Shown here in pieces: positions 1 through 64,000 of a DNA stretch of 64,000 nt. Source of the stretch: Leptonemataceae bacterium (GTDB taxonomy: Bacteria > Spirochaetota > Leptospiria > Leptospirales > Leptonemataceae); the NCBI GenBank assembly GCA_965227295.1, contig OZ245742.1, forward strand, positions 4,480,001 to 4,544,000, read 5' to 3'. The first letter of the stretch is position 1, and the number at the start of each line of letters is the position of its first letter. The position numbers were made by a program, and so were the translations under genes. The notes under the pieces were generated by a model, which worked only from the letters and a program-made list of their open reading frames with translations, ran no database searches and was not told the DNA's origin.

Positions 1-1046
1 CCCGAACCGGCAATGATCACGGCGGATTCCTCCAGCTCCATGATCTCCTTCGACTCACGTGCCGTATGTACTTTCGAAAGACGTTCTGTAAAAAACGGCA
101 TCTCGCGCTTCGCGATCATGGCGGAAAGTTCGGTATCAAAACATTCCGGATGCAGGCGAAAGACCTCGGTCACGGCAATGGCCAACGGCGAATCCAGGTA
201 GACCGGCAGGATCGGAATGCGCTTCTCCCGTTCCAGAACGTGCAGCGACAGTAAGATCTCCTGAGCGCGTTCTAACGAAAACGACGGAATGAACAGCTTG
301 CCGCCGCCGTCCACCACCCGGCGAATCTCTTCGGCCAGGTGACTGTCCATGGCGGAGCGCGCCTCGTGCAGACGATCGCCGTAGGTGGACTCGGTGATGA
401 GAAAGTCCACGCCGTCGACGAACTCCGGATCGTGTAAGATGGGCATGTCCCGACGGCCCAGGTCCCCGGTGAACAAAAGACGTTTGGTGGAACCGTCGCT
501 CTGTTTTTCCTCGATGATTACCGTGGCCGAGCCCAGAATGTGACCGGCGTCGAAGAACGTAAAGGTGACGTCGGCATTCAGCGGAAAGCGCCGGCGATAC
601 GGCACACTCACGAAATGGTCCAGACTGCGCACGGCATCCGCCACGGTATAGAGCGGCGCGTGTTCCTCGGGGGGCGGCCGACCTTCTTCTCGAGCCGCCT
701 TCGCCGCGCGTTTATTCAGAAACTTCGCGTCCTGTTCCTGGATGTAGGCCGAGTCACGCAGCATTACACTGGCGAGATCCCTGGTGGCGGGGGTGGCGTA
801 GACGTTGCCGGCAAAACCGGACTTGATCAAATTCGGAATATTGCCCGAGTGGTCGATGTGAGCGTGGCTTAAGATCAGACAATCCGCAGTTACGGCGAAG
901 TCCGGCAGATCGCTATTGCGCCGGAAAGACTCCGCCCGTTTGCCCTGAAACAATCCGCAGTCCAGCAGGATCGTGAGGCCGCCCGCGCGTACGCAGTGCA
1001 ACGATCCGGTCACGGTTCCCGTGGCCCCGTAAAATTCCAGTTCCAT
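1..1046 (-). CDS. MBL-fold metallo-hydrolase, beta-CASP RNA-processing family (3' end outside window)
   Basis: Manual translation from ATG at 1046: MELEFYGATGTVTGS..LLDCG..LSHAHIDHSG..FDAGHILGSA..LFTGDLGR. Contains the HxHxDH metal motif. Not in the ORF track because it is truncated. Confidence 0.9.
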   Translation of the reverse strand, partial: MELEFYGATGTVTGSLHCVRAGGLTILLDCGLFQGKRAESFRRNSDLPDFAVTADCLILSHAHIDHSGNIPNLIKSGFAGNVYATPATRDLASVMLRDSAYIQEQDAKFLNKRAAKAAREEGRPPPEEHAPLYTVADAVRSLDHFVSVPYRRRFPLNADVTFTFFDAGHILGSATVIIEEKQSDGSTKRLLFTGDLGRRDMPILHDPEFVDGVDFLITESTYGDRLHEARSAMDSHLAEEIRRVVDGGGKLFIPSFSLERAQEILLSLHVLEREKRIPILPVYLDSPLAIAVTEVFRLHPECFDTELSAMIAKREMPFFTERLSKVHTARESKEIMELEESAVIIAGS

Positions 1047-1056
1047 CAAATCATCC

Positions 1057-1818
1057 TCACAAAAAAACACTCATCGCCAGTCCCAGGCCGAGCGCAATCA
1101 GCAGCACGAAGACCAGCCGGCGAAAGCGATCCGCCGGAATACGATCGTGCAGGAAACTCCCGAACCACAGGCCGAGAACCACCGCCGGCGAACACAGCGC
1201 TGCATAGCCGAGGACCACCGGCGTCCATAGTCCGCTCAGGGCGTGACCGATCAAGATCATTAAGCCCGTCGGCAGAAAGTACCCCTGCAGCGTCGCGCGA
1301 AACACCGACGGCGTCCAGTTGCGCAGGACACCGAACACAACGATGGGCGGGCCGCTGGTATTGTAGGCGCCGCCCAGGACTCCGGAGAGCCATCCGAACA
1401 GGTACGCGAAACGCTCGGATTGTACGACCGGCGCCTGGTTCGTTGCGGGCGTACGGAAACGCAGCAGTTGAAAGACGGCAAAGAAAATCAAAAACAACGC
1501 GAGGCCCAGTTTGACCGGGCCGGAGTCCACGTACGTCAGCACGAAGAGGCCCACGGGAATGCCGCAGGCCGAAGCCAGGATCAACCGGCCGGCGTCGGCA
1601 AAGTGCACCTCACGATAGCCGCGCAGAAAGATGTAAACCGAAACCAATACGCCCAGGATCGCAAAGAACGGCACGGCCACGCTGAGCTCCGTCAACAGGG
1701 CCAGCAGCGGCATAGCAATGACGGCGTCACCGAATCCGAAGACGGCGCGGATCGTCATGGCGAAGAAAACCACGCCGAAAATCGCCAGGGCGACGGCGTC
1801 CAGGTCCGGCCCCGGCAT
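1057..1818 (-). CDS. Sulfite exporter TauE/SafE family membrane protein
   Basis: Hydrophobic ~253 aa from MPGPDL; motifs FGFGDAVIAMPLL and GGAYNTSGPP. ATG overlaps the upstream TAA (TAATG). Confidence 0.85.
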   Translation of the reverse strand: MPGPDLDAVALAIFGVVFFAMTIRAVFGFGDAVIAMPLLALLTELSVAVPFFAILGVLVSVYIFLRGYREVHFADAGRLILASACGIPVGLFVLTYVDSGPVKLGLALFLIFFAVFQLLRFRTPATNQAPVVQSERFAYLFGWLSGVLGGAYNTSGPPIVVFGVLRNWTPSVFRATLQGYFLPTGLMILIGHALSGLWTPVVLGYAALCSPAVVLGLWFGSFLHDRIPADRFRRLVFVLLIALGLGLAMSVFL

Positions 1819-4800
1819 TACAAAATCTCGATGCCGATCAACGTGATGTCGTCCTGCACGGAGCCGGTGCCCTGGAAACTCAGGACTTCTTCGACGATAC
1901 CCTCGAGTTGTCCTTTCAACGGACGTTTGCGATGTTTGAGGCTGCATTCGGCAAAGCGATCCTCGCCGAACATCTCTTCTTCCACGTTCATGGCCTCGAT
2001 GATGCCGTCGGTATACAGGATGATGCGATCGCCGGCCTGCACGGAAATCTCCGCTTCTTCGAAAGAGACCTCGGGCGTAATGCCCAGCCACGTTCCCTGG
2101 GCCTCGTGCCAGCGGACTTCACCGTCGCGGATCAACAGCGCCGGCGGATGACCGCCCATGCTGTAGATCAGACGATCGCGCTTCGCCGTCACGAAACCGC
2201 AGGAACACGACAGGAAGTTGTCCGCCGTCCGTCCGTAGAGGGATTGATTCATGTAGCGCAGCAGTTCCGCCGGTGAACTCGTGCGCGTGCCGAAGGCCTG
2301 CAACGTCATCTTCACCGCGGACGCGAGCAACGCCGCCGGAATGCCGTGGCCGGAGACGTCACCGACGAAGAAGCCCATGCTGCCGTCCGGCAACGTAATA
2401 AAATCGTAGAGGTCCCCGCCCACCTTGTCCATGGGCCGATACAGGGCCGCGAGCACCAGACCCTCGGCATTCGGCAGCGTGGTGGGCAGCAGGTTTTCCT
2501 GGATGCGTCGAGCCTGGGCCAGGTCCAGCTCTAATTCTTTCTCCCTGGCTTTTAACGAAAGCAGGTTACGCATGATGGCCAGGATCTCAGCCTCGTCGAA
2601 AGGTTTCGCCAGATAGGCGTCGGCCCCGGCCTCGTGGGCCTCCTGCTTCGTCTGGTCGTCGGCGCGCGCCGTCAGCAGCAGAATGGGCGTGGTGCGATAG
2701 TCGCTGCGGCTGCGGATCTGAGTGATCATATCCAGACCGGAGATGCGCGGTAACATCAGGTCCGTAATGATTAAGTCCGGGCGAAAGGACTCGAGGCCGT
2801 CCAGGGCCTCCTGGCCGTCTCCGGCCTCCCCGACACGATAGCCCTGGCGATCGAAGATGTCCGCCATGTAGTGGCGCAGATCGACATTATCCTCCACGAC
2901 CAGAATGCGGCGGCCGCGACCGCGGTTCGTGCGCGGCGACGAACTCACCGCCGGCACCTGGGGCTCGATGTCGGCGTTGGTGAGCGCGATGTCGTGGCCG
3001 AAGGACTCGCGTTCAATGTGATCGGGCACGGAGCCCTCGGGGGCGGCCGGCAACCAGAAGCGGAACCGGGAACCCTCGCCCACCACCGAAGTCACACCGA
3101 CCCGCCCCTCGTGCAGTTCCACGAGTTCTTTGACCAGGCTGAGGCCGAGACCGGTACCGCCCTGGTCCTTCGCGAGCGGCTGCGCGGAATAACCGTAGCG
3201 TTTGAACAATCCATCCAACCGCTCCGGCGGAATGCCCATGCCGGTATCCTCGACCTCGACGACCGCGCCGCCGTCGTCGGGGAAAACCCGCAATACGATG
3301 CGCCCGTCCCGTTTGGTAAACTTAAGTGCGTTTGAAAGATAGTTAAAGATGCACTTATCGAGCATCTCCGGGTCCACCGAAACCACCGGCAGTTCTCCGG
3401 AGACCACCGTCTCGAGCTCAATGCCGCGAATGCGCGCGTAAGGTTCGAAAGAGGACGTAACCAGGGTGGCGAACTCGGCCAGGGAGATGGGACGGCGCCT
3501 CGGCTGCATTTTGCCGGCGACGATCTTTTGAAGATCGAGAAGCTGATCCACCAAACGCTGGAGACGGCGGGCGTTCGAGAGCACCACCTGTTGAGTGTCG
3601 CGAGTGATCAGCTCGCCCCGCCGTTCAGCGGCTTCCACCGGACTCTTGATCAACGTCAGCGGAGTGCGAAACTCGTGGGAGATGTTCTGAAAGAACGCGG
3701 TGCGCTGGCCGTCCAGTTCGCGCAGCTTATCGTTGGCGCCGCGCAGTTCGCTGATCTTCTCGCTCACCTCGATTTGCAGATTGCGCGAAAGATCATCCGC
3801 CGTACGGTAGGCCTCGGTGAAAAAACCGGCCAGGACCGCGGACTGAATCAGTATAAACAAAAAGAAACCGTGGGGTATGAGCGACGGGGCGATGTAGAAT
3901 CCCAGATAAACCAGGATGTCGTTGCCGATCCCCGTGGAAGCGACGACGCAACTCAGGAACATGGCCGGGGCACCCTGCTTCATGCGGGCGGCGGCCACGG
4001 CGGTCGCCCCCATGCAAAAGAGCAACACCACGACGATGAGAGCGAAGTAGTACGGCAGCAGCGTCGTGACCTCGTAGGCCGGACGCAGCAGATTGTGCAG
4101 ACCAAAGAACGCCGCGATGACCAGCATCACCGGGATGGGCTTCGGCGGAAATTCCTGGACGTAACACGATTGCAGAAACGCGTAGATCGCCGGCGGCAAA
4201 AAGAAAAGTGCCAGCAATTGTAACTTAAGCACACTCAGGTACAGATCGTCGGCGCCCAGCAGGCGCTGGGGAATGCTCGAATCGCAAACGGTCCATAGCA
4301 GAACCACAATGGCCAGCAGGCCGAAGCGCAGATGTTTGCGATCATGGCGCCGATAGGTCCAGAGTATGATGTGATACACTGTGATGATCAGCGACACGCC
4401 GATGAGCACGTAGGCGGCGAGGTCCTGGCGAAAGATCAGGGCGTCCATCTTCGCGGCCGGTGCCACCAGGATCGGGAAGCGCGGGCCGCCGCGTTGCACG
4501 TGAAAGTTCGAGACCTGCCAGATCAACTCCGGATGCTCGTAACACTCCACCCCGGCCCGGCGACTGACAGGCACCCGACCGGGATGACTGGTCTCCACGC
4601 TCGTACCGATCCGGCCGTTGCTGAACAACAGTTCGGAGCCGCAATAGAAACGAAACGCCAGGCCGCGCTGGTGTGTATAAAACTTCAGATCCCGTCGCAG
4701 ATCGTCGACGGAAGCGAAACGCAACCGTAACGTCGCAAAACCCGTCGAAGGCCGATCCTCCGCCGTGCCGGGTTCATCCGCCTCGAGCGGATCATCGAGG

Positions 4801-5102
4801 GACGCCGGCAGTCGCAGATAACGGCGCTCCGCCTGGATCAATTTTTGCTTTGCGGGATCACGAAAATCTGCGAAGGTATAGAGCCGGTCGCGGTAGATCT
4901 CCCATTCTCCTTCGAGGGCCAACGGGTCGCGGTTGTGAAAGTCGAAGCTCGCGATGTCGATCAAACCCTGCCGGGCCTCGCGGCTCTCATCGAAGCGCAA
5001 ACCGCAGTGGATGCAGAGGAACAGGGAAACGAAAACGAGAAAACATCTCCCGAACCGTCGGCGGATCCGGGCCAGGAGACGTTCTGACGGGAGATAGGTC
5101 AT
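1818..5102 (-). CDS. Hybrid sensor: 7TM-DISM-type receptor + histidine kinase + receiver + PP2C/SpoIIE phosphatase
   Basis: LEGEWEIY extracellular domain, ~7 TM helices, H-box NISHEFRTPL, NALKFT, DTGMG/GTGLGL, receiver ILVVEDN..ITDLMLP..AKP, PP2C motifs VGGDLYD, GDVSGHG, YTDG, DDIT. Confidence 0.9.
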   Translation of the reverse strand: MTYLPSERLLARIRRRFGRCFLVFVSLFLCIHCGLRFDESREARQGLIDIASFDFHNRDPLALEGEWEIYRDRLYTFADFRDPAKQKLIQAERRYLRLPASLDDPLEADEPGTAEDRPSTGFATLRLRFASVDDLRRDLKFYTHQRGLAFRFYCGSELLFSNGRIGTSVETSHPGRVPVSRRAGVECYEHPELIWQVSNFHVQRGGPRFPILVAPAAKMDALIFRQDLAAYVLIGVSLIITVYHIILWTYRRHDRKHLRFGLLAIVVLLWTVCDSSIPQRLLGADDLYLSVLKLQLLALFFLPPAIYAFLQSCYVQEFPPKPIPVMLVIAAFFGLHNLLRPAYEVTTLLPYYFALIVVVLLFCMGATAVAAARMKQGAPAMFLSCVVASTGIGNDILVYLGFYIAPSLIPHGFFLFILIQSAVLAGFFTEAYRTADDLSRNLQIEVSEKISELRGANDKLRELDGQRTAFFQNISHEFRTPLTLIKSPVEAAERRGELITRDTQQVVLSNARRLQRLVDQLLDLQKIVAGKMQPRRRPISLAEFATLVTSSFEPYARIRGIELETVVSGELPVVSVDPEMLDKCIFNYLSNALKFTKRDGRIVLRVFPDDGGAVVEVEDTGMGIPPERLDGLFKRYGYSAQPLAKDQGGTGLGLSLVKELVELHEGRVGVTSVVGEGSRFRFWLPAAPEGSVPDHIERESFGHDIALTNADIEPQVPAVSSSPRTNRGRGRRILVVEDNVDLRHYMADIFDRQGYRVGEAGDGQEALDGLESFRPDLIITDLMLPRISGLDMITQIRSRSDYRTTPILLLTARADDQTKQEAHEAGADAYLAKPFDEAEILAIMRNLLSLKAREKELELDLAQARRIQENLLPTTLPNAEGLVLAALYRPMDKVGGDLYDFITLPDGSMGFFVGDVSGHGIPAALLASAVKMTLQAFGTRTSSPAELLRYMNQSLYGRTADNFLSCSCGFVTAKRDRLIYSMGGHPPALLIRDGEVRWHEAQGTWLGITPEVSFEEAEISVQAGDRIILYTDGIIEAMNVEEEMFGEDRFAECSLKHRKRPLKGQLEGIVEEVLSFQGTGSVQDDITLIGIEIL

Positions 5103-5672
5103 CGAAACGGGAGTCGGCGCGAGCCGTTACCTGTACGAGGCTCTCCCGTATATCGGCATTCTGTCCACATTCTTTTCAAAAGTCGGCCGATGTGGCTAAG
5201 CGAGCAGGTTGATGCGAAAGTTATCGAGGGGACCGGGGCCCGCGGAGTCCACCCCGGCTTTGCGCATGTCGGTATCGGCCTGGCGGGCGCGGTCGGCCTC
5301 GGTCAATAGTCGCGTTGGCTCGGGCATATTGTTCACGGTCAGCGCGCTCTGACTGAATTGCCGCGCACCGACATTGTTCTGAGCCGAAATGTTGATTTCA
5401 CGTAACATGGGTTGCTCCGAACAGGCGAGGACTCACCAACTCCTCGAATCCCTGTATAGGAGGATGCCCCCCCTCCCCGGAAAAACAAGGATTTTTCGGC
5501 CCGGGTTGACCGAACGCTTTGTTTCCTGTGCAACGCACAATGTTTTGACACCCAGCAGGGTGCCTACAAAACGAGTACCCAAATTGTATTAGACGTAGAA
5601 AGCGTTCAGAGGGTCGTCCTCACCGGTGAAATTTTACGCAGCACCGGCAGGGTTCGAGCCGATTTATGAAAC

Positions 5673-7037
5673 GTGGGAGCAGTGCACCAGAAAAGCCCGC
5701 TCCGAGCTGATATGTCCCAGTCTAAATCTTTCTCATCGCTCCGAATCCCCGGTTTCGCGAGCCATCCCATCTTCCGCGCTGCGGTCCTGGTTGTTACGAC
5801 CCTGCTCTGTGCGCCCATGATCCTCACGGTTCCGTCCGTTACGGTGGCCGGCGAACACATCTCCGGCACCGCGACGCCGGACTCCGTATGGGAGACCCTG
5901 TCCCGGGAGTACATCAAAAACCGTACGGTGCCCGAAGGAACGGCGAATCTCGCTGCCTGGCTCAGCACCATCTTCGGCTCCAGCGGAAGCAACGGCATCA
6001 TCGAAACTCTGCATCCGAATGCGGCGGACGTCCAGCGCTTAAGAAAGGCCGAGAACAACTTAAGCCATCATGTTCGTCGGAGCGCGGGTTCCAGGGCGCT
6101 GCCGCAGTTGGCCCTGGGCATCTACCGCGACGCCACTCCGATCTTCACCGAGAATCAGGGCTTTGACAGTCGAACCGTTCGTCCCCTGGCTTCGGTCACG
6201 AAGACCTTCACCGCCGTAGCCGTTCTGCAATTAATGGAGCGCGGTAAGCTGCGCCTGGACGATCCGATAAGCAAGTACATCCCCGAACTTCCGTATGCAA
6301 AGCAACCCCTGGGCGATGTACCGGTAACGGTCCGCCATCTGCTCCGACACACCTCCGGCGTCCCTTACGGCACTTCCCGGCCCGGTGTCTCCATCGAGAG
6401 CCGGCATCGCAAGTTTTCGTACTACATCCCCGGCCAATACCGTCCGGCGGGCGTGGGCTTCGCTTATTCGAACTACAACTACTACGCCCTGGCTCTGTTG
6501 ATTGAACGACTCTCCGGCCTGGCCTACAACGAGTACATCGAACAAAACATCTTCGAGCGCGCGGGCATGAGCGACGCACGCGTATCCGCGGCGGCCAACG
6601 GCGCGTCCGGTGTCAGCAGTTCCGTGCGCGATCTTTCGTTGTTCGGCGCGGCGGTCTTCGTGCGCAATAATCCGGTGCGTCTGCTTTCCCGCCGGGCCGT
6701 CGAAGAGATGCTGTCCGCGCCGGTGCACATGCAGGGCAATAACGATCCGTACCGCATGTACTACGGCCTGGGCGTTCGGGTCCAGTATGCCGACGGCAAT
6801 ATCAGCGAGGTCTATCACACGGGCATCTGGATGGGCATCTTCGCGGAACTGCGCTACTTCCCGACCGAAGACTCCCTGCTGTTGCACGTCGGCAACCCGC
6901 CGAACTATCGCGCCGCCCGCCTGGGCGATTACCGGGCCGGCTCCGTTAAGTTAGCCGGCGACTATGTAAAGTTACTGGATCGCCTCATTGCGAACACGTC
7001 CGTGGACCTACCGGCCAACGAACAGGCGTTGCGCTGA
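5673..7037 (+). CDS. Serine hydrolase, class C beta-lactamase/PBP-like family (start uncertain)
   Basis: SxxK (ASVTKTFTA), LLRHTSG, YSN (FAYSNYNY) and HTG motifs; N-terminal hydrophobic segment. Confidence 0.85.
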   Translation: MGAVHQKSPLRADMSQSKSFSSLRIPGFASHPIFRAAVLVVTTLLCAPMILTVPSVTVAGEHISGTATPDSVWETLSREYIKNRTVPEGTANLAAWLSTIFGSSGSNGIIETLHPNAADVQRLRKAENNLSHHVRRSAGSRALPQLALGIYRDATPIFTENQGFDSRTVRPLASVTKTFTAVAVLQLMERGKLRLDDPISKYIPELPYAKQPLGDVPVTVRHLLRHTSGVPYGTSRPGVSIESRHRKFSYYIPGQYRPAGVGFAYSNYNYYALALLIERLSGLAYNEYIEQNIFERAGMSDARVSAAANGASGVSSSVRDLSLFGAAVFVRNNPVRLLSRRAVEEMLSAPVHMQGNNDPYRMYYGLGVRVQYADGNISEVYHTGIWMGIFAELRYFPTEDSLLLHVGNPPNYRAARLGDYRAGSVKLAGDYVKLLDRLIANTSVDLPANEQALR

Positions 7038-7072
7038 GTTCGTAGACGCCCGGAACTTTAGGGCTCACCGAA

Positions 7073-8416
7073 TCACTTCTTCTTTTTTCCGTGCAGGTTC
7101 GGGCGTTCGAAGCGGCTTTCGCGCTGTTCGGCCGGCGTCAGGGCCACCTCTTCGTCGGTGAAGCGGCGCTCGATCGTACGGGTATTGTTCGCCCAGGCAG
7201 TGGACTCACCGATCGACGTGCTGCGATCGAAGACCGGACGGAACTTCGGATGATCGTCACGGCGCGACGCGAAAATCAAATGCGAAAGCCCCGGGCCGTA
7301 GTTGTAACCGTACGAAAACGGCAGCTCTTCGATCGTCCGGCGCTCGTCGCGCATGGCGGAGTACAACTCGGGCTGGAAACGATCGCGAAACAGCGGAACC
7401 GGACGGCGATAAACGCCGAAGAGGCGCAGGTTCCAGCGACCGTTATCGAGATAATGAAAGGGCACGCCGGAAGAATCCGTTAAGATACACTCACTGCGAC
7501 CTAAGATTCCGGACCGAATGCCGTCGAAGGAGGCGCGGTACATGAGATACGAAGCGGCCTTGAGCATGGTCGTCGTATCGCTGCGGCGGCGAAGATACTC
7601 CTCGAACTCCGGGCCCATGAACGAATCCGCCAGATTGTACTTTAAGTAGACGACCGTCTGCATGGGACCACTAGCGCGGCGTACGAAGTAGGCCACGCCG
7701 ATGGACTCCGCTGCTTCGTCCTCGCGAACCAGACGCCCGTCCTCGGTCAGACGCACGGTGTAGCCGTCGACGATCTCGTACCCGAGGTTACTCAAAAAGA
7801 ACAAGAGCAGACCGGACACGCCGCTGAAGCGGTTCGCCCCGACCTCTACAGCCATATCGATGGTCTTAAAGAAGTTCCGGCCGAGGACCTCGCCCACGGC
7901 CTGGTAGACGGCGCCCAGCTCTTCGCCTTCCCGATAACCGCCGCCTTTCATGGCCTGCACCGGGTCGATCTCCGGAACCGAGCCCGGATGTTCGAGGCCG
8001 ATCATTACGTACGAGGGGGCGTTCGGAAACAACGTAACGGCGTGAGCGATGTCCGGCCCGGAAAAGGGATAGAACACGTGACGACCGCAGGCCTGGTCGC
8101 TCAGATTCGCGTTCCACTCACGCATCTTCGCGAGATGATTCGCATCGTAGCGCTCCCACGCCGCGCGCACACGACGCTCGTAGCCGGGGTAACGTTTGTT
8201 TTCCGCGAGCGGCCGCAGTTCCTCGGACAGCAAACGCCCGCCGTCGCTCTTGCCGGCGATCCACAGGGCCGTATCGTTCAGGCCGTCACGCCGATCGTAG
8301 GGCAAGGTCGCCATGGGTTCTTCGTCGCCCGGGTTGGAACTGTGCGGCTTTTCCGACGGACGGCAAGCGCTCAGCAGAACTCCGGTCATCACAATCAACA
8401 GCAGGCTTCGGTACAT
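7073..8416 (-). CDS. Hypothetical lipoprotein
   Basis: Signal peptide with lipobox LLSAC; 447 aa; VFYPFSGPD and KAASYL motifs. Function unknown. Confidence 0.75.
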   Translation of the reverse strand: MYRSLLLIVMTGVLLSACRPSEKPHSSNPGDEEPMATLPYDRRDGLNDTALWIAGKSDGGRLLSEELRPLAENKRYPGYERRVRAAWERYDANHLAKMREWNANLSDQACGRHVFYPFSGPDIAHAVTLFPNAPSYVMIGLEHPGSVPEIDPVQAMKGGGYREGEELGAVYQAVGEVLGRNFFKTIDMAVEVGANRFSGVSGLLLFFLSNLGYEIVDGYTVRLTEDGRLVREDEAAESIGVAYFVRRASGPMQTVVYLKYNLADSFMGPEFEEYLRRRSDTTTMLKAASYLMYRASFDGIRSGILGRSECILTDSSGVPFHYLDNGRWNLRLFGVYRRPVPLFRDRFQPELYSAMRDERRTIEELPFSYGYNYGPGLSHLIFASRRDDHPKFRPVFDRSTSIGESTAWANNTRTIERRFTDEEVALTPAEQRESRFERPNLHGKKKK

Positions 8417-8430
8417 GGTTCTACTCGTGT

Positions 8431-9336
8431 TTAGAGATGGCGTTCAAAGAAGTCAAAGACATTGTTCGTATGCGCGTCCCAGTAGCCGTAGTCGTGGGCC
8501 TTACCGGCTTCCGGCCGCGCCTCCCGATCGAAGACGAGGTTCAGGCGATCGCCGTGGGCATTGCGCAGCGCGTCGAACAACGCCCGGCTCTGAAAAAACG
8601 GCACAATGCGATCTTCCGGGGAATGCGCAAGATACAGCGGCAACTTCCACTCAGCGGATCTTTGTACGATGTTATCGGTGTGTTTCCAGCGATCGGGAAA
8701 ATCGTCGTGGGCCCCGTAGACCGCTGTCATGAGACGATCCTTCGGTTGCAGGCTTTGATCGTAATCCCCGGACAGCGCGGCCACGGCGCGAAACCATTGC
8801 GGGCGTTCGAGGGCCATCAACGCGGCGCCCCGGGCCCCGGTGGAAAGCCCCAGGACGAACGAGGACTCCGGCGTCATATAGCCCTGCCTGCGAAGTTCAG
8901 GCACGAGGACATCACGCATGTAGACCAGGCCCGGCCGATCGTCGTTGCCGTCCCAGCGACGCGTTGTCTCGGGAAAGTATTGCGAGGCGTAGATCGACAC
9001 GCCCATCTCCGGGCAAATCAAACGAAAGCCGCGGCGAGCGGCAGTTTCGTCGAGAGAGGTTTCGTCCAACCAGCGGGTGCGCCGATGTTTCCAGCCAGGC
9101 AAGACCAGAACGTCGGCCCGGGGATTCGCGCCGGCGACCACCGTAACTTCAACTCCGCCAATGTTAAGCTCCGAACGTTGCGGAGCCGCCGGTGCCGACG
9201 CGTCCGGGGAAACCGAGGACGCCTCCTGCGGTGCGCTGTCCGGGCCGCCGCAGGCCGACACAAACACGATGACGCAGGCCGCCGCAAATCCGACGCCGAC
9301 GACAAAACGCGCTGCCCGGCTATGAGGCGCGCTCAT
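8431..9336 (-). CDS. Alpha/beta-hydrolase (esterase family) lipoprotein
   Basis: Lipobox VSAC; nucleophile elbow GLSTG; Asp (PEDRIV) and His (AHDYGYW). Confidence 0.85.
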   Translation of the reverse strand: MSAPHSRAARFVVGVGFAAACVIVFVSACGGPDSAPQEASSVSPDASAPAAPQRSELNIGGVEVTVVAGANPRADVLVLPGWKHRRTRWLDETSLDETAARRGFRLICPEMGVSIYASQYFPETTRRWDGNDDRPGLVYMRDVLVPELRRQGYMTPESSFVLGLSTGARGAALMALERPQWFRAVAALSGDYDQSLQPKDRLMTAVYGAHDDFPDRWKHTDNIVQRSAEWKLPLYLAHSPEDRIVPFFQSRALFDALRNAHGDRLNLVFDREARPEAGKAHDYGYWDAHTNNVFDFFERHL

Positions 9337-10958
9337 CAGTGCCGATCCCGGGAATCTTCTTCCATCATGGTTTCGTACTCGACCGGGCGCGCGTCATCGC
9401 TGCCGTTTCCGTTCCCCGGCGCACCACCGTTACTGGCGAAGACCGACCGCCAGAGATAGTACATGGCGAAGCCGATCAGCGCGACCACCACGCCGAGCAG
9501 GGCTTCCAGGCGCGCGCCGGAGTCGAAAAAGATGTTCACCACTAAGATGAGCACAACAGAAGCTACGTAGAATGCCGGAAGATACGGATAGCCCAGGGCC
9601 CGCACGCGCCCGCCCTCTTGCTTCGCGACGGCGACCGGGTCGCGCCGGTGCCGGCGGCGCAGAATAAACACGGAGCTGATGGTCATGATCGACAGGAACA
9701 TCATCATGATCGTGGTAAGATCGACGATGGTGCCGAAGTCCAGGAAGATCAGAATCAACAAACACGCGCCCAGGCACTGCAGCCACAACGACCAGGTCGG
9801 CGTTTCGTAGCGCGGATGCAACTCCCGCGCCCTGCGAAAGAAGATGCCGTCCCGGGCCATGGCCAGATAGACCCGACTGCCGGAGAGGACCGTGGTGTTG
9901 AGCGTGCCGAGAACTAAAAAGGCGATGACGAAAGTCATGATCGTGCCGGCCAGGCCGCCGAAGACCACGCTCAGGGCCCGGGACGCCAGATCCCCTTCCC
10001 CCGCGACGATCTCACCGAAGGGAATCGTGGCGAGCAGTACCATGCAAAAGAGCATGTAGACCACGCCCACAAAACCGATGCCGATCAGCATGGACTTCGG
10101 AATGACCTTCTCCGGATTCTTGATGTCCTCGGCGAGGTACAGCGTTACGTTCCAGCCGGTATACGTAAAAAAGACGGGGATCATGGCCATGCCGATCTGC
10201 GCGATCATGGGCTTTTCGGCGATGCGCTGCGCGATGTCCGCGGGAATGCTGTATTCGCCGCCAAGATTCGCGGAGAAGGTCTTCCATACACTTTCGTCAA
10301 TGAACAATCCATCGATAATGATGGCCACGCCCGCGAGAAAGAGAAAGATGACCGGCGCAATGGTGACAGCCTTCTGTAGCAACAAACTGCGCGTAATGCC
10401 GATGTGATTCAGATACGTGAGCAACAGGACAATGCCGATGGCGACGACATGCATCACCTCGAAGCTGTAGGTCATGCCGGAGAAGTGCAACCAGGTGCCC
10501 GCGCCGATCTCCGGAACATCGAAGCTGAGCAGTGAGTTCTGCAAACAGGTCTTGCCCGCCGCATCCATCGCGTGGCCGCAGCCGAGCCAGTTGGCGATGG
10601 TGCTGCCCTGGTATTGAGCGACGCCCACGGCCATGGCGGCGATGGAGCCGGTGTAAGTGATCGTGAGGCTGAGGTATCCATACAAAAAACCCCAGGGCAG
10701 GCCGTAGGTTTCACGCAGGAAAACATAGTCTCCGCCGGCGCGCGGCATCATGATGCCCAGCTCCGCGGAACTGAGGCCGCCGGCGAGGGCAATGAGGGCG
10801 CCGACCAGCCAGAGGCCGAGAAAGAGGTACGGATCACCGGCGCCCTGGGCTACGACGGCCGGCATGAGAAAGATGCCGATGCCGATGATGTTGCCGAGGA
10901 TGATGAAGACGGCATCGGTGACACCGACCCGCCTGCGCAAAACATGTTGATCACTCAC
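9336..10958 (-). CDS. APC-family amino acid permease
   Basis: GNIIGIGIF, AELG..PRAGGDYVFL, FTYTGW, SRVYLAMARDG motifs; ~12 TM. Confidence 0.9.
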   Translation of the reverse strand: MSDQHVLRRRVGVTDAVFIILGNIIGIGIFLMPAVVAQGAGDPYLFLGLWLVGALIALAGGLSSAELGIMMPRAGGDYVFLRETYGLPWGFLYGYLSLTITYTGSIAAMAVGVAQYQGSTIANWLGCGHAMDAAGKTCLQNSLLSFDVPEIGAGTWLHFSGMTYSFEVMHVVAIGIVLLLTYLNHIGITRSLLLQKAVTIAPVIFLFLAGVAIIIDGLFIDESVWKTFSANLGGEYSIPADIAQRIAEKPMIAQIGMAMIPVFFTYTGWNVTLYLAEDIKNPEKVIPKSMLIGIGFVGVVYMLFCMVLLATIPFGEIVAGEGDLASRALSVVFGGLAGTIMTFVIAFLVLGTLNTTVLSGSRVYLAMARDGIFFRRARELHPRYETPTWSLWLQCLGACLLILIFLDFGTIVDLTTIMMMFLSIMTISSVFILRRRHRRDPVAVAKQEGGRVRALGYPYLPAFYVASVVLILVVNIFFDSGARLEALLGVVVALIGFAMYYLWRSVFASNGGAPGNGNGSDDARPVEYETMMEEDSRDRH

Positions 10959-11007
10959 GAATACGTCAATCTCGTCGCGGCGTTACAGAACGCAAAAACA
11001 AAACGGC

Positions 11008-11661
11008 TCATAGAACCCGCAGCGCGGCGGCGATCCATTCCGCCGCACCCCAGCCGGTAGTGTCCTGTTTTTCCGCGATCTTCGCAATGGCCTTGCGCGC
11101 CTCGGATTCTTTGTAGCCGAGTTGCAGCAGCGCCTGCACGGCCAGGTCCTGTTGTTCGTCGAGGTCTGACACAACCTGAGCACCGTCCGGAGCTGCCGCC
11201 AGTTGCAGGGCCTTCTCCCATTTTTCGCGCCGCCGGTTGATTTCAAAGATGAGCGTCTCCGCCGTGGTCTTACCGATGCGCGGGATCTTCGAGAGGCCCT
11301 TTGCGTCTTTGCGGGAGCAGAGATCCAGGAGCGCCGCGGGATCCAGGTGGCTGAGGATACTGAGCGCGAGCGCCGTACCCAGGCCCTTGATGTTCTGAAG
11401 CGCGATAAAGAATTCCCGTTCCTGTAAGTCCAGGAAGCCGAACAGGCGCTGGTCGCTCTCGGTGATGTGATGATAGATAAAGAGTTCCGTGCTCGCCCCG
11501 ACCCCGGCGGCCTGCAACCGCGCCTGGACCGAGAGCGGGATCTGCACCTCGTAGATAACGCCGCCGGAACTCGACTTACCGGAGGCACTCCCCGCCCCGG
11601 TATCGAGGTACACCCGGGCGGCGCCGAAGCGTACGATGGTTCCCCGCAGTCCGGCGATCAT
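11008..11661 (-). CDS. ruvA: Holliday junction branch migration protein RuvA
   Basis: MIAGLRG, LFGF..EREFF, HhH motifs KGLG and PRIGKTTAE, C-terminal ALLQLGYKE. Confidence 0.95.
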   Translation of the reverse strand: MIAGLRGTIVRFGAARVYLDTGAGSASGKSSSGGVIYEVQIPLSVQARLQAAGVGASTELFIYHHITESDQRLFGFLDLQEREFFIALQNIKGLGTALALSILSHLDPAALLDLCSRKDAKGLSKIPRIGKTTAETLIFEINRRREKWEKALQLAAAPDGAQVVSDLDEQQDLAVQALLQLGYKESEARKAIAKIAEKQDTTGWGAAEWIAAALRVL

Positions 11662-11665
11662 GCGT

Positions 11666-12178
11666 TCACCGCCCCTGCTTCTTCCCGGCCGCCGCGATCA
11701 GCGCTTCGGAACGGGCCCTGTACACGCCGGCCACGGCCCCGGCCAGGGCGTCCGCCGCATCGTCCGGGCGAATGGGTTCGGAGAATCCCAGCAGCCGTTC
11801 CACCATGCGGGTGATGTCGGCCTTTTTTGCCCGCCCCGATCCGGCGACGACCTGTTTGATGGTCCCGGGTCCGATCTCGAGCAACTGCAGTCCGCTCCGC
11901 CCGACGACGGTCAGCAGCACGCCCTGGGCCTGATACACCCCGGCCGCGGTGGTGGTATTTTTTGAATAAAAGAGCGATTCCATGATCACACAATCCGGGT
12001 TGTGTTCGGCCAGGACGGCCCCGGCCTGATCAAAGAGCGAGACCATACGTTCGCTCATGGGCATGCCGGGTGGCGTTTCGAGCACGCCGTAAGCCACGCC
12101 GCGCAGATCGGAGCCCGCCGATTCCACGACGCCCCATCCGGTACGGCCGTAGCCGGGATCGAAGGCCAGCACACGCAT
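11666..12178 (-). CDS. ruvC: Crossover junction endodeoxyribonuclease RuvC
   Basis: VLAFDPG..GWGVVE, ES.FYSKN, IKQVVAGSGRAKK, DDAADALA. Confidence 0.95.
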   Translation of the reverse strand: MRVLAFDPGYGRTGWGVVESAGSDLRGVAYGVLETPPGMPMSERMVSLFDQAGAVLAEHNPDCVIMESLFYSKNTTTAAGVYQAQGVLLTVVGRSGLQLLEIGPGTIKQVVAGSGRAKKADITRMVERLLGFSEPIRPDDAADALAGAVAGVYRARSEALIAAAGKKQGR

Positions 12179-12285
12179 CACTCAGTGTCCCGCTTCCACC
12201 GGAGCGGTCAACCGGATTATGTCACATTAATCCGGCCGGAGCTTCGCGGCAGCCCCGAATCAGAAGGTAGTATGTCAGGTAATTG

Positions 12286-12417
12286 CTTTCCGGGCGTGCC
12301 CCTCCGCGCTACGCGCTCCGGGTCGGGCTTTCCAGGGCTCCGCTTCGCTGCGGTCCTCCGCGCTACGCACTCCGGACTGGCGCTGCGCGCCACCCTTCCA
12401 ATCCCTCACGCGAAGAC
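12286..12417 (+). ncRNA. Structured intergenic element, Flavo-1 RNA motif-like (copy 1)
   Basis: GGGCGTGCC...GTCGGGCT...CCCTTCCAATCCCTCACGCG with internal GC hairpins; homologous to the inverted copy at 19806-19945. Family assignment from recalled consensus, not a covariance-model search. Confidence 0.55.
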
Positions 12418-12460
12418 TCTCATTCGCAAGCGACCCATCAAACCAGACAACTCTCCCAAA

Positions 12461-12501
12461 CTCTTCCCTCGGAGCCTCGGCGCCTCGGTGTAGATTCTTC
12501 C
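12461..12501 (-). repeat. CCGAG-periodic repeat after yebC stop
   Basis: Minus strand reads GGAAGAATCTACACCGAGGCGCCGAGGCTCCGAGGGAAGAG. Confidence 0.7.
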
Positions 12502-12504
12502 GCT

Positions 12505-13263
12505 TCAGCTATTCAAAGCCGCCATGACATCGTCCGAGAGATCCAGGTTCGTGTACACCGCCTGGACGTCGTCGTGTTCGTCCAGAAGGTCGATCAACTT
12601 CAAGATCTTCTGCGCCTGGTCCGCGTCGTTTACGGGGATCTCCGTACCCTCGATGGGCATAAAACGAATGCCCGATTCGTTCGTGGGAATCTCTTTGTCG
12701 GAGAGAACGTCGGAGACCGTGGAGTAGTCCTCCGGCGCGGTGATGATTTCGAAGGAGTCGCCGTCGTTGCGGATGTCATCCGCGCCGGCCTCCACGGCGA
12801 CCTCCATGAGATCGTCCTCGGACATGGCGTCACCGGGAATCGAAATGTAACCGCTGATGTTGAACAGCCGCGTCACCGCGTTGGGCTCCGCCAGGTTCGC
12901 TTCGTTTTTCTTGATGATGTTTTTGATTTCCGGCGTGGTGCGGTTTTTGTTATCGGTGAGCGCTTCGACGACGATACCGACACCGCCCGGGGCGTAGACC
13001 TCGTACAGGACTTCTTCGAAGGTTTCGCCTTCCAGTTCCCCGGCGCCTTTCTTGACGGCGCGTTCGATGTTGTCTTTCGGCATGTTCGCCGCGCGCGCCT
13101 TCGAGATGGCAATGCGCAGCCGCGAGTTGGAGTTGGGATCGGAACCACCCAGGCGCGCGGAGACCATGAGTTCCTTCGCGAGTTTCGTAAACATGCGCCC
13201 GCGACGCCGGTCCGCGCCCTCTTTGCGATGTTTGATGTTCGCCCACTTCGAATGCCCTGCCAT
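12505..13263 (-). CDS. yebC: YebC/PmpR family protein
   Basis: MAGHSKWANIKHRK, NMPKDNIERA, TDNKNRT, DDVQAVYTN. Confidence 0.97.
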   Translation of the reverse strand: MAGHSKWANIKHRKEGADRRRGRMFTKLAKELMVSARLGGSDPNSNSRLRIAISKARAANMPKDNIERAVKKGAGELEGETFEEVLYEVYAPGGVGIVVEALTDNKNRTTPEIKNIIKKNEANLAEPNAVTRLFNISGYISIPGDAMSEDDLMEVAVEAGADDIRNDGDSFEIITAPEDYSTVSDVLSDKEIPTNESGIRFMPIEGTEIPVNDADQAQKILKLIDLLDEHDDVQAVYTNLDLSDDVMAALNS

Positions 13264-13301
13264 ACGTTCGTCCTTCAGCCTTGCTGCGTTTCTAAATTGC
13301 T

Positions 13302-13937
13302 TCAGCCCTCGTCGTCGACCAGAAGGTCCTCGAGTTCGGCGACATCACCGACGCCGCGCCGCAGGAGGTGCAGCGGTTCCTGGCGACAGTCGATGATCGT
13401 GGAGTACTCTTTCGCGCGAATGCCGCCGTCGACGACGCCCGCGACCTGGTTGCCGTAGAGTTGATCCAGATCCTCCGGGTCCGTAAGGCCGTCGTCATCG
13501 TCTATGGTCAGGCTCGAAGCGATCAGAGGGATGTCAAGCCGTTCCATGAGCGCCCGGTGCAACGGATGATCGACGATGCGCACGCCGACTTCTTTCTTTT
13601 TGCCGACACCGCGCCGATCCACCGTCCGGTTGGATTTAAGAATAAACGTGTACGGCCCGGGCGTGTGGGACTTCATGAATCGAAAGACGGGATTCGGAAT
13701 CTGCTGCGCATACAGGCTGGCCATGGCCACGTCGCGGCACAAAAGCGAGAGCGGGCGGTTTTCCGGGAGCTGTTTCAGCCGGTAGATCTCATTGATCGCC
13801 CGGGGCGCGTCGAGGGTCGCCACAAAGGCATAGACCGTGTCCGTCGGCAGGATATACAGTTTCCCGTTCTGGAGATCGGCGGCGATACGATCGACCTGGC
13901 GCTTCTCGGGGGTCTCGGGATGAACGCGTAGCAGCAT
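13302..13937 (-). CDS. Sua5/YciO/YrdC family protein (YciO-like)
   Basis: LRVHPETP, PTDTVY, PLSLLC, PGPYTFIL, GVRI, STIID. Confidence 0.9.
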   Translation of the reverse strand: MLLRVHPETPEKRQVDRIAADLQNGKLYILPTDTVYAFVATLDAPRAINEIYRLKQLPENRPLSLLCRDVAMASLYAQQIPNPVFRFMKSHTPGPYTFILKSNRTVDRRGVGKKKEVGVRIVDHPLHRALMERLDIPLIASSLTIDDDDGLTDPEDLDQLYGNQVAGVVDGGIRAKEYSTIIDCRQEPLHLLRRGVGDVAELEDLLVDDEG

Positions 13938-13945
13938 GCCGTGGC

Positions 13946-14785
13946 TTACCGTGACAACACCGCTGCGAGGCAAGCGGAAAATGCCGCCTCGATTTCTTCT
14001 ATACTAAAGCGGTTGGGACGATCCGCCTGCGCCCCGTCGTCCGGAGCGCAGAGATCGCGCAACCCGGCACGCAGGCTGTCTTCGACTTCGCTGCGATCGG
14101 CTGCTGCGGAGCGATACGATCGCTCGGGAAGCTCAAACGAGGTGATGCGTGCCGAAATCGCTGCGTCGAGGCGCGCGCGGCAGAGACGCTCGAATGGCGC
14201 GCGGGGTAAGGAGTCCACGGTGCGCACGCCACCGCCGAACTCGCAGAGCCGCTCCAGGAAAGCATAGAACGGCAGATCCGCCATGAGCCGGGCGTAGGCC
14301 TCCGTCATTCCGCCCGGAGCGTCGCCGGGTTCGCCGGCCGATGGGCCGAAGAGTTCCGCAAGCAAGCGCGAGTACGGCGAGCCCTGAAGTTCGTCGCGTT
14401 CTTTGTTCCGGCAGTCGTAGGCCTGGCAAATGGACGTACCGTAAAACGAAAAGTCCTGGGATTTTTCCCGCCCGGTGATCGTCGGATGCACCATGCAGCC
14501 GGTGCGGCGAAAGCCGTTGCCGTCCATTTCGTCATCGAGATATCCGAAGAACGGGCAGACGTAGACTTCCGGATTCGAACGGGGGATCTTACGCTCCAGG
14601 GATTCGCGTTCCGTGCGATACGCAACGTAGCTTTCATTGAGGGAGAAATCCGCGCGCACGCTGCGAAAGGCCCGCTCACGATCCGCGAGCAGTTGGGTGC
14701 GCTCGGCCGGATTCAACTGCAAATTAAAAATACCGCAGCAGGCTCCGCACGAAACCCCGCGACGCTGGCAGGCGGATTCGGTCAC
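13946..14785 (-). CDS. Cysteine-rich hypothetical protein (possible Fe-S or Zn binding; start uncertain)
   Basis: SCGACCGIFN, VCPF, GCMVHP, ICQAYDC. Probable GTG start right after the CHAT gene stop. Confidence 0.7.
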   Translation of the reverse strand: MTESACQRRGVSCGACCGIFNLQLNPAERTQLLADRERAFRSVRADFSLNESYVAYRTERESLERKIPRSNPEVYVCPFFGYLDDEMDGNGFRRTGCMVHPTITGREKSQDFSFYGTSICQAYDCRNKERDELQGSPYSRLLAELFGPSAGEPGDAPGGMTEAYARLMADLPFYAFLERLCEFGGGVRTVDSLPRAPFERLCRARLDAAISARITSFELPERSYRSAAADRSEVEDSLRAGLRDLCAPDDGAQADRPNRFSIEEIEAAFSACLAAVLSR

Positions 14786-14786
14786 G

Positions 14787-16664
14787 TTACGTTGCTGCCG
14801 GTCCTGACGTTGCATTGCGACGACCGGCAAGAGAATCGCGCAGTCGCGGATACAACACGCAGCCGGTCTCGGTCTCGTAGCTCATAAAATCGGTCAGGGG
14901 AATGAGAATGCGGCGCGAGCTGTTGTAAAAACAAACCTCGCCGCGATTCTCTTCCATGAGATTCTTCAGTTCCTCGTCCTCGAACTCCGCCGGCAAAAGA
15001 TGAATGGGGCGCGGGTTCATGCCGTTGAGCATGAGCGCGCCGAAGCCGCGATGTTCGAGGTACAATAACTGGTAGCGACCCAGGGGCGCCAGATCGAACA
15101 ACAGGTTGTCGATGAAGTAATGGTACGTAACGAAGTACGAACCGGCGATGTCCTCGTCCAGTTCCGTGCGATCGTACTCGTCCCGCGCATCCAGGAACTT
15201 TTCGATGGTATCCCGGTGGAGGTACAGGCTCTCCACCATGCGACCCGGCGAGAGTTCCATGTGCAACGAACGCAACCGCGCCGTGGCCTTGTAGACGGCG
15301 TCGACGTACTCCCGGAACTTCAGCGGGATGTCCGGATCCGGGAACTCGGCCTTAATGTTCAAGTAGCGACAGTTACCGAAAATGAGCGCTCCGGTGAGCT
15401 GCATGGTCACTTCGAAAAGACGCCACAGGGCATCCATGCGCAGCGTAATGTCCAGTTCCTCTTTATCGCTGAGGTTCTGTAGCGCCGAGTAGGCCTCGGC
15501 GATGGGCTGCGGATACGACTCCACCACGCTCCGGGCATGCAGCACGTTGCGCGACGCATCGAAGGACCGGCGGTTCCCGGAGCGATAGATGCGCGCCATG
15601 GGATTGCCGTGCAACGCGTAGCGGGCCCAGGTGAGATCGTAGGGTTCGTAGACGCGCCGGGCGTGACGCCGCGCTTCGAACAACGCCTCGCCCACGGAAC
15701 GCTCTTCGAAGATGGTCCGATAAAATTGCAGCGCGAATTCGAACGTGCGCCGGGAGTCGGCAATCTCCCAGTTCGTGCCGAGGTAATTGCAGATGCCCGC
15801 GCGCAAGAACGCGCCGGCGAGATCGTTGAAGACACCGCCGGTGGTCCCGCTGTGTTCGATCTCCTCGTCCAGTTCCGGATCCGTGGCGAAGCTGAGGCAA
15901 CTATTCGCGAAGACCAGGTCCGGCACGACGCCGGCCTTTTCGATTTCCCGGGCGCGCAGGACCTTGCCGTCGGCGAGCAGCCAGCCGCTCTCCTGTTGGT
16001 CGCGGCTGTAGTGCATGTGCCCGGCGTAGTGAATGATGTCGCGATCCTTGATGGCGTTCAGCAGATTGAGCTTCGAGATGCGCCGGCCGGACATGAACTG
16101 CACGTCCAGGCGATCCGGGCTGACCTCGGCCGTCAGCGATTCGAACAGTCCCTCGCCTTCCTGGCGGGCCCACTCCAGGTCCTCGGTGGGATCGGCAATG
16201 ATCAACATGCGCAGTCGATCCCGTTCGGTGCGACTGGTCTCGCGCCAGTAACCGTCAATGTTCTTGCCGAGATAAAAGGCATCCGCGAGGAAGCAGCGGC
16301 CGGTGTGCAGTACTTCCCAGGGGATGTTCCGCAGGCGATGGTCCACATGCAAAAACAGAAAGGCGTTTTGTGCGCTGCGCAACCGATCCTGGATCTGTTC
16401 GGGAAAGAACTGCAAAAAGAAGGTCTCGCCGATGCGCCGCAGTTCCCGGGAAACCTCCACGGCACCGGCCGCATCCCCGCCCTGGCCGGCCTGCATGCTG
16501 TTCGAGATGTGGCTGAGCCGCTCCGTTTCCTGGAGGAATTCGAGGATCAGGTCGTCATCCACGCGCGTCTGGAGATGCGTATCCCGGGAAGGCAGACGCC
16601 CCTGCACGATGTTGAACACGTTCGTCGAGTTCACGCGGTCGATGATGATGCTGAAGAAATCCAT
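14787..16664 (-). CDS. CHAT domain (caspase-like) protein
   Basis: IPWEVLH, MLIIADP, His in IHYAGH, Cys in FANSC, LAGAFLRAG, FYR..SVGEAL..AR, YALHGNP. Confidence 0.9.
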   Translation of the reverse strand: MDFFSIIIDRVNSTNVFNIVQGRLPSRDTHLQTRVDDDLILEFLQETERLSHISNSMQAGQGGDAAGAVEVSRELRRIGETFFLQFFPEQIQDRLRSAQNAFLFLHVDHRLRNIPWEVLHTGRCFLADAFYLGKNIDGYWRETSRTERDRLRMLIIADPTEDLEWARQEGEGLFESLTAEVSPDRLDVQFMSGRRISKLNLLNAIKDRDIIHYAGHMHYSRDQQESGWLLADGKVLRAREIEKAGVVPDLVFANSCLSFATDPELDEEIEHSGTTGGVFNDLAGAFLRAGICNYLGTNWEIADSRRTFEFALQFYRTIFEERSVGEALFEARRHARRVYEPYDLTWARYALHGNPMARIYRSGNRRSFDASRNVLHARSVVESYPQPIAEAYSALQNLSDKEELDITLRMDALWRLFEVTMQLTGALIFGNCRYLNIKAEFPDPDIPLKFREYVDAVYKATARLRSLHMELSPGRMVESLYLHRDTIEKFLDARDEYDRTELDEDIAGSYFVTYHYFIDNLLFDLAPLGRYQLLYLEHRGFGALMLNGMNPRPIHLLPAEFEDEELKNLMEENRGEVCFYNSSRRILIPLTDFMSYETETGCVLYPRLRDSLAGRRNATSGPAAT

Positions 16665-16770
16665 ACGACGGTTCCGGTCTGATTCCCGGAAAATGATTGC
16701 ACGATGACTACCGGCCGGTAGTATTACTGGCCGCTTTTGGCGGTGCACGTCCATCAATTTTCTCAAGTAA

Positions 16771-17049
16771 ATGATGCAGCGCAAATACAGGATCCACGGG
16801 CGAGTACAGGGTGTCGGCTTCCGTCATTTTGTGATGACCCGGGCTCGCTCCCTGCGCCTGCGCGGATTTGTCCGCAATCTGGCCGACGGCAGCGTCGAAT
16901 GTCTGGCCGCCGGAACCACCGAACAACTGAGCGAGCTGGAACGCCATTTGCGCCAGGGCCCGCCGCACAGTCGCGTGGACGGCGTGGATTCCGAAGAAAG
17001 CGCCTGGCCGGAGTCACAGCTCGCCGCCGAATTCGAGGTCGAGCCGTGA
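16771..17049 (+). CDS. acyP: Acylphosphatase
   Basis: GRVQGVGFR, GFVRNLADGSVE, GPPHSRV. Confidence 0.95.
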   Translation: MMQRKYRIHGRVQGVGFRHFVMTRARSLRLRGFVRNLADGSVECLAAGTTEQLSELERHLRQGPPHSRVDGVDSEESAWPESQLAAEFEVEP

Positions 17050-17089
17050 TCGGCGTTCTCCGCGGCTGCCCGGGAGGCGGACGGCAATC

Positions 17090-19702
17090 ATGAGCGCGTC
17101 CCCGCTGACGATCTATCTGGAATTGGGCATCGGCCTGCTTCTGTTGTGGCCGGGTCTGCACTCCTTCTTTACGGAATCTTCAAATCGCATTCGGCGAAAC
17201 TTCCTGCTGGCGACGATTCTTTTGAGCGCCGGCTTTACCGTGGACGCGGCCGGCCGCCTCGTGCTGTATCAGAAGTTCTTTCTCAGCGACCTGCCCTTTC
17301 GCGCCGCCGAGTTGCTCTTCCTGGCAGCCGCGCTGATGCTCGTGTATCTCGGCGGCATCTTTCCACGCCGCTCGGGTCCCTGGGAAAACATCGGGCGCCG
17401 GGCACGTCTGTTCGTACTATTGGTAGTACTGGGATTGCTCGGCTTCGCCCTGGGGGCCCTGGCGCTCCTGGACATTCATTACGTCTACGATCGCATTTAC
17501 GATCCGCTGCCCGGCACGTACTACGGCGCCTACGGTCCGGTGTATTATCTCATACGATTGTACATGCCGCTCTGTCTCGGCCTGGCCGCTTATGAACAAC
17601 GCCGCTTCCTGACCTATCACCGCCGGGACCCGCGGCGCGTCCACGCGCGGTACTTTATTACCGCCCTGGGGGCCCTGGGCTCCGCTTCGCTGCTGTCCAC
17701 GCTGCTTCTGCTGTACGGTTACGAGAACGAATTCATGGCGTTGCAGGCCGGCATGGTCCTCGCGTTCGCCCTCTTTCTGCGAAACATGCTGGAGAACCTG
17801 AGCATCAGCTACCGGGCGAACCTCATTCGCAACGGCGCCCTCTTCACCGTCTATGCACTGTCGCTGTTGCCCCTGCTCTACGTCATCGACGGCTTGCTGG
17901 ACTGGATGGAACCGAACCAGTCCTTCCTCCCGGCCTTCGTCCTCTGCGCGCTGTTCGTCGGTTTCTACGCCGCGGCGCGATTCCTGGGCCCGCGCATCTC
18001 GCGTTTGATCTTTAAGGAGCAGGCGCGCATGGACGAGAGCCTCGCGGACTTCAACAATCGCGTCCTGCACCTGGGAGATTCCGGCGAAAGTGACATTCCG
18101 CGACAGTTAACACAATTCGTGGACGATCTCTACGGACCGCGCCTGTTTGCACTGTACTTCCGCGACATCGAAGACGGCGCGGGCGAAGATGAGGGCATCC
18201 CCGGGGAACGCCTGCCGGAATCCGGCGGAGGCCTGATTCAAAACAAATCCTGCACACGCGCCACGGATCTGCAGTCGATCCCTCCCACCGTTTTTCCGGA
18301 CGAACTCGTGGCCTTTCTCAAACGCCGGCGTCAGGCGGCGACCGCCGTGGCGGACGGCCAGGCGGGTGTGGACACGGACGGCGGCCTGATCGCCGACCTG
18401 CTCGTCCGCGCCGAGACCGAGGGCGATGCGGCTTCCGGCGAGGCCCTGACCGCGCTCGCGGCCCGGGGGGCCGAATTGATCCTGCCCTTCTTCGACGACT
18501 CCCGCTCCGGCCACACCGCGGGACCGGAAGCCATCCTGATTATGGGCATCCTGGCGAACGGGCGTCCCTTAGATTACTCTGATTATCACTTACTGTGGTT
18601 GCTGCGAGCGCCGACGCTCCTCGCCTTGAAGAACCAGGCGCTGCTTCAGGATACCACCCGACTCAAAGAAAAACTCGAAGAAGAGAACCGCCGCATCACC
18701 CGGCGCCTGAACCAGAGCCTGGCGTCCCTGTCCGGGGGCGCCAACGGTCGCGGCGAAAGACCGGAGCCGGCCTTCGTCTTCCAACCGGGCGGCAACCTGG
18801 CACAGATCCTGAGCCAGGCCGAGATGTTCGCCGGCCAGGATTCTCCGGTACTCATCACCGGTGAGACCGGTACGGGCAAAGGCGAAATCGCGCGCATGAT
18901 TCACGGTCTGTCGAAACGCGGCGGACGTTTTGTAACGGTCAACTGCTCGGCCATCCCGGCGGACCTCATTGAAAACGAACTGTTCGGCCACGTGAAGGGG
19001 GCGTACACCGGCGCCGGCGAGGCCCAGGACGGCCTGGTCGCCCGGGCGGCGGACGGCACGCTCTTCCTCGACGAGATCGGCGAGCTGTCGCCGGAGGGCC
19101 AGACGAAACTGCTGCGCCTGGTCCAGGAAGGCGCCTACGAACCCATCGGTTCGAGCGAGACACTTCATTCCACCGCGCGTTTCGTCTTCGCCACGAACCG
19201 CGACCTGGAAGAGGACGTGCAGGCCGGCCGCTTTCGCTCGGATCTGTATTTTCGGATCAGCACGTTCGAACTACGCGTACCGCCGCTCCGGGAACGGCGC
19301 GAGGACATTCCGTTGTTGATCGATCACTTTTTAGGCCTGGCGGCCCGTAACTTTCATCGCGAGCAACTTACCATGACCGACCGGGCGCGGGAGTTGCTCA
19401 CGAAATACGCCTGGCCGGGCAACGTACGGGAACTGGAAAATCTGCTGCTGCGTACGGCGGTGCTGAGCGACCGCAGCGAACTGGACGAGGATCAGTTGCC
19501 GGTCATGTTTCGGGACGAGCTGGATTTTAATCGGAAGAAGCAGCAGCTGGAACGCATGGCCGAAGAGCAGAGCCGCCTGGAGAAGGAGTTATTGATGGAA
19601 GCGTTGCAGAAATCCGGCGGCAATCAACGCGCCGCGGCGAAGATCTTGAATATTTCGAGGGGGTCGTTGCAGTATCGGTTGAAGCAACACGGGTTGAGCT
19701 GA
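17090..19702 (+). CDS. Membrane-anchored sigma-54-dependent transcriptional activator
   Basis: ~8 N-terminal TM segments; AAA+ GETGTGK, GAYTGA, LFLDEIGE, WPGNVREL; Fis-type HTH. Confidence 0.9.
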   Translation: MSASPLTIYLELGIGLLLLWPGLHSFFTESSNRIRRNFLLATILLSAGFTVDAAGRLVLYQKFFLSDLPFRAAELLFLAAALMLVYLGGIFPRRSGPWENIGRRARLFVLLVVLGLLGFALGALALLDIHYVYDRIYDPLPGTYYGAYGPVYYLIRLYMPLCLGLAAYEQRRFLTYHRRDPRRVHARYFITALGALGSASLLSTLLLLYGYENEFMALQAGMVLAFALFLRNMLENLSISYRANLIRNGALFTVYALSLLPLLYVIDGLLDWMEPNQSFLPAFVLCALFVGFYAAARFLGPRISRLIFKEQARMDESLADFNNRVLHLGDSGESDIPRQLTQFVDDLYGPRLFALYFRDIEDGAGEDEGIPGERLPESGGGLIQNKSCTRATDLQSIPPTVFPDELVAFLKRRRQAATAVADGQAGVDTDGGLIADLLVRAETEGDAASGEALTALAARGAELILPFFDDSRSGHTAGPEAILIMGILANGRPLDYSDYHLLWLLRAPTLLALKNQALLQDTTRLKEKLEEENRRITRRLNQSLASLSGGANGRGERPEPAFVFQPGGNLAQILSQAEMFAGQDSPVLITGETGTGKGEIARMIHGLSKRGGRFVTVNCSAIPADLIENELFGHVKGAYTGAGEAQDGLVARAADGTLFLDEIGELSPEGQTKLLRLVQEGAYEPIGSSETLHSTARFVFATNRDLEEDVQAGRFRSDLYFRISTFELRVPPLRERREDIPLLIDHFLGLAARNFHREQLTMTDRARELLTKYAWPGNVRELENLLLRTAVLSDRSELDEDQLPVMFRDELDFNRKKQQLERMAEEQSRLEKELLMEALQKSGGNQRAAAKILNISRGSLQYRLKQHGLS

Positions 19703-19719
19703 AGGAAGAGGATTTTACT

Positions 19720-19756
19720 CCGAGATACCGAGATACCGAGATACCGAGATACCGAG
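19720..19756 (+). repeat. Tandem octamer (CCGAGATA)x4 + CCGAG
   Basis: Directly visible 17 nt after the activator stop codon. Confidence 0.95.
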
Positions 19757-19805
19757 GGAAGAAATGGAGATTGTTCGTAGTGTGAAGTTTACTTGCGAAT
19801 GAACG

Positions 19806-19945
19806 GTCTTCGCGTTAGGGATGCGCAGGGTTGCGCGAGAGCGCAATTCCGGAGCGCGCAGCGCGGAGGAACGAGCGCGAATGCGCGAGCCCGGAGCAGC
19901 CCGACGGACGGCGCCTGGGCCTGGCGCCGTCCGGAACGCCCAAAA
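19806..19945 (-). ncRNA. Structured intergenic element, Flavo-1 RNA motif-like (copy 2)
   Basis: Minus strand GGGCGTTCC...GTCGGGCT...CCCTGCGCATCCCTAACGCGAAGAC; collinear with the 12286-12417 copy. Confidence 0.55.
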
Positions 19946-20003
19946 GGATTAACTTTTATTCACTGCATTTTAGTCTTCTCGGGGCGTCACAGATAAACAA
20001 ACG

Positions 20004-21251
20004 ATGGAAAGTGAACTGCGAATATTACTGAAGCACGCCTTCATTTCCCGGCGACAGTTTCGGGATTTGCTGGCGCGCAACTTCGAATCCGTGGAGGGCC
20101 TGCGCGAAGCGGTACTCACCGACGGCATGATGGATCCGCCGGACTGGCGGGAAGCCATGCGCCACCTGAAAACCACCGGCACCGGCGAACGGCAGCCGCC
20201 GGAATCGCTGAACGCGGAGATGCTGCAAATCCAGCAGACGGCGCTGAAGGTCGCCGGCAGCGATACGACGATCCTGCTGCTCGGTGAATCCGGGGTGGGC
20301 AAGTCGCGCCTCGCCGCGCGCATTCATCGTGAGAGCCCGCGGCGCAACGGCCCGCTGGTTACGGTATCGTGCGGAAGCATTCCGGAAACGTTGCTTGAGT
20401 CCGAGCTGTTCGGCGTGGAGAAAGGCGCGTTCACCGGCGCGAACAAATCGCGCGAAGGCCGCTTCGCCCGCGCTGATACCGGTACCATCTTCCTGGATGA
20501 GATCGGGGAACTCACGGCCCCGCTCCAGGTAAAATTGCTGAGGGTACTTCAAGAGAAGAAGATCGAACCGCTGGGCGGCTCCGGGGAGATGGACGTGGAC
20601 GTGCGGCTCATCGCCGCGACGAACCGGAACCTGGAAGATGACGTGCGCGACGGGCGCTTACGGGAAGACCTTTACTTTCGTTTGAACGTCGTGCCGCTCA
20701 CCCTGTTACCCCTGCGCGAACGTCGCGAGGACGTCGCCCCGCTGACGGGTTACTTCATCGAACGCTTCGCGGCAAAGGTCGGCGTGCGCATCAACGAAGT
20801 GGACCCGCGCATCAGTGACATCATGATGAAGTACTCCTGGCCGGGAAACATCCGCGAGCTCGAAAACTGCGTGGAGCGATTGATCGTGTTATCCCGGAAC
20901 GGCAAACTCTCTCCGGAAGACTTTCCCCCGCGGGTCCTGAAAGAGATCGGCGGAGTGCCGGCCCTCAAACCGGCGAAAGGTCCCGGCGGAGACCGGCGAC
21001 CGGCCTTCGCCGACGGCGAGGACGAAGATCCGGCGTCTCGCTTTCCGGATCTGCGCGAGATGGAAGCCCGGCACATCGAACGTGCGCTGAAACGCAGCCG
21101 GGCCAGCATCCATCGGGCGGCCAGTCTGCTGGGCATCCACCGCAACACCCTCTCGCGGAAGCTCGAAGAGTACGAGATCGATCCGTCGCGCTTCAAAAAC
21201 GGCCCCGCCGACGAGGAACCCGGCACGGCCGGCGGGCCCGACGCGGCCTGA
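20004..21251 (+). CDS. Sigma-54-dependent transcriptional activator (short N-terminus)
   Basis: GESGVGK, GAFTGA, IFLDEIGE, WPGNIREL, HTH AASLLGIHRNTL. Confidence 0.93.
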   Translation: MESELRILLKHAFISRRQFRDLLARNFESVEGLREAVLTDGMMDPPDWREAMRHLKTTGTGERQPPESLNAEMLQIQQTALKVAGSDTTILLLGESGVGKSRLAARIHRESPRRNGPLVTVSCGSIPETLLESELFGVEKGAFTGANKSREGRFARADTGTIFLDEIGELTAPLQVKLLRVLQEKKIEPLGGSGEMDVDVRLIAATNRNLEDDVRDGRLREDLYFRLNVVPLTLLPLRERREDVAPLTGYFIERFAAKVGVRINEVDPRISDIMMKYSWPGNIRELENCVERLIVLSRNGKLSPEDFPPRVLKEIGGVPALKPAKGPGGDRRPAFADGEDEDPASRFPDLREMEARHIERALKRSRASIHRAASLLGIHRNTLSRKLEEYEIDPSRFKNGPADEEPGTAGGPDAA

Positions 21252-21304
21252 AATGTTCTTAAATTTTCCCGCGATTCGGCCGACCGGTATTTCAGGTAGG
21301 TCGC

Positions 21305-22117
21305 ATGAAAACGCAAGTAGCCGGCAAGTCCGTATCCTCTTCCGTACCCGAGATCGTTGAAGCGTGGGAACTCTACGCCGACGGCTCATACGCGGAGCTC
21401 ACTGAACGCTTCACGAATTCCGAACTCGGAGCCGTGCGGGATCTCTGTTCCCTCGCCGTTCTGGCGGACGGCGGCACGCCGGCAAAGCGCGGCAAAAGCA
21501 AGGATGTGAGCATCTTCACCGATTTGCTGCGCGGCATGGAACTCTACTCCGTGGCGGAGTACGATCAGGCGGCACTAAGTCTCGGTGAGTGGCTGTTAAA
21601 GCGGGACTACTACTGCGAAACCGTGCTCACCGCATTCATCGACGCCGCACGCTGCGCCGGCGAATACGGCCTGCTGGGGCGCGTCTGCAAACGTTTCGTC
21701 GATCGTCCGGCGTATCAGAAGTTCACCGCGGAGCCGTTGTTCTTGAGCGTCTTTCACGCGGATCGTCCGAAAGAAGCCGTCCTCATCTTTGAAAAATTCC
21801 GCGAGCACTTCGACGATCAGGTGGTTTTGCAGAAGGTCGCCCTGGCCCTGCTGCGCCTGGAACGTTACAGCGACGCCGAGCGCCTGTTGATGCCGCTCTA
21901 CGCGAAATTGACCGGCGCGAAGTACGATCCGTCCCGTCGCTACGAAGACGCCGTCTCCGACTACGCTCCCGCCATTCGCAACAAGGCGAAACTCGCCGGA
22001 AAAAAAGATCGCTCCTTCGAAGAGAGCATGGAACTGGGCATGGCCTATCTCTTCAGCGGCGAGTACGATCAAGCGCTCTCCGTATTACAGACTTTACAAA
22101 AATCTCGCGCGGCCTGA
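21305..22117 (+). CDS. Hypothetical TPR-like protein
   Basis: Helical repeats, e.g. LGMAYLFSGEYDQAL. Confidence 0.65.
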   Translation: MKTQVAGKSVSSSVPEIVEAWELYADGSYAELTERFTNSELGAVRDLCSLAVLADGGTPAKRGKSKDVSIFTDLLRGMELYSVAEYDQAALSLGEWLLKRDYYCETVLTAFIDAARCAGEYGLLGRVCKRFVDRPAYQKFTAEPLFLSVFHADRPKEAVLIFEKFREHFDDQVVLQKVALALLRLERYSDAERLLMPLYAKLTGAKYDPSRRYEDAVSDYAPAIRNKAKLAGKKDRSFEESMELGMAYLFSGEYDQALSVLQTLQKSRAA

Positions 22118-22126
22118 TAACGGGTC

Positions 22127-22909
22127 GTGCCTGCGTATCGATTCCTCTCCCTCGAAATACAAGATCACATCGCCTGGCTGCGGCTGAATCGACCGCCGCT
22201 GAACGACCTCGATCCCGAGGTCCTGGACGAACTCATCGCCGCGCATCACGAGCTGGCCGCGAACGACGACGTCTGGATGGTGGCCCTCGGCGCCGCCGGC
22301 GATAAGTTCTTCTGCAACGGCGTGTCGCCGGACTTTGTGCTGGAACGCGACGTGGACGGCCGCGCCCTGGTCTTCGAACGTTTGTTTGATTTGATGCGCG
22401 TGATGTACGCGTTTCCGAAGATCGAGCTGTGTGCTCTTCGCGGGCACGCCATGGCCGGCGGCGCGGTGCTCGCGATTCTCTGCGACTTTCGATTCATGGC
22501 CGCCGGCAAGAACCGCATCGGTTTTTCGGAAGTTCCCGTGGGCCTGACCGTGCCCGAGTTTCTGATTCGGCTGATCGAAGGGGTCGTCGGTCCGCAGCAC
22601 CTGGTAAAGATCGCCATGCTCGGCACGGCCTTCCGTCCCGAGGAAGCCCTGGAGATCGGCCTGGTGGATCGTGTGGTACCGGCCGACGAGCTCGATCAGG
22701 TCGCGCAGGATTATCTGCAAGGACTGTGCGAATTGCCGTTAGAGAGTGTGCAGGATGTGAAGGCGTCCATCCGGGCGCCGCGCATGGAGCTGGTGCGCAC
22801 GGCCTCCGGCGAAAGCCTGGCACATCTGCGGCACTTTTTGTCCGGCAACTTCGACGAGGGCCTTCAGGCCGTCAAAGAACGCCGTAAGCCGAAGTTTGTG
22901 AATCCGTGA
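22127..22909 (+). CDS. Enoyl-CoA hydratase/isomerase family protein
   Basis: LNRPPLN, GHAMAGG..CDFR, EVPVGL, EEALEIGLVD. Confidence 0.9.
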   Translation: MPAYRFLSLEIQDHIAWLRLNRPPLNDLDPEVLDELIAAHHELAANDDVWMVALGAAGDKFFCNGVSPDFVLERDVDGRALVFERLFDLMRVMYAFPKIELCALRGHAMAGGAVLAILCDFRFMAAGKNRIGFSEVPVGLTVPEFLIRLIEGVVGPQHLVKIAMLGTAFRPEEALEIGLVDRVVPADELDQVAQDYLQGLCELPLESVQDVKASIRAPRMELVRTASGESLAHLRHFLSGNFDEGLQAVKERRKPKFVNP

Positions 22910-22920
22910 CGGATGATATT

Positions 22921-22957
22921 CTCCCGGCGTCCTCGGAGCCTCGGTGGTTTAACTTCT
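22921..22957 (-). repeat. CCGAG-periodic repeat between convergent genes
   Basis: Minus strand AGAAGTTAAACCACCGAGGCTCCGAGGACGCCGGGAG. Confidence 0.6.
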
Positions 22958-22977
22958 TTCGACGACGCCACATCCGA

Positions 22978-23991
22978 CTAACTGAATATCAATAGATCTT
23001 TGCAAAGAAAGATCAGCGGCAGGACCAGAAACAAAAACACCGCCGTGGTGCCGACGAAAAGTTCCGAGGCGTAGGCGCTCTCCAGATCGAAAAGCACGGC
23101 CGTCATCACCGAATACACCGCGGCCGGCATGAAGGCCATAACGGCGATGACACCGGCGATTTCGTTCGACAGTACGGGCAGGCCCCAGGGCTGCGTGAAT
23201 ACGAGCAGGACCGCGAACGTGAGCGCCGGCGTGAGCAGGAACTTGAGCACGCTCAGCACGGCGACGTCGCGCAGGTTCGCGCCGAAGCTCCGGGCGTCGA
23301 AGCTGAGTCCTAACGTACAATAGTACAAACCTACCGACGGCAGGAGGATGTACTCGAGCTGGATGTCGTAGGCCGGACGTTCGATGCCCGCGAACAACAG
23401 GGCCAACGCCGCGACGGCCGCATACAGCGGCAGATGATTCCAGCTCCGGAGAAAACTGAGCAGATTCAGGCGATCCTCCCCCGGCGTGCTGCGTGCCGCC
23501 CTTCGCGCGTAAGGAAACATCACCAGAAACAGATACGGCGTGAAATAAAACACGAACAGTGCCGAGTAACCGAGCCCCACTTCACCGTAGAGCAGATAAC
23601 AAACGAAACCGCCCATGGTAAAGCCGTGATTCGACAGGCTGGCGCTGATGTTGTACGCGGCGCGGCGCCGGTCGGCACGTTCCGCGCGTAACGCTGGCGA
23701 TGTGCCTTCGTGTTGTGCCGCTGCCTGGTTCTCCGCGGATCGCGCCGTGGTCCAGCGGCCGAGAACAAATCCGGTGCCGACCATGAGGAAACCGGCCACG
23801 GGCAACGCGGCACGATCGGCGGCGAGTTGCAGGCCCCAGGTCGACCAGAACACCACCCAGGGTTCGAGAAAGATCAGATTAAAGCGCACGAGATGACTCG
23901 CGCGGTGCCGCAACTGTCCGCGAAAGATCTGCCCGAAGACAAACGGAAGCAGGACAAAGGCCTGAAACAGGGCGAACTTTGCGACGGGCAC
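22978..23991 (-). CDS. AEC (auxin efflux carrier)-like membrane transporter
   Basis: ~10 TM; SNHGFTMGG, LKFLLTPAL, MPAAV motifs. Confidence 0.75.
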   Translation of the reverse strand: MPVAKFALFQAFVLLPFVFGQIFRGQLRHRASHLVRFNLIFLEPWVVFWSTWGLQLAADRAALPVAGFLMVGTGFVLGRWTTARSAENQAAAQHEGTSPALRAERADRRRAAYNISASLSNHGFTMGGFVCYLLYGEVGLGYSALFVFYFTPYLFLVMFPYARRAARSTPGEDRLNLLSFLRSWNHLPLYAAVAALALLFAGIERPAYDIQLEYILLPSVGLYYCTLGLSFDARSFGANLRDVAVLSVLKFLLTPALTFAVLLVFTQPWGLPVLSNEIAGVIAVMAFMPAAVYSVMTAVLFDLESAYASELFVGTTAVFLFLVLPLIFLCKDLLIFS

Positions 23992-24073
23992 GGGACCGTA
24001 TGGGGCCGGCCGGAGTTGCTGTAAATCAGAAAGACCTTGCGGGATTCGGCTGAACGACAGTTGTATCGTATCG

Positions 24074-25249
24074 GTGGAACGCTTCCTCTACGAAGGCGAC
24101 GAATTCTACGCGCATGCTCTCGCGTCCATTCGCGCGGCGCGCTTCAGCATCATGCTGGAGATGTACATATTCCGTGACGATGCGTCCGGTCGGATGTTTG
24201 CGGAAGCCCTGATGGAGCGGGCCCGGAGCGGCGTCGAGGTTACGGTGATTTACGATCGCATCGGCTGCATCGGGACGCCGGATCGTTTCTGGCGCGAGTT
24301 GCGCGATGCCGGTGTGCGCGTGCTTGCCTTCCATCCCTGGCGCGGGCTGCACGATTTTTTGCGCTTCCTACCGCAACGATTGTTGCTGGCCTTCTTTCGC
24401 CGCAATCATCGCAAGACCCTCGTCGTCGATGAACGCATCGGTTTTACCGGCGGCTTTAACATCATGGACGAGTGCAGTCTGGAACGTTACGGACCCGGAC
24501 GCTGGCTGGACGCGGCCTATCAGAGCGACGTGCCCGCGGTGGTCCTGGGATTGCAGGCGTACTTTCGCGATTCCCTGCGGCGCATTGAAGGCCCGGGCAA
24601 GCTTCCGCGCTCATTGCACAAGCGCACCCGCGAAGCGATCTTTCATCCGCCCGGCGACGCACGACCGCTGCTCGGTGTACCGGAACGCTGGCGACGCAAA
24701 CATTCGGAACTGCGCCGACGCTTGCCGCCGCGTATGACCATCGTCAGCGCTCTCAAGAAACTCATGAATCACAGTCGGCGCCGCATCTGGTTGACGTACC
24801 CGTACTTCGTTCCGTACGGCGGTGTGATGCGCTGGATCCTGCGCAAAGCGAGGCGGGATTCCGGCGTGGACCTGCGCATCTACCTGTCCTCCGTTTCAGA
24901 TCTGCCCTGGATGCGTGACATGGCCGTGTTCATGGCCCGGCGCCTGCATCGCCAGGGCGTGCGCATCTTCATGTTTCACGGCGGACGAATTCCGGAAGAG
25001 GCGCCACGCTTCAGCCACGCGAAGGTGGCCTTATTCGATGACTGGGTCGGCGTGGGCACGAGCAACCTCGATCGCCGAAGTTTTTTGTTTCACCTGGAAT
25101 CCATGGTGATTCGTAAAGATCCGCCGTTCATGCAGGAAACCGAGGAGTTCTTTCACTATCTTCACGAGTACAGCCGGCCCTTCGACGAACGCGAGTACCG
25201 GGCCGGTTTCCGGGCATATTTGCTTTATCCGTTCCGGCACTGGCTGTAA
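24074..25249 (+). CDS. Phospholipase D family / cardiolipin synthase (ClsB-like)
   Basis: Two HKD motifs (HRKTLVVD..GGFN; HAKVALFD..GTSNLD), PYFVP; no N-terminal TM anchor. Confidence 0.88.
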   Translation: MERFLYEGDEFYAHALASIRAARFSIMLEMYIFRDDASGRMFAEALMERARSGVEVTVIYDRIGCIGTPDRFWRELRDAGVRVLAFHPWRGLHDFLRFLPQRLLLAFFRRNHRKTLVVDERIGFTGGFNIMDECSLERYGPGRWLDAAYQSDVPAVVLGLQAYFRDSLRRIEGPGKLPRSLHKRTREAIFHPPGDARPLLGVPERWRRKHSELRRRLPPRMTIVSALKKLMNHSRRRIWLTYPYFVPYGGVMRWILRKARRDSGVDLRIYLSSVSDLPWMRDMAVFMARRLHRQGVRIFMFHGGRIPEEAPRFSHAKVALFDDWVGVGTSNLDRRSFLFHLESMVIRKDPPFMQETEEFFHYLHEYSRPFDEREYRAGFRAYLLYPFRHWL

Positions 25250-25343
25250 GATCGGGCGCAGGCGAAAGTGCTTGCGATGCCGGACGTTCACCGTAAAGTG
25301 CCGTCCGTTCTTGCGCGGGCACATCCGCGCGGTTTTATCTGTC

Positions 25344-25706
25344 ATGGCGAAATCTATCTTAATCGTAGACGATGACCCCGAGATCGTCGCCTACCTGAAA
25401 CAGGTCCTGAGCAACGAAGGCTTCGAAGTTACCGCGGGCGACCGCGCCGTCGATGCGGTAAACCTTTACGAACGCCTGAAGCCCGACGCCCTTCTACTCG
25501 ACATCAACATGCCCGGCTCCGACGGTTTCTTCGCGTTGAAGCGCATCCGCATGCGCAGCCAGGCCGGTGTCATCATCATGATCTCCGCACGCGAAGGCGT
25601 CGACGATATCCAGGAAGCCCTGGACCACGGTGCGGACGATTACATCGTAAAGCCTATCGACCGCGGCACCCTCGTCCGTAAGATTCAAAAGCATTTAAAG
25701 ATGTAG
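25344..25706 (+). CDS. Single-domain response regulator
   Basis: ILIVDDD, LLDINMP, ISA, YIVKP. Confidence 0.92.
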   Translation: MAKSILIVDDDPEIVAYLKQVLSNEGFEVTAGDRAVDAVNLYERLKPDALLLDINMPGSDGFFALKRIRMRSQAGVIIMISAREGVDDIQEALDHGADDYIVKPIDRGTLVRKIQKHLKM

Positions 25707-25722
25707 GCGGGACGGCCCGGGC

Positions 25723-26343
25723 TTACTGCCACCCGCGCCGGAGTCGTGGTAGGCGGTAGTATCTCAGCCAGAGCCTATACGGTAGCCTGTCTTCCGGCGC
25801 CGACTCCAGGCGTATCCTTCTTTCGTAGTGATTTCGCGCTATGTAAACGCGGTTTGAGAACTCAATGTAGAAGGGGAACTGGCTGTCATAGTTGTGAAGC
25901 TCGTTTGTAGGAACTCTTACGCTTAGCCTCCCTGGATCAACGCGCAAATCTTCTTCAAGCAACCAGGCGAATAAAAAACACCGCGATACACCAAGATAAG
26001 CCGCCCACTGACCGAGTTCCATCCAGGCCTCGTTCGGCACGCGCAAGCAAAAGCGCCGGAGTTCGAGGCCGGACCGCTGATAATGACACTTCAATGTCGC
26101 GGATTGCAAAAACTCCCGTTCGAAAAAGCGCGTGCGAAAGCGCGCCAGTAATACTCCTACATAAAGTCCACGCCGACGCCTGTAGCGTTCCAGTTTTGCA
26201 ACCAGCAAGTCACAGAGATACTCGGGCACGAGCAAAGTCACAGGCAACGATTCCGGAAACGTAACCAGCGGACGTCGAAATTCCATCTGTGGTTCAAATC
26301 TCAGCGGCAGATCAGCCGGGCTGTCCGTAGAATGAATTTGCAT
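25723..26343 (-). CDS. DUF1564-like (Leptospira-type) protein
   Basis: VTLLVPE, YQRSG, RVPNEAWMELGQWAAYLGVSRCFLFAWLLE, RVPT; RBS GGAGG. Family recognised from memory. Confidence 0.75.
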   Translation of the reverse strand: MQIHSTDSPADLPLRFEPQMEFRRPLVTFPESLPVTLLVPEYLCDLLVAKLERYRRRRGLYVGVLLARFRTRFFEREFLQSATLKCHYQRSGLELRRFCLRVPNEAWMELGQWAAYLGVSRCFLFAWLLEEDLRVDPGRLSVRVPTNELHNYDSQFPFYIEFSNRVYIARNHYERRIRLESAPEDRLPYRLWLRYYRLPRLRRGWQ

Positions 26344-26438
26344 GATCCCTCCCCGCCGCCGATGGCGGCGCCACGCAGGAGGGAAAGAAACACGTCGATC
26401 GTTGCGCAAAAAAAGGGCGGCCGGGCGGCCTCACCCGC

Positions 26439-27467
26439 TCATTCTTCAATCCGAAAGTAGAACTCGCCCAGACCCTGGCCGATTTCGTTCAGACGCAATT
26501 GCATCACGTCCAGGTACTCGTGGAGGCCCTGGTGAAAGATGTCTTCGACCTCGGTGTAATCCAACTGCGAACGCAGCCGGCCCAGGAGTTTCTCGGACCG
26601 GTTCGTGAATGAACTCATCTCCGAACCGGTGATTTCCCGGAGCGAGGTCTCGGCAAGTTTCAGGCAAAAACGAATTGCACGCGGGAAATATCGGTCGAGC
26701 ACAAGAAAACGAATGATGCTGCGCGGATCCACGCGATCAAATTCGCGATTGTACATTTCGTAAGCGCTGGCGGACTTCAGGACCGAGGACCACTGCAACA
26801 GATCAAACGAGCGGCCGACGTCTTCTACACGCGGTAGTAAGATGAAATACTTCACGTCCAACAGGCGCGTCGTCTGGTCCGCGCGTTCCAGTTGACGCCC
26901 CAGCATGCCGAAGTGCCAGCCTTCGCTGTGAGAGAGCGTGGTATCGTACAGCCCGTGATACAGTTGCGTCTGCTGGCGGATCAGCGTGCACAGCGGCAAC
27001 GGATCGCGCAGAACGTCGCCCATGTCGCGGCGGATCGCATCGCGGACCTGCATGTGAAAATCGTTCAGGTGCTCCCAGATTTCGAGGCTGATCATTTCAC
27101 GGATCGAGCGCGCGTTTTCCCGCGCACGACTCAAACACGAACCGATGGACGACAGATTCCGTTCGTCCGCCAGGAGAAAGCGAATCACGTCGTCCCGGGC
27201 TGCCGGTGCCGACGCGGTGGATGCAGTGGGCGCGGAAACGCCGTCGGCGGCCCCGCTCGCAGTTTCACCGCCCGCGGCCTCGCCGTACAATTTATGAAAG
27301 AGATCGTTATCTCCGGTCGTGGAGATCAGCGGGCCCCACTGCTCCTGCATACCCGGAGGAAGATCCAGCGTTAAGTTGAGATTGGCGTCGATGAAGCGCG
27401 CATAGTTATCCGCCCGCTCAATGTAGCGGTTCATCCAATAGATTGAATCTGCGACCCGGCTCAGCAT
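26439..27467 (-). CDS. Alpha-E domain protein (DUF403)
   Basis: MLSRVADSIYWMNRYIERA, ARENARSIRE, LGRQLERAD, FPRAIRFC. Confidence 0.93.
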   Translation of the reverse strand: MLSRVADSIYWMNRYIERADNYARFIDANLNLTLDLPPGMQEQWGPLISTTGDNDLFHKLYGEAAGGETASGAADGVSAPTASTASAPAARDDVIRFLLADERNLSSIGSCLSRARENARSIREMISLEIWEHLNDFHMQVRDAIRRDMGDVLRDPLPLCTLIRQQTQLYHGLYDTTLSHSEGWHFGMLGRQLERADQTTRLLDVKYFILLPRVEDVGRSFDLLQWSSVLKSASAYEMYNREFDRVDPRSIIRFLVLDRYFPRAIRFCLKLAETSLREITGSEMSSFTNRSEKLLGRLRSQLDYTEVEDIFHQGLHEYLDVMQLRLNEIGQGLGEFYFRIEE

Positions 27468-28913
27468 TCACGATCTCAACACCCAGGTGTCTTTGCTCCC
27501 GCCGCCCTGTGAGGAGTTAACCACCAGCGAGCCCTTCTTCAACGCCACCCGGGTAAGCCCACCGGGCATCACGAAGATATCGTCGCCGTACAGAATAAAC
27601 GGCCGCAGGTCCACGTGTCGTCCTTCGAGAGAATTCTCGACGAGCGTCGGCACACGCGACAGCGAGAGCGTCGGCTGCGCAATGTAGTTCCGCGGATTAT
27701 CGCGTACGAGATCCCGGAAGCGATCACACTCCCCGCTGCTCGCATGCGGCCCGATCAGCATACCGTAACCGCCCGCCTCGTTTGCCGCCTTCACCACCAG
27801 TTGATCGATGTGATCCAGGACATACTTGCGGTCGTCGTCATCTTCACAGACGTACGTCGGAACGTTCGGAATGATTGCATCTTCGTCCAGGTAATACTTG
27901 ATCATACGCGGCACGTAGGCGTAGACGACCTTGTCGTCGGCGATCCCCGTCCCCGGGGCATTGGCCAGGGCCACCTGACCGCGGCGATACGCTTCAAAAA
28001 TGCCGGGCACACCCAGCAAAGAATCCTCGCGAAACGCCTTCGGATCGAGAAAGGTATCGTCGATGCGGCGATAGATTACGTCGACGCGCTCCAGGCCGCG
28101 CGTGGTTTTCATCATGACACCGCTGTCCGTGACAACCAGGTCCTTCCCTTCAACGAGTTGCACGCCCATCTGCCGCGCCAGAAACGAATGCTCGAAGTAC
28201 GCGGAGTTGAAGACACCCGGCGTGAGCACCACCACCGTCGGCGACTCGCGTTCGGACATGGCCTGCAACGTTGCCAGCAACCGCAACGGATAGTCGTTGA
28301 TCGGCTGCACGCCCATGCTGTGAAACAGGTCCGCGAACGTGCGTTTCATGCTCTCGCGGTTTTCCAGAACGTAGGCCACCCCGGACGGACAACGCAGGTT
28401 ATCTTCGAGAACGTAGAATTCACCGTCGTCGTTTCGGACCAGGTCGGTGCCGGTGATGTGCGTCCACACACCCTTCGGCGGTTGCAGACCGATGCATTGT
28501 TTCAAGAACGCGCGGGAGGATTCCAGGATGTGCCGCGGAATCACACCGTCCTTTAAGATCTTCTGCTCGCCGTAGACGTCCTGAATAAACAAATTCAGCG
28601 CCGTGGTTCGCTGGCGCAGCCCGCCTTCGATGCGTTCCCACTCCGAGCCCTCAATCACGCGGGGAATAATGTCAAACGGAAGCACCCGTTCCACGCCCTC
28701 GTCGTCCTCATAGACGTTGAACGTAATCCCCATACGATACAACGCGCGTTCGATGGCGTGTTTGCGGCGGGTCAGATCATCCGGCGACAGGCGACCGATG
28801 TTGTCGCGCAACGTCCGGTAACCGGGGCGCACATTGCGATCCGCCGAAAACATTTCGTCGTAGTAACGACCGACATCGTACGATTCTAAGAGTGTGGCGG
28901 TTCGTTGGGGCAT
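27468..28913 (-). CDS. Circularly permuted type 2 ATP-grasp protein
   Basis: [42 protein letters not shown]. Confidence 0.93.
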
Positions 28914-28952
28914 GAAAAGGTGCGCTCCTGTGCCTGTCCGGCGCAAACGAGT

Positions 28953-28968
28953 AGCAATATTCATACCA
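28953..28968 (-). promoter_or_regulatory. Sigma-54 -24/-12 promoter for the leftward ATP-grasp/alpha-E operon
   Basis: Minus strand TGGTATGAATATTGCT = TGGYAY-N5-TTGCT, 40 bp upstream of the ATG at 28913. Confidence 0.75.
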
Positions 28969-29064
28969 TGGCAAAACACTCTCTCGCGAAGGGTTTTCGC
29001 GCGTAAGGCCTGTACACTCGCCTCAAAAAAAGGCAGATCAGGCAGGATTTAGACATCGCCGAAT

Positions 29065-29082
29065 TTGTAGGAGTTCCTACAA
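29065..29082. promoter_or_regulatory. Palindrome TTGTAGGA-GT-TCCTACAA (candidate enhancer or dispersed repeat)
   Basis: Perfect 8-bp arms; lies between the two sigma-54 promoters; other copies at 56555-56574 and 25904-25920. Confidence 0.55.
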
Positions 29083-29135
29083 TGGGCCGGATCGAGGCGG
29101 TGCGCGGTTTTGCCCGGGTTTTTCCACCGGAGTTC

Positions 29136-29151
29136 TGGCACGTTCCTTGCT
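29136..29151 (+). promoter_or_regulatory. Sigma-54 -24/-12 promoter for the rightward transglutaminase operon
   Basis: TGGCACGTTCCTTGCT is a consensus match (TGGCAC-N5-TTGCT), 21 bp upstream of the ATG at 29173. Confidence 0.85.
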
Positions 29152-29172
29152 CCACCCTTACGTTAACAACAT

Positions 29173-32100
29173 ATGTCTGTACGGATCGCCCTGCACCACA
29201 AAACCAGCTACGAATACGAGCGCGCCATCAACCTCGGCCCCCAGCTCATTCGCCTGCGCCCGGCCGCTCACACCCGCACCCGCATTCTCTCGTACAGCCT
29301 GAAGATCGAGCCGGAAGAACACTTCATCAACTGGCAACAGGATCCCTCCGGCAACTTCGTAGCGCGGATCGTCGTCCCGGAACGCACCCGCCGCTTCGGA
29401 TTCCAGGTGGACCTGGTGGCGGAGATGGCAATCTTCAATCCGTTTGATTTTTTCATCGAGCCGTACGCCGAGGAGTTCCCGTTCACGTACGATCAGAAAC
29501 TCCAGAAAGAACTCTATCCGTACATGCAAAAACACGAGCGCGGTCCCCTGCAGAAAGCGTGGGAAGAAGGGATCGATCAAACACCGCGGCGCACCGTGGA
29601 CTATCTCGTACAACTCAACCAGCGCCTGGCGGGCGACATCCAGTATCTCATCCGCATGGAACCCGGCGTGCAGGCGCCCGAGGAAACACTCAAGAACAAG
29701 AGCGGTTCGTGCCGGGACTCGACGCATCTACTTGTGCAGATCTTACGTGAACAGGGCCTGGCCGCGCGCTTTGTTTCCGGTTACCTCATTCAACTCCGCG
29801 CCGACGAGAAACCCCTGGACCCGGGCGCGCCCGTCGGCCCCATCGAGGACTTCACCGATCTTCACGCCTGGGCCGAGGTCTACGTCCCCGGCGCCGGCTG
29901 GATCGGCCTCGATCCGACGTCAGGCCTCCTGGCCGGCGAGGGCCACATCCCCCTGGCCGCCACGCCGGAGCCCGAGTCCGCGGCTCCGGTGAGCGGTGCC
30001 CTGGAACCCGCGCAGTCCACCTTCGAATACGCCATGACCGTACAGCGCCTCGAAGAAGGCCACAGCCACGCCCGGCCCTACAGCGAAACCGTCTGGGAAA
30101 ATATCGATCGGCTGGGAACCCGGGTCGACGAAGACCTGGAAAAACAGGGCGTGCGGCTTACCATGGGCGGCGAGCCCACGTTCGTGTTCAGCGACGACCC
30201 GGACGGCTTCGAATGGAACTTCGGCGCGCTCGGCAAGACCAAGCGTCGCCTGGCCGGGCAGTTGCTTTATCGTCTGCACGATCGCTTCGGCAACGGCGGC
30301 GTATTGTATCATGGCCAGGGCAAGTGGTATCCCGGCGAAGAGCTGCCACGCTGGGCCCTCGGCACGTTCTTCCGCGACGACGGCCGGGCGATCTGGAAGG
30401 ATCAGAGCCTGCTGGCCCGAGAAAGCGTCGGCGGCGAACCGGCCTCCGGCAAAAAAGCCGAAGCAACACCGGGCCACGCAAAGACCGAAGACGCGCACAG
30501 GTTCTTAACTTCTATTTGCAAGATCTTACACATCGACGACGCGGGCATCAGTCGCGCCCGGGAGGACGTCTACTATCGCATGTGGGAGCGCGGCTCGATG
30601 TACGCGGACGAGGCCCTCGGCGAAGACGAGCGCCTGAAGAAAATCGCCGCGGCCCTCGCCGAGAGCGAAGACGTGCGCGGTTATGTCGTGCCCCTGGCCC
30701 GGCATCCCGGTGAAGACCGCTGGCTAACATCCAACTGGCGCTTCTTACGCGGCGATCTTTTCTTAATCCCCGGCGATTCCGCCATGGGCTACCGCCTGCC
30801 GTTGCATCGCATTCCCGACGAAAAAGTACCGGGCTACGACTTCGCTCCGCAGAGCGATCCCCTGGATACACCGGCCGAACTTCCGGATGTCGACGAGCTT
30901 CACCAGGGCCTGGCGTCGACTCCGGCAGCGCCACCGCCGACGGATCCGGTGATGTTGCGCACGGCTCTCTGCGCCGAGGTTCGCAACGGTCATTTGCACA
31001 TCTTTCTGCCGCCCATGAACAGTCTCGAAGACTGGCTGTTGTTGATCGCCGCCGTGGAACGCGCCGCGGGCGAAGTCCGGCAACCGGTCTTTCTGGAAGG
31101 TTACGAACCGCCCGGCGACGTACGTTTGCAGAAGCTCATGGTCACGCCGGACCCGGGCGTCATCGAAGTGAACGTGCACCCCTCGCGTTCCTGGCAGGAA
31201 CTCAAACATACAACGGAAGTACTCTACGAAGAAGCGCGCGCGCTCAAGTTGATCGCCGAAAAGTTTCAGATCGACGGACGGCCCATGGGAACCGGCGGCG
31301 GCAATCACATTACCCTCGGCGGTCGCACGCCGGCCGAATCGCCGTTCCTGCGCCGGCCGGATCTCCTGCGTTCGTTGATCACCTACTGGCAGCACCATCC
31401 CTCGCTGTCGTACCTGTTCGCCGGACTCTTCGTCGGTCCCACGTCCCAGGCCCCGCGCATCGACGAGGCCCGCCACGAGAGCCTCTACGAACTGGAAATC
31501 GCCTTTTCCAAACTGCCCACCGCCGAAGAGAAGAACCCCTGGCTCGTGGACCGTTTGCTGCGCAACATCCTGGTGGACATCACCGGCAACACGCACCGCG
31601 CCGAATTCTGCATCGATAAACTCTATCCGCCGGATAATCTCAAGTTACGCCTGGGGTTGGTGGAATTCCGCGCCTTCGAAATGCCGCCGCATCCGCAAAT
31701 GTACCTCGCGCAGATGTTACTGCTGCGCGCGATCACGGCCCGCTTCTGGAACGACAGCTATCATCATCGACTGGTACGATGGGGCACGGAACTCAACGAT
31801 CGCTTCATGTTGCCGTACTTTTTGATTCAGGACTTTTACGAGATCCTGCACGATCTGCGCGAAAGCGGCTACGACCTGGATGCGGAGTTATTCGAGCCGT
31901 TCTTCGAGTTTCGCTTTCCCACGTACGGGAGCGTGCAGATCGGCGACACGCGCCTGGAACTGCGCATGGGCCTGGAACCCTGGCCGGTCCTCGGCGAAAC
32001 GAACATCGGCGGCTCGACCTCGCGGCCGGTGGACGCCGCCGTCGAACGCCTCCAGATTCGCATCGAAGGCCTGGTCCCGGGACGCCATGTCCTGCTCTGC

Positions 32101-32466
32101 AACGGTGTGCAGATCCCCCTGCACGCCACGAACGTGCGCGGGGAATTCGTAGCCGGGGTGCGCTTCAAGGCCTGGTCGCCCGTGAATACCCTGCATCCCG
32201 CGATTCAGGTGCACAGCCCGCTCATCTTTGATCTGGTCGATCTCCGTTCCGAACGATCCCTGGGCGGCTGCACGTATCATGTCATGCATCCGGGCGGCCG
32301 AAACTATGAAACGCGGCCGGTGAACGCCGCCGAGGCCGAGGGTCGCCGGGAGGCCCGCTTCGAGCGGGCCGGACACAGCCCCGGCCCGCTGAAAAACGGT
32401 GTGCCCGCGCTACGGGTAAACGCGGAATATCCCATGACCCTTGATCTGCGACGCGACGCTCCCTGA
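29173..32466 (+). CDS. Transglutaminase + DUF2126 (putative amidoligase) fusion protein
   Basis: HKTSYEY..IRLRPAAH, GSCRDS, DLHAWAEVY..GWIGLDPT, LTMGGEPTF, PDPGVIEVN, GTGGGNH, EFRAFEMPPH. Confidence 0.93.
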   Translation: MSVRIALHHKTSYEYERAINLGPQLIRLRPAAHTRTRILSYSLKIEPEEHFINWQQDPSGNFVARIVVPERTRRFGFQVDLVAEMAIFNPFDFFIEPYAEEFPFTYDQKLQKELYPYMQKHERGPLQKAWEEGIDQTPRRTVDYLVQLNQRLAGDIQYLIRMEPGVQAPEETLKNKSGSCRDSTHLLVQILREQGLAARFVSGYLIQLRADEKPLDPGAPVGPIEDFTDLHAWAEVYVPGAGWIGLDPTSGLLAGEGHIPLAATPEPESAAPVSGALEPAQSTFEYAMTVQRLEEGHSHARPYSETVWENIDRLGTRVDEDLEKQGVRLTMGGEPTFVFSDDPDGFEWNFGALGKTKRRLAGQLLYRLHDRFGNGGVLYHGQGKWYPGEELPRWALGTFFRDDGRAIWKDQSLLARESVGGEPASGKKAEATPGHAKTEDAHRFLTSICKILHIDDAGISRAREDVYYRMWERGSMYADEALGEDERLKKIAAALAESEDVRGYVVPLARHPGEDRWLTSNWRFLRGDLFLIPGDSAMGYRLPLHRIPDEKVPGYDFAPQSDPLDTPAELPDVDELHQGLASTPAAPPPTDPVMLRTALCAEVRNGHLHIFLPPMNSLEDWLLLIAAVERAAGEVRQPVFLEGYEPPGDVRLQKLMVTPDPGVIEVNVHPSRSWQELKHTTEVLYEEARALKLIAEKFQIDGRPMGTGGGNHITLGGRTPAESPFLRRPDLLRSLITYWQHHPSLSYLFAGLFVGPTSQAPRIDEARHESLYELEIAFSKLPTAEEKNPWLVDRLLRNILVDITGNTHRAEFCIDKLYPPDNLKLRLGLVEFRAFEMPPHPQMYLAQMLLLRAITARFWNDSYHHRLVRWGTELNDRFMLPYFLIQDFYEILHDLRESGYDLDAELFEPFFEFRFPTYGSVQIGDTRLELRMGLEPWPVLGETNIGGSTSRPVDAAVERLQIRIEGLVPGRHVLLCNGVQIPLHATNVRGEFVAGVRFKAWSPVNTLHPAIQVHSPLIFDLVDLRSERSLGGCTYHVMHPGGRNYETRPVNAAEAEGRREARFERAGHSPGPLKNGVPALRVNAEYPMTLDLRRDAP

Positions 32467-32516
32467 CACGTCAGCGCATCCTCACGACGTAAAACTCATC
32501 TCCCTTCATCGCAACC

Positions 32517-35009
32517 ATGGCCGAAGCTGAAACAATGATCCTCTCCGACGGGTACGCCCAACCCGGCGGCGTCTACGACGAAACCCGGGACGGCAGTACC
32601 CTGCGGCCCCACTGGCGTTTCCTCATGCGTTCCCTGGAAGCACTGGGCCTCGACGAACTGAATCGCCGGAGCAGCGAGGCCGATCGCCTGCTGCGTGAAA
32701 GCGGCGTCACGTACAACGTTTACAACGAACAGAACGAACGCCGGCGCCGCTGGAAGCTCGATCCGATTCCCCTGCTCATCGAGAGCGGGGAATGGAACAG
32801 CATCGAACAGGGACTTATGCAGCGCGCGGAGTTGCTGGATCTGATTCTCCGCGATCTCTACGGGGCCCGGGACCTGCTGCGCAAGGGTCTGCTTCCGCCG
32901 GAAGTGGTCTACAGCCATCCCGGTTTCCTGCGGCCGTGCGTGGACCCGACGCAGCCGCCGGACCGCGGCTTTCTGACGCTGGCGAACGATCTCGCCCGGG
33001 ACCGGGACGGCAACTTCGTCGTCATGGCCGATCGAGCGCAGGCGCCGTCGGGTTCGGGCTACGCCCTGGAAAACCGCATCGTACTTTCCCGGGCGCTACC
33101 GAGTTTGTATCGGGACTCCCAGGTCCATCGCCTGGCCGTCTACTTTCGCGCCCTGCGCAGCACCCTGGCCGCCCTGGCCCCGCGGAACAAGGACGACCCG
33201 CGCATCGTCGTCCTCACCCCGGGCCCGGGCAACGAGACCTACTTCGAGCACGCCTACCTGGCCAGTTACCTGGGCTACATTCTCACGGAAGGCAACGACC
33301 TCACCGTCCGCGACGGCCGGGTCTACATCCAGACCGTCGGCGGTCAGATGGACGAGGTGGACGTCATCCTCCGCCGCCTGGACGATACTTACTGCGATCC
33401 CCTGGAACTGAAGCCGGACTCCCTGCTCGGCACGCCGGGCCTGCTGCAGGCCATGCGCCTGGGCAACGTCGCCGTGGTGAATCCGCCGGGCAGCGGTGTC
33501 CTGGACAATCCGGCCCTGCTGCCGTTCTTACCCGCTCTTTGCAAACATCTACTCGGGCAGGACTTGCGTATCTCCTCGGTACAGACCTACTGGTGCGGGG
33601 ATCCGAAACAGCGCGACCACGTCATCGCTAACATAGACAAAATGATCATTAAGCCTCTGGCGCCGCAGCCCGGCGGGCGTTCCATCCTCGGCGACCGCCT
33701 GAACGAAAACGAGCGCAGTCGTCTCGTGGACCGCATTCGTTCGCGCCCCCACGCCTTCGTCGGTCAGGACCCGCTGCCGCTCTCTACGCTGCCGTGTCTG
33801 CACGCCGCCGACAATCGCCGTTTTCTGGAAGCGCGACCCATGATCCTGCGGACCTTTCTGCTCGCCCGGGACCATGAGTTCGTGTTGATGCCGGGCGGCC
33901 TCACGCGCGTCTCGGATCGTACGGACAGTCCCATCGTCTCGAACCAGCGCGGTGGTGTTTCGAAGGATACCTGGGTCGTGGCCTCGGAGCCGCTGCGGGA
34001 AGTTACGCTGCTGCATGCGGCGGAGAGTCCCGCGGCGGGCATCAATCGCGGCGGGGGCGAGGTGGCCTCCCGGGTGGCGGACAATCTGTTCTGGATCGGT
34101 CGGTACATCGAACGCGCGGACGGTATGACGCGGCTGCTGCGCGAAATCCTGCCGATCGTCCTTGAGGCCCAGGCGTCCGGCGGGGAAACCCTGGATACGC
34201 TCCTCTACAGTTTAACGCACCTTACCTCGAACTATCCGGGCTTCCTGGCAAACGAACTGCGCGAGCAGCCCGAGGAAGAACTGAGTTCCCTGATCTACGA
34301 TCGCAGTCGCAGCGGCTCGCTGGCGTTCAACCTGCATCGCGCGCTAAGTTGCGGCCGTTCCGTGCGCGACCGGCTCTCCGAGGACGGCTGGCGTATTCTC
34401 AACACCATGCACGAACACTTCGAACAACAGCGAGACCTGGGCACGGCCCTGGCCTCGCTGGAAAACCTGGCAATCTGGCTCGCCGCCTTCGCCGGCGTCA
34501 CCAACGAAACCATGAACCACGGCATCGGCTGGCGCTTCCTGGACATGGGCCGGCGCACGGAACGAACCCTGGCGACGCTTTCGATACTGCGCCAGGTCTT
34601 CGCGGCACAACGCAACGACGTACTCCTGGAAACGTTGCTCTTCTTGAAAGATAGTCTGCGCATCCATCGCCGGCGCTACCGCAATCGTATGGACGAGGCA
34701 TCCACCCTGGATACGCTGCTGCTCGACGAAAGCCATCCGCAGTCCGTCGGTTACCAGCTCGCTGTCCTCGCGGAACACGCATCCTGCCTGCCGCGACCGG
34801 CCGAGGCCGCGAGCCGCAGCCGGGAAGAGAAACTTACGATCGAAGCCCTCGCGAAACTACGCCTCGCCGAAGCCGAGGCCTTGTCCGCGGCGCCGCAAGA
34901 CCGCGAGGAGCTGCTGCGTCGCCTCGGCGATCTTACCCTGGCATTCTCGGAATCGTTGACGGAATCGTACCTGGTCCACGGCATCTTCCCGCAGCAGGTG
35001 ATCGCATGA
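32517..35009 (+). CDS. Circularly permuted ATP-grasp + alpha-E fusion protein
   Basis: YDE, LDPIP, QAPSGSGYALENR, VILRRLDD, SKDTWV followed by SRVADNLFWIGRYIERA. Confidence 0.92.
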   Translation: MAEAETMILSDGYAQPGGVYDETRDGSTLRPHWRFLMRSLEALGLDELNRRSSEADRLLRESGVTYNVYNEQNERRRRWKLDPIPLLIESGEWNSIEQGLMQRAELLDLILRDLYGARDLLRKGLLPPEVVYSHPGFLRPCVDPTQPPDRGFLTLANDLARDRDGNFVVMADRAQAPSGSGYALENRIVLSRALPSLYRDSQVHRLAVYFRALRSTLAALAPRNKDDPRIVVLTPGPGNETYFEHAYLASYLGYILTEGNDLTVRDGRVYIQTVGGQMDEVDVILRRLDDTYCDPLELKPDSLLGTPGLLQAMRLGNVAVVNPPGSGVLDNPALLPFLPALCKHLLGQDLRISSVQTYWCGDPKQRDHVIANIDKMIIKPLAPQPGGRSILGDRLNENERSRLVDRIRSRPHAFVGQDPLPLSTLPCLHAADNRRFLEARPMILRTFLLARDHEFVLMPGGLTRVSDRTDSPIVSNQRGGVSKDTWVVASEPLREVTLLHAAESPAAGINRGGGEVASRVADNLFWIGRYIERADGMTRLLREILPIVLEAQASGGETLDTLLYSLTHLTSNYPGFLANELREQPEEELSSLIYDRSRSGSLAFNLHRALSCGRSVRDRLSEDGWRILNTMHEHFEQQRDLGTALASLENLAIWLAAFAGVTNETMNHGIGWRFLDMGRRTERTLATLSILRQVFAAQRNDVLLETLLFLKDSLRIHRRRYRNRMDEASTLDTLLLDESHPQSVGYQLAVLAEHASCLPRPAEAASRSREEKLTIEALAKLRLAEAEALSAAPQDREELLRRLGDLTLAFSESLTESYLVHGIFPQQVIA

Positions 35010-35932
35010 CCACGTATCGCATCATCCACAAGACGATCTACCGCTACGAGGACGACGTGAGCCTGAGCCACAACGAGGCCCGGCTCCTTCCGCGTAATAT
35101 CCAGGGACAATTTGTTATTGAGAGTAACTTAAGGATCTCACCCTGGCCCACCCGCGTGGACGAACGTCTGGACTACTTCGGCAATCGGGTCCATTACTTT
35201 TCTCTGGAGCAGAGCCATCGGAACATTGAGGTGACGGCGGAGTCCCTGTTGCGTACCGCCGCGCCGGCCACGGCCCCGGCGGAACGCCTGCGTTCGGAAC
35301 CGACCTACATCGCCTGGGATCAGTTCCGGGACGCTCTGCGCGGCGACACGCAGATCACACCGGCACCGCCGCGCCACGAACTCGCGGACTACCTGGGCAG
35401 TTCCCCCATGGCGGCTCCGAACGCCGAGGCCGCCGACTACGCCGCCGCCTCGTTCACTCCCGGACGCGCGCTTTTTGAGGCGTGCAACGAGCTGAACGTG
35501 CGCATCAACCAGGAGTTCACCTACGATTCGAAGTTTTCAAAGATCGGCACGCCTCTTACGAAAATCCTTAAACATCAGCGCGGTGTTTGTCAGGACTTCG
35601 CGCACCTGTTTCTGGCCGCGGTGCGACGCCTGGGGTTACCGGCACGCTACGTAAGCGGTTACCTGGAAACGAAACCGCCGCCGGGCAAACCGAAGCTCCA
35701 GGGCGCCGACGCATCCCACGCCTGGGTTTCGGTGTTCATTCCGCCGGCGGGCTGGGTCGATTTCGATCCGACGAACGGCGTGATTGCCGGCGATTCGCAC
35801 ATCGTCCTCGGCTACGGCCGGGACTACACGGACGTAACGCCGTTGAAGGGCGTCATCTTCGGCGGGGGCAAACATACCGTAAAAGTCGAAGTGGATGTGA
35901 TCCCCGTCGAGGAAGAAGCGAACGTGGTGTAG
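35006..35932 (+). CDS. Transglutaminase family protein
   Basis: GVCQDFAH, ARYVSGY, SHAW..FDPTN, GRDYTDV; ATGA overlap with the upstream gene. Confidence 0.93.
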   Translation: MTTYRIIHKTIYRYEDDVSLSHNEARLLPRNIQGQFVIESNLRISPWPTRVDERLDYFGNRVHYFSLEQSHRNIEVTAESLLRTAAPATAPAERLRSEPTYIAWDQFRDALRGDTQITPAPPRHELADYLGSSPMAAPNAEAADYAAASFTPGRALFEACNELNVRINQEFTYDSKFSKIGTPLTKILKHQRGVCQDFAHLFLAAVRRLGLPARYVSGYLETKPPPGKPKLQGADASHAWVSVFIPPAGWVDFDPTNGVIAGDSHIVLGYGRDYTDVTPLKGVIFGGGKHTVKVEVDVIPVEEEANVV

Positions 35933-35953
35933 CGCAAGACGCGCACCACTAAC

Positions 35954-36991
35954 TTACCTGTAAAAAACGTTAAGACTCTCGATGCGCTCGCGCACTTTCG
36001 GATTCTCGAACGGACGATAGTCGAACACGAGTTTTCCCGTCTTCGAATTACGCAGGCGCAGCTCGTAGCGATGCCCGAGCTTGTTCGTTAAATGATGCAG
36101 GCTCAAGAGCTCGGCTACATCCTCCGCCCATATGCGACTGCCGTACAGCGACGCGAACGGACTTTTTGCAAAACCCGCGTACAACCGCGGAGCATCTTCC
36201 ATGGGAATCTTCGGCCCACCGCCGAAGCCGTAGAACGTAAGATCATCCCGAAGCGCGAAGTCGAAGTCCGGCCGCGGTTGATTGTACGACTCCCAATAAC
36301 GATCCACGATACGCCCGGTCTGCACCAGGCGTTCCTGCATCGGACGCACGGAGGCCTCGACATAGGGCGTGAGGCGATGCACGTAATCCGCGGCGTGGAC
36401 ACCCTCGTGCAGGAGAATGTAAAACAGGGCGCTTTCTTTACCACCGACGTCGGCTTCGATTTCGCAGGGTGGCGGAGCAACGCCGTTGCGAATGAAGGCG
36501 GTATTCTCGCGCTTTAAGATTACATCACGAGCACTTAAGCGAAACATGTCCGGATGCAGGACGATCCAGACGTAGATCTTACCGCTATGCGAGTCCACGG
36601 CGTAGTCGGTCATCCCGCTGGTTAGAAAGTCGTCGATGACGTAAATGCCCAGGAGGCGTTCCTGGAAGGTCTTCCGGATGAGCGGCGGCAGGCGCCGCAG
36701 TTCTCGTTGTACGGCCCGGCGTTCGGCCGGGCTGAGTTTGTGATCGGCGTAGTCCGGCCGCTCGTCGAGCTCGCGTATGAACTTCAGGGCCGGGGCCGGC
36801 ATTGCTCCCAGGCGATCGATCGGCGAAGTGGACGGATCGAAAGCGTACTGCGAGAAATCCCGGTGCGACGGCGCGGGAGACATCCCGCTCGACGACTGAC
36901 AGGCAAGGCCGGTGACCAGCAGCACAGTCACCGACATGCATAGGACCCATCCGGGCATGGAACGGCGGGGATACTTCGCTGCCGCTCGCAT
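35954..36991 (-). CDS. Putative zinc-metallopeptidase-like lipoprotein
   Basis: Lipobox-like GLAC; HExxH (LLHEGVH) and downstream EDVAE. Confidence 0.6.
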   Translation of the reverse strand: MRAAAKYPRRSMPGWVLCMSVTVLLVTGLACQSSSGMSPAPSHRDFSQYAFDPSTSPIDRLGAMPAPALKFIRELDERPDYADHKLSPAERRAVQRELRRLPPLIRKTFQERLLGIYVIDDFLTSGMTDYAVDSHSGKIYVWIVLHPDMFRLSARDVILKRENTAFIRNGVAPPPCEIEADVGGKESALFYILLHEGVHAADYVHRLTPYVEASVRPMQERLVQTGRIVDRYWESYNQPRPDFDFALRDDLTFYGFGGGPKIPMEDAPRLYAGFAKSPFASLYGSRIWAEDVAELLSLHHLTNKLGHRYELRLRNSKTGKLVFDYRPFENPKVRERIESLNVFYR

Positions 36992-37705
36992 CTAGAACGC
37001 GTCCGGTTTCTGGCCGAGCGCGATCTGTTGAATCTCCATGATCTCGCGAATGCCTTTTTCGGCGTAGTCGAGCAGCGTATCCAATTGCGCTCGATTGAAC
37101 GCGCCCTTTTCGGCGGTGCCCTGGATCTCGATGAACTCACCGTCGCCGTTCATGGCAACGTTCATGTCCGTGTCGGCATTGGAATCGAGGGCGTAGTCCA
37201 GGTCCAGGTGCGCCTGCCCGTCCACGATGCCCACGCTGATGGCGGCCACCTGGGTTTTCAACGGCGACGCCGTGATCATGCCTTCGTCCATGGCATACGT
37301 GATCGCCTCCACGAGCGCGATGTACGCGCCGTTGATCGCGGCGGTACGCGTGCCGCCGTCGGCGCAGAGCACGTCGCAATCGCAGGTAATGGCGACACCC
37401 GGCATTTTTTCCAGGTCCACGGCGGCCCGCAACACGCGGCCGATCAATCGCTGGATTTCCGTGGCACGGCCGTCGGTACCGCGGCGTTTGCGTTCCGTGG
37501 TGGATCCGGGCAACATGTTGTACTCCGCGTGCACCCAGCCCCGCGGCGGATTGGCTTTCAACAGCCATCCCGGCGGTTCGCTGCTCACACTCGCGGTGCA
37601 CAGCACCCGCGTTTCGCCGCAGGTAACCAGAACACTGCCGTGAGCATTCGTGGGGAAACCACGCTGAAACTTCAGCGGACGCATTTCATCGATTTTTCGG
37701 TGCAT
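36992..37705 (-). CDS. rph: Ribonuclease PH
   Basis: GSVLV..TRVLC, AEYNMLP, EIQRLIGR, DGGTRTAAING, DMNV, EIQGTAE. Confidence 0.95.
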   Translation of the reverse strand: MHRKIDEMRPLKFQRGFPTNAHGSVLVTCGETRVLCTASVSSEPPGWLLKANPPRGWVHAEYNMLPGSTTERKRRGTDGRATEIQRLIGRVLRAAVDLEKMPGVAITCDCDVLCADGGTRTAAINGAYIALVEAITYAMDEGMITASPLKTQVAAISVGIVDGQAHLDLDYALDSNADTDMNVAMNGDGEFIEIQGTAEKGAFNRAQLDTLLDYAEKGIREIMEIQQIALGQKPDAF

Positions 37706-37846
37706 ACTTGCTTGATGATCCATAAGTTCGGTTCGGAGAGGATCACACACAGCGACCGTAGTTGCAAGAAGAAAGCGCTTTTCCTCTTGACTGCGATTCG
37801 ATCACGAATACAATTCAGGCCGCAAAAAAATTGTCCAGGAGATCAC

Positions 37847-38545
37847 ATGATACACAAATACAATCAATCGGCGGCACACACGTTGTACCGGACGGCCGCG
37901 CTGACACTCGCGGTAGTATTTATGAGCGCCTGCAGCATCGTCGGCGGCAGCGACGACAGCGATGATGACGGGCTCATTATCGGCGCACTGGCGGCCGTCG
38001 GGGCCAGCACTCTGCTCAATTCCGCCGCCACCAGCACGATCATTACGCTCTACTCCACCGGCACGACCACCGGCACCGCCATCGGCGGACGCACCGGCGC
38101 GGATTCCATCTGCACGAGCAACGCTCCCTCCGGAGTTACCTGCACGAACTTCCGCGCGTATCTTTCGGTAAGTTCCACGGATGAAATCCAGGACATGCCG
38201 ACGAACTACTCGGTGCCCACGAATCGTACCATTCAATCCTCGAACGGTACCACCATCGCCACAAGCTGGTCCGACGCCCTCGACGGAAGCATCTCTACTT
38301 CGCTGGATTCCGCCGGCGTCTTCTCCACGAGTTCCAGCACGTACTGGACCGGTTCCAGCAGCACGGGCGCCGTGGCCGGTACCGCCGGAACGTGCAGCAA
38401 CTGGAACACCGGCGGCGTCACCGGGGCTCGCGGCCAGTCCGATCAAACCGACGGCGACTGGATCGGCCTCGATGAAAACAACGGCCTCGGCAATTTCTGC
38501 GGCGACACCAGCGTGCATCTCATTTGCATCTGCTGGACCGGTTGA
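37847..38545 (+). CDS. DUF1554/endostatin-like (Len-like) lipoprotein, paralog 1
   Basis: RBS AGGAG; lipobox FMSAC; GGRTGADSIC, YWTG, CSNW, LICIC. Confidence 0.75.
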   Translation: MIHKYNQSAAHTLYRTAALTLAVVFMSACSIVGGSDDSDDDGLIIGALAAVGASTLLNSAATSTIITLYSTGTTTGTAIGGRTGADSICTSNAPSGVTCTNFRAYLSVSSTDEIQDMPTNYSVPTNRTIQSSNGTTIATSWSDALDGSISTSLDSAGVFSTSSSTYWTGSSSTGAVAGTAGTCSNWNTGGVTGARGQSDQTDGDWIGLDENNGLGNFCGDTSVHLICICWTG

Positions 38546-38719
38546 TCGACAGCGATTGATTTCACAGGAGGCTGAGGGGTAGAGAGGCCGCATTCCATCA
38601 CTGCGATGGAGGCGCTCTCTTCCTCTCGGCATTCTACCCTACGAGTGAATTTCGATTGACCGAGGCCGGCTCAAATATCCTGGATCCCTTGCCATTAATT
38701 TTGTGTCTCAGGACTTCAA

Positions 38720-39415
38720 GTGTCACACAATTCCTTTCCTCCCATTACACACTCACTCCGTCGATTCGCCGTGTTAGGGCTTACCCTCGTATTCATGAAC
38801 GCCTGTAGTCTGTTTGGCTTCGGCGAAACGGATGAGGAGGACGACAGTCTGATAATCGGCACCCTGGCAGCTCTGGGGGCAAGTTCCCTATTCAGAACGA
38901 CACCCACTGCCATCGTACTATATGGTACCGGTCCGACCGCGGGTACGGCTATCGGCGCGCGTAGCGGCGCCGACGCAATCTGCACGGTCAACGTCCCGTC
39001 CGGCTTCGTTTGTTCGAATATTCGCGCCTTGATCAGCGTTGATTCCGGGGACTCTGTATCAAACATGCCGTTTGTCTGGTCGGTACCGCTGGATCGTCAG
39101 CTTCAATCTGTGAACGGAACAGTCATAGCAAACACGTGGACCGACGCCCTCGACAACCGCGTTTCGGCATCTCTGGACACAGCCGGCGTCTTCACGACGG
39201 CTGCGACCTACTACTGGACCGGCACCGCAGGCAACGGCGCCGTGTCCGCCCTGAGTACCGGCACATGTGCCGGTTGGACTTCCAGCGGCAGCACCGGATC
39301 CCGCGGGCGATCCGATCAGGCCGACAGCGACTGGCTCGGCTTCGACTTTAACAACAGCAATACACACACCTGTAGCGACACCACTGCCCGCATGGTTTGC
39401 CTCTGCTGGAACTAA
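38720..39415 (+). CDS. DUF1554/endostatin-like (Len-like) lipoprotein, paralog 2
   Basis: Lipobox FMNAC; GARSGADAIC, YWTG, CAGW, MVCLC; collinear with paralog 1. Confidence 0.75.
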   Translation: MSHNSFPPITHSLRRFAVLGLTLVFMNACSLFGFGETDEEDDSLIIGTLAALGASSLFRTTPTAIVLYGTGPTAGTAIGARSGADAICTVNVPSGFVCSNIRALISVDSGDSVSNMPFVWSVPLDRQLQSVNGTVIANTWTDALDNRVSASLDTAGVFTTAATYYWTGTAGNGAVSALSTGTCAGWTSSGSTGSRGRSDQADSDWLGFDFNNSNTHTCSDTTARMVCLCWN

Positions 39416-39468
39416 GAACAGGAAACATGATTTTACAGAAGGATGAGAGATAGAGAACTACTCTGCTC

Positions 39469-40374
39469 TCATCCTCCCTGTTGGCTTAACCCGAGCAACA
39501 CCCGCGCTTCCGCCGGAGTCGCGGGCTCACGGCCGACGTCGCGACACATGCGCGCGGCTTTCTCCACCAGGTCGCCGTTGGACTTCGCCATCACCCCCGG
39601 CTCCACGTAGAAGTTATCTTCCAGGCCCACGCGGATGTTGCCGCCCATACTGAGGGCCGCGGCGATCAGCGCCCACTGAATGTGCGAGATGCCGATGACT
39701 TCCCAGTGTGAGCCCGCCGGAATCTGTTCCACCTGGTTCGAAAGATTCTTCGCGGTGGCGGGAATGCCGCCGAGCACGCCCATAATAAACGAAAACTGCA
39801 ACGGCGCCTCGATGAGTCCCATGTCCACGAAGGGCTGGATGTTCGTAACGTGACCGGCGTCGAAGCACTCCAGCTCCGGACGCACACCGGCTCCGCGCAT
39901 GGCTTCTAAGTAAAACTGAATCGTATCGAAGGAATTCTCGAAGACCCAGTTGAACACAAACTCCTTGCGTTTCTTCGAGTACTTCGCGTAGTTCATGGAG
40001 CCCATGTTCAGCGCGCCGATCTCCGGCTTCAGTTCGCTGATGTGTTTGACGCGTTCTTCTTTGGGAATGTCCACGGCCCCCGTCGAAAAGTTAATGATCA
40101 CGTCCGAACGCTTGCGGCATTCCTGCATGATCGCATCGTATACTTCCACGCGATGACTGGGCCGCCCGTCATCCTCCCGGGCGTGAATGTGCACCACCGC
40201 CGCGCCGGCATCCCGGGCGCGCTTCGCTTCTTCGGCGATCTCCGCGGGCGTGTACGGAATGGCGGGACACTGATCACGATTCGCGGCAACGCCGGTGAGC
40301 GCCGCGGTAATCACGACTTTTTCTTTGAGAACGGCGCCGGGATCCTGCGCCAGTTGGGCGATGTTGAGGCTCAT
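39469..40374 (-). CDS. 3-keto-5-aminohexanoate cleavage enzyme (BKACE/DUF849) family
   Basis: ITAALTG, PYTPAEIA, HIHAR, GNIRVGLEDN. Confidence 0.92.
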   Translation of the reverse strand: MSLNIAQLAQDPGAVLKEKVVITAALTGVAANRDQCPAIPYTPAEIAEEAKRARDAGAAVVHIHAREDDGRPSHRVEVYDAIMQECRKRSDVIINFSTGAVDIPKEERVKHISELKPEIGALNMGSMNYAKYSKKRKEFVFNWVFENSFDTIQFYLEAMRGAGVRPELECFDAGHVTNIQPFVDMGLIEAPLQFSFIMGVLGGIPATAKNLSNQVEQIPAGSHWEVIGISHIQWALIAAALSMGGNIRVGLEDNFYVEPGVMAKSNGDLVEKAARMCRDVGREPATPAEARVLLGLSQQGG

Positions 40375-40381
40375 AAGATAA

Positions 40382-40516
40382 GATTTACCACCGAGGCGCC
40401 GAGGTCACCGAGTTTAAAGCACAGAGAGCGTTCATAGCTGAAAAACGATCAGCCACAGCCCCCGATGGCCTGCTCGTCTTCCCCTCGGAGACCTCGATCC
40501 TCGGAGTTACACTTCT
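40382..40516. repeat. Inverted pair of CCGAG-periodic repeats downstream of ftsZ
   Basis: Plus strand GATTTACCACCGAGGCGCCGAGGTCACCGAG (40382-40412); minus strand AGAAGTGTAACTCCGAGGATCGAGGTCTCCGAGGGGAAGA (40477-40516). Confidence 0.65.
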
Positions 40517-41923
40517 TCAGCCCCGGTTACGCCGGCGCAGATAGGCCGGGATCTCCAGGTCGTCCAGGTCGATGTCGGCCTTCGGCTTGCGCGCGGGACG
40601 TTCGGGGATGTAATCCGCCAGTTCGTCGAGATCCGTAAGCTCCGTGAGATCGGCGTCCGCCGGTTCCGCTTCGACGCTGGGCACACGGTTCGTCGGTGCC
40701 GGTCGACGCGGAACGTCCGGATCGTCGCCGTACTCGAGGCGCGCGCGGCTACCCGGGGGCAGACTGGTCCCCGAGGACGTCGGCCGACCGGCCGGACGGG
40801 GTGCCGGTTCAGGAGAGCGAATCGAAACCACGGGATGCGACTCCCGGGACGGCGCCGGCGCGCGCGAGGCCCCGTCATAGTTCTTCCAGCTTTCGCCCGG
40901 GGCCGAACGCCCGTCGCCCACGGCGCGCGGCAGTTCTTGTTCTTCGGGATACGCGGCGGAGGCACCGCGGCCGAAGCCCGTGGCAATCACGGTCACCCGA
41001 ATGCGTTCGCGCAACGCCTTATCGATGGTGAGGCCGATGATGATGTTCGCCGTCGGATCCACCTGGCGCGTGATCAATTCTGATACATCCTTCCATTCTG
41101 TGATGGACATGTCTTCACCGCCGCAAACGTTGATCAACAACGCCGTGGCCCCGTCGATGGACGTGTCTTCCAGCAGCGCGTTGTTGATGGCCTGATTCAC
41201 CGCCTCGCCTACCCGGTTCTCGCCGACGCCCTCGCCGGCCCCCATGATCGCATCTCCGGTCTCGCCCATGATCGACCTGACGTCGGCGAAGTCCACATTC
41301 ACCAGTCCCGCGGTGTTGATGAGATCGGAAATCCCCTTCACGGCATTCAGGAGAATCTCATCCACCAGGCGAAAGGCCACATCCACCGGCGTCATCTGAT
41401 CGATCACTTTGAAGATCGAATCGTTGCGAATGGTGATGAGCGTATCGACTTTTTCACGCAGGGCCTCAAGACCGCGACGGGCAAAGTCCATGCGCTTGCC
41501 GCCTTCCATGGCGAAGGGCATCGTCACAACGCCCACGGTCAAAGCACCAACTTCTCGTGCCACCTGTGCCACTATCGGCGCGGCGCCCGTACCGGTACCG
41601 CCGCCCATGCCGGCCGTAATGAAAACCATGTCGGCGCCCTTCAACGCCTGGAGAATGCGATCCCGATCTTCCATCGCGGCCTTGAGGCCGATGTCCGGAT
41701 CGCCGCCGGCGCCCATACCGCGGGTCGTCTTCTGACCCACGGCAATGCGTTCTTCGGCGGCGGACTTACGCAGCACCTGTTCGTCGGTGTTGATTACGAT
41801 GAAGTCCACGCCGCGCAGGTCCGCGGTAATCATGCGGTTCACGGCGTTCATGCCGGCCCCGCCGACGCCCACGACCTTGATTACGGTGGGAGATGTGCGA
41901 TCTTCTTCTTCCAGATGTAACAT
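40517..41923 (-). CDS. ftsZ: Cell division protein FtsZ
   Basis: [24 protein letters not shown]-terminal LEIPAYLR. Confidence 0.98.
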
Positions 41924-41956
41924 AACAAACTCCTGCTAACAGCTGACTGACAGCTA

Positions 41957-43192
41957 TTAGAGATTCTCACTGATCCAGTTTTTGATGCGTTCAAAAATGC
42001 CGCCACCGCGGCGCTCGTCCGCGTGCAACGCACCGCCCGGATCACCGGCCATACGATTCGTGTAATGGATCATGCCCACGGCCGTGGCGAACTCCGGCGA
42101 GGAGACACGATCGGTAAAACCTTCCACGGCAAAGGGACTCCGCACACTGACACTGAGCCCCAGGGTATCCTCCGCCAGTTCCTCGATACCCTCTAATAGC
42201 GCGCAGCCGCCGGTTAAGACCACGCCCCCCGCCAGGAAGTTTTTCTTCCCGGACTTCAAGAGCTCCGCATCCACCATTTCCAGGATTTCTTTCATGCGCG
42301 GTTCGATGATCTCCGCGAGTTGCTGGCGCAATACCCAGCGCGCCGGTCGGCCGGGAACCCCGGGCAGTTCGATCTTTTCGGTGGGATCGACGACGTTCAC
42401 CCGCGCGGCGCCGTAGTTTTTCTTTACGACCTCGGCGATCTCCATGGGCGCCTTGAGACCGATCGACAGATCCTGAGTCACGTGCAGGCCGCCCAGGGGA
42501 ACGATGGACGAGTACGAAACTCCGCCTTCAACGTAGAGGATGATGTCCGTGATTCCGCCGCCGATGTCGACGACGGCGACGCCCAGATCTTTTTCGCCGG
42601 GATCGAGGACGGCCTCGGCCGAGGCCAGCGAAGACATGACGCCGCCGGAGACGTGGATGTCCGCGGCCTGCACGGCTTTGTTCAGGTTTGTAAGCGCGGT
42701 TACGCCGGCGGTGACAATGTGCACATCGGCTTCGAGACGAATGCCGGTCATGCCCACGGGGTCCTTGATGCCGCCCTGGTCGTCGACGGTGAACTCGCGC
42801 GAAAGCACGTGAATGATTTCCTGATCGCCGGGAATGCGAATGTTCTGCGCGCCCTCGATGACACGATAGACGTCCGACTCGGTGACGACCCGCTCTTTGT
42901 TCGTGATGGCCACCACGCCGCGGGAGTTGTCGCCCTTAAGATGTTTTCCGGTGATGTTAATCAGCACCTCGTCGGCGGTAAGGCCGGACATGAGTTCCGC
43001 CTCGCGCACGGCCTCACTGACCGACTGGGCCGCCGCGTCAATGTTGACGATGGAGCCGCAGCGCACGCCGCGGGTGGGCGCAGTACCCACGCCGATGATT
43101 TCAATACGATCCGGATCCGCCGCGAGCGGGCGACCGACCAGAACGTGGCACAGGGACGAACCGATGTCTATGGCGCAGATATAATCTCTCAT
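41957..43192 (-). CDS. ftsA: Cell division protein FtsA
   Basis: IDIGSS, PVGMTGIRLEADVH, DIGGG, VLTGG. Confidence 0.97.
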   Translation of the reverse strand: MRDYICAIDIGSSLCHVLVGRPLAADPDRIEIIGVGTAPTRGVRCGSIVNIDAAAQSVSEAVREAELMSGLTADEVLINITGKHLKGDNSRGVVAITNKERVVTESDVYRVIEGAQNIRIPGDQEIIHVLSREFTVDDQGGIKDPVGMTGIRLEADVHIVTAGVTALTNLNKAVQAADIHVSGGVMSSLASAEAVLDPGEKDLGVAVVDIGGGITDIILYVEGGVSYSSIVPLGGLHVTQDLSIGLKAPMEIAEVVKKNYGAARVNVVDPTEKIELPGVPGRPARWVLRQQLAEIIEPRMKEILEMVDAELLKSGKKNFLAGGVVLTGGCALLEGIEELAEDTLGLSVSVRSPFAVEGFTDRVSSPEFATAVGMIHYTNRMAGDPGGALHADERRGGGIFERIKNWISENL

Positions 43193-43221
43193 CGAATGTA
43201 TTTCTAAAACTCAGTCGCGCC

Positions 43222-43992
43222 TTACGGGGCACTACCCGGCACCACCACGCCGCGATCTCCGCGCAGATCAATTGTGCCGCCGCTGTCCACCTGCGCGTTT
43301 TCGTAGTACGAAACCGCGGCGTACAGCCGACGTATCGTCTCGTCGTCCAGTTCCGGCGGCAATTCCACCCGCACACGTTTCGGCGAAAGAAAGAGGCTCA
43401 ACCCGCTTCCGCCATCCAGTACCCGCAGCTCCGAAACACGAGCCGCGAGCTCCGGATACGTTCGGCGCATGCGATCCAGCGACTCCAGCAGCCGCCGCAG
43501 CCCCGGATCGTCGAACCGTTCCGCGTCGCGATGAAACGTCCCGCGCAACACCGGCACTCCGCCGCAGCGCACACGATTCTCCGCGAGAATCGTAAGATCT
43601 CGCCCGATCGCGAAGAGCACCTCGCGCCCGTCCACCCGGCCGTGGATGATCGCCGCGCATTCGCGCTCCTCGACGATCACCCGCAACCCGTCACTGCCGC
43701 GACGCTCGACGCGGGCATCCCGCACGAGCGGATGCAACCGCAATCGCTCTTCCGCCTGCTCCAGCTCTTTGTCCGGATACAGCCGACCGATTTCCAGCCC
43801 CGCGATGCGGCGCACTTCTTCCGCCGTGAGCGTCTGCGTGCCGTCGACCTGCACCCGCTGCACGACTTCCGGAATCACCGGGCCGAAAATCAACATGACG
43901 CTGCCCGCAATCAATGCGACTACGGCGAACACGAACACGACCATGAGACCGCGCGAATTCGTCCCTGCTTCCGGCAGGGAAGACAGCTTCAC
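43222..43992 (-). CDS. ftsQ: Cell division protein FtsQ/DivIB-like
   Basis: Single TM, POTRA-like region, C-terminal IDLR; position upstream of ftsA. Confidence 0.8.
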   Translation of the reverse strand: MKLSSLPEAGTNSRGLMVVFVFAVVALIAGSVMLIFGPVIPEVVQRVQVDGTQTLTAEEVRRIAGLEIGRLYPDKELEQAEERLRLHPLVRDARVERRGSDGLRVIVEERECAAIIHGRVDGREVLFAIGRDLTILAENRVRCGGVPVLRGTFHRDAERFDDPGLRRLLESLDRMRRTYPELAARVSELRVLDGGSGLSLFLSPKRVRVELPPELDDETIRRLYAAVSYYENAQVDSGGTIDLRGDRGVVVPGSAP

Positions 43993-44090
43993 CCGTCTGC
44001 AATATTATGTCGCATTGCAATCGCAACAGTTTTTTCCGTTCCGCTTTTATAACGTAAAAAAACTTTCACTTAATGGATGTGTGTACCGGA

Positions 44091-45842
44091 TCAACTCAGT
44101 ATCTTCTCCACGGGCATCCCGCGGTTGTCCAGGAACTCCGGAAAGCGGTGGCGCAGCATGCGAAAAATCAGCAAGTACAGGCGCGCCATGATTCCGTTGA
44201 ACAATACGTAGTCGAGAAAACGGTACCGCGCGCGCTGGCGCATGGCGACGCGCAGGAACAATCGCAGAAAAAAACCGCGCCGCTCCGGTGACACCTGCAC
44301 GAAGAACTTATACGTACCCGGATACGCGGCGTGGTACCGCGGCAGATCTTTTTCGATCCTGCGCAAAACCTTTGCGCGACGCTTCGAGCCCTCTTTCGCG
44401 TAGATGACCTCGCGGCAGAGCGATAACAAACGAAACGTATCGTAGTGAAAACGCGCGTCGTACGGCAACTTGAGCTCGTGAGCAATTTTGCGCATCTTGC
44501 CGATACGGTCCAGGGCCTTACGCCCGGCCGTTACGGAACGCCGGGCTCCCTTGCGAGAAACGAAGAGATTGTAGAGCGTCACGAAGTGATCCGAAATCGT
44601 AACGTTGTCCCAGAAAATGTGCAGTAGCGGCGGCACGCGAGAGCGATGCACGTAGAGTTCCCGCGGAGCGAACTCGGGATCGTAGAGCAGCTCCCGGATT
44701 ACACGATCCGATAAACGCAGAAACTTGAGAAACTTTCGCACGTCTTTCTCGTTCGGCGAGGACTGCGCCGCGTTCGCGCGGTAAAACTCCGACGCCGCTT
44801 CTTTGACGGTGGCCCCGTCCCGAAAAATGCGCAGCGTCACCGCCGTATTCAATTCGTTCCAGTACGACGTATTCTTGAGAAACGTAAAGTTGCGAAAGTG
44901 CGACCAACCGCCCGTTTGCGCCCACACGTGAATGCCGGCGATGCCCTGCGCTTCCCGCAGTTGTTTGTAATAACGCCGGTACTCCCGCCCCGTGAAAGAC
45001 GGGAACTCCCCGAAGCCCTCGTACTCCCGGCGCGTCTGCAGTTCGATGAGTTTCTTTTCCGGTCCGCGCAGGAAATGCGGATTCAGCTTTAAGTATCGAA
45101 AGAAATCACTTTCGCCGTACTTCATTGAAACAATGAAGTACTCGCTCGCCCCGGTACCGCGGAAGACGCGCCGATAGGTGCGCGGATTCCACATGAGATC
45201 ACCGATGCGATACGCGCCGACACTCCAGGTACGAAAGATCATGTATCGCTTGCGGCTTTCAAAGAGGGGCAACAGTTCATGGATCCAGCGATTGGCCTGG
45301 GCCGGGGTCCGCAGCACGATGCGGCTGCGAAAATCGCCTTTCACGTCGACGCCGTCGGACTCCCCCGCGCGGAAGATGATGCCCGCGATTTCCGGAAACT
45401 CTGCGAGCACATCCTCGATGGCCGCTTTCAGTACTTCGATGAGCCTGCCCTCACGGTTCTGCGTCGCTTCTTCGATGGCAGGATGAAAGAACATGAGGTC
45501 CGTCGTGAGGAAGATGCGCATCTTCAACCGAGCTGCGATCTGAAACAGACGCCGGTAGTACTTGCGCCAGCGTTTGATCTTCTTGCGCAGTTCCGGCGGA
45601 TAAAAATCCAGGAGCGCCACCCGGCTCAGTTCATCCACGGAGATGGAGTTGTATCCGAGATCGGCGGCACGGCGTACGTAACGTTCGAAGTTCGAGCGAA
45701 TCTTCTTCTGGCGCTTCTTATGCGGCAGGCCGTCTTTTTTTTCCAGGTGATGATGCGGGACTTTGGACCAGTTGATCAGCGTGCGCGGATGTTTGACGAA
45801 GAACGGCGACGTCGTGTCGATGATGTAAAGTTTCTCGTGCAT
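44091..45842 (-). CDS. Hypothetical protein (possible glycoside-hydrolase-like TIM barrel)
   Basis: 583 aa ORF; GIIFRAGESDG, IFRTW, SMKYGESDFFRY, REYEG. Fold guess only. Confidence 0.7.
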   Translation of the reverse strand: MHEKLYIIDTTSPFFVKHPRTLINWSKVPHHHLEKKDGLPHKKRQKKIRSNFERYVRRAADLGYNSISVDELSRVALLDFYPPELRKKIKRWRKYYRRLFQIAARLKMRIFLTTDLMFFHPAIEEATQNREGRLIEVLKAAIEDVLAEFPEIAGIIFRAGESDGVDVKGDFRSRIVLRTPAQANRWIHELLPLFESRKRYMIFRTWSVGAYRIGDLMWNPRTYRRVFRGTGASEYFIVSMKYGESDFFRYLKLNPHFLRGPEKKLIELQTRREYEGFGEFPSFTGREYRRYYKQLREAQGIAGIHVWAQTGGWSHFRNFTFLKNTSYWNELNTAVTLRIFRDGATVKEAASEFYRANAAQSSPNEKDVRKFLKFLRLSDRVIRELLYDPEFAPRELYVHRSRVPPLLHIFWDNVTISDHFVTLYNLFVSRKGARRSVTAGRKALDRIGKMRKIAHELKLPYDARFHYDTFRLLSLCREVIYAKEGSKRRAKVLRRIEKDLPRYHAAYPGTYKFFVQVSPERRGFFLRLFLRVAMRQRARYRFLDYVLFNGIMARLYLLIFRMLRHRFPEFLDNRGMPVEKILS

Positions 45843-45846
45843 ACAC

Positions 45847-47340
45847 TTAAGCCGGAACGTCGTCCTGGGTCCGCTGCCCTAAGAAGGCGCGCACACTTCC
45901 GGAAATATCACCGGCGCCGAGGCAGGCCACCACGTCTCCAGGCGACGCGGCCGCCGCAATCCCGGCAAAGGCCGCCGCATCGTTTGACGTCAGGAGCTTC
46001 GTCTCCGGTACCGCTTCCCCCGCCATGCGCAAACGTTCCAGTTCTTCCGCAATCAGTTCGCTCCCCACTCCCGGCCGCGGCTGTTCCCCCGCGGAGTACA
46101 GCGGCAACAGAAACAACCGGTCCGCCCCGCTCAGGGCCCGGGCGAAGGCGGCGTAATGCTCCGCAGTACGCGAATAACGATGCGGCTGAAATACGGCCAG
46201 GAGTTTTCCAGGTTCTTCGAGGCGCCGACGAAAGGCGGCCAGCACGGCGCGAATCTCCGTCGGATGATGGCCGTAGTCGTCGTAGTAGCGCGCGCCCTGA
46301 AATTGCCCCAGTAACTCCATGCGCCGCTCCACTCCTGGAAAAGCGTTCAAGAGCTCAATGCTCCGTTCCGGCCGGTAATCCGGACAACTCAAGAACCCAC
46401 GCCGCACCGACGCGTCGATCAGCGCAAATACGCCGAGGGCGTTGCCGGCGAAATGCCGGCCGGGCATGCGCAGTTCCAGTTCACCCGCGGCCCGGGAATC
46501 GCCGGGAGTAATGACGCGCAAACGATCGCTTTCTCCCAGGAATTCGCCGGCGTAGTGCCGCTCCGGAGCAACCTCGCGCGCGTCCGCCGCGGCGTACGTA
46601 AATATAGTATCACGTGAAGTTAGTCCGGCGGCTCGCACCGCCCCGGCCAGGTGGGCGTCGCCGGCGTTATAGACCGTCAGCGCTCCGCCGGCGGCGAACT
46701 CCCCGAACGAGCGGCTGAGATTCGCAAAGTTGCCGTAGTGCTCTAAGTGATCGTGATCGACGTTTAAGATAAGACGCAAGCGAGCCCTCGCTTTCAGGAA
46801 GGAGCCGTCGGATTCGTCGGTTTCGTAGACGCCCGTGCGACCGGCGCCGTACTCCACGCCCCCGGGCAGGTACAAGGGCCGACCGCCGACCAGAATGTGC
46901 GGCGCAAGATCCAGGCCGCGCAGAACCCAACCAACCATGGACGAACTCGACGTCTTGCCGTGGGTGCCGGCGACACAAAGCGCTTCCGGACAATCTGCAA
47001 AGCACAAATTCAGAAAGTCCATGCGATGCAGCAGACGCAGTTTCCGTTCGTCGGCCAGGCGTCGCGCGGCCTCGCGCTCGACATGATCCGTTGCGATGGC
47101 CGAACTATAGACTACGAGATCGTAACCGGCCTGAAGATGTGCGGCGTCGTGTTGCCGGTGGACGACGACGCCCTCGCCTTCCAGCTTACGCAGTTTTTCC
47201 GGTGTGATGCCGGGGTCCGAACCGTGCACCGTATAACCGGCGCGCACGGCGAAGCGCGCCAACGGTTCCATGCCCGAACCACCGACGCCGATGAGAAAGG
47301 CTCGACCGCGCGGTTTTAAGGCAGAATCAGAAAAAGTCAT
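45847..47340 (-). CDS. murC: UDP-N-acetylmuramate--L-alanine ligase
   Basis: IGVGGSGM, AGTHGKT, ETDESDGSF, DHDHL, DDYGHHPTE, FQPHRYSR. Confidence 0.95.
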   Translation of the reverse strand: MTFSDSALKPRGRAFLIGVGGSGMEPLARFAVRAGYTVHGSDPGITPEKLRKLEGEGVVVHRQHDAAHLQAGYDLVVYSSAIATDHVEREAARRLADERKLRLLHRMDFLNLCFADCPEALCVAGTHGKTSSSSMVGWVLRGLDLAPHILVGGRPLYLPGGVEYGAGRTGVYETDESDGSFLKARARLRLILNVDHDHLEHYGNFANLSRSFGEFAAGGALTVYNAGDAHLAGAVRAAGLTSRDTIFTYAAADAREVAPERHYAGEFLGESDRLRVITPGDSRAAGELELRMPGRHFAGNALGVFALIDASVRRGFLSCPDYRPERSIELLNAFPGVERRMELLGQFQGARYYDDYGHHPTEIRAVLAAFRRRLEEPGKLLAVFQPHRYSRTAEHYAAFARALSGADRLFLLPLYSAGEQPRPGVGSELIAEELERLRMAGEAVPETKLLTSNDAAAFAGIAAAASPGDVVACLGAGDISGSVRAFLGQRTQDDVPA

Positions 47341-48451
47341 CCGCTTCCAGTTCCTGACGGATGCGTTCCGCCGCCCCGGGTCGGCCCAGGTCAACGGAAG
47401 CTTTCGCCGCGGCGCGACGCAGCGCGGGTTTTTGGATCCAGGCGCGCAGGGTTTCGATGAGCAACTGCGGGTCCTCGTCGCGTTGGTCCAGGCAGACGGC
47501 CGCGCCGTGTTCTTCTAAGTAACGCGCGTTGGCGAGCTGATGGGCGTCGGCGGCGTACGGATACGGAACCAGGATCATCGGCAATCCGAAGACCAGGCCC
47601 TCGGAAAGTACGCCGGCCCCGGCGCGGCAGATCAACACGTCCGCCTGTTTGTAAAACTCATGAATACCGGGATGATAGCCCAGGAGTTCGACGTGGGGAT
47701 ACTGTCCTTTCGGCAGGCGTTGTTGCATCTCTTCGACGTGGGCCCGTCCGCACTGCACGATCCAGCGGATTTCTTTGCCGGAAAAAACACCGGCCGCCTG
47801 GACGACCATGGCATTGATCTGCGCCGCCCCCTGGCTCCCGCCGAGCACCAGGGCCGTGAGGGCCTTACTGGACTTCGTCGCTTTCTTTTTCGAAGCCGCC
47901 TTCTTTTTCCCTGCGCTACCGGTCCGCCTGCCCGCGAACTCCAGGATCTTCGGTCGCAACGGATTGCCGGCAACAACGGTGCGCGCCCGGGCACTTAGCT
48001 GAAACTTATCTGAAGTTACGGGGAAATTCAAGAACGTTCGCCGTGCCCATGAGGCGAACAGACGCGTGGCCCGGCCGGGCACGGCATTCTGTTCGCACAG
48101 GCAAAACGGCACGCCGCCCAGCATCGCCGCCGTGATGCCGGGAAAAATGGAGTAGCCGCCCATGCCGATGACCAGGTCCGCGCGGATTTCGCGCAGGAGT
48201 TTGTGCGCCGCAAACAGCGCCTTTGCAAAACGCAGGGGAAAACTGACGAGACCGCGCAGGCTGCGGCGGATGGGCGGGGCGTCGTAGGTGTGCAGGGGAA
48301 ACGGTAGATCGTTAAAGTCGGCGTACCCGCGGTCCTTGCCCAAGGTCAAAAAATGTACGGTGAAACTCTTTTGTAACTCCCGGGCCAGACCGAGGCCCGG
48401 GACGATGTGACCGCCGGTGCCGCCGGCGATGATCAAAATGCTTCTGGACAT
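47327..48451 (-). CDS. murG: MurG glycosyltransferase
   Basis: AGGTGGH, EQNAVPG, GNPLR, GGSQGA, RAGA, HQLANA. Confidence 0.96.
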   Translation of the reverse strand: MSRSILIIAGGTGGHIVPGLGLARELQKSFTVHFLTLGKDRGYADFNDLPFPLHTYDAPPIRRSLRGLVSFPLRFAKALFAAHKLLREIRADLVIGMGGYSIFPGITAAMLGGVPFCLCEQNAVPGRATRLFASWARRTFLNFPVTSDKFQLSARARTVVAGNPLRPKILEFAGRRTGSAGKKKAASKKKATKSSKALTALVLGGSQGAAQINAMVVQAAGVFSGKEIRWIVQCGRAHVEEMQQRLPKGQYPHVELLGYHPGIHEFYKQADVLICRAGAGVLSEGLVFGLPMILVPYPYAADAHQLANARYLEEHGAAVCLDQRDEDPQLLIETLRAWIQKPALRRAAAKASVDLGRPGAAERIRQELEADDFF

Positions 48452-48505
48452 TAAGGACAAATTACGCTTCGCCCTTTTCCAGGCCACCGAATTCCGGGCC
48501 GCCCC

Positions 48506-49693
48506 TCAGCGGCGCGGCGGCCGGGCGTGGGCGCTCGCGTTGACCAGCAGGCCGCAGAACACCAGGCTCACGATCAAACTCGATCCGCCGTAGCTCAAGA
48601 ACGGCAGGCTCACTCCGGTGGTGGGAATGAGTCCCGTTACCACGCACATGTTCACGACGGCCTGCAGCACCAGCATGACGAGCGCGCCGGAGGCAAGCAG
48701 AAAGACGAACGGATCCTCGATGCGCCGAATCATCATACTCCCGCGCCAGAGTAGCGCCGCAAAGAGACCCAGAATGACCGCAACACCGAGCACGCCGAAA
48801 TCTTCCGCGAGCAACGCAAAGATGAAGTCCGTGTGACCGTAGGTTAAGTAACGATGAGAGAATCCGTCGGCGATGTCGCCGCCGCCGAACCAACCACCCT
48901 CTCGAAAAGCGCGGAACGACGTCACGAGCTGGTAACCGCCCTCGTGGCGATACTCGTACGGATCAAACCAGACCATCAGTCGTTCCAGGCGATACTCCCA
49001 GAACACGACAAGCAATGCCAGGAGCGGCAACGTGGCGAGAAAGAGCAATCCCAATCGCAGCATGGGAAAACCGGAGAGATACACCATGCATACGAGTACG
49101 GCCAGCATACAGAGTGTCGTTCCGTACTGCGGTTCCAGCACAATCGAAGCGAGAAGAAACAGAACCAGGCCGAGCGGCGGCGCGAGTTTGCGCACGTCGT
49201 ACTCGGATTGCAATTCGCCGCCGCGAGACAGAACGTACGCGACATACAGGATCATCGCGATCTTGGCGAACTCCGACGGCTGAAAGACAATGGGCCCGAT
49301 GCGCAGCCAGCGATGGAACGCCTCCCGCGAAGAACTTACACTGTGTCCCAGGCCCGGGACAAACACGAGCAACAACACGACGATCGCGAACAACATTCCC
49401 GGCAACGCGAGACGACGCATGAGTTGCATGGGCGTCACCGCCGCGAAGAGCATGAGCACGAAGCCGGCGAAGAACCAGCCGAGCTGCCGCTTCAGAAAGA
49501 AGTCCGGATCACCCAGTTCCCGCGCGGCGATGGTCGCCGAGGCCGGATACAACACGAGCATGCCGGCGGCGGTCAGAGCCACGGCCAGGGCAAACAAAAT
49601 CATATCGCGGCCGGCCACATCGCGTGTGCGCGGCAGGATCTGAAACAATCGCCCGGTGGCGTTTGGAGGAATCGTCGCCTGGTTTGAGGACAT
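48506..49693 (-). CDS. ftsW: SEDS protein FtsW
   Basis: RWLRIG..FQPSEFAK, GYQ, HTDFIF, GVSLPFLSYGGSS. Confidence 0.94.
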   Translation of the reverse strand: MSSNQATIPPNATGRLFQILPRTRDVAGRDMILFALAVALTAAGMLVLYPASATIAARELGDPDFFLKRQLGWFFAGFVLMLFAAVTPMQLMRRLALPGMLFAIVVLLLVFVPGLGHSVSSSREAFHRWLRIGPIVFQPSEFAKIAMILYVAYVLSRGGELQSEYDVRKLAPPLGLVLFLLASIVLEPQYGTTLCMLAVLVCMVYLSGFPMLRLGLLFLATLPLLALLVVFWEYRLERLMVWFDPYEYRHEGGYQLVTSFRAFREGGWFGGGDIADGFSHRYLTYGHTDFIFALLAEDFGVLGVAVILGLFAALLWRGSMMIRRIEDPFVFLLASGALVMLVLQAVVNMCVVTGLIPTTGVSLPFLSYGGSSLIVSLVFCGLLVNASAHARPPRR

Positions 49694-49711
49694 ATGCAAC
49701 GGCGTCCGCAA

Positions 49712-51148
49712 TTACGTCGGCGCGGCGTGCACGAGTTCGCGAAAGAACCGGCCCCGCTCCGCATACGAAGCAAACGCATCGAACGAAGCGCAGGCCGGGC
49801 TCAGTAAGATGATGGCCCGGCCGCCTTCGTTCCTGACATATACTTCGGCAGCTTTGCGAGCGGCCTCAAACGCTGTTTTTAGATCGGCGAAGGGCGCCGC
49901 TACATGTATTTGTGCGCGGCCCACGGCCGTGACGATGCCCGGGCCGGCCTCCCCGAACGGAAAGAGCACCACGTTCTCCCGGCCGCCCAGTTCCCGGAAA
50001 TCCGTGCCCTTGGGTTTGCCGCCGCAGAGCAGAAAGACGCGCTCACCGGCTTGAGTGAACGATGCCAGGGCCGCCGCGGCGGCCTGCACGGTCGTGGCCT
50101 TGCTGTCGTTGATGTACAGCAGATTGCCCTGCTCCGCGACGACCTCCATGCGATGTTCGAGCCCCTGAAAACTCCGTACGGCTTCGACTAACTTCGTACG
50201 ATCGACAGTCAGGCCTTCGCCGGCAACGGTATCCAGGGCTTCGAGGACGGCCAGGGCGAAGCGCAGGTTCTCCTGGTTGTGCACGCCGGGCAGCGGAAGG
50301 TCTGCCGCCGCGGTGAGATCGGCCCCGGCGTAGTGCAGGCGTTCGGGTACGCCGCTGTCTGCAATGGTGGTGATGGGACTTAGTTTCGGCGGCGATTCTC
50401 CACTGACCACGGAACGCGCTCGTTCGACAATCCAGAGCGGCGCGAGAAAGACGGCCGGCGCTCGCATCTGTTTCAGTACGTTCAACTTTGCATTGAGATA
50501 CGCGTCCAGGTTATCATAACGATCCAGATGATCGTCCGCCAGGTTCAGGATCACCGCGACGTCCGGCGCGAATTCCTGTACGAGTTCCAGTTGAAACGAA
50601 GAACACTCCACGACCAGCACATCCGCCTCATTCGCCTCCACGATCACCTGCGAAAGCGGCCGGCCGATGTTTCCGCACGCTAACGCCCGCACTCCGCAGG
50701 CGCCCGCGATCAAGTGCGCGATCAACGCCGTCGTCGTGGACTTACCGTCGGTACCGGTCACGGCGATCAGGTGCGGCATCGCCCGGCCGTCGCGCTCACA
50801 AAGCTTCCGCAGTATTTCGTACGCGAAGTCGTTCTCCCCGCGCAGTGGAATGCCCCGCGCCTGCACGGCCTGGAGCAACGGCGATGCCAACGGCACCCCG
50901 GGCGCAGTGATGACCAGGTCGAGGGCGCTTTCGTTCAAGATCTCGTCGAGCAACGCGGCATCGTCGCGAGGGCGGAGGTCCCGGGCGACGCCCGCCGCGA
51001 TGCTTGCGGCAACGGTCGGCGGCCAGGCTGCCTGTTCACTGCGGTCGGAGAGCAGCACCCGGGCCCCCAGGCGTACGCACAGTTCCGCGACAAAGCGACC
51101 GGAGAGTCCGCCCGCGCCGCAAATCAGAATGCTAAGGTTTTCCAGCAA
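49712..51148 (-). CDS. murD: UDP-MurNAc-L-Ala--D-glutamate ligase
   Basis: TGTDGKST, ECSSFQL, DHLDRY, NDSKAT, LSPACASFD. Confidence 0.96.
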   Translation of the reverse strand: MLENLSILICGAGGLSGRFVAELCVRLGARVLLSDRSEQAAWPPTVAASIAAGVARDLRPRDDAALLDEILNESALDLVITAPGVPLASPLLQAVQARGIPLRGENDFAYEILRKLCERDGRAMPHLIAVTGTDGKSTTTALIAHLIAGACGVRALACGNIGRPLSQVIVEANEADVLVVECSSFQLELVQEFAPDVAVILNLADDHLDRYDNLDAYLNAKLNVLKQMRAPAVFLAPLWIVERARSVVSGESPPKLSPITTIADSGVPERLHYAGADLTAAADLPLPGVHNQENLRFALAVLEALDTVAGEGLTVDRTKLVEAVRSFQGLEHRMEVVAEQGNLLYINDSKATTVQAAAAALASFTQAGERVFLLCGGKPKGTDFRELGGRENVVLFPFGEAGPGIVTAVGRAQIHVAAPFADLKTAFEAARKAAEVYVRNEGGRAIILLSPACASFDAFASYAERGRFFRELVHAAPT

Positions 51149-51170
51149 ATAATTACCGGGAGCAGATTAG

Positions 51171-52283
51171 TTATTGAATGCGCAAGGTGGAGAGCGCCAG
51201 CAAACTCAAGATCACGCCGATCAGCCAGAAGCGAATGACCACGCGCGTTTCCGGCCAGCCCAGGAGTTCGAAGTGGTGATGCAACGGCGCCATCTTGAAG
51301 ATGCGTTTGCCGCGCAGCTTGAACGAGCCCACCTGCAAAATCACCGAAAGCGCTTCCAGAACAAAGACGCCGCCGGCGATCACGAGCAGGAGTTCTTTTT
51401 TTAAGATGATGGCGGTCATGCCCAGGGCGCCGCCCAGGGCCAGCGAGCCGGTATCGCCCATGAAGATGCGCGCCGGCGCGGCGTTGAACCACAAGAATCC
51501 CACACCGGCACCCGTAAGAGCGGCCAGGAAAACCGAGACCTCGTGAGCGTCGATGACCGCGGGTAAGTTGAGATAGTTCGCGGCGCGGGGCGAACCGGTG
51601 ATGTATGCCAGGATGCCCATGGTCACCGCGACGATGCAGACGTTGCCGATGGCCAGGCCGTCGAGGCCGTCGGTCAGATTCACGCCGTGACACGAGCCCA
51701 CGATGACAATCACCCAGAACGGCAACGCAATAAACGGCGTAAGATCCAGGACCTGGCCCTTAACGAACGGAACGAACAGACCGGTATTCGTGTAGGCGAT
51801 GGTGTTGTCCTCGGGAGATTCGAGCGGGGTGAGCAGATAGTACAGCACGCAGAAACCGCCGGCAACCAGGAGCGACAGCGCCATCTTCGTGCGGGCGTTC
51901 ATGCCGTTCTTAATGCGCAGCACGACCTTGGAGTAATCGTCAAGAAAACCGATGCCGCCCATCATCAGCGTGCAGATCCAGAGCAACACGAAGTGCGGGT
52001 TGTGAAAGTTACCGAACAGCAGGCACGGCACGCTGAAGCTGAGCAGAATCAAAAGCCCGCCCATGGTCGGCGTGCCCGCCTTGGACTGGTGCGACTCCGG
52101 CCCGTCGGAGCGGATCGTTTCGCGAAACTTGAGATTGCGCAGTTTGATGATGATCCAGTTGCCGGTGAGAAAGGCCACCGCCATGGCGGTCAGGCCGGCG
52201 AGCAACGCGCGAAAGCTGACAAAACCGAAGAGGCGGAACCAGGACGGCACGGAATCGAAGTGAGAATAAAAGTATTCGAACAT
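51171..52283 (-). CDS. mraY: Phospho-N-acetylmuramoyl-pentapeptide transferase
   Basis: KAGTPTMGG, NLTDGLDG, FMGDTG, MAPLHHHFE. Confidence 0.97.
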   Translation of the reverse strand: MFEYFYSHFDSVPSWFRLFGFVSFRALLAGLTAMAVAFLTGNWIIIKLRNLKFRETIRSDGPESHQSKAGTPTMGGLLILLSFSVPCLLFGNFHNPHFVLLWICTLMMGGIGFLDDYSKVVLRIKNGMNARTKMALSLLVAGGFCVLYYLLTPLESPEDNTIAYTNTGLFVPFVKGQVLDLTPFIALPFWVIVIVGSCHGVNLTDGLDGLAIGNVCIVAVTMGILAYITGSPRAANYLNLPAVIDAHEVSVFLAALTGAGVGFLWFNAAPARIFMGDTGSLALGGALGMTAIILKKELLLVIAGGVFVLEALSVILQVGSFKLRGKRIFKMAPLHHHFELLGWPETRVVIRFWLIGVILSLLALSTLRIQ

Positions 52284-52310
52284 ATCAAAAAATAATCGCG
52301 CATCAGGCGT

Positions 52311-53765
52311 TCAGCCCGTGCGCCGTTCGCGCAGAGCGTCGGCAACGCGATCCATGCGTGCGGAGCGCGAACCCTTCACCAGTACGCCGTCGAAGTCCGT
52401 GAGGCCTCCGGGAAAATTCGGGGCACGTAGTTCTTCAAAGAGCGCCGCGCCGAGGGCCTCCGCATCCGCAGCCTGGACGATCCTGCCTTCCGGGCGACGT
52501 GCGCGAAAACCGTTTTTTATTTCTTCGGCAAATTTCCCGCCGCTTACGGCCAGAAATTCGAAGCCGAGGTCCCCGGCTACCTCCCCCACCTGTCGATGCC
52601 CCGCGGCGGCATGGGCCTCACCCAACTCACCCATCTCACCGGCGACGCAAATCAATCGCCCGTGCGGGAGCAGCGCGCGCAGGGCTTCCAGAGATTTTAC
52701 GAACGAGGCCGGGTTGGCGTTGTAGCTGTCGTCGACGAGTAAGATGGGCGGGCGCTCCGTTTCGCGCGGGAGTCGAATCACTTCAAAGCGCCGGCCGGAG
52801 AGCGGTCGGATGTTCCGCGCCGCCTCTACCAGCGACTCCGGTGCGAAATCGGCAGCGGCGAGCATCTCAAGGACGCCGCGCAAATTCGAAGCCATGACGG
52901 GATTCACGTATGCCGGGGCAACGACCGTGTGACCGCGCCAGGGAAACCGCAGGCCGTGCGCGGGGTCCACGCTCACCTCACCGGGGGCGAAGCCGTTGTA
53001 GACGATCTCCACATTCCGTTCGCGCGCCAGGGCGGCGGCGACGTCGGCGAGCACGGCGTCGGCGGGATAGACCAGCGTGCCGCCGTCCATGCCGGCCAGA
53101 ATTTCCAGCTTCGCCCGCGCAATGCCCTGGATGTTCTCAAAGAACTCGATGTGAACCTCGGCGATGCTCGTGATCAACGCCAGGTGCGGTCGCGCCAGGT
53201 CCGAGAGCAGTTCAATCTCCCCGGCGTGATTCATGCCCATCTCCACAACCACGGCCGCCTCGTCCCCGCGGAAGCCGAGCAGCGTCAGCGGCACCCCGAA
53301 GTGATTGTTCAGATTGCCCCGGGTCGCGCCGACGCGATCGGCGCCGTGCAATTCCGCGAGCATGCCGTGGGCCATTTCCTTGGCCGAGGTCTTGCCGTTG
53401 GAGCCGGTGATGCCGTAGAACCTGGTCGCGCTCATGCGCTCGCGGTGAAAACGCGCCAGATCCTGGAGGGCGACGAGGCCGTCCGGTACCGAAAAGACGG
53501 TGGTACGGCCCGGCTCCGGCAGTTCCAGGCCTCCGGCTAAAAGTGCACTTTCTTCTACTATAAGACCGGCCGCGCCGGCCTGCATGGCCTGGGCGATGTA
53601 GCGATGACCGTCCGTGCGATCACCGCGCACGCAGACGAAGATCTGTCCCGGTTGGATCGTGCGGCTATCGATGGCCACGCCGGTGGCGCGCCAGTTCGGA
53701 TCTTCGGCGTGGAGCGGCGTCACGCCCAGGGCCAGCGCCAGGTCCGCCTGGTTCCAGGGACTCAC
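52311..53765 (-). CDS. murF: UDP-MurNAc-tripeptide--D-Ala-D-Ala ligase
   Basis: TGSNGKT, NNHFGVP, EMGMNHAGE, DSYNANP, KGSR. Confidence 0.96.
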   Translation of the reverse strand: MSPWNQADLALALGVTPLHAEDPNWRATGVAIDSRTIQPGQIFVCVRGDRTDGHRYIAQAMQAGAAGLIVEESALLAGGLELPEPGRTTVFSVPDGLVALQDLARFHRERMSATRFYGITGSNGKTSAKEMAHGMLAELHGADRVGATRGNLNNHFGVPLTLLGFRGDEAAVVVEMGMNHAGEIELLSDLARPHLALITSIAEVHIEFFENIQGIARAKLEILAGMDGGTLVYPADAVLADVAAALARERNVEIVYNGFAPGEVSVDPAHGLRFPWRGHTVVAPAYVNPVMASNLRGVLEMLAAADFAPESLVEAARNIRPLSGRRFEVIRLPRETERPPILLVDDSYNANPASFVKSLEALRALLPHGRLICVAGEMGELGEAHAAAGHRQVGEVAGDLGFEFLAVSGGKFAEEIKNGFRARRPEGRIVQAADAEALGAALFEELRAPNFPGGLTDFDGVLVKGSRSARMDRVADALRERRTG

Positions 53766-55300
53766 GGCATGCCTCCCGGGGAACCGCTCGCGGCACAGGC
53801 CGCAAAGGCATCTTCCAGCTCGCGCCGATCCGAGAAATCGACGCGCTGCCTGCCGAAGATCTGGTAGTCCTCATGACCCTTGCCGGCAACCAACACTGCC
53901 GCCGGCCGTTCCGCCGAAGCCAGGATCATCTCTACCGAGCGCCGGATTGCTTCGCGGCGATCGCCGATCTCCAGGATACGCTCCTCTTCCGGCGCGCCGC
54001 CGGTCCGCGTGGATTGGTAGGAACTCCTGCGGGCGCCGGCCAGGATCTCCGCGCGAATGGAAGCGGGGTCCTCGGTCCGCGGATTATCGTCGCAGACAAT
54101 GACCGTGTCCGCCAGACGCCCGGCAATTTCCCCCATGGGCGCGCGCTTGCTGCGATCGCGGTCGCCGCCGCAACCGAAGACGCAAACGAGATAACGCAGG
54201 CCGAGGCCGCGGGCTTCACGCAGGGCGTTGTCGAGGGCGTCCGGGGTATGCGCGTAGTCGACAATGCCGTAGACATCGGATCGCTCCGATGAGCCGGACG
54301 GAACCGACGGCGGATCCACGCGTTCGAAACGACCGGGCACCGGCGCATGCCGGGCCAGCAGTTTCAGAGCGCGCTCGGTTTCGCCCGCGGCAACGCCCGC
54401 CGTAATTGCCAGGGACGCGTTCATGCGATTGAAGGCCGTGGGCGCCGGCAGCCGTTCGACGAACGGCGCCGGCACTGCTTCAATCTTCGCGGACGCATCC
54501 AGGGCGCGCATTTCGCTCACCAGGCGCCGGCCCGCGTCGTTGTCGACGGCGACGGTCATGGTGCCGCCGGAAGCGAGAGTCATTTCGAAAAGGCGGCGCT
54601 TGGCAAGATAGTAGGCCTCCATGTCGCCGTGATAGTCCAGATGGTCCGGCGTAAGATTCGTAAAGATTGCATGCGCGAAGGTTAAGCCTTCGAGGCGCCC
54701 CAGGGCCAGGGCCTCGGACGAAACCTCGAGGGCGACGCGGTTGACCCCGGCGTCACGCATCTCCGCGAGCAGGGCGTTCAACTGCGGGACCCGCGGCGTG
54801 GTATAACCGGTCTTGCGGTTGTGCCTGACGCCATTCGCATCCACCCACTCGACGCCGACGGTACCGATACATCCGGCGCTGTAGCCGAGGCCCTGCCAGA
54901 TTTCAAACAACATGCGGGTCACGGTGGTTTTGCCGTTGGTCCCGGTAACTCCGAACAAGACCAGTGCTTGCGAGGGCGAATCGTACAACGCGTCGGCGAG
55001 CGCGCCCTGGATTGCTAAGATGTTTTCAGTGACGATTAAGAGCGGTTGGCCGGTGTATGCCGGGGGCCGGTCCTCCGGGCGCAGGAGCACGGCCGTACAA
55101 TCGCTCCGCAATACGGCTTCCAGGTAGGTCCGGCCCTGGTCCGTGGCAACGAAGATGGTGCCGGGGCCGGCCTCCCGCGAGTCGTCGGTGAGCGCGATGA
55201 TGTCGAGGTCCGCGGCCGGCGGGGATTGCCCCGGATCGAGAAGATAACGACCGGCCGGGGCCGGGATCTTATTCAGCAGCGTGAGGAGTTTGCGTTTCAA
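53762..55300 (-). CDS. murE: UDP-MurNAc-dipeptide--diaminopimelate ligase
   Basis: TGTNGKT, DHLDYH, DYAHTPD, DNPR (DAP-type), AGKGHE. Confidence 0.96.
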   Translation of the reverse strand: MKRKLLTLLNKIPAPAGRYLLDPGQSPPAADLDIIALTDDSREAGPGTIFVATDQGRTYLEAVLRSDCTAVLLRPEDRPPAYTGQPLLIVTENILAIQGALADALYDSPSQALVLFGVTGTNGKTTVTRMLFEIWQGLGYSAGCIGTVGVEWVDANGVRHNRKTGYTTPRVPQLNALLAEMRDAGVNRVALEVSSEALALGRLEGLTFAHAIFTNLTPDHLDYHGDMEAYYLAKRRLFEMTLASGGTMTVAVDNDAGRRLVSEMRALDASAKIEAVPAPFVERLPAPTAFNRMNASLAITAGVAAGETERALKLLARHAPVPGRFERVDPPSVPSGSSERSDVYGIVDYAHTPDALDNALREARGLGLRYLVCVFGCGGDRDRSKRAPMGEIAGRLADTVIVCDDNPRTEDPASIRAEILAGARRSSYQSTRTGGAPEEERILEIGDRREAIRRSVEMILASAERPAAVLVAGKGHEDYQIFGRQRVDFSDRRELEDAFAACAASGSPGGMP

Positions 55301-55634
55301 GCGAGGCGCCCGTTTCGTTTAATACGCTTTCGGGCAGACGGATTCTGACAATTTTATTTTTCTCGAGGAGCGGCAGGGTTTCGTAGGTCTTCCAGCGCAG
55401 CGGGTCCTCGCCGGCCTGGAGGGCGAGATCAAACAATGCGCTTTTCAGGGCGCGATTGCGTTTCAGGAGCTCGTCTTTGCGCAATGCGGCCGAGCGCAGG
55501 TCCCGGTTGATGGCCGCCATCTCCACATTCAAATGCAGATAGACCAGGATCGCGAGGAAGATCGGCGCCGCGAGGGCGACAATGCGCAGCATATCACCGG
55601 TCTGGCGGAGAAGTTCCCGGAAAATGGAAATCAT
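55269..55634 (-). CDS. FtsL-like small TM/coiled-coil protein
   Basis: One TM followed by a coiled coil; located between rsmH and murE. Confidence 0.55.
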   Translation of the reverse strand: MISIFRELLRQTGDMLRIVALAAPIFLAILVYLHLNVEMAAINRDLRSAALRKDELLKRNRALKSALFDLALQAGEDPLRWKTYETLPLLEKNKIVRIRLPESVLNETGASLETQTPHAAE

Positions 55635-55643
55635 GCTGTATGA

Positions 55644-56651
55644 TTATCGGTCAGTGGGCGCGCGTTCCAGACACCGGAGCTTCGCGCTGCGGGCGGCGGG
55701 GTTGCGCCCCGTCTCGGCGTCACCGGGGGCCAGGGGCTTGCGGGTGATGATGCGAAACCCGGCCTCGGCGGCCCGTCGCTGATGGGCGGGTACGCCGATC
55801 TCCCGGAACGCCTCCTTGACCAGGCGATCTTCCAGTGAATGAAACGAGATCACGGCCAGGCGCCCGCCCGGAGCCAGACGGGGCGGAATCTCCCGGAGCG
55901 CGCTTTCGATGGCGCCGAACTCATCGTTTACCGCGATGCGCAGGGCCTGAAAGACCCGCGTGGACGGATGAATCCGGCCCCCGCGATCTCCGCCGGCGTC
56001 TTTGCCGGCCTTCCCGGTTTTGCCGCGTTTCGCCTGGCGCCGGGTCTGGGCCCTGCCGGCTCCCGCCGTTGCCTGGCGAACCAGATCGGCCAGTTCTCGC
56101 GCCCCGGCAATCGGCCGGTTTTCGGCAATGACCCGGGCGATGCGGCCGGAGTACGGTTCTTCGCCGTATTGCTGGAAGATGCGCTGGAGTTCGTGCTGAT
56201 CGAGGCGGTTCACCAGATCGGCGGCGCTGTCCTCGAGTTCGGGGCTCAGGCGCATGTCCAGAACGTCGTCGCCGTAAGAGAAGCCCCGCCCGGCCCCGCG
56301 AAAGTGAAACATGGATACGCCGAGATCCAGCAGCACGAAGTCGGCCTGGAGCCCGCGCTCGTCGAGGATGGCCGGCAGCTCGCGGAAATTCGCGCGCTGG
56401 AAATCCACCCGGTCGGCCAGGCCCTGCCCCGTGATCCGCTGCCGGGCCCGCTCGAGCATCTCCGGATCGCGGTCCAGGCCGAGAACCCGCACGCCGGGAA
56501 ATTCCTGAAGCATCATGAGGCTGTGCCCCCCGTCGCCCAGGGTCCCGTCGACGTAATTTGTAGGAGTTCCTACATTTTTAGAGAGCACGGGCCGCGCCAG
56601 GTCCAGGATTTCGGCCGGGAGCACGGGTTCATGGTATTCGCCAGGTGCCAC
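55644..56651 (-). CDS. rsmH: 16S rRNA m4C1402 methyltransferase
   Basis: [47 protein letters not shown]. Confidence 0.96.
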
Positions 56652-56759
56652 GATGTTAGCCTGTGGAAAGCGGATCAGGCGGCGAGTTTTTTAATGGACA
56701 GGGGCCCGGCCGATACGGGACATAAGAAGCCCTCCTGGGAGGGTGTAGCGCAATTTTTT

Positions 56760-57587
56760 ATGAGCACTCTCGAATCACAGATCCATCCCGAGTATCAATA
56801 CCTGCACTTACTCAAGCGTATCCTGGAAACCGGGGAAGACCGCGGAGACCGTACCGGTGTCGGCACGCGGAGCATCTTCGGTGCGAACATGCGTTTCGAT
56901 TTGCGCACGGACTTTCCTCTGCTGACGACAAAGGCCGTCCACTGGAAGTCCATCGTCCACGAACTCCTGTGGTTTCTACGCGGCGATACGAACACCCGCT
57001 ACCTTACCGAGAACGGCGTAACGATCTGGAACGAATGGGCCGATGCCGACGGCGAGCTGGGGCCGGTCTACGGCGCACAGTGGCGTAAGTGGCGCGGTGC
57101 CGACGGCGAAAGCATCGATCAAATCGCGCAGCTCGTGCGGAGCCTGCGGGAAAATCCCATGTCGCGACGGCATATTCTTTCGGCCTGGAACGTCGGTGAG
57201 ATTTCCCACATGGCGCTGCCGCCGTGCCATTGCTTCGTTCAATTCTATGTGAGCGCCGACGGCCGGCTCTCGTGCCAGTTGTATCAGCGCAGCGTGGACG
57301 TGTTCCTGGGGCTGCCGTTCAACATCGCGTCGTACTCGCTGTTAACGCTGATGATGGCGCAGATCACGGGGCTTCTGCCCGGCGAGTTTCTGTTTTGCGG
57401 CGGGGACGTGCACATCTATCAAAATCATTTTGATCAGGTACGCACCCAGCTGGAACGTGAGCCGTTGCCGTTTCCGCGTGTCACGCTGAACCCGGACGTC
57501 ACGAACATCGACGACTTTCGTTTTGAAGATTTTCAGCTCGTCGATTACCAGAGCCACGCGCGCATTAAGGCGCCCATCGCGGTCTGA
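56760..57587 (+). CDS. thyA: Thymidylate synthase
   Basis: DRTGVGT, PLLTTK, LGPVYG, MALPPCH, QRSVD, PFN, HIYQNH. Confidence 0.97.
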
Positions 57588-57604
57588 ACGGTTTGCACTG
57601 AGCC

Positions 57605-58171
57605 ATGTCCATCGATCAAAGCGGCGCGATTCCCGGAGACCACTTCGAATTTGTCGAGGCGGCCGGTATGGTCAAAGCGGACCGGGACCTGTCGTTGACG
57701 CTCATCCTCGCGCAATCGTTGAACGGTGTGATCGGCCGGGACGGCGATTTGCCCTGGCGCATTCCGGAAGACCTCGCCATGTTCAAACAGGCCACCATGG
57801 GCGGCACGCTGATCATGGGCCGGCGAACCTTCGATTCGATCAACCGCGTCCTGCCCGGCCGCACGATGATCGTAATATCATCTCAGGTAAAGCTAAGACT
57901 CCCCGACGGCGTCGCCCACGCCCGCACGCCCCTCGGTGCCCTGGAGCTGGCCCCGCGGGAAAAGCCGGTCTTCGTCATCGGCGGGGCGCGGGTCTATGAT
58001 CACTTCCTCGACGCCGCCGATGAAATCCTGGTCACCCTGGTGAAGGACCTGGTCCCCGGGGACACGCACTTCGACACTTTCGAACGCTGTTCGCCGACGG
58101 ACTGGGAAATTGTGGAGCGTTCCAGTTTGAATGATACGGCCGAACTCCTGCAGCTACGGCGCCGTTCCTGA
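57605..58171 (+). CDS. folA: Dihydrofolate reductase
   Basis: NGVIG..LPW..EDL..FK, IMGRRTF, LPGR, IGGA, GDTHF; adjacent to thyA. Confidence 0.9.
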   Translation: MSIDQSGAIPGDHFEFVEAAGMVKADRDLSLTLILAQSLNGVIGRDGDLPWRIPEDLAMFKQATMGGTLIMGRRTFDSINRVLPGRTMIVISSQVKLRLPDGVAHARTPLGALELAPREKPVFVIGGARVYDHFLDAADEILVTLVKDLVPGDTHFDTFERCSPTDWEIVERSSLNDTAELLQLRRRS

Positions 58172-58260
58172 CCGCACGGCCGCAATCAAACAAACCGTGC
58201 GTTGCCTTCTAATTGAAATAAGTTGTTTACATAGCTTTACATTTCGTATCTCTACGCTGT

Positions 58261-59316
58261 ATGATTCATGCGCGTATCGCCGGCATCGGCGCCGAGATTC
58301 CGCCGCGACGGCTCTCCAACGAAGAGTGGGAACGCATGACGGACACATCCGCCGAATGGCTGGAAAAGAACGTCGGCATTCGCACTCGCAGCCGCATCGG
58401 CGAAGACCAGAGCCTGGCGGACCTGGGCTCCGCCGCCGCCCGGCGCGCCCTGGACATGGCCGGCCTGGACGCGGCGGATCTGGACTACATCCTGTGCGCC
58501 ACGAACTCCCAGGACGATATTTTTCCCTCGACAGCATCAAAAATTCAGCAGGCCCTGGGTGCCGAAAGCGCCACCTCCTCGGACCTGCAGGCCGGCTGCA
58601 CCGGCTGGCTCTACGCCATGCAACTGGGCTGCGCCCTGGTGCGCGGCGGCGAGGCCCGGCGCGTGCTGGTGATCGGCGTGGAATCCCTCATTCGTTCGCT
58701 GTATCTTTACGATCGTGACAGCGCCCTGTTCGGCGACGGCGCTGGCGCGGCCGTGATCACCGCCGAGGACGCGGACGCCTTCAGTGCTCGCGCTAACGGC
58801 CACGCACAAGAAGTCAGCATGCCGATCTTTGCGACGAACACGGTGCCGTCCTTCGCGTTGCATCATCCTACGTACCATCACGAAGAACACAACGCCGTGG
58901 AACTGTATCTGGAAGGCCGGGACATGGCTCAGGCCCCTCGCGCCCGACCGAAGATGGACGGCAAGGCATCTATGAAACTCGCCATCAACGGCACGCTGGA
59001 CGTGGTTACGCGGCTCTTTCAGACCGCGCAGGAACGATACGGCCTCTCCCGCGAGGATGTCGACGTGTTCATGCCGCACCAAACCAACGTGCATCTGGTG
59101 AAGAAGATGTGCGAGACCCTCGGTTACAATTTCGAAGACATTCCGTTTATTCTGGATAAGTACGGCTGCATCAGCACCGCCGCAATGCCCACCGGGCTCT
59201 GGGAGCACATGCAGGCCGGCAAACTGAAGCGCGGCGACCTGGTCCTGTGTGCCGGCTACGGCGCCGGCTGGACCTGCGGGGCCATGCTCTTTCGCTGGGA
59301 TCCCGCGCAGAACTAA
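58261..59316 (+). CDS. Ketoacyl-ACP synthase III (FabH-like) with non-canonical third catalytic residue
   Basis: AGCTG (Cys), LFGDGAGA, PHQTN (His), but YGCIS where FabH has YGNTS. Confidence 0.85.
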   Translation: MIHARIAGIGAEIPPRRLSNEEWERMTDTSAEWLEKNVGIRTRSRIGEDQSLADLGSAAARRALDMAGLDAADLDYILCATNSQDDIFPSTASKIQQALGAESATSSDLQAGCTGWLYAMQLGCALVRGGEARRVLVIGVESLIRSLYLYDRDSALFGDGAGAAVITAEDADAFSARANGHAQEVSMPIFATNTVPSFALHHPTYHHEEHNAVELYLEGRDMAQAPRARPKMDGKASMKLAINGTLDVVTRLFQTAQERYGLSREDVDVFMPHQTNVHLVKKMCETLGYNFEDIPFILDKYGCISTAAMPTGLWEHMQAGKLKRGDLVLCAGYGAGWTCGAMLFRWDPAQN

Positions 59317-59408
59317 AGACGCATTCGCACGGCCGTTTTCCGGTTGGCTCCTGTCGCGTATTTGGGGAGATGGTTGTTCCGCCGTGTCCCCGGATGCGGC
59401 GAAACTCT

Positions 59409-59495
<87 letters not shown>

Positions 59496-59536
59496 AGAAG
59501 TAAACGGAATCGAACACCCTGACATTTGCGGGGTGT

Positions 59537-59584
59537 GCGGTGGTAAGCTCGCGGCGGCGCGCTGCGCCGCGAGCTTACCACCGC
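59537..59584. repeat. Perfect 20-bp inverted repeat, 8-nt loop
   Basis: GCGGTGGTAAGCTCGCGGCG-GCGCGCTG-CGCCGCGAGCTTACCACCGC. Confidence 0.9.
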
Positions 59585-61341
59585 TCTTCCAGCCCCCGCG
59601 CGGTTTCGTGAGTGCCAGATAGATGCCTTCGTCCGCCAGGAAGGCATACGGCTCTTGCCAGTCGAAAATGACCTCGTCGCCGTCCACGTAGATCGCGCGC
59701 ACCATGTTTCGCAGAAGTTTCGCTTTCTCCGCAGTGGTCCGCGCCGCCAGATACTTTTCCGGAATCGTCCGCAGTTCTTCAATGTATCGCAGGATGGTGT
59801 TGTTGATCTCGAAGTCTTCCGCGCGCAGGCTCTGGCCTTTTTTCTCCAGCGTCTTGATTTCATCCTGCATTTCGCGGATGGTTTCCATGATCTGCCGCGC
59901 GGCGGCTGGTTCGCTGGCCGCGTATTCTCTGTATAACCGCCGGATCTGCTGATCCAGGCTTTCGCACTTCAACCGGATATACTTCTGGTCCGATTTGAAA
60001 TTCGACGCTTGCTGAGTCATCGCCCCCTCGAAGAGGCGGCCGAGACGTTCGGCGTAGGCTCCGGTAAATTGAAGCGTAGCCACGGCGCCGTCGATCGCTT
60101 CGATAAGACGGGGTTCTGAGATATAGCGGGGGCGGATTTCGTGGGCGCAACGGTGTTTGTAGTATACGTACGATCCCCGGCCGCTTTTGCCCTTTTGGTG
60201 GTCTGCTGTGAAGAGATTACGGTCATCTTCGCAGTGAGCGCAACGGATTAGACGGGTGAAATGTGCCTGGCGACGGTTTTTTTTGAGCCCCACGGCCTGG
60301 GTTGCGATACGCTTTTTTCTTGCCAGCCAGCGGGCTTTGTCGTAGTAAATTTGTGGTTCCAAGGCCAGCGGGTGCACATTTTGACCATCGGCGTCATAAT
60401 GGGAGCTGTAAACTTTCCCGCGCCAGATGAATTCTCCGTGGTATTCATGGCGCTCTGTTAAGAGTTTGTATATATTGCCTTTGGTCCACGCCTTGCCGGA
60501 CTGGTTCTTGAGGCCGATATCGTTCAGGTGAGCAACGAACTCGGGGAGGGTATAATTGCTGGAATCAAAATTATCGAAGATGTAACGAAGATCATATTCA
60601 GAACGTGGGTCGATCTCGTAGAGTTTTTTCTGGCGGTTATAGAGATAACCCCAAGCTCCATGACCGGGCTTTACACGCCACGAGAGCTTCTTTTGTTGGC
60701 CTTCTTGAATGCGCCAGCCTAAGTTGTCCGTCTCATGCTTGCCGATGACGCCCTGCACAAGGTACGACATTACGATGGAGGGATGAGTGTTTTCGTCGAG
60801 AGTAATGCCTAACGCATAAAAAACAATGACGATTCCTGAGCGGCGTAGTTCATCGATTCGATTAATGTCCGGCAAATTCCGGGCCGCTCGAGTAGCATCC
60901 TTAAAGTAAATCCGATCGCCGGCACAAGATAAGTGTTTGCGCACTGTAGCATAAATTGAAACCACGGACGCTGCTCTTTAGATGCGCTCTCGATGAACTG
61001 AAAGTTGTGGACGACTTCGTAACCATCACGCTTCGCTTGAGCCATACCATGTTCATTCTGGTATGCGAGACTGGTGCCGTCCTCTTGAGATGTGCTGGAC
61101 ACTCGATCTACAGTGAATGCTTTTCGAGATATAGTACGGCCAGATCTGCGCCTCAGTAATTCAACAATTGCGTTCTTCTCATTCTGCGTCATGAAGAATT
61201 CTGTGAAATCCTCCATCTTAAGCGCAAGCGAAATTCTCTTAAACGCAATCAAGGCCGTACCCTATTTGGATTACATCGCCTACTTAGAACACCAGTTTTA
61301 CTACAGCACAAGCCCCGCATTTTTTGCGCCAAAGATTCTTC

Positions 61342-62571
61342 ATGACTGACATTATAGATCGAGACGCGAGCAAAACCTCCAAAGGGTATAGACTGCAAAA
61401 ACTACGCGCGGTCGAACTAATGTTAGACAGCCTCGCCTCATCGGAAACCGCCTATGCATATGCCAGCATAGAAATCGAAGGTGATGTCCTTATCGCAGAA
61501 GCGTCCCAACGCGGGCTCAAAGAGTATTCAGAGGAAAACAAGAACTATTCCAAGTCATCTTCATTCACCCTTTCTAGCGACGAAGTAAAAAAGTCCATCG
61601 TCATTTTTTTGGACATATACTTCGCCAAACACCAAAGCCCGGAGCTCAACTTTGGATTTTACACCACAAACGGAATTGCCTCCGAAAAACAGACCAAATC
61701 TTTGAGCGAGATTGGGGTGACATTAGGCGGAGACGCCCTTTTAGAATCTCTTGTCAATGCAACCTTCAGTGATACGCAGCTTGAAAAAATAATCAAGATC
61801 GTCCTCCACACCTATAAGGCCGAGTACAAAAACAGGCCTGGTAATATCCGCGAAATTGAGAGCTGGAGCACTGCTCGGTGGCGATCTTTCTTTTCTCAGA
61901 TCCGCTGGCACTTTGGGAGCGAAGACGAAATTCAACTCATTAGCCGTATAGACAAAAAAATCCGCGAGTGCAAACACTACACAACAAACCACAGCGGAAA
62001 AGAGGATCTCATCCGTGCCGCCATAATCGAACTCTTCGATGAACGACAAAGCAATAAAACACCGACAGCACGCTTTGTGCACGGCTCTGACATTGCCTTG
62101 AAGTTTTTCCATGTTGCGGCAGGAGAAATCAAACGCACGGATCCTGTATTCAAGCTCTGGCAAGAGCTACCTCCTCCAGATGACAAGCGCAACATAAAGG
62201 ATAAGCTTCTGGGAATATCGCCGAGCCTCGATCCCAAACGGATCAAGCTATACGCTGTGGATATTGCAACGGGAGCTCTCGAACAGGAGGAATTCGCTGG
62301 TGACAGGCATTTATTGGCATTAAAGTTCCGCATTCTCAAAACTTGCCAAGAACGACTCCTCCAACTTGCCCCGCTAATCCATGCCTATTCCCCACAATCT
62401 AATCCGGAACAGGTATGCGACTGGATATCTGACCTCCAGATAGCAGCCCAGGAGACTGTTGCCGACGTCAGCCGAGCATACGCCTACCCTCTCGAAACCG
62501 AGAGCTTTATCAGGTCCCTAGTTTTAGAATTATTCGACTCTTGCTACCTACATTTTGACAATGACCCCTGA
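61342..62571 (+). CDS. Lamassu/ABC-3C effector: Cap4-like PD-(D/E)xK nuclease + C-terminal domain (LmuA-like)
   Basis: RDASKTSKGYRLQ..EIEGDV..EENKNY; C-terminal RNIKDKL..LFDSCYLHF; first gene of a coupled triad. Confidence 0.7.
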   Translation: MTDIIDRDASKTSKGYRLQKLRAVELMLDSLASSETAYAYASIEIEGDVLIAEASQRGLKEYSEENKNYSKSSSFTLSSDEVKKSIVIFLDIYFAKHQSPELNFGFYTTNGIASEKQTKSLSEIGVTLGGDALLESLVNATFSDTQLEKIIKIVLHTYKAEYKNRPGNIREIESWSTARWRSFFSQIRWHFGSEDEIQLISRIDKKIRECKHYTTNHSGKEDLIRAAIIELFDERQSNKTPTARFVHGSDIALKFFHVAAGEIKRTDPVFKLWQELPPPDDKRNIKDKLLGISPSLDPKRIKLYAVDIATGALEQEEFAGDRHLLALKFRILKTCQERLLQLAPLIHAYSPQSNPEQVCDWISDLQIAAQETVADVSRAYAYPLETESFIRSLVLELFDSCYLHFDNDP

Positions 62572-63100
62572 ATTAAATAAGATAAAACGAGCCATCATGT
62601 TTCTGCAACGGGAGGATTACTACTTCCTTGCATACAACATCCTTATAATTTTAAATGAACTCAATTGTGTCGAAGGAAAGAGGACCTTCCGGGACCATCG
62701 CAAACTCAGCTTCATAATAGAATTCACATCCAAAGGAAGCCTTGTGGAAATCTTACAGAGGGGGCAATCGAACGGGTCCATAAATCTCAGTGACCGTGAT
62801 AGATTATCACGCAGCTACTCTGTCGGATTGACCAGGATGAACGAGGTGCTAAGAATCACTCTCTTTCTTGCTCACAACGGCATCCTAACTGCGACCAAGC
62901 AAAGAGATGGAACATTTAATTTGAGACTCAATCCCGAGAAGCTACCTTCCGGGTTTCTTCGCTCCGAAGAATTTGCTTATGAGATCTCAAATATCCAATC
63001 TTTTCGGCGCCAAACCAACCGCCTATCAAACCTACTTGCTCGCACCTTTCTGGAACGCACTTATTCAGACAATGGCATCATGATATGGGAAGACTACTGA
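62561..63100 (+). CDS. ABC-3C middle component (LmuC-like)
   Basis: ~179 aa ORF overlapping both the effector stop and the ATPase start; assignment mainly by position. Confidence 0.6.
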   Translation: MTPELNKIKRAIMFLQREDYYFLAYNILIILNELNCVEGKRTFRDHRKLSFIIEFTSKGSLVEILQRGQSNGSINLSDRDRLSRSYSVGLTRMNEVLRITLFLAHNGILTATKQRDGTFNLRLNPEKLPSGFLRSEEFAYEISNIQSFRRQTNRLSNLLARTFLERTYSDNGIMIWEDY

Positions 63101-64000
63101 TTGAAAAGCTTAAATACTCTGGCGACTCTTTCGAATATGAATCGCCGACACTTGGACCTGGGATAAATATCCTCGAAGGGGCGAACGCTACGGGAAAGAC
63201 TACTTTCACGAATCTCATATACTATGGACTCGGCGGCCATGTAGAAGAATTCCGCGCGAATGCAAAAGAACGACATGCCGAAATAACCGGAGATAAGAAC
63301 AACTTCGTCGACCTGTTCATCCGAATCAATGAAACGCCATACCAACTTCGTCGTTACATCGGAGATCCGAACATAGGCATCACCCACGAAACAATCACAA
63401 TCACTCGCACTTTGGACCGAAGAGAGTCGAGCGAAACGTTCTCCGACTGGCTACTTGACAAGCTTGGATTCGAAATTTTTGAGATTTTTCAAGGTTCTCA
63501 CAATTGGAGGATCAACTTTACGGACCTCGCTCGCCTAATCTACCATGACCAGAACACTGGCAACGTACGAAGCATATTCAAAGCTCCAGACACATCGTTC
63601 TTCTTGTCCGACTCTGCCAGCACGAGGAAGATAATATTTGAAGTTCTTACAGGAAAGACGTTTAACGATTACTACTCCACTCTTGGCAAGACAAGGCGGG
63701 CCGACCAACAGCGACAGGTGACAAAGGAGACTCTTCGGCGATTTATTGAGATAGCCGCGACACTACACTCTGAGAATCAACCCAAGAACAGCGACTTCAT
63801 TGAAGCCGCGTTACGCGAAAAACAGACTCAGCACGAGAAGTTAGAAGAATCACGACGAGCCCTTCAATCCAACGCACCCCAAGCCGGGGCAGGACTGCGT
63901 CAGCGCATCTCTGAGAAGACGAGTGAATTGACAGCCCAGCAACATAAACGTGTTGAGTTTAACTCCAAGAGATCCAGACAAATAGGGGAAGTTGTCAAAC
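63085..64000 (+). CDS. SMC/Rad50-like ABC ATPase (LmuB-like), truncated by window end
   Basis: Manual translation MGRLLIEKLKYSG..GINILEGANATGKTTF (Walker A)..INFTDLARLIYHDQ (Q-loop), then coiled coil. Open to 64000; absent from the ORF track. Confidence 0.88.
   Translation, partial: MGRLLIEKLKYSGDSFEYESPTLGPGINILEGANATGKTTFTNLIYYGLGGHVEEFRANAKERHAEITGDKNNFVDLFIRINETPYQLRRYIGDPNIGITHETITITRTLDRRESSETFSDWLLDKLGFEIFEIFQGSHNWRINFTDLARLIYHDQNTGNVRSIFKAPDTSFFLSDSASTRKIIFEVLTGKTFNDYYSTLGKTRRADQQRQVTKETLRRFIEIAATLHSENQPKNSDFIEAALREKQTQHEKLEESRRALQSNAPQAGAGLRQRISEKTSELTAQQHKRVEFNSKRSRQIGEVVK

What the first reader, a model, noticed from the sequence alone, without database searches (positions are those of the whole stretch)
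61342..64000. Lamassu/ABC-three-component-like antiphage/antiplasmid system with a divergent nuclease effector
Seen: three overlapping, translationally coupled lower-GC genes as the first cargo of a tRNA island. They are a 409 aa protein with DAS..SKGYRLQ/E..GD/EENK motifs, a 179 aa protein, and an SMC-like ATPase (GANATGKT, YHDQ, coiled coil) missed by the ORF track. Known: Lamassu systems pair an SMC-like sensor (LmuB), a small LmuC and a variable effector (LmuA, often a Cap4-like nuclease). Inference: this is such a system. The ExK-type active site (rather than QxK) and the large middle component suggest a divergent subfamily, little studied in spirochaetes. This is the best candidate for a novel system in the window.
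Basis: partly seen in the sequence, partly recalled or inferred. Interest (0 to 1): 0.8.

Follow-up and report, generated by a model that had tools for sequence, protein, structure and literature searches.

The report
Ordinary short Lamassu defence operon
This is a three-gene Lamassu anti-phage/anti-plasmid system (nuclease effector, small adaptor, SMC-like sensor) on a horizontally acquired island beside a tRNA gene; existing defence-gene models already recognise it, so it is a new member of a known kind and not a new system.

Summary
The three overlapping, low-GC genes are real. They are lmuA (61342-62571, 409 aa), lmuC (62561-63100, 179 aa) and lmuB (63085 onward; it runs off the window and is 637 aa in the whole genome).

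PADLOC models hit all three. LmuB scores E 2.7e-53 over its full length, LmuA E 2.3e-19 over its full length, and LmuC only weakly (E 0.002). All 14 related loci examined, from four phyla, keep the same A-C-B triad.

An AlphaFold model of LmuA (pLDDT 95) matches solved Salmonella and Vibrio LmuA over its whole length (Z 18.4). Its N-domain matches Cap4/DUF4297 nucleases (Z 13-16). The LmuC model is closest to solved LmuC (Z 8.5). LmuB has Walker A, a Q-loop, an invariant Cys-rich hook, and the short-Lamassu Walker B (LLIIDT).

- E versus Q before the catalytic Lys varies within the family (66 vs 28 of 100).
- LmuC is of normal size.
- Existing models already cover the subtype.

Side observations: the cassette and the 5' part of a serine recombinase gene lie between perfect 623-nt inverted repeats, and a 41-gene tRNA array follows. 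Interest is low.

The parts
59409..59495 (+). tRNA-Ser(cga), the left border of the island. Its last 6 nt are the outer end of the left inverted-repeat arm.
   Evidence: ARAGORN; sequence
59313..61252 (-). Large serine recombinase gene. In the assembly it is split into two overlapping frames (59313-60965 and 60809-61252). Contigs of runs X1 and X2 carry one extra base near window 60918, which leaves a single open frame of 626-646 aa.
   Evidence: Pfam Resolvase and Recombinase domains; read-laying table 4; frame check
59490..60112 (.). Left arm of a perfect 623-nt inverted repeat (3' part of the recombinase gene). The right arm lies just past lmuB at window-equivalent 65013-65635, outside the window.
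   Evidence: the repeat finder pair I2; own-genome search; contig joint '2113->7013 opposite strands'
61342..62571 (+). lmuA, 409 aa. It has an N-terminal Cap4/DUF4297-like PD-(D/E)xK nuclease domain (about residues 1-265; E44, D48, E64, E65-N66-K67) and an LmuA-type C-terminal domain (about 270-409).
   Evidence: PADLOC PDLC03848 E 2.3e-19; AF2 pLDDT 95.2; Foldseek and VIA matches to solved LmuA, Cap4, Avs3 and HerA-DUF4297; conservation
62561..63100 (+). lmuC, 179 aa, a small winged-helix-containing middle component. It overlaps the lmuA stop by 11 nt.
   Evidence: PADLOC LmuC E 0.0022, with 7 of 15 family members hitting the same model up to E 6e-8; AF2 pLDDT 89.1; the top two fold matches are solved LmuC chains, Z 8.5 and 8.4
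63085..64000 (+). lmuB, N-terminal 305 aa of a 637-aa SMC/Rad50-like ATPase that continues to window-equivalent 64998. Motifs: Walker A G32-T40, Q-loop Q156, Cys hook C338/C341/C352/C354, Walker B L566-T571, D-loop D578.
   Evidence: PADLOC PDLC03859 E 2.7e-53 over the full length; motif conservation in 15 of 15 sequences; Rad50 head hits by profile

Best explanation
A complete short-form (type II, three-gene) Lamassu defence operon, lmuA-lmuC-lmuB, acquired horizontally on an island integrated at tRNA-Ser(cga) beside a large serine recombinase. The mechanism below is inferred from the solved Vibrio cholerae and Salmonella systems and was not shown here. Two LmuB protomers and one LmuC hold one LmuA monomer inactive through its C-terminal domain. 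LmuB and LmuC recognise DNA ends or aberrant replication intermediates of phages and plasmids. ATP turnover by LmuB releases LmuA. Free LmuA tetramerises through its C-terminal domain, which pairs two Cap4-like nuclease domains into an active site. That site cuts DNA non-specifically and aborts the infection. What is shown here is gene identity, fold, conserved catalytic and ATPase motifs, and conserved gene order. What is inferred is complex formation, the trigger and the abortive outcome.
For: PADLOC: the best LmuB hit is PDLC03859, E 2.7e-53, residues 4-623 on profile positions 3-595 of 611. LmuA hits PDLC03848, E 2.3e-19, residues 5-385 on 4-357 of 373. LmuC hits PDLC03873, E 0.0022, and 7 of 15 family members hit that model up to E 6e-8.

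Gene order: all 14 loci found in four phyla have A, C and B adjacent and in the same order. phmmer gives E 1e-47 to 1e-91 for A, 1e-17 to 1e-37 for C and 1e-122 to 1e-152 for B.

LmuA fold: the AF2 model has pLDDT 95.2. It scores Z 18.4 against Salmonella LmuA 9hr5_C (328 residues aligned, model 4-405) and against 9nxx_B. The N-domain scores Z 16.3 against HerA-DUF4297, 15.7 against Avs3 and about 13.8 against Cap4.

Catalytic set: E44 and D48 are invariant, E64 is present in 97 and K67 in 99 of 100 relatives.

LmuC fold: the top two matches are solved LmuC chains, Z 8.5 and 8.4, with 147 and 145 residues aligned out of 171 and 170.

LmuB: Walker A, the Q-loop Gln, four hook cysteines and the Walker B Asp are invariant in 15 of 15 sequences. 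Walker B LLIIDT fits the hhhhD[Q/S/T/E] pattern, and the 637-aa length fits the roughly 600-aa 'short' class of Haudiquet et al. 2025 (PMC12663957, section 5 read).

Island status: low GC, and not found in any of 60 relatives searched.

Mechanism sources: PMC12663957 sections 5 and 12; passages of bioRxiv 2025.03.14.643221; abstract of bioRxiv 2025.06.23.660979.
Against: There are no sequence-level hits to any solved Lamassu protein, even with family profiles. Identity to solved LmuA and LmuC is only 10-13%, so mechanistic transfer rests on fold and architecture. Pfam finds nothing in LmuA or LmuC. Only 3 of 100 relatives touch Cap4_nuclease (best E 0.0023) and 1 of 100 touches an ABC-3C CTD model. 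The LmuC evidence is the weakest: the PADLOC hit covers residues 8-64 only, the Foldseek E-values are 0.035-0.048, and Z 8.5 stands only about 1.4 above unrelated winged-helix proteins. LmuB has a four-Cys CxxC...CxC apex, whereas the V. cholerae reference has no hook, so the dimer geometry may differ. No expression or phenotype data exist.
Confidence: 0.92

Rival explanations
1. The cassette is Lamassu by descent but an inert passenger in this host. It would be silent, or unable to fire, while the surrounding island is being rearranged.
For: The island is heavily rearranged, with perfect inverted duplications of 623 and 1516 nt. The neighbouring recombinase is frameshifted in the assembly. 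No run listed as holding the segment is on record as RNA, which is not evidence either way.
Against: All three frames are intact. Every catalytic and ATPase motif that is conserved in relatives is kept. The translational-coupling overlaps are preserved. The recombinase frameshift is absent from contigs of two runs.
Confidence: 0.06
2. It is a different ABC/SMC-type defence or repair module, such as a PbeC-, PtuA- (Septu) or AriA- (PARIS) type system or an SbcCD-like repair pair, that merely resembles Lamassu.
For: The ATPase also gives weak PADLOC hits to PbeC (E 4.2e-8), AriA and PtuA. By profile, its closest solved sequences are Rad50 heads (E 4.6e-6).
Against: The LmuB models score 20-45 orders of magnitude better and cover the full length. 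The partner genes match LmuA and LmuC models and folds. There is no Mre11/SbcD-like phosphoesterase in the cassette. The triad is fixed in 14 of 14 loci. Rad50 likeness is expected, because Lamassu derives from SbcCD (PMC12663957, section 12).
Confidence: 0.02

Closest known systems
Short / type II Lamassu with Cap4-type LmuA (V. cholerae DdmABC = LmuACB; Salmonella enterica LmuACB; PDB 9nxx, 9ny5, 9uxl, 9hr5, 9hqx)
   Same: It shares the three-gene architecture. LmuA combines a Cap4-like nuclease domain with a C-terminal oligomerisation domain (Z 18.4 over the whole length). LmuC is small, about 175 aa, with the same fold as the best match. LmuB is about 600-640 aa with a non-glutamate Walker B. 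The catalytic Lys is at position 67, against K68 in Salmonella and K57 in Vibrio as given in the papers. That these positions are equivalent is inferred, not aligned residue by residue.
   Different: Identity is only 10-13% and there is no detectable sequence similarity, even profile-to-PDB. The LmuB apex has four invariant Cys (CPYC...CVC), whereas Vc LmuB has no hook (PMC12663957, section 5). Walker B is D-T, against D-Q in the Salmonella system.
Cap4 / DUF4297 nuclease effectors of CBASS, Avs3, HerA-DUF4297 and Hachiman HamA
   Same: The N-terminal 260 residues share the fold (Z 13-16, rmsd 3.2-4.8 A, 194-211 residues aligned). The same N-domain family is also fused to ~1770-aa NACHT/STAND proteins and to a PDC-S60-like protein.
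   Different: It falls below the Pfam Cap4_nuclease threshold. Here it is coupled to an LmuA C-terminal domain, not to a SAVED, STAND or HerA partner.
ABC-three-component (ABC-3C) systems of Krishnan et al. 2020 (name as used in bioRxiv 2025.06.23.660979; Pfam CTD and MComp families)
   Same: This is the same system under another name. The nearest ESM-Atlas clusters are ~400-aa proteins carrying ABC-3C CTD1 or CTD7, with Cap4_nuclease on 13-17% of members in two of them (score 0.97-0.98).
   Different: No Pfam CTD or MComp model reaches E 0.1 on this LmuA or LmuC.

Membership tests
Lamassu (short / type II) | LmuB: an SMC/Rad50-like ABC ATPase of about 600 aa with Walker A, a coiled coil and Walker B hhhhD[Q/S/T/E] | tested here: met
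   PADLOC LmuB PDLC03859, E 2.7e-53, full length. 637 aa. GANATGKT and LLIIDT are conserved in 15 of 15 sequences. The criterion is taken from PMC12663957, section 5.
Lamassu (short / type II) | LmuA: an N-terminal effector domain plus the Lamassu-specific C-terminal domain | tested here: met
   PADLOC LmuA PDLC03848, E 2.3e-19, residues 5-385. Whole-length fold match to solved LmuA, Z 18.4, model residues 4-405.
Lamassu (short / type II) | LmuC: a small middle component encoded in the operon | tested here: met
   179 aa, lying between lmuA and lmuB. PADLOC LmuC E 0.0022 for this protein, and 7 of 15 relatives hit the model up to E 6e-8. The best two fold matches are solved LmuC chains, Z 8.5 and 8.4. 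This is the weakest of the three.
Lamassu (short / type II) | The three genes co-occur as one operon across genomes | tested here: met
   14 of 14 loci found with the LmuA profile have A-C-B adjacent in the same order and on the same strand. The same holds on a Peribacillus plasmid.
Lamassu (short / type II) | Formation of an LmuA1-LmuB2-LmuC1 sequestration complex | not tested
   The complex-prediction job (LmuA + LmuC) was never accepted because the queue was full.
Lamassu (short / type II) | Protection against phage or plasmid that depends on the LmuB ATPase, the LmuA active site and LmuC | not testable with these tools
   This needs plaque and plasmid assays. The criterion comes from Millman et al. 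(bioRxiv 2022.05.11.491447, passages).
Cap4_nuclease (Pfam PF14130 / DUF4297) | A match to the Pfam sequence model at its gathering score | tested here: not met
   No hit at E up to 10 for this protein. 3 of 100 relatives hit, best E 0.0023.
Cap4_nuclease (Pfam PF14130 / DUF4297) | PD-(D/E)xK fold of the Cap4 type with conserved acidic residues and Lys | tested here: met
   Z 13.1-16.3 against Cap4, Avs3, HerA-DUF4297 and HamA. E44 and D48 are present in 100 of 100, E64 in 97 and K67 in 99.
ABC-3C Pfam CTD / MComp families | A match of the LmuA C-terminus to a CTD model and of LmuC to an MComp model | tested here: inconclusive
   None for this locus. 1 of 100 LmuA relatives hits CTD9 (E 3.6e-4). 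Atlas neighbours carry CTD1 or CTD7.

The most novel reading that the evidence does not exclude
The 4.9-kb segment that carries lmuACB and the 5' part of the serine recombinase gene lies between perfect 623-nt inverted copies of the recombinase's own 3' end. The right copy retains an attP-like junction: the same 10-nt core CTCCGCAGAA is found at the tRNA junction and at a third, attR-like junction about 16 kb away. The segment could therefore be a flip-flop module that the recombinase (or RecA) inverts or reshuffles, which would make it a recombinase-linked switch or shuttle for a defence cassette and not a static island. A milder novelty is that this LmuB clade uses an invariant four-Cys apex, which may bind zinc within one protomer instead of forming a Rad50-type shared hook.
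Probability: 0.07. Interest if true: 0.55.

Novelty: new member of a known kind. Interest (0 to 1): 0.2.

Why it matters
It adds one Lamassu operon from a lineage in which none of 60 relatives searched has this effector. It also documents a Lamassu clade that is structurally recognisable but too remote in sequence for Pfam or PDB searches to find. RefSeq annotates this clade as 'hypothetical protein' on plasmids. In the 50%-identity library the LmuA-family profile has 351 matches, some of them partial proteins or fusions that share only the N-terminal domain. That is useful for annotation and as a divergent test case for the sequestration-release-tetramerisation model, but it does not open a new question. 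The context is more unusual than the operon itself: inverted repeats built from the integrase gene, and an accessory array of 41 tRNA genes.

Tried and rejected
- Sequence searches of LmuA, LmuC and LmuB against PDB chains, both single-sequence and as profiles of 7, 100 or 15 sequences, found no Lamassu chain. Only fold comparison made the link.
- Pfam on LmuA and LmuC found nothing, even at E 10. The LmuC family gave only 2 of 15 weak DUF3908 hits.
There is therefore no verdict on binding.
- Expression: no holder listed is on record as RNA.
- Run X3 (same species label, another study) covers only 2 of 30 bins of the stretch, so it says nothing about presence or absence of the island.
- The loose end after the tRNA in X1 was searched in the genome with up to 2 mismatches and gave 0 hits. 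Its origin is unknown.
- Right border of the island: a tblastx of a same-genus region against the genome timed out. The smaller tblastn showed synteny only up to the FabH-like gene left of the tRNA. A blastn of the candidate B' flank against the relative found nothing.
- The recombinase next to the triad in locus L012 is unrelated to the one here (E 0.037), so there is no evidence that recombinase and Lamassu travel as a conserved unit.
- The search of earlier findings returned nothing for this genome.
- I rejected the idea that E65 (ExK) marks a subfamily and the idea that LmuC is unusually large.
Full report
**Observation.** The region holds three + strand ORFs:
- 61342-62571 (409 aa from the ATG; a TTG lies 18 nt upstream).
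- 62561-63100 (179 aa from the ATG; 181 aa from a TTG at 62555).
- 63085 to the window end.

The genes overlap by 11 and 16 nt. GC is 0.42-0.50 across 61000-63999, against 0.57-0.69 across 54000-59749. tRNA-Ser(cga) sits at 59409-59495. It is followed on the - strand by a large serine recombinase gene (Resolvase and Recombinase domains). I fetched the downstream genome. The third ORF is 637 aa there, window-equivalent 63085-64998.

**Identity.** PADLOC-DB models hit all three proteins:
- LmuA hits PDLC03848, E 2.3e-19, residues 5-385 on profile positions 4-357 of 373.
- LmuC hits PDLC03873, E 0.0022, residues 8-64 only.
- Full-length LmuB hits PDLC03859, E 2.7e-53, residues 4-623 on 3-595 of 611, followed by six further LmuB models. 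PbeC is far weaker at E 4.2e-8. On the truncated LmuB, AriA and PtuA score only E 2e-4 to 2e-3.

Pfam finds nothing in LmuA or LmuC, even at E 10, and only sub-threshold AAA_23/SMC_N in LmuB. No solved structure is found by sequence, either with single proteins or with family profiles. The LmuB profile reaches only Rad50 heads (E 4.6e-6).

**Family and co-occurrence.**
- The word-indexed search found six relatives of LmuA at 31-40% identity.
- A profile search of 1.84 billion representatives found 351 proteins at E <= 0.001 and 196 at E <= 1e-30.
- A scan of one genome per species returned 14 loci in Myxococcota, Bacteroidota, Atribacterota and Planctomycetota.
- In all 14 of 14 loci the LmuA relative is followed directly by relatives of this LmuC (E 2e-17 to 1e-37) and this LmuB (E 5e-122 to 1e-152), in the same order and on the same strand.
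- Seven of the 15 LmuC proteins hit PADLOC LmuC PDLC03873 (best E 6e-8), and one hits another LmuC model.
- I passed 54 of 73 flanking ORFs of these loci to Pfam, dropping the shorter ones. The hits were typical defence or mobile neighbours: HsdR (L006, L012), AbiTii (L010), two Fic (L011), a serine recombinase (L012), a pPIWI-associated nuclease (L013), SIR2_2 and HNH (L015), a tyrosine integrase and AbiEii (L016), and a phage portal (L005).
- Nine of 72,556 plasmids encode a relative, all annotated 'hypothetical protein'. On a Peribacillus plasmid the triad lies beside a TnsD-family Tn7-like transposition gene.

**Folds.**
- The AlphaFold2 model of LmuA, built with 100 relatives, has pLDDT 95.2 and pTM 0.88.
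- Foldseek gives 19 PDB matches at E <= 0.001, led by LmuA chains 9nxx_D (E 2.3e-9) and 9hr5_A.
- VIA-align gives Z 18.4 to Salmonella LmuA 9hr5_C (328 residues aligned, model 4-405) and to 9nxx_B. The high rmsd of 14-15 A reflects a different domain orientation.
- The N-domain (about residues 10-260) scores Z 16.3 against HerA-DUF4297 9c1m_G (rmsd 3.4 A), 15.7 against Avs3 8dgc_A, about 13.8 against Cap4 and 13.1 against Hachiman HamA.
- The effector is therefore a Cap4/DUF4297-type PD-(D/E)xK nuclease joined to an LmuA C-terminal domain. The condition 'effector lacks a PD-(D/E)xK fold' is not met.
- In 100 relatives, E44, D48 and E115 are invariant, E64 is present in 97 and K67 in 99. The residue two before the Lys is E in 66 and Q in 28. 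'ExK not QxK' is ordinary variation within the family.
- The catalytic Lys is K68 in Salmonella LmuA (passages of bioRxiv 2025.03.14.643221) and K57 in V. cholerae LmuA (PMC12663957, outline). Its equivalence with K67 here is my inference.
- ESM-Atlas neighbours are ~400-aa proteins with ABC-3C CTD1 or CTD7. Two of those clusters also carry Cap4_nuclease on 13-17% of members, and a further ~363-aa cluster carries Cap4_nuclease alone on 24% (score 0.96-0.98).
- The LmuC model (pLDDT 89.1) has as its two best matches the solved LmuC chains 9ny5_C (Z 8.5, 147 of 171 residues) and 9uxh_D (Z 8.4). Winged-helix proteins follow at Z about 7, covering only about 90 residues. Solved LmuC chains have 170-171 residues, so a 179-aa LmuC is not large.

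**LmuB motifs.** These residues are invariant in 15 of 15 sequences: Walker A (G32, N34, G37, K38, T40), Q156 of YHDQ, four cysteines at the coiled-coil apex (C338-P-x-C341 ... C352-x-C354-G), S538 in a signature-like stretch (YKQASSAV here), D570-T571-P572-E573 (Walker B LLIIDT) and D578. The C-terminal head is thus intact, and the condition 'ATPase lacks signature/Walker B' is not met. Haudiquet et al. 2025 (PMC12663957, section 5 read) define short Lamassu by an LmuB of about 600 aa, Walker B hhhhD[Q/S/T/E] and zero to two CxxC hooks. This LmuB fits.

**Mechanism (inferred).** The solved systems show the following:
- An LmuA1-LmuB2-LmuC1 complex sequesters monomeric LmuA through its C-terminal domain.
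- LmuA release is ATP-dependent.
- A cyclic LmuA tetramer forms, in which two nuclease domains make one cleavage site.
- The outcome is abortive infection.

Sources are PMC12663957 sections 5 and 12, passages of bioRxiv 2025.03.14.643221, the abstract of bioRxiv 2025.06.23.660979 and passages of Millman et al., bioRxiv 2022.05.11.491447. I assign the same mechanism here with about 0.9 confidence for identity and lower confidence for details, because identity to the solved proteins is 10-13%. I could not test complex formation because complex prediction never accepted the job.

**Island context.**
- LmuA was not found in any of 60 relatives searched (2 of the same genus, 34 of the same family, 24 of the same order). 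The genome has one LmuB.
- In a same-genus genome, synteny holds up to the FabH-like gene left of the tRNA and then stops.
- A perfect 623-nt inverted repeat brackets 4,900 nt holding the recombinase 5' part and lmuACB. The arms are L002 1491-2113 (window 59490-60112) and L002 7014-7636 (window-equivalent 65013-65635). The arms are the 3' part of the recombinase gene, and the right arm begins 14 nt after the lmuB stop.
- Contigs of two runs from one study hold the segment (0.99 and 0.93 of sampled words). One 4,961-nt contig equals the unique segment plus about 30 nt of repeat at each end, joined on 'opposite strands'. The repeat structure is therefore in the read graph too. These runs may include the sample the genome came from, so this is not independent support.
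- The same contigs carry one extra base near window 60918. With it, the recombinase is a single open frame of 626-646 aa, against 554 + 150 in the assembly. The frameshift is therefore probably an assembly indel or a variant.
- Three junctions share the 10-nt core CTCCGCAGAA, with flanks arranged like attL (tRNA | recombinase end), an inverted internal attP-like site (flank 'a' | recombinase end) and an attR-like site (flank 'a' | other sequence at L002 17487-17496). This suggests a ~16-kb composite island, but a third partial 'a' copy lies further on. The right border is not settled.

**Verdict.** This is a bona fide short (type II) Lamassu with a Cap4-like nuclease effector. It belongs to a sequence-remote clade that 2023 defence-gene models already cover. 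It is a new member of a known kind, and interest is low.

Noticed in passing
window 59490-60112, and L002 7014-7636 (window-equivalent 65013-65635, outside the window): A perfect 623-nt inverted repeat made of the 3' part of the serine recombinase gene brackets the 4.9-kb segment that holds the recombinase 5' part and lmuACB. It is also seen in the contig graph of runs X1 and X2. Whether the segment inverts is untested, because short contigs cannot tell orientation.
   Followed up: partly
window ~60918 (L002 2919): The serine recombinase is frameshifted in the assembly (ORFs 59313-60965 and 60809-61252). Contigs of X1 and X2 have one extra base here, which gives one open frame of 626-646 aa.
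   Followed up: yes
L002 1491-1500, 7627-7636 (reverse complement) and 17487-17496: The same 10-nt core CTCCGCAGAA lies at three junctions. Their flanks combine like attL, an inverted internal attP-like site and an attR-like site, which suggests a ~16-kb composite island. A third partial copy of flank 'a' lies at G000 4559865-4559943.
   Followed up: partly
L002 9529 to G000 4559530 (G000 4547528-4559530; outside the window): An accessory tRNA array holds 41 of the genome's 86 tRNA genes within 12 kb, in two inverted blocks whose shared parts are 93-99% alike. The other 44 tRNAs elsewhere form a near-complete separate set: Ser(cga) and Pro(cgg) anticodons occur only in this region.
   Followed up: partly
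L002 8000-9515 / 12839-14354, about 14160-15300, and 15458-16771: There is a perfect 1516-nt inverted repeat carrying three small ORFs, one of them DUF6908. A 13-nt tandem repeat is expanded to about 78 copies in one arm, against about 3 in the other. A group II intron reverse transcriptase/maturase ORF is also present.
   Followed up: partly
proteins P0130, P0135, P0129, P0138 (NACHT/AAA), P0122, P0112: The N-terminal ~265 residues of this LmuA family also head ~700-1780-aa NACHT/STAND NTPases and a PDC-S60-like protein. P0112 joins EAD11 and a CarboxypepD_reg domain to the region matching LmuA residues 100-409.
   Followed up: partly
LmuB residues 338-355 (window 64096-64149, outside the window): The coiled-coil apex carries four invariant cysteines (CPYC ... 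CVCG) in 15 of 15 relatives. This might bind zinc within one protomer instead of forming a shared two-plus-two hook.
   Followed up: no
G000:C1:1907220-1907628: A second, partial copy (85-93% identity) of the tRNA-Ser 3' end and of part of the recombinase 3' region lies elsewhere in the genome. It may be a remnant of a related element.
   Followed up: no
L002 1-1495 in run X1: In X1 the left-flank contig has word depth 159, against 76 for the unique island segment. One contig leaves the tRNA 3' end into sequence absent from this genome. This may be a co-occurring strain without the island, but contig depths are not copy numbers.
   Followed up: partly
L023 (NZ_CP085715.1 282099-291301): A Peribacillus asahii plasmid carries the same triad (33% identity to LmuA), with all three genes annotated 'hypothetical protein', directly downstream of a TnsD-family Tn7-like transposition gene.
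   Followed up: no
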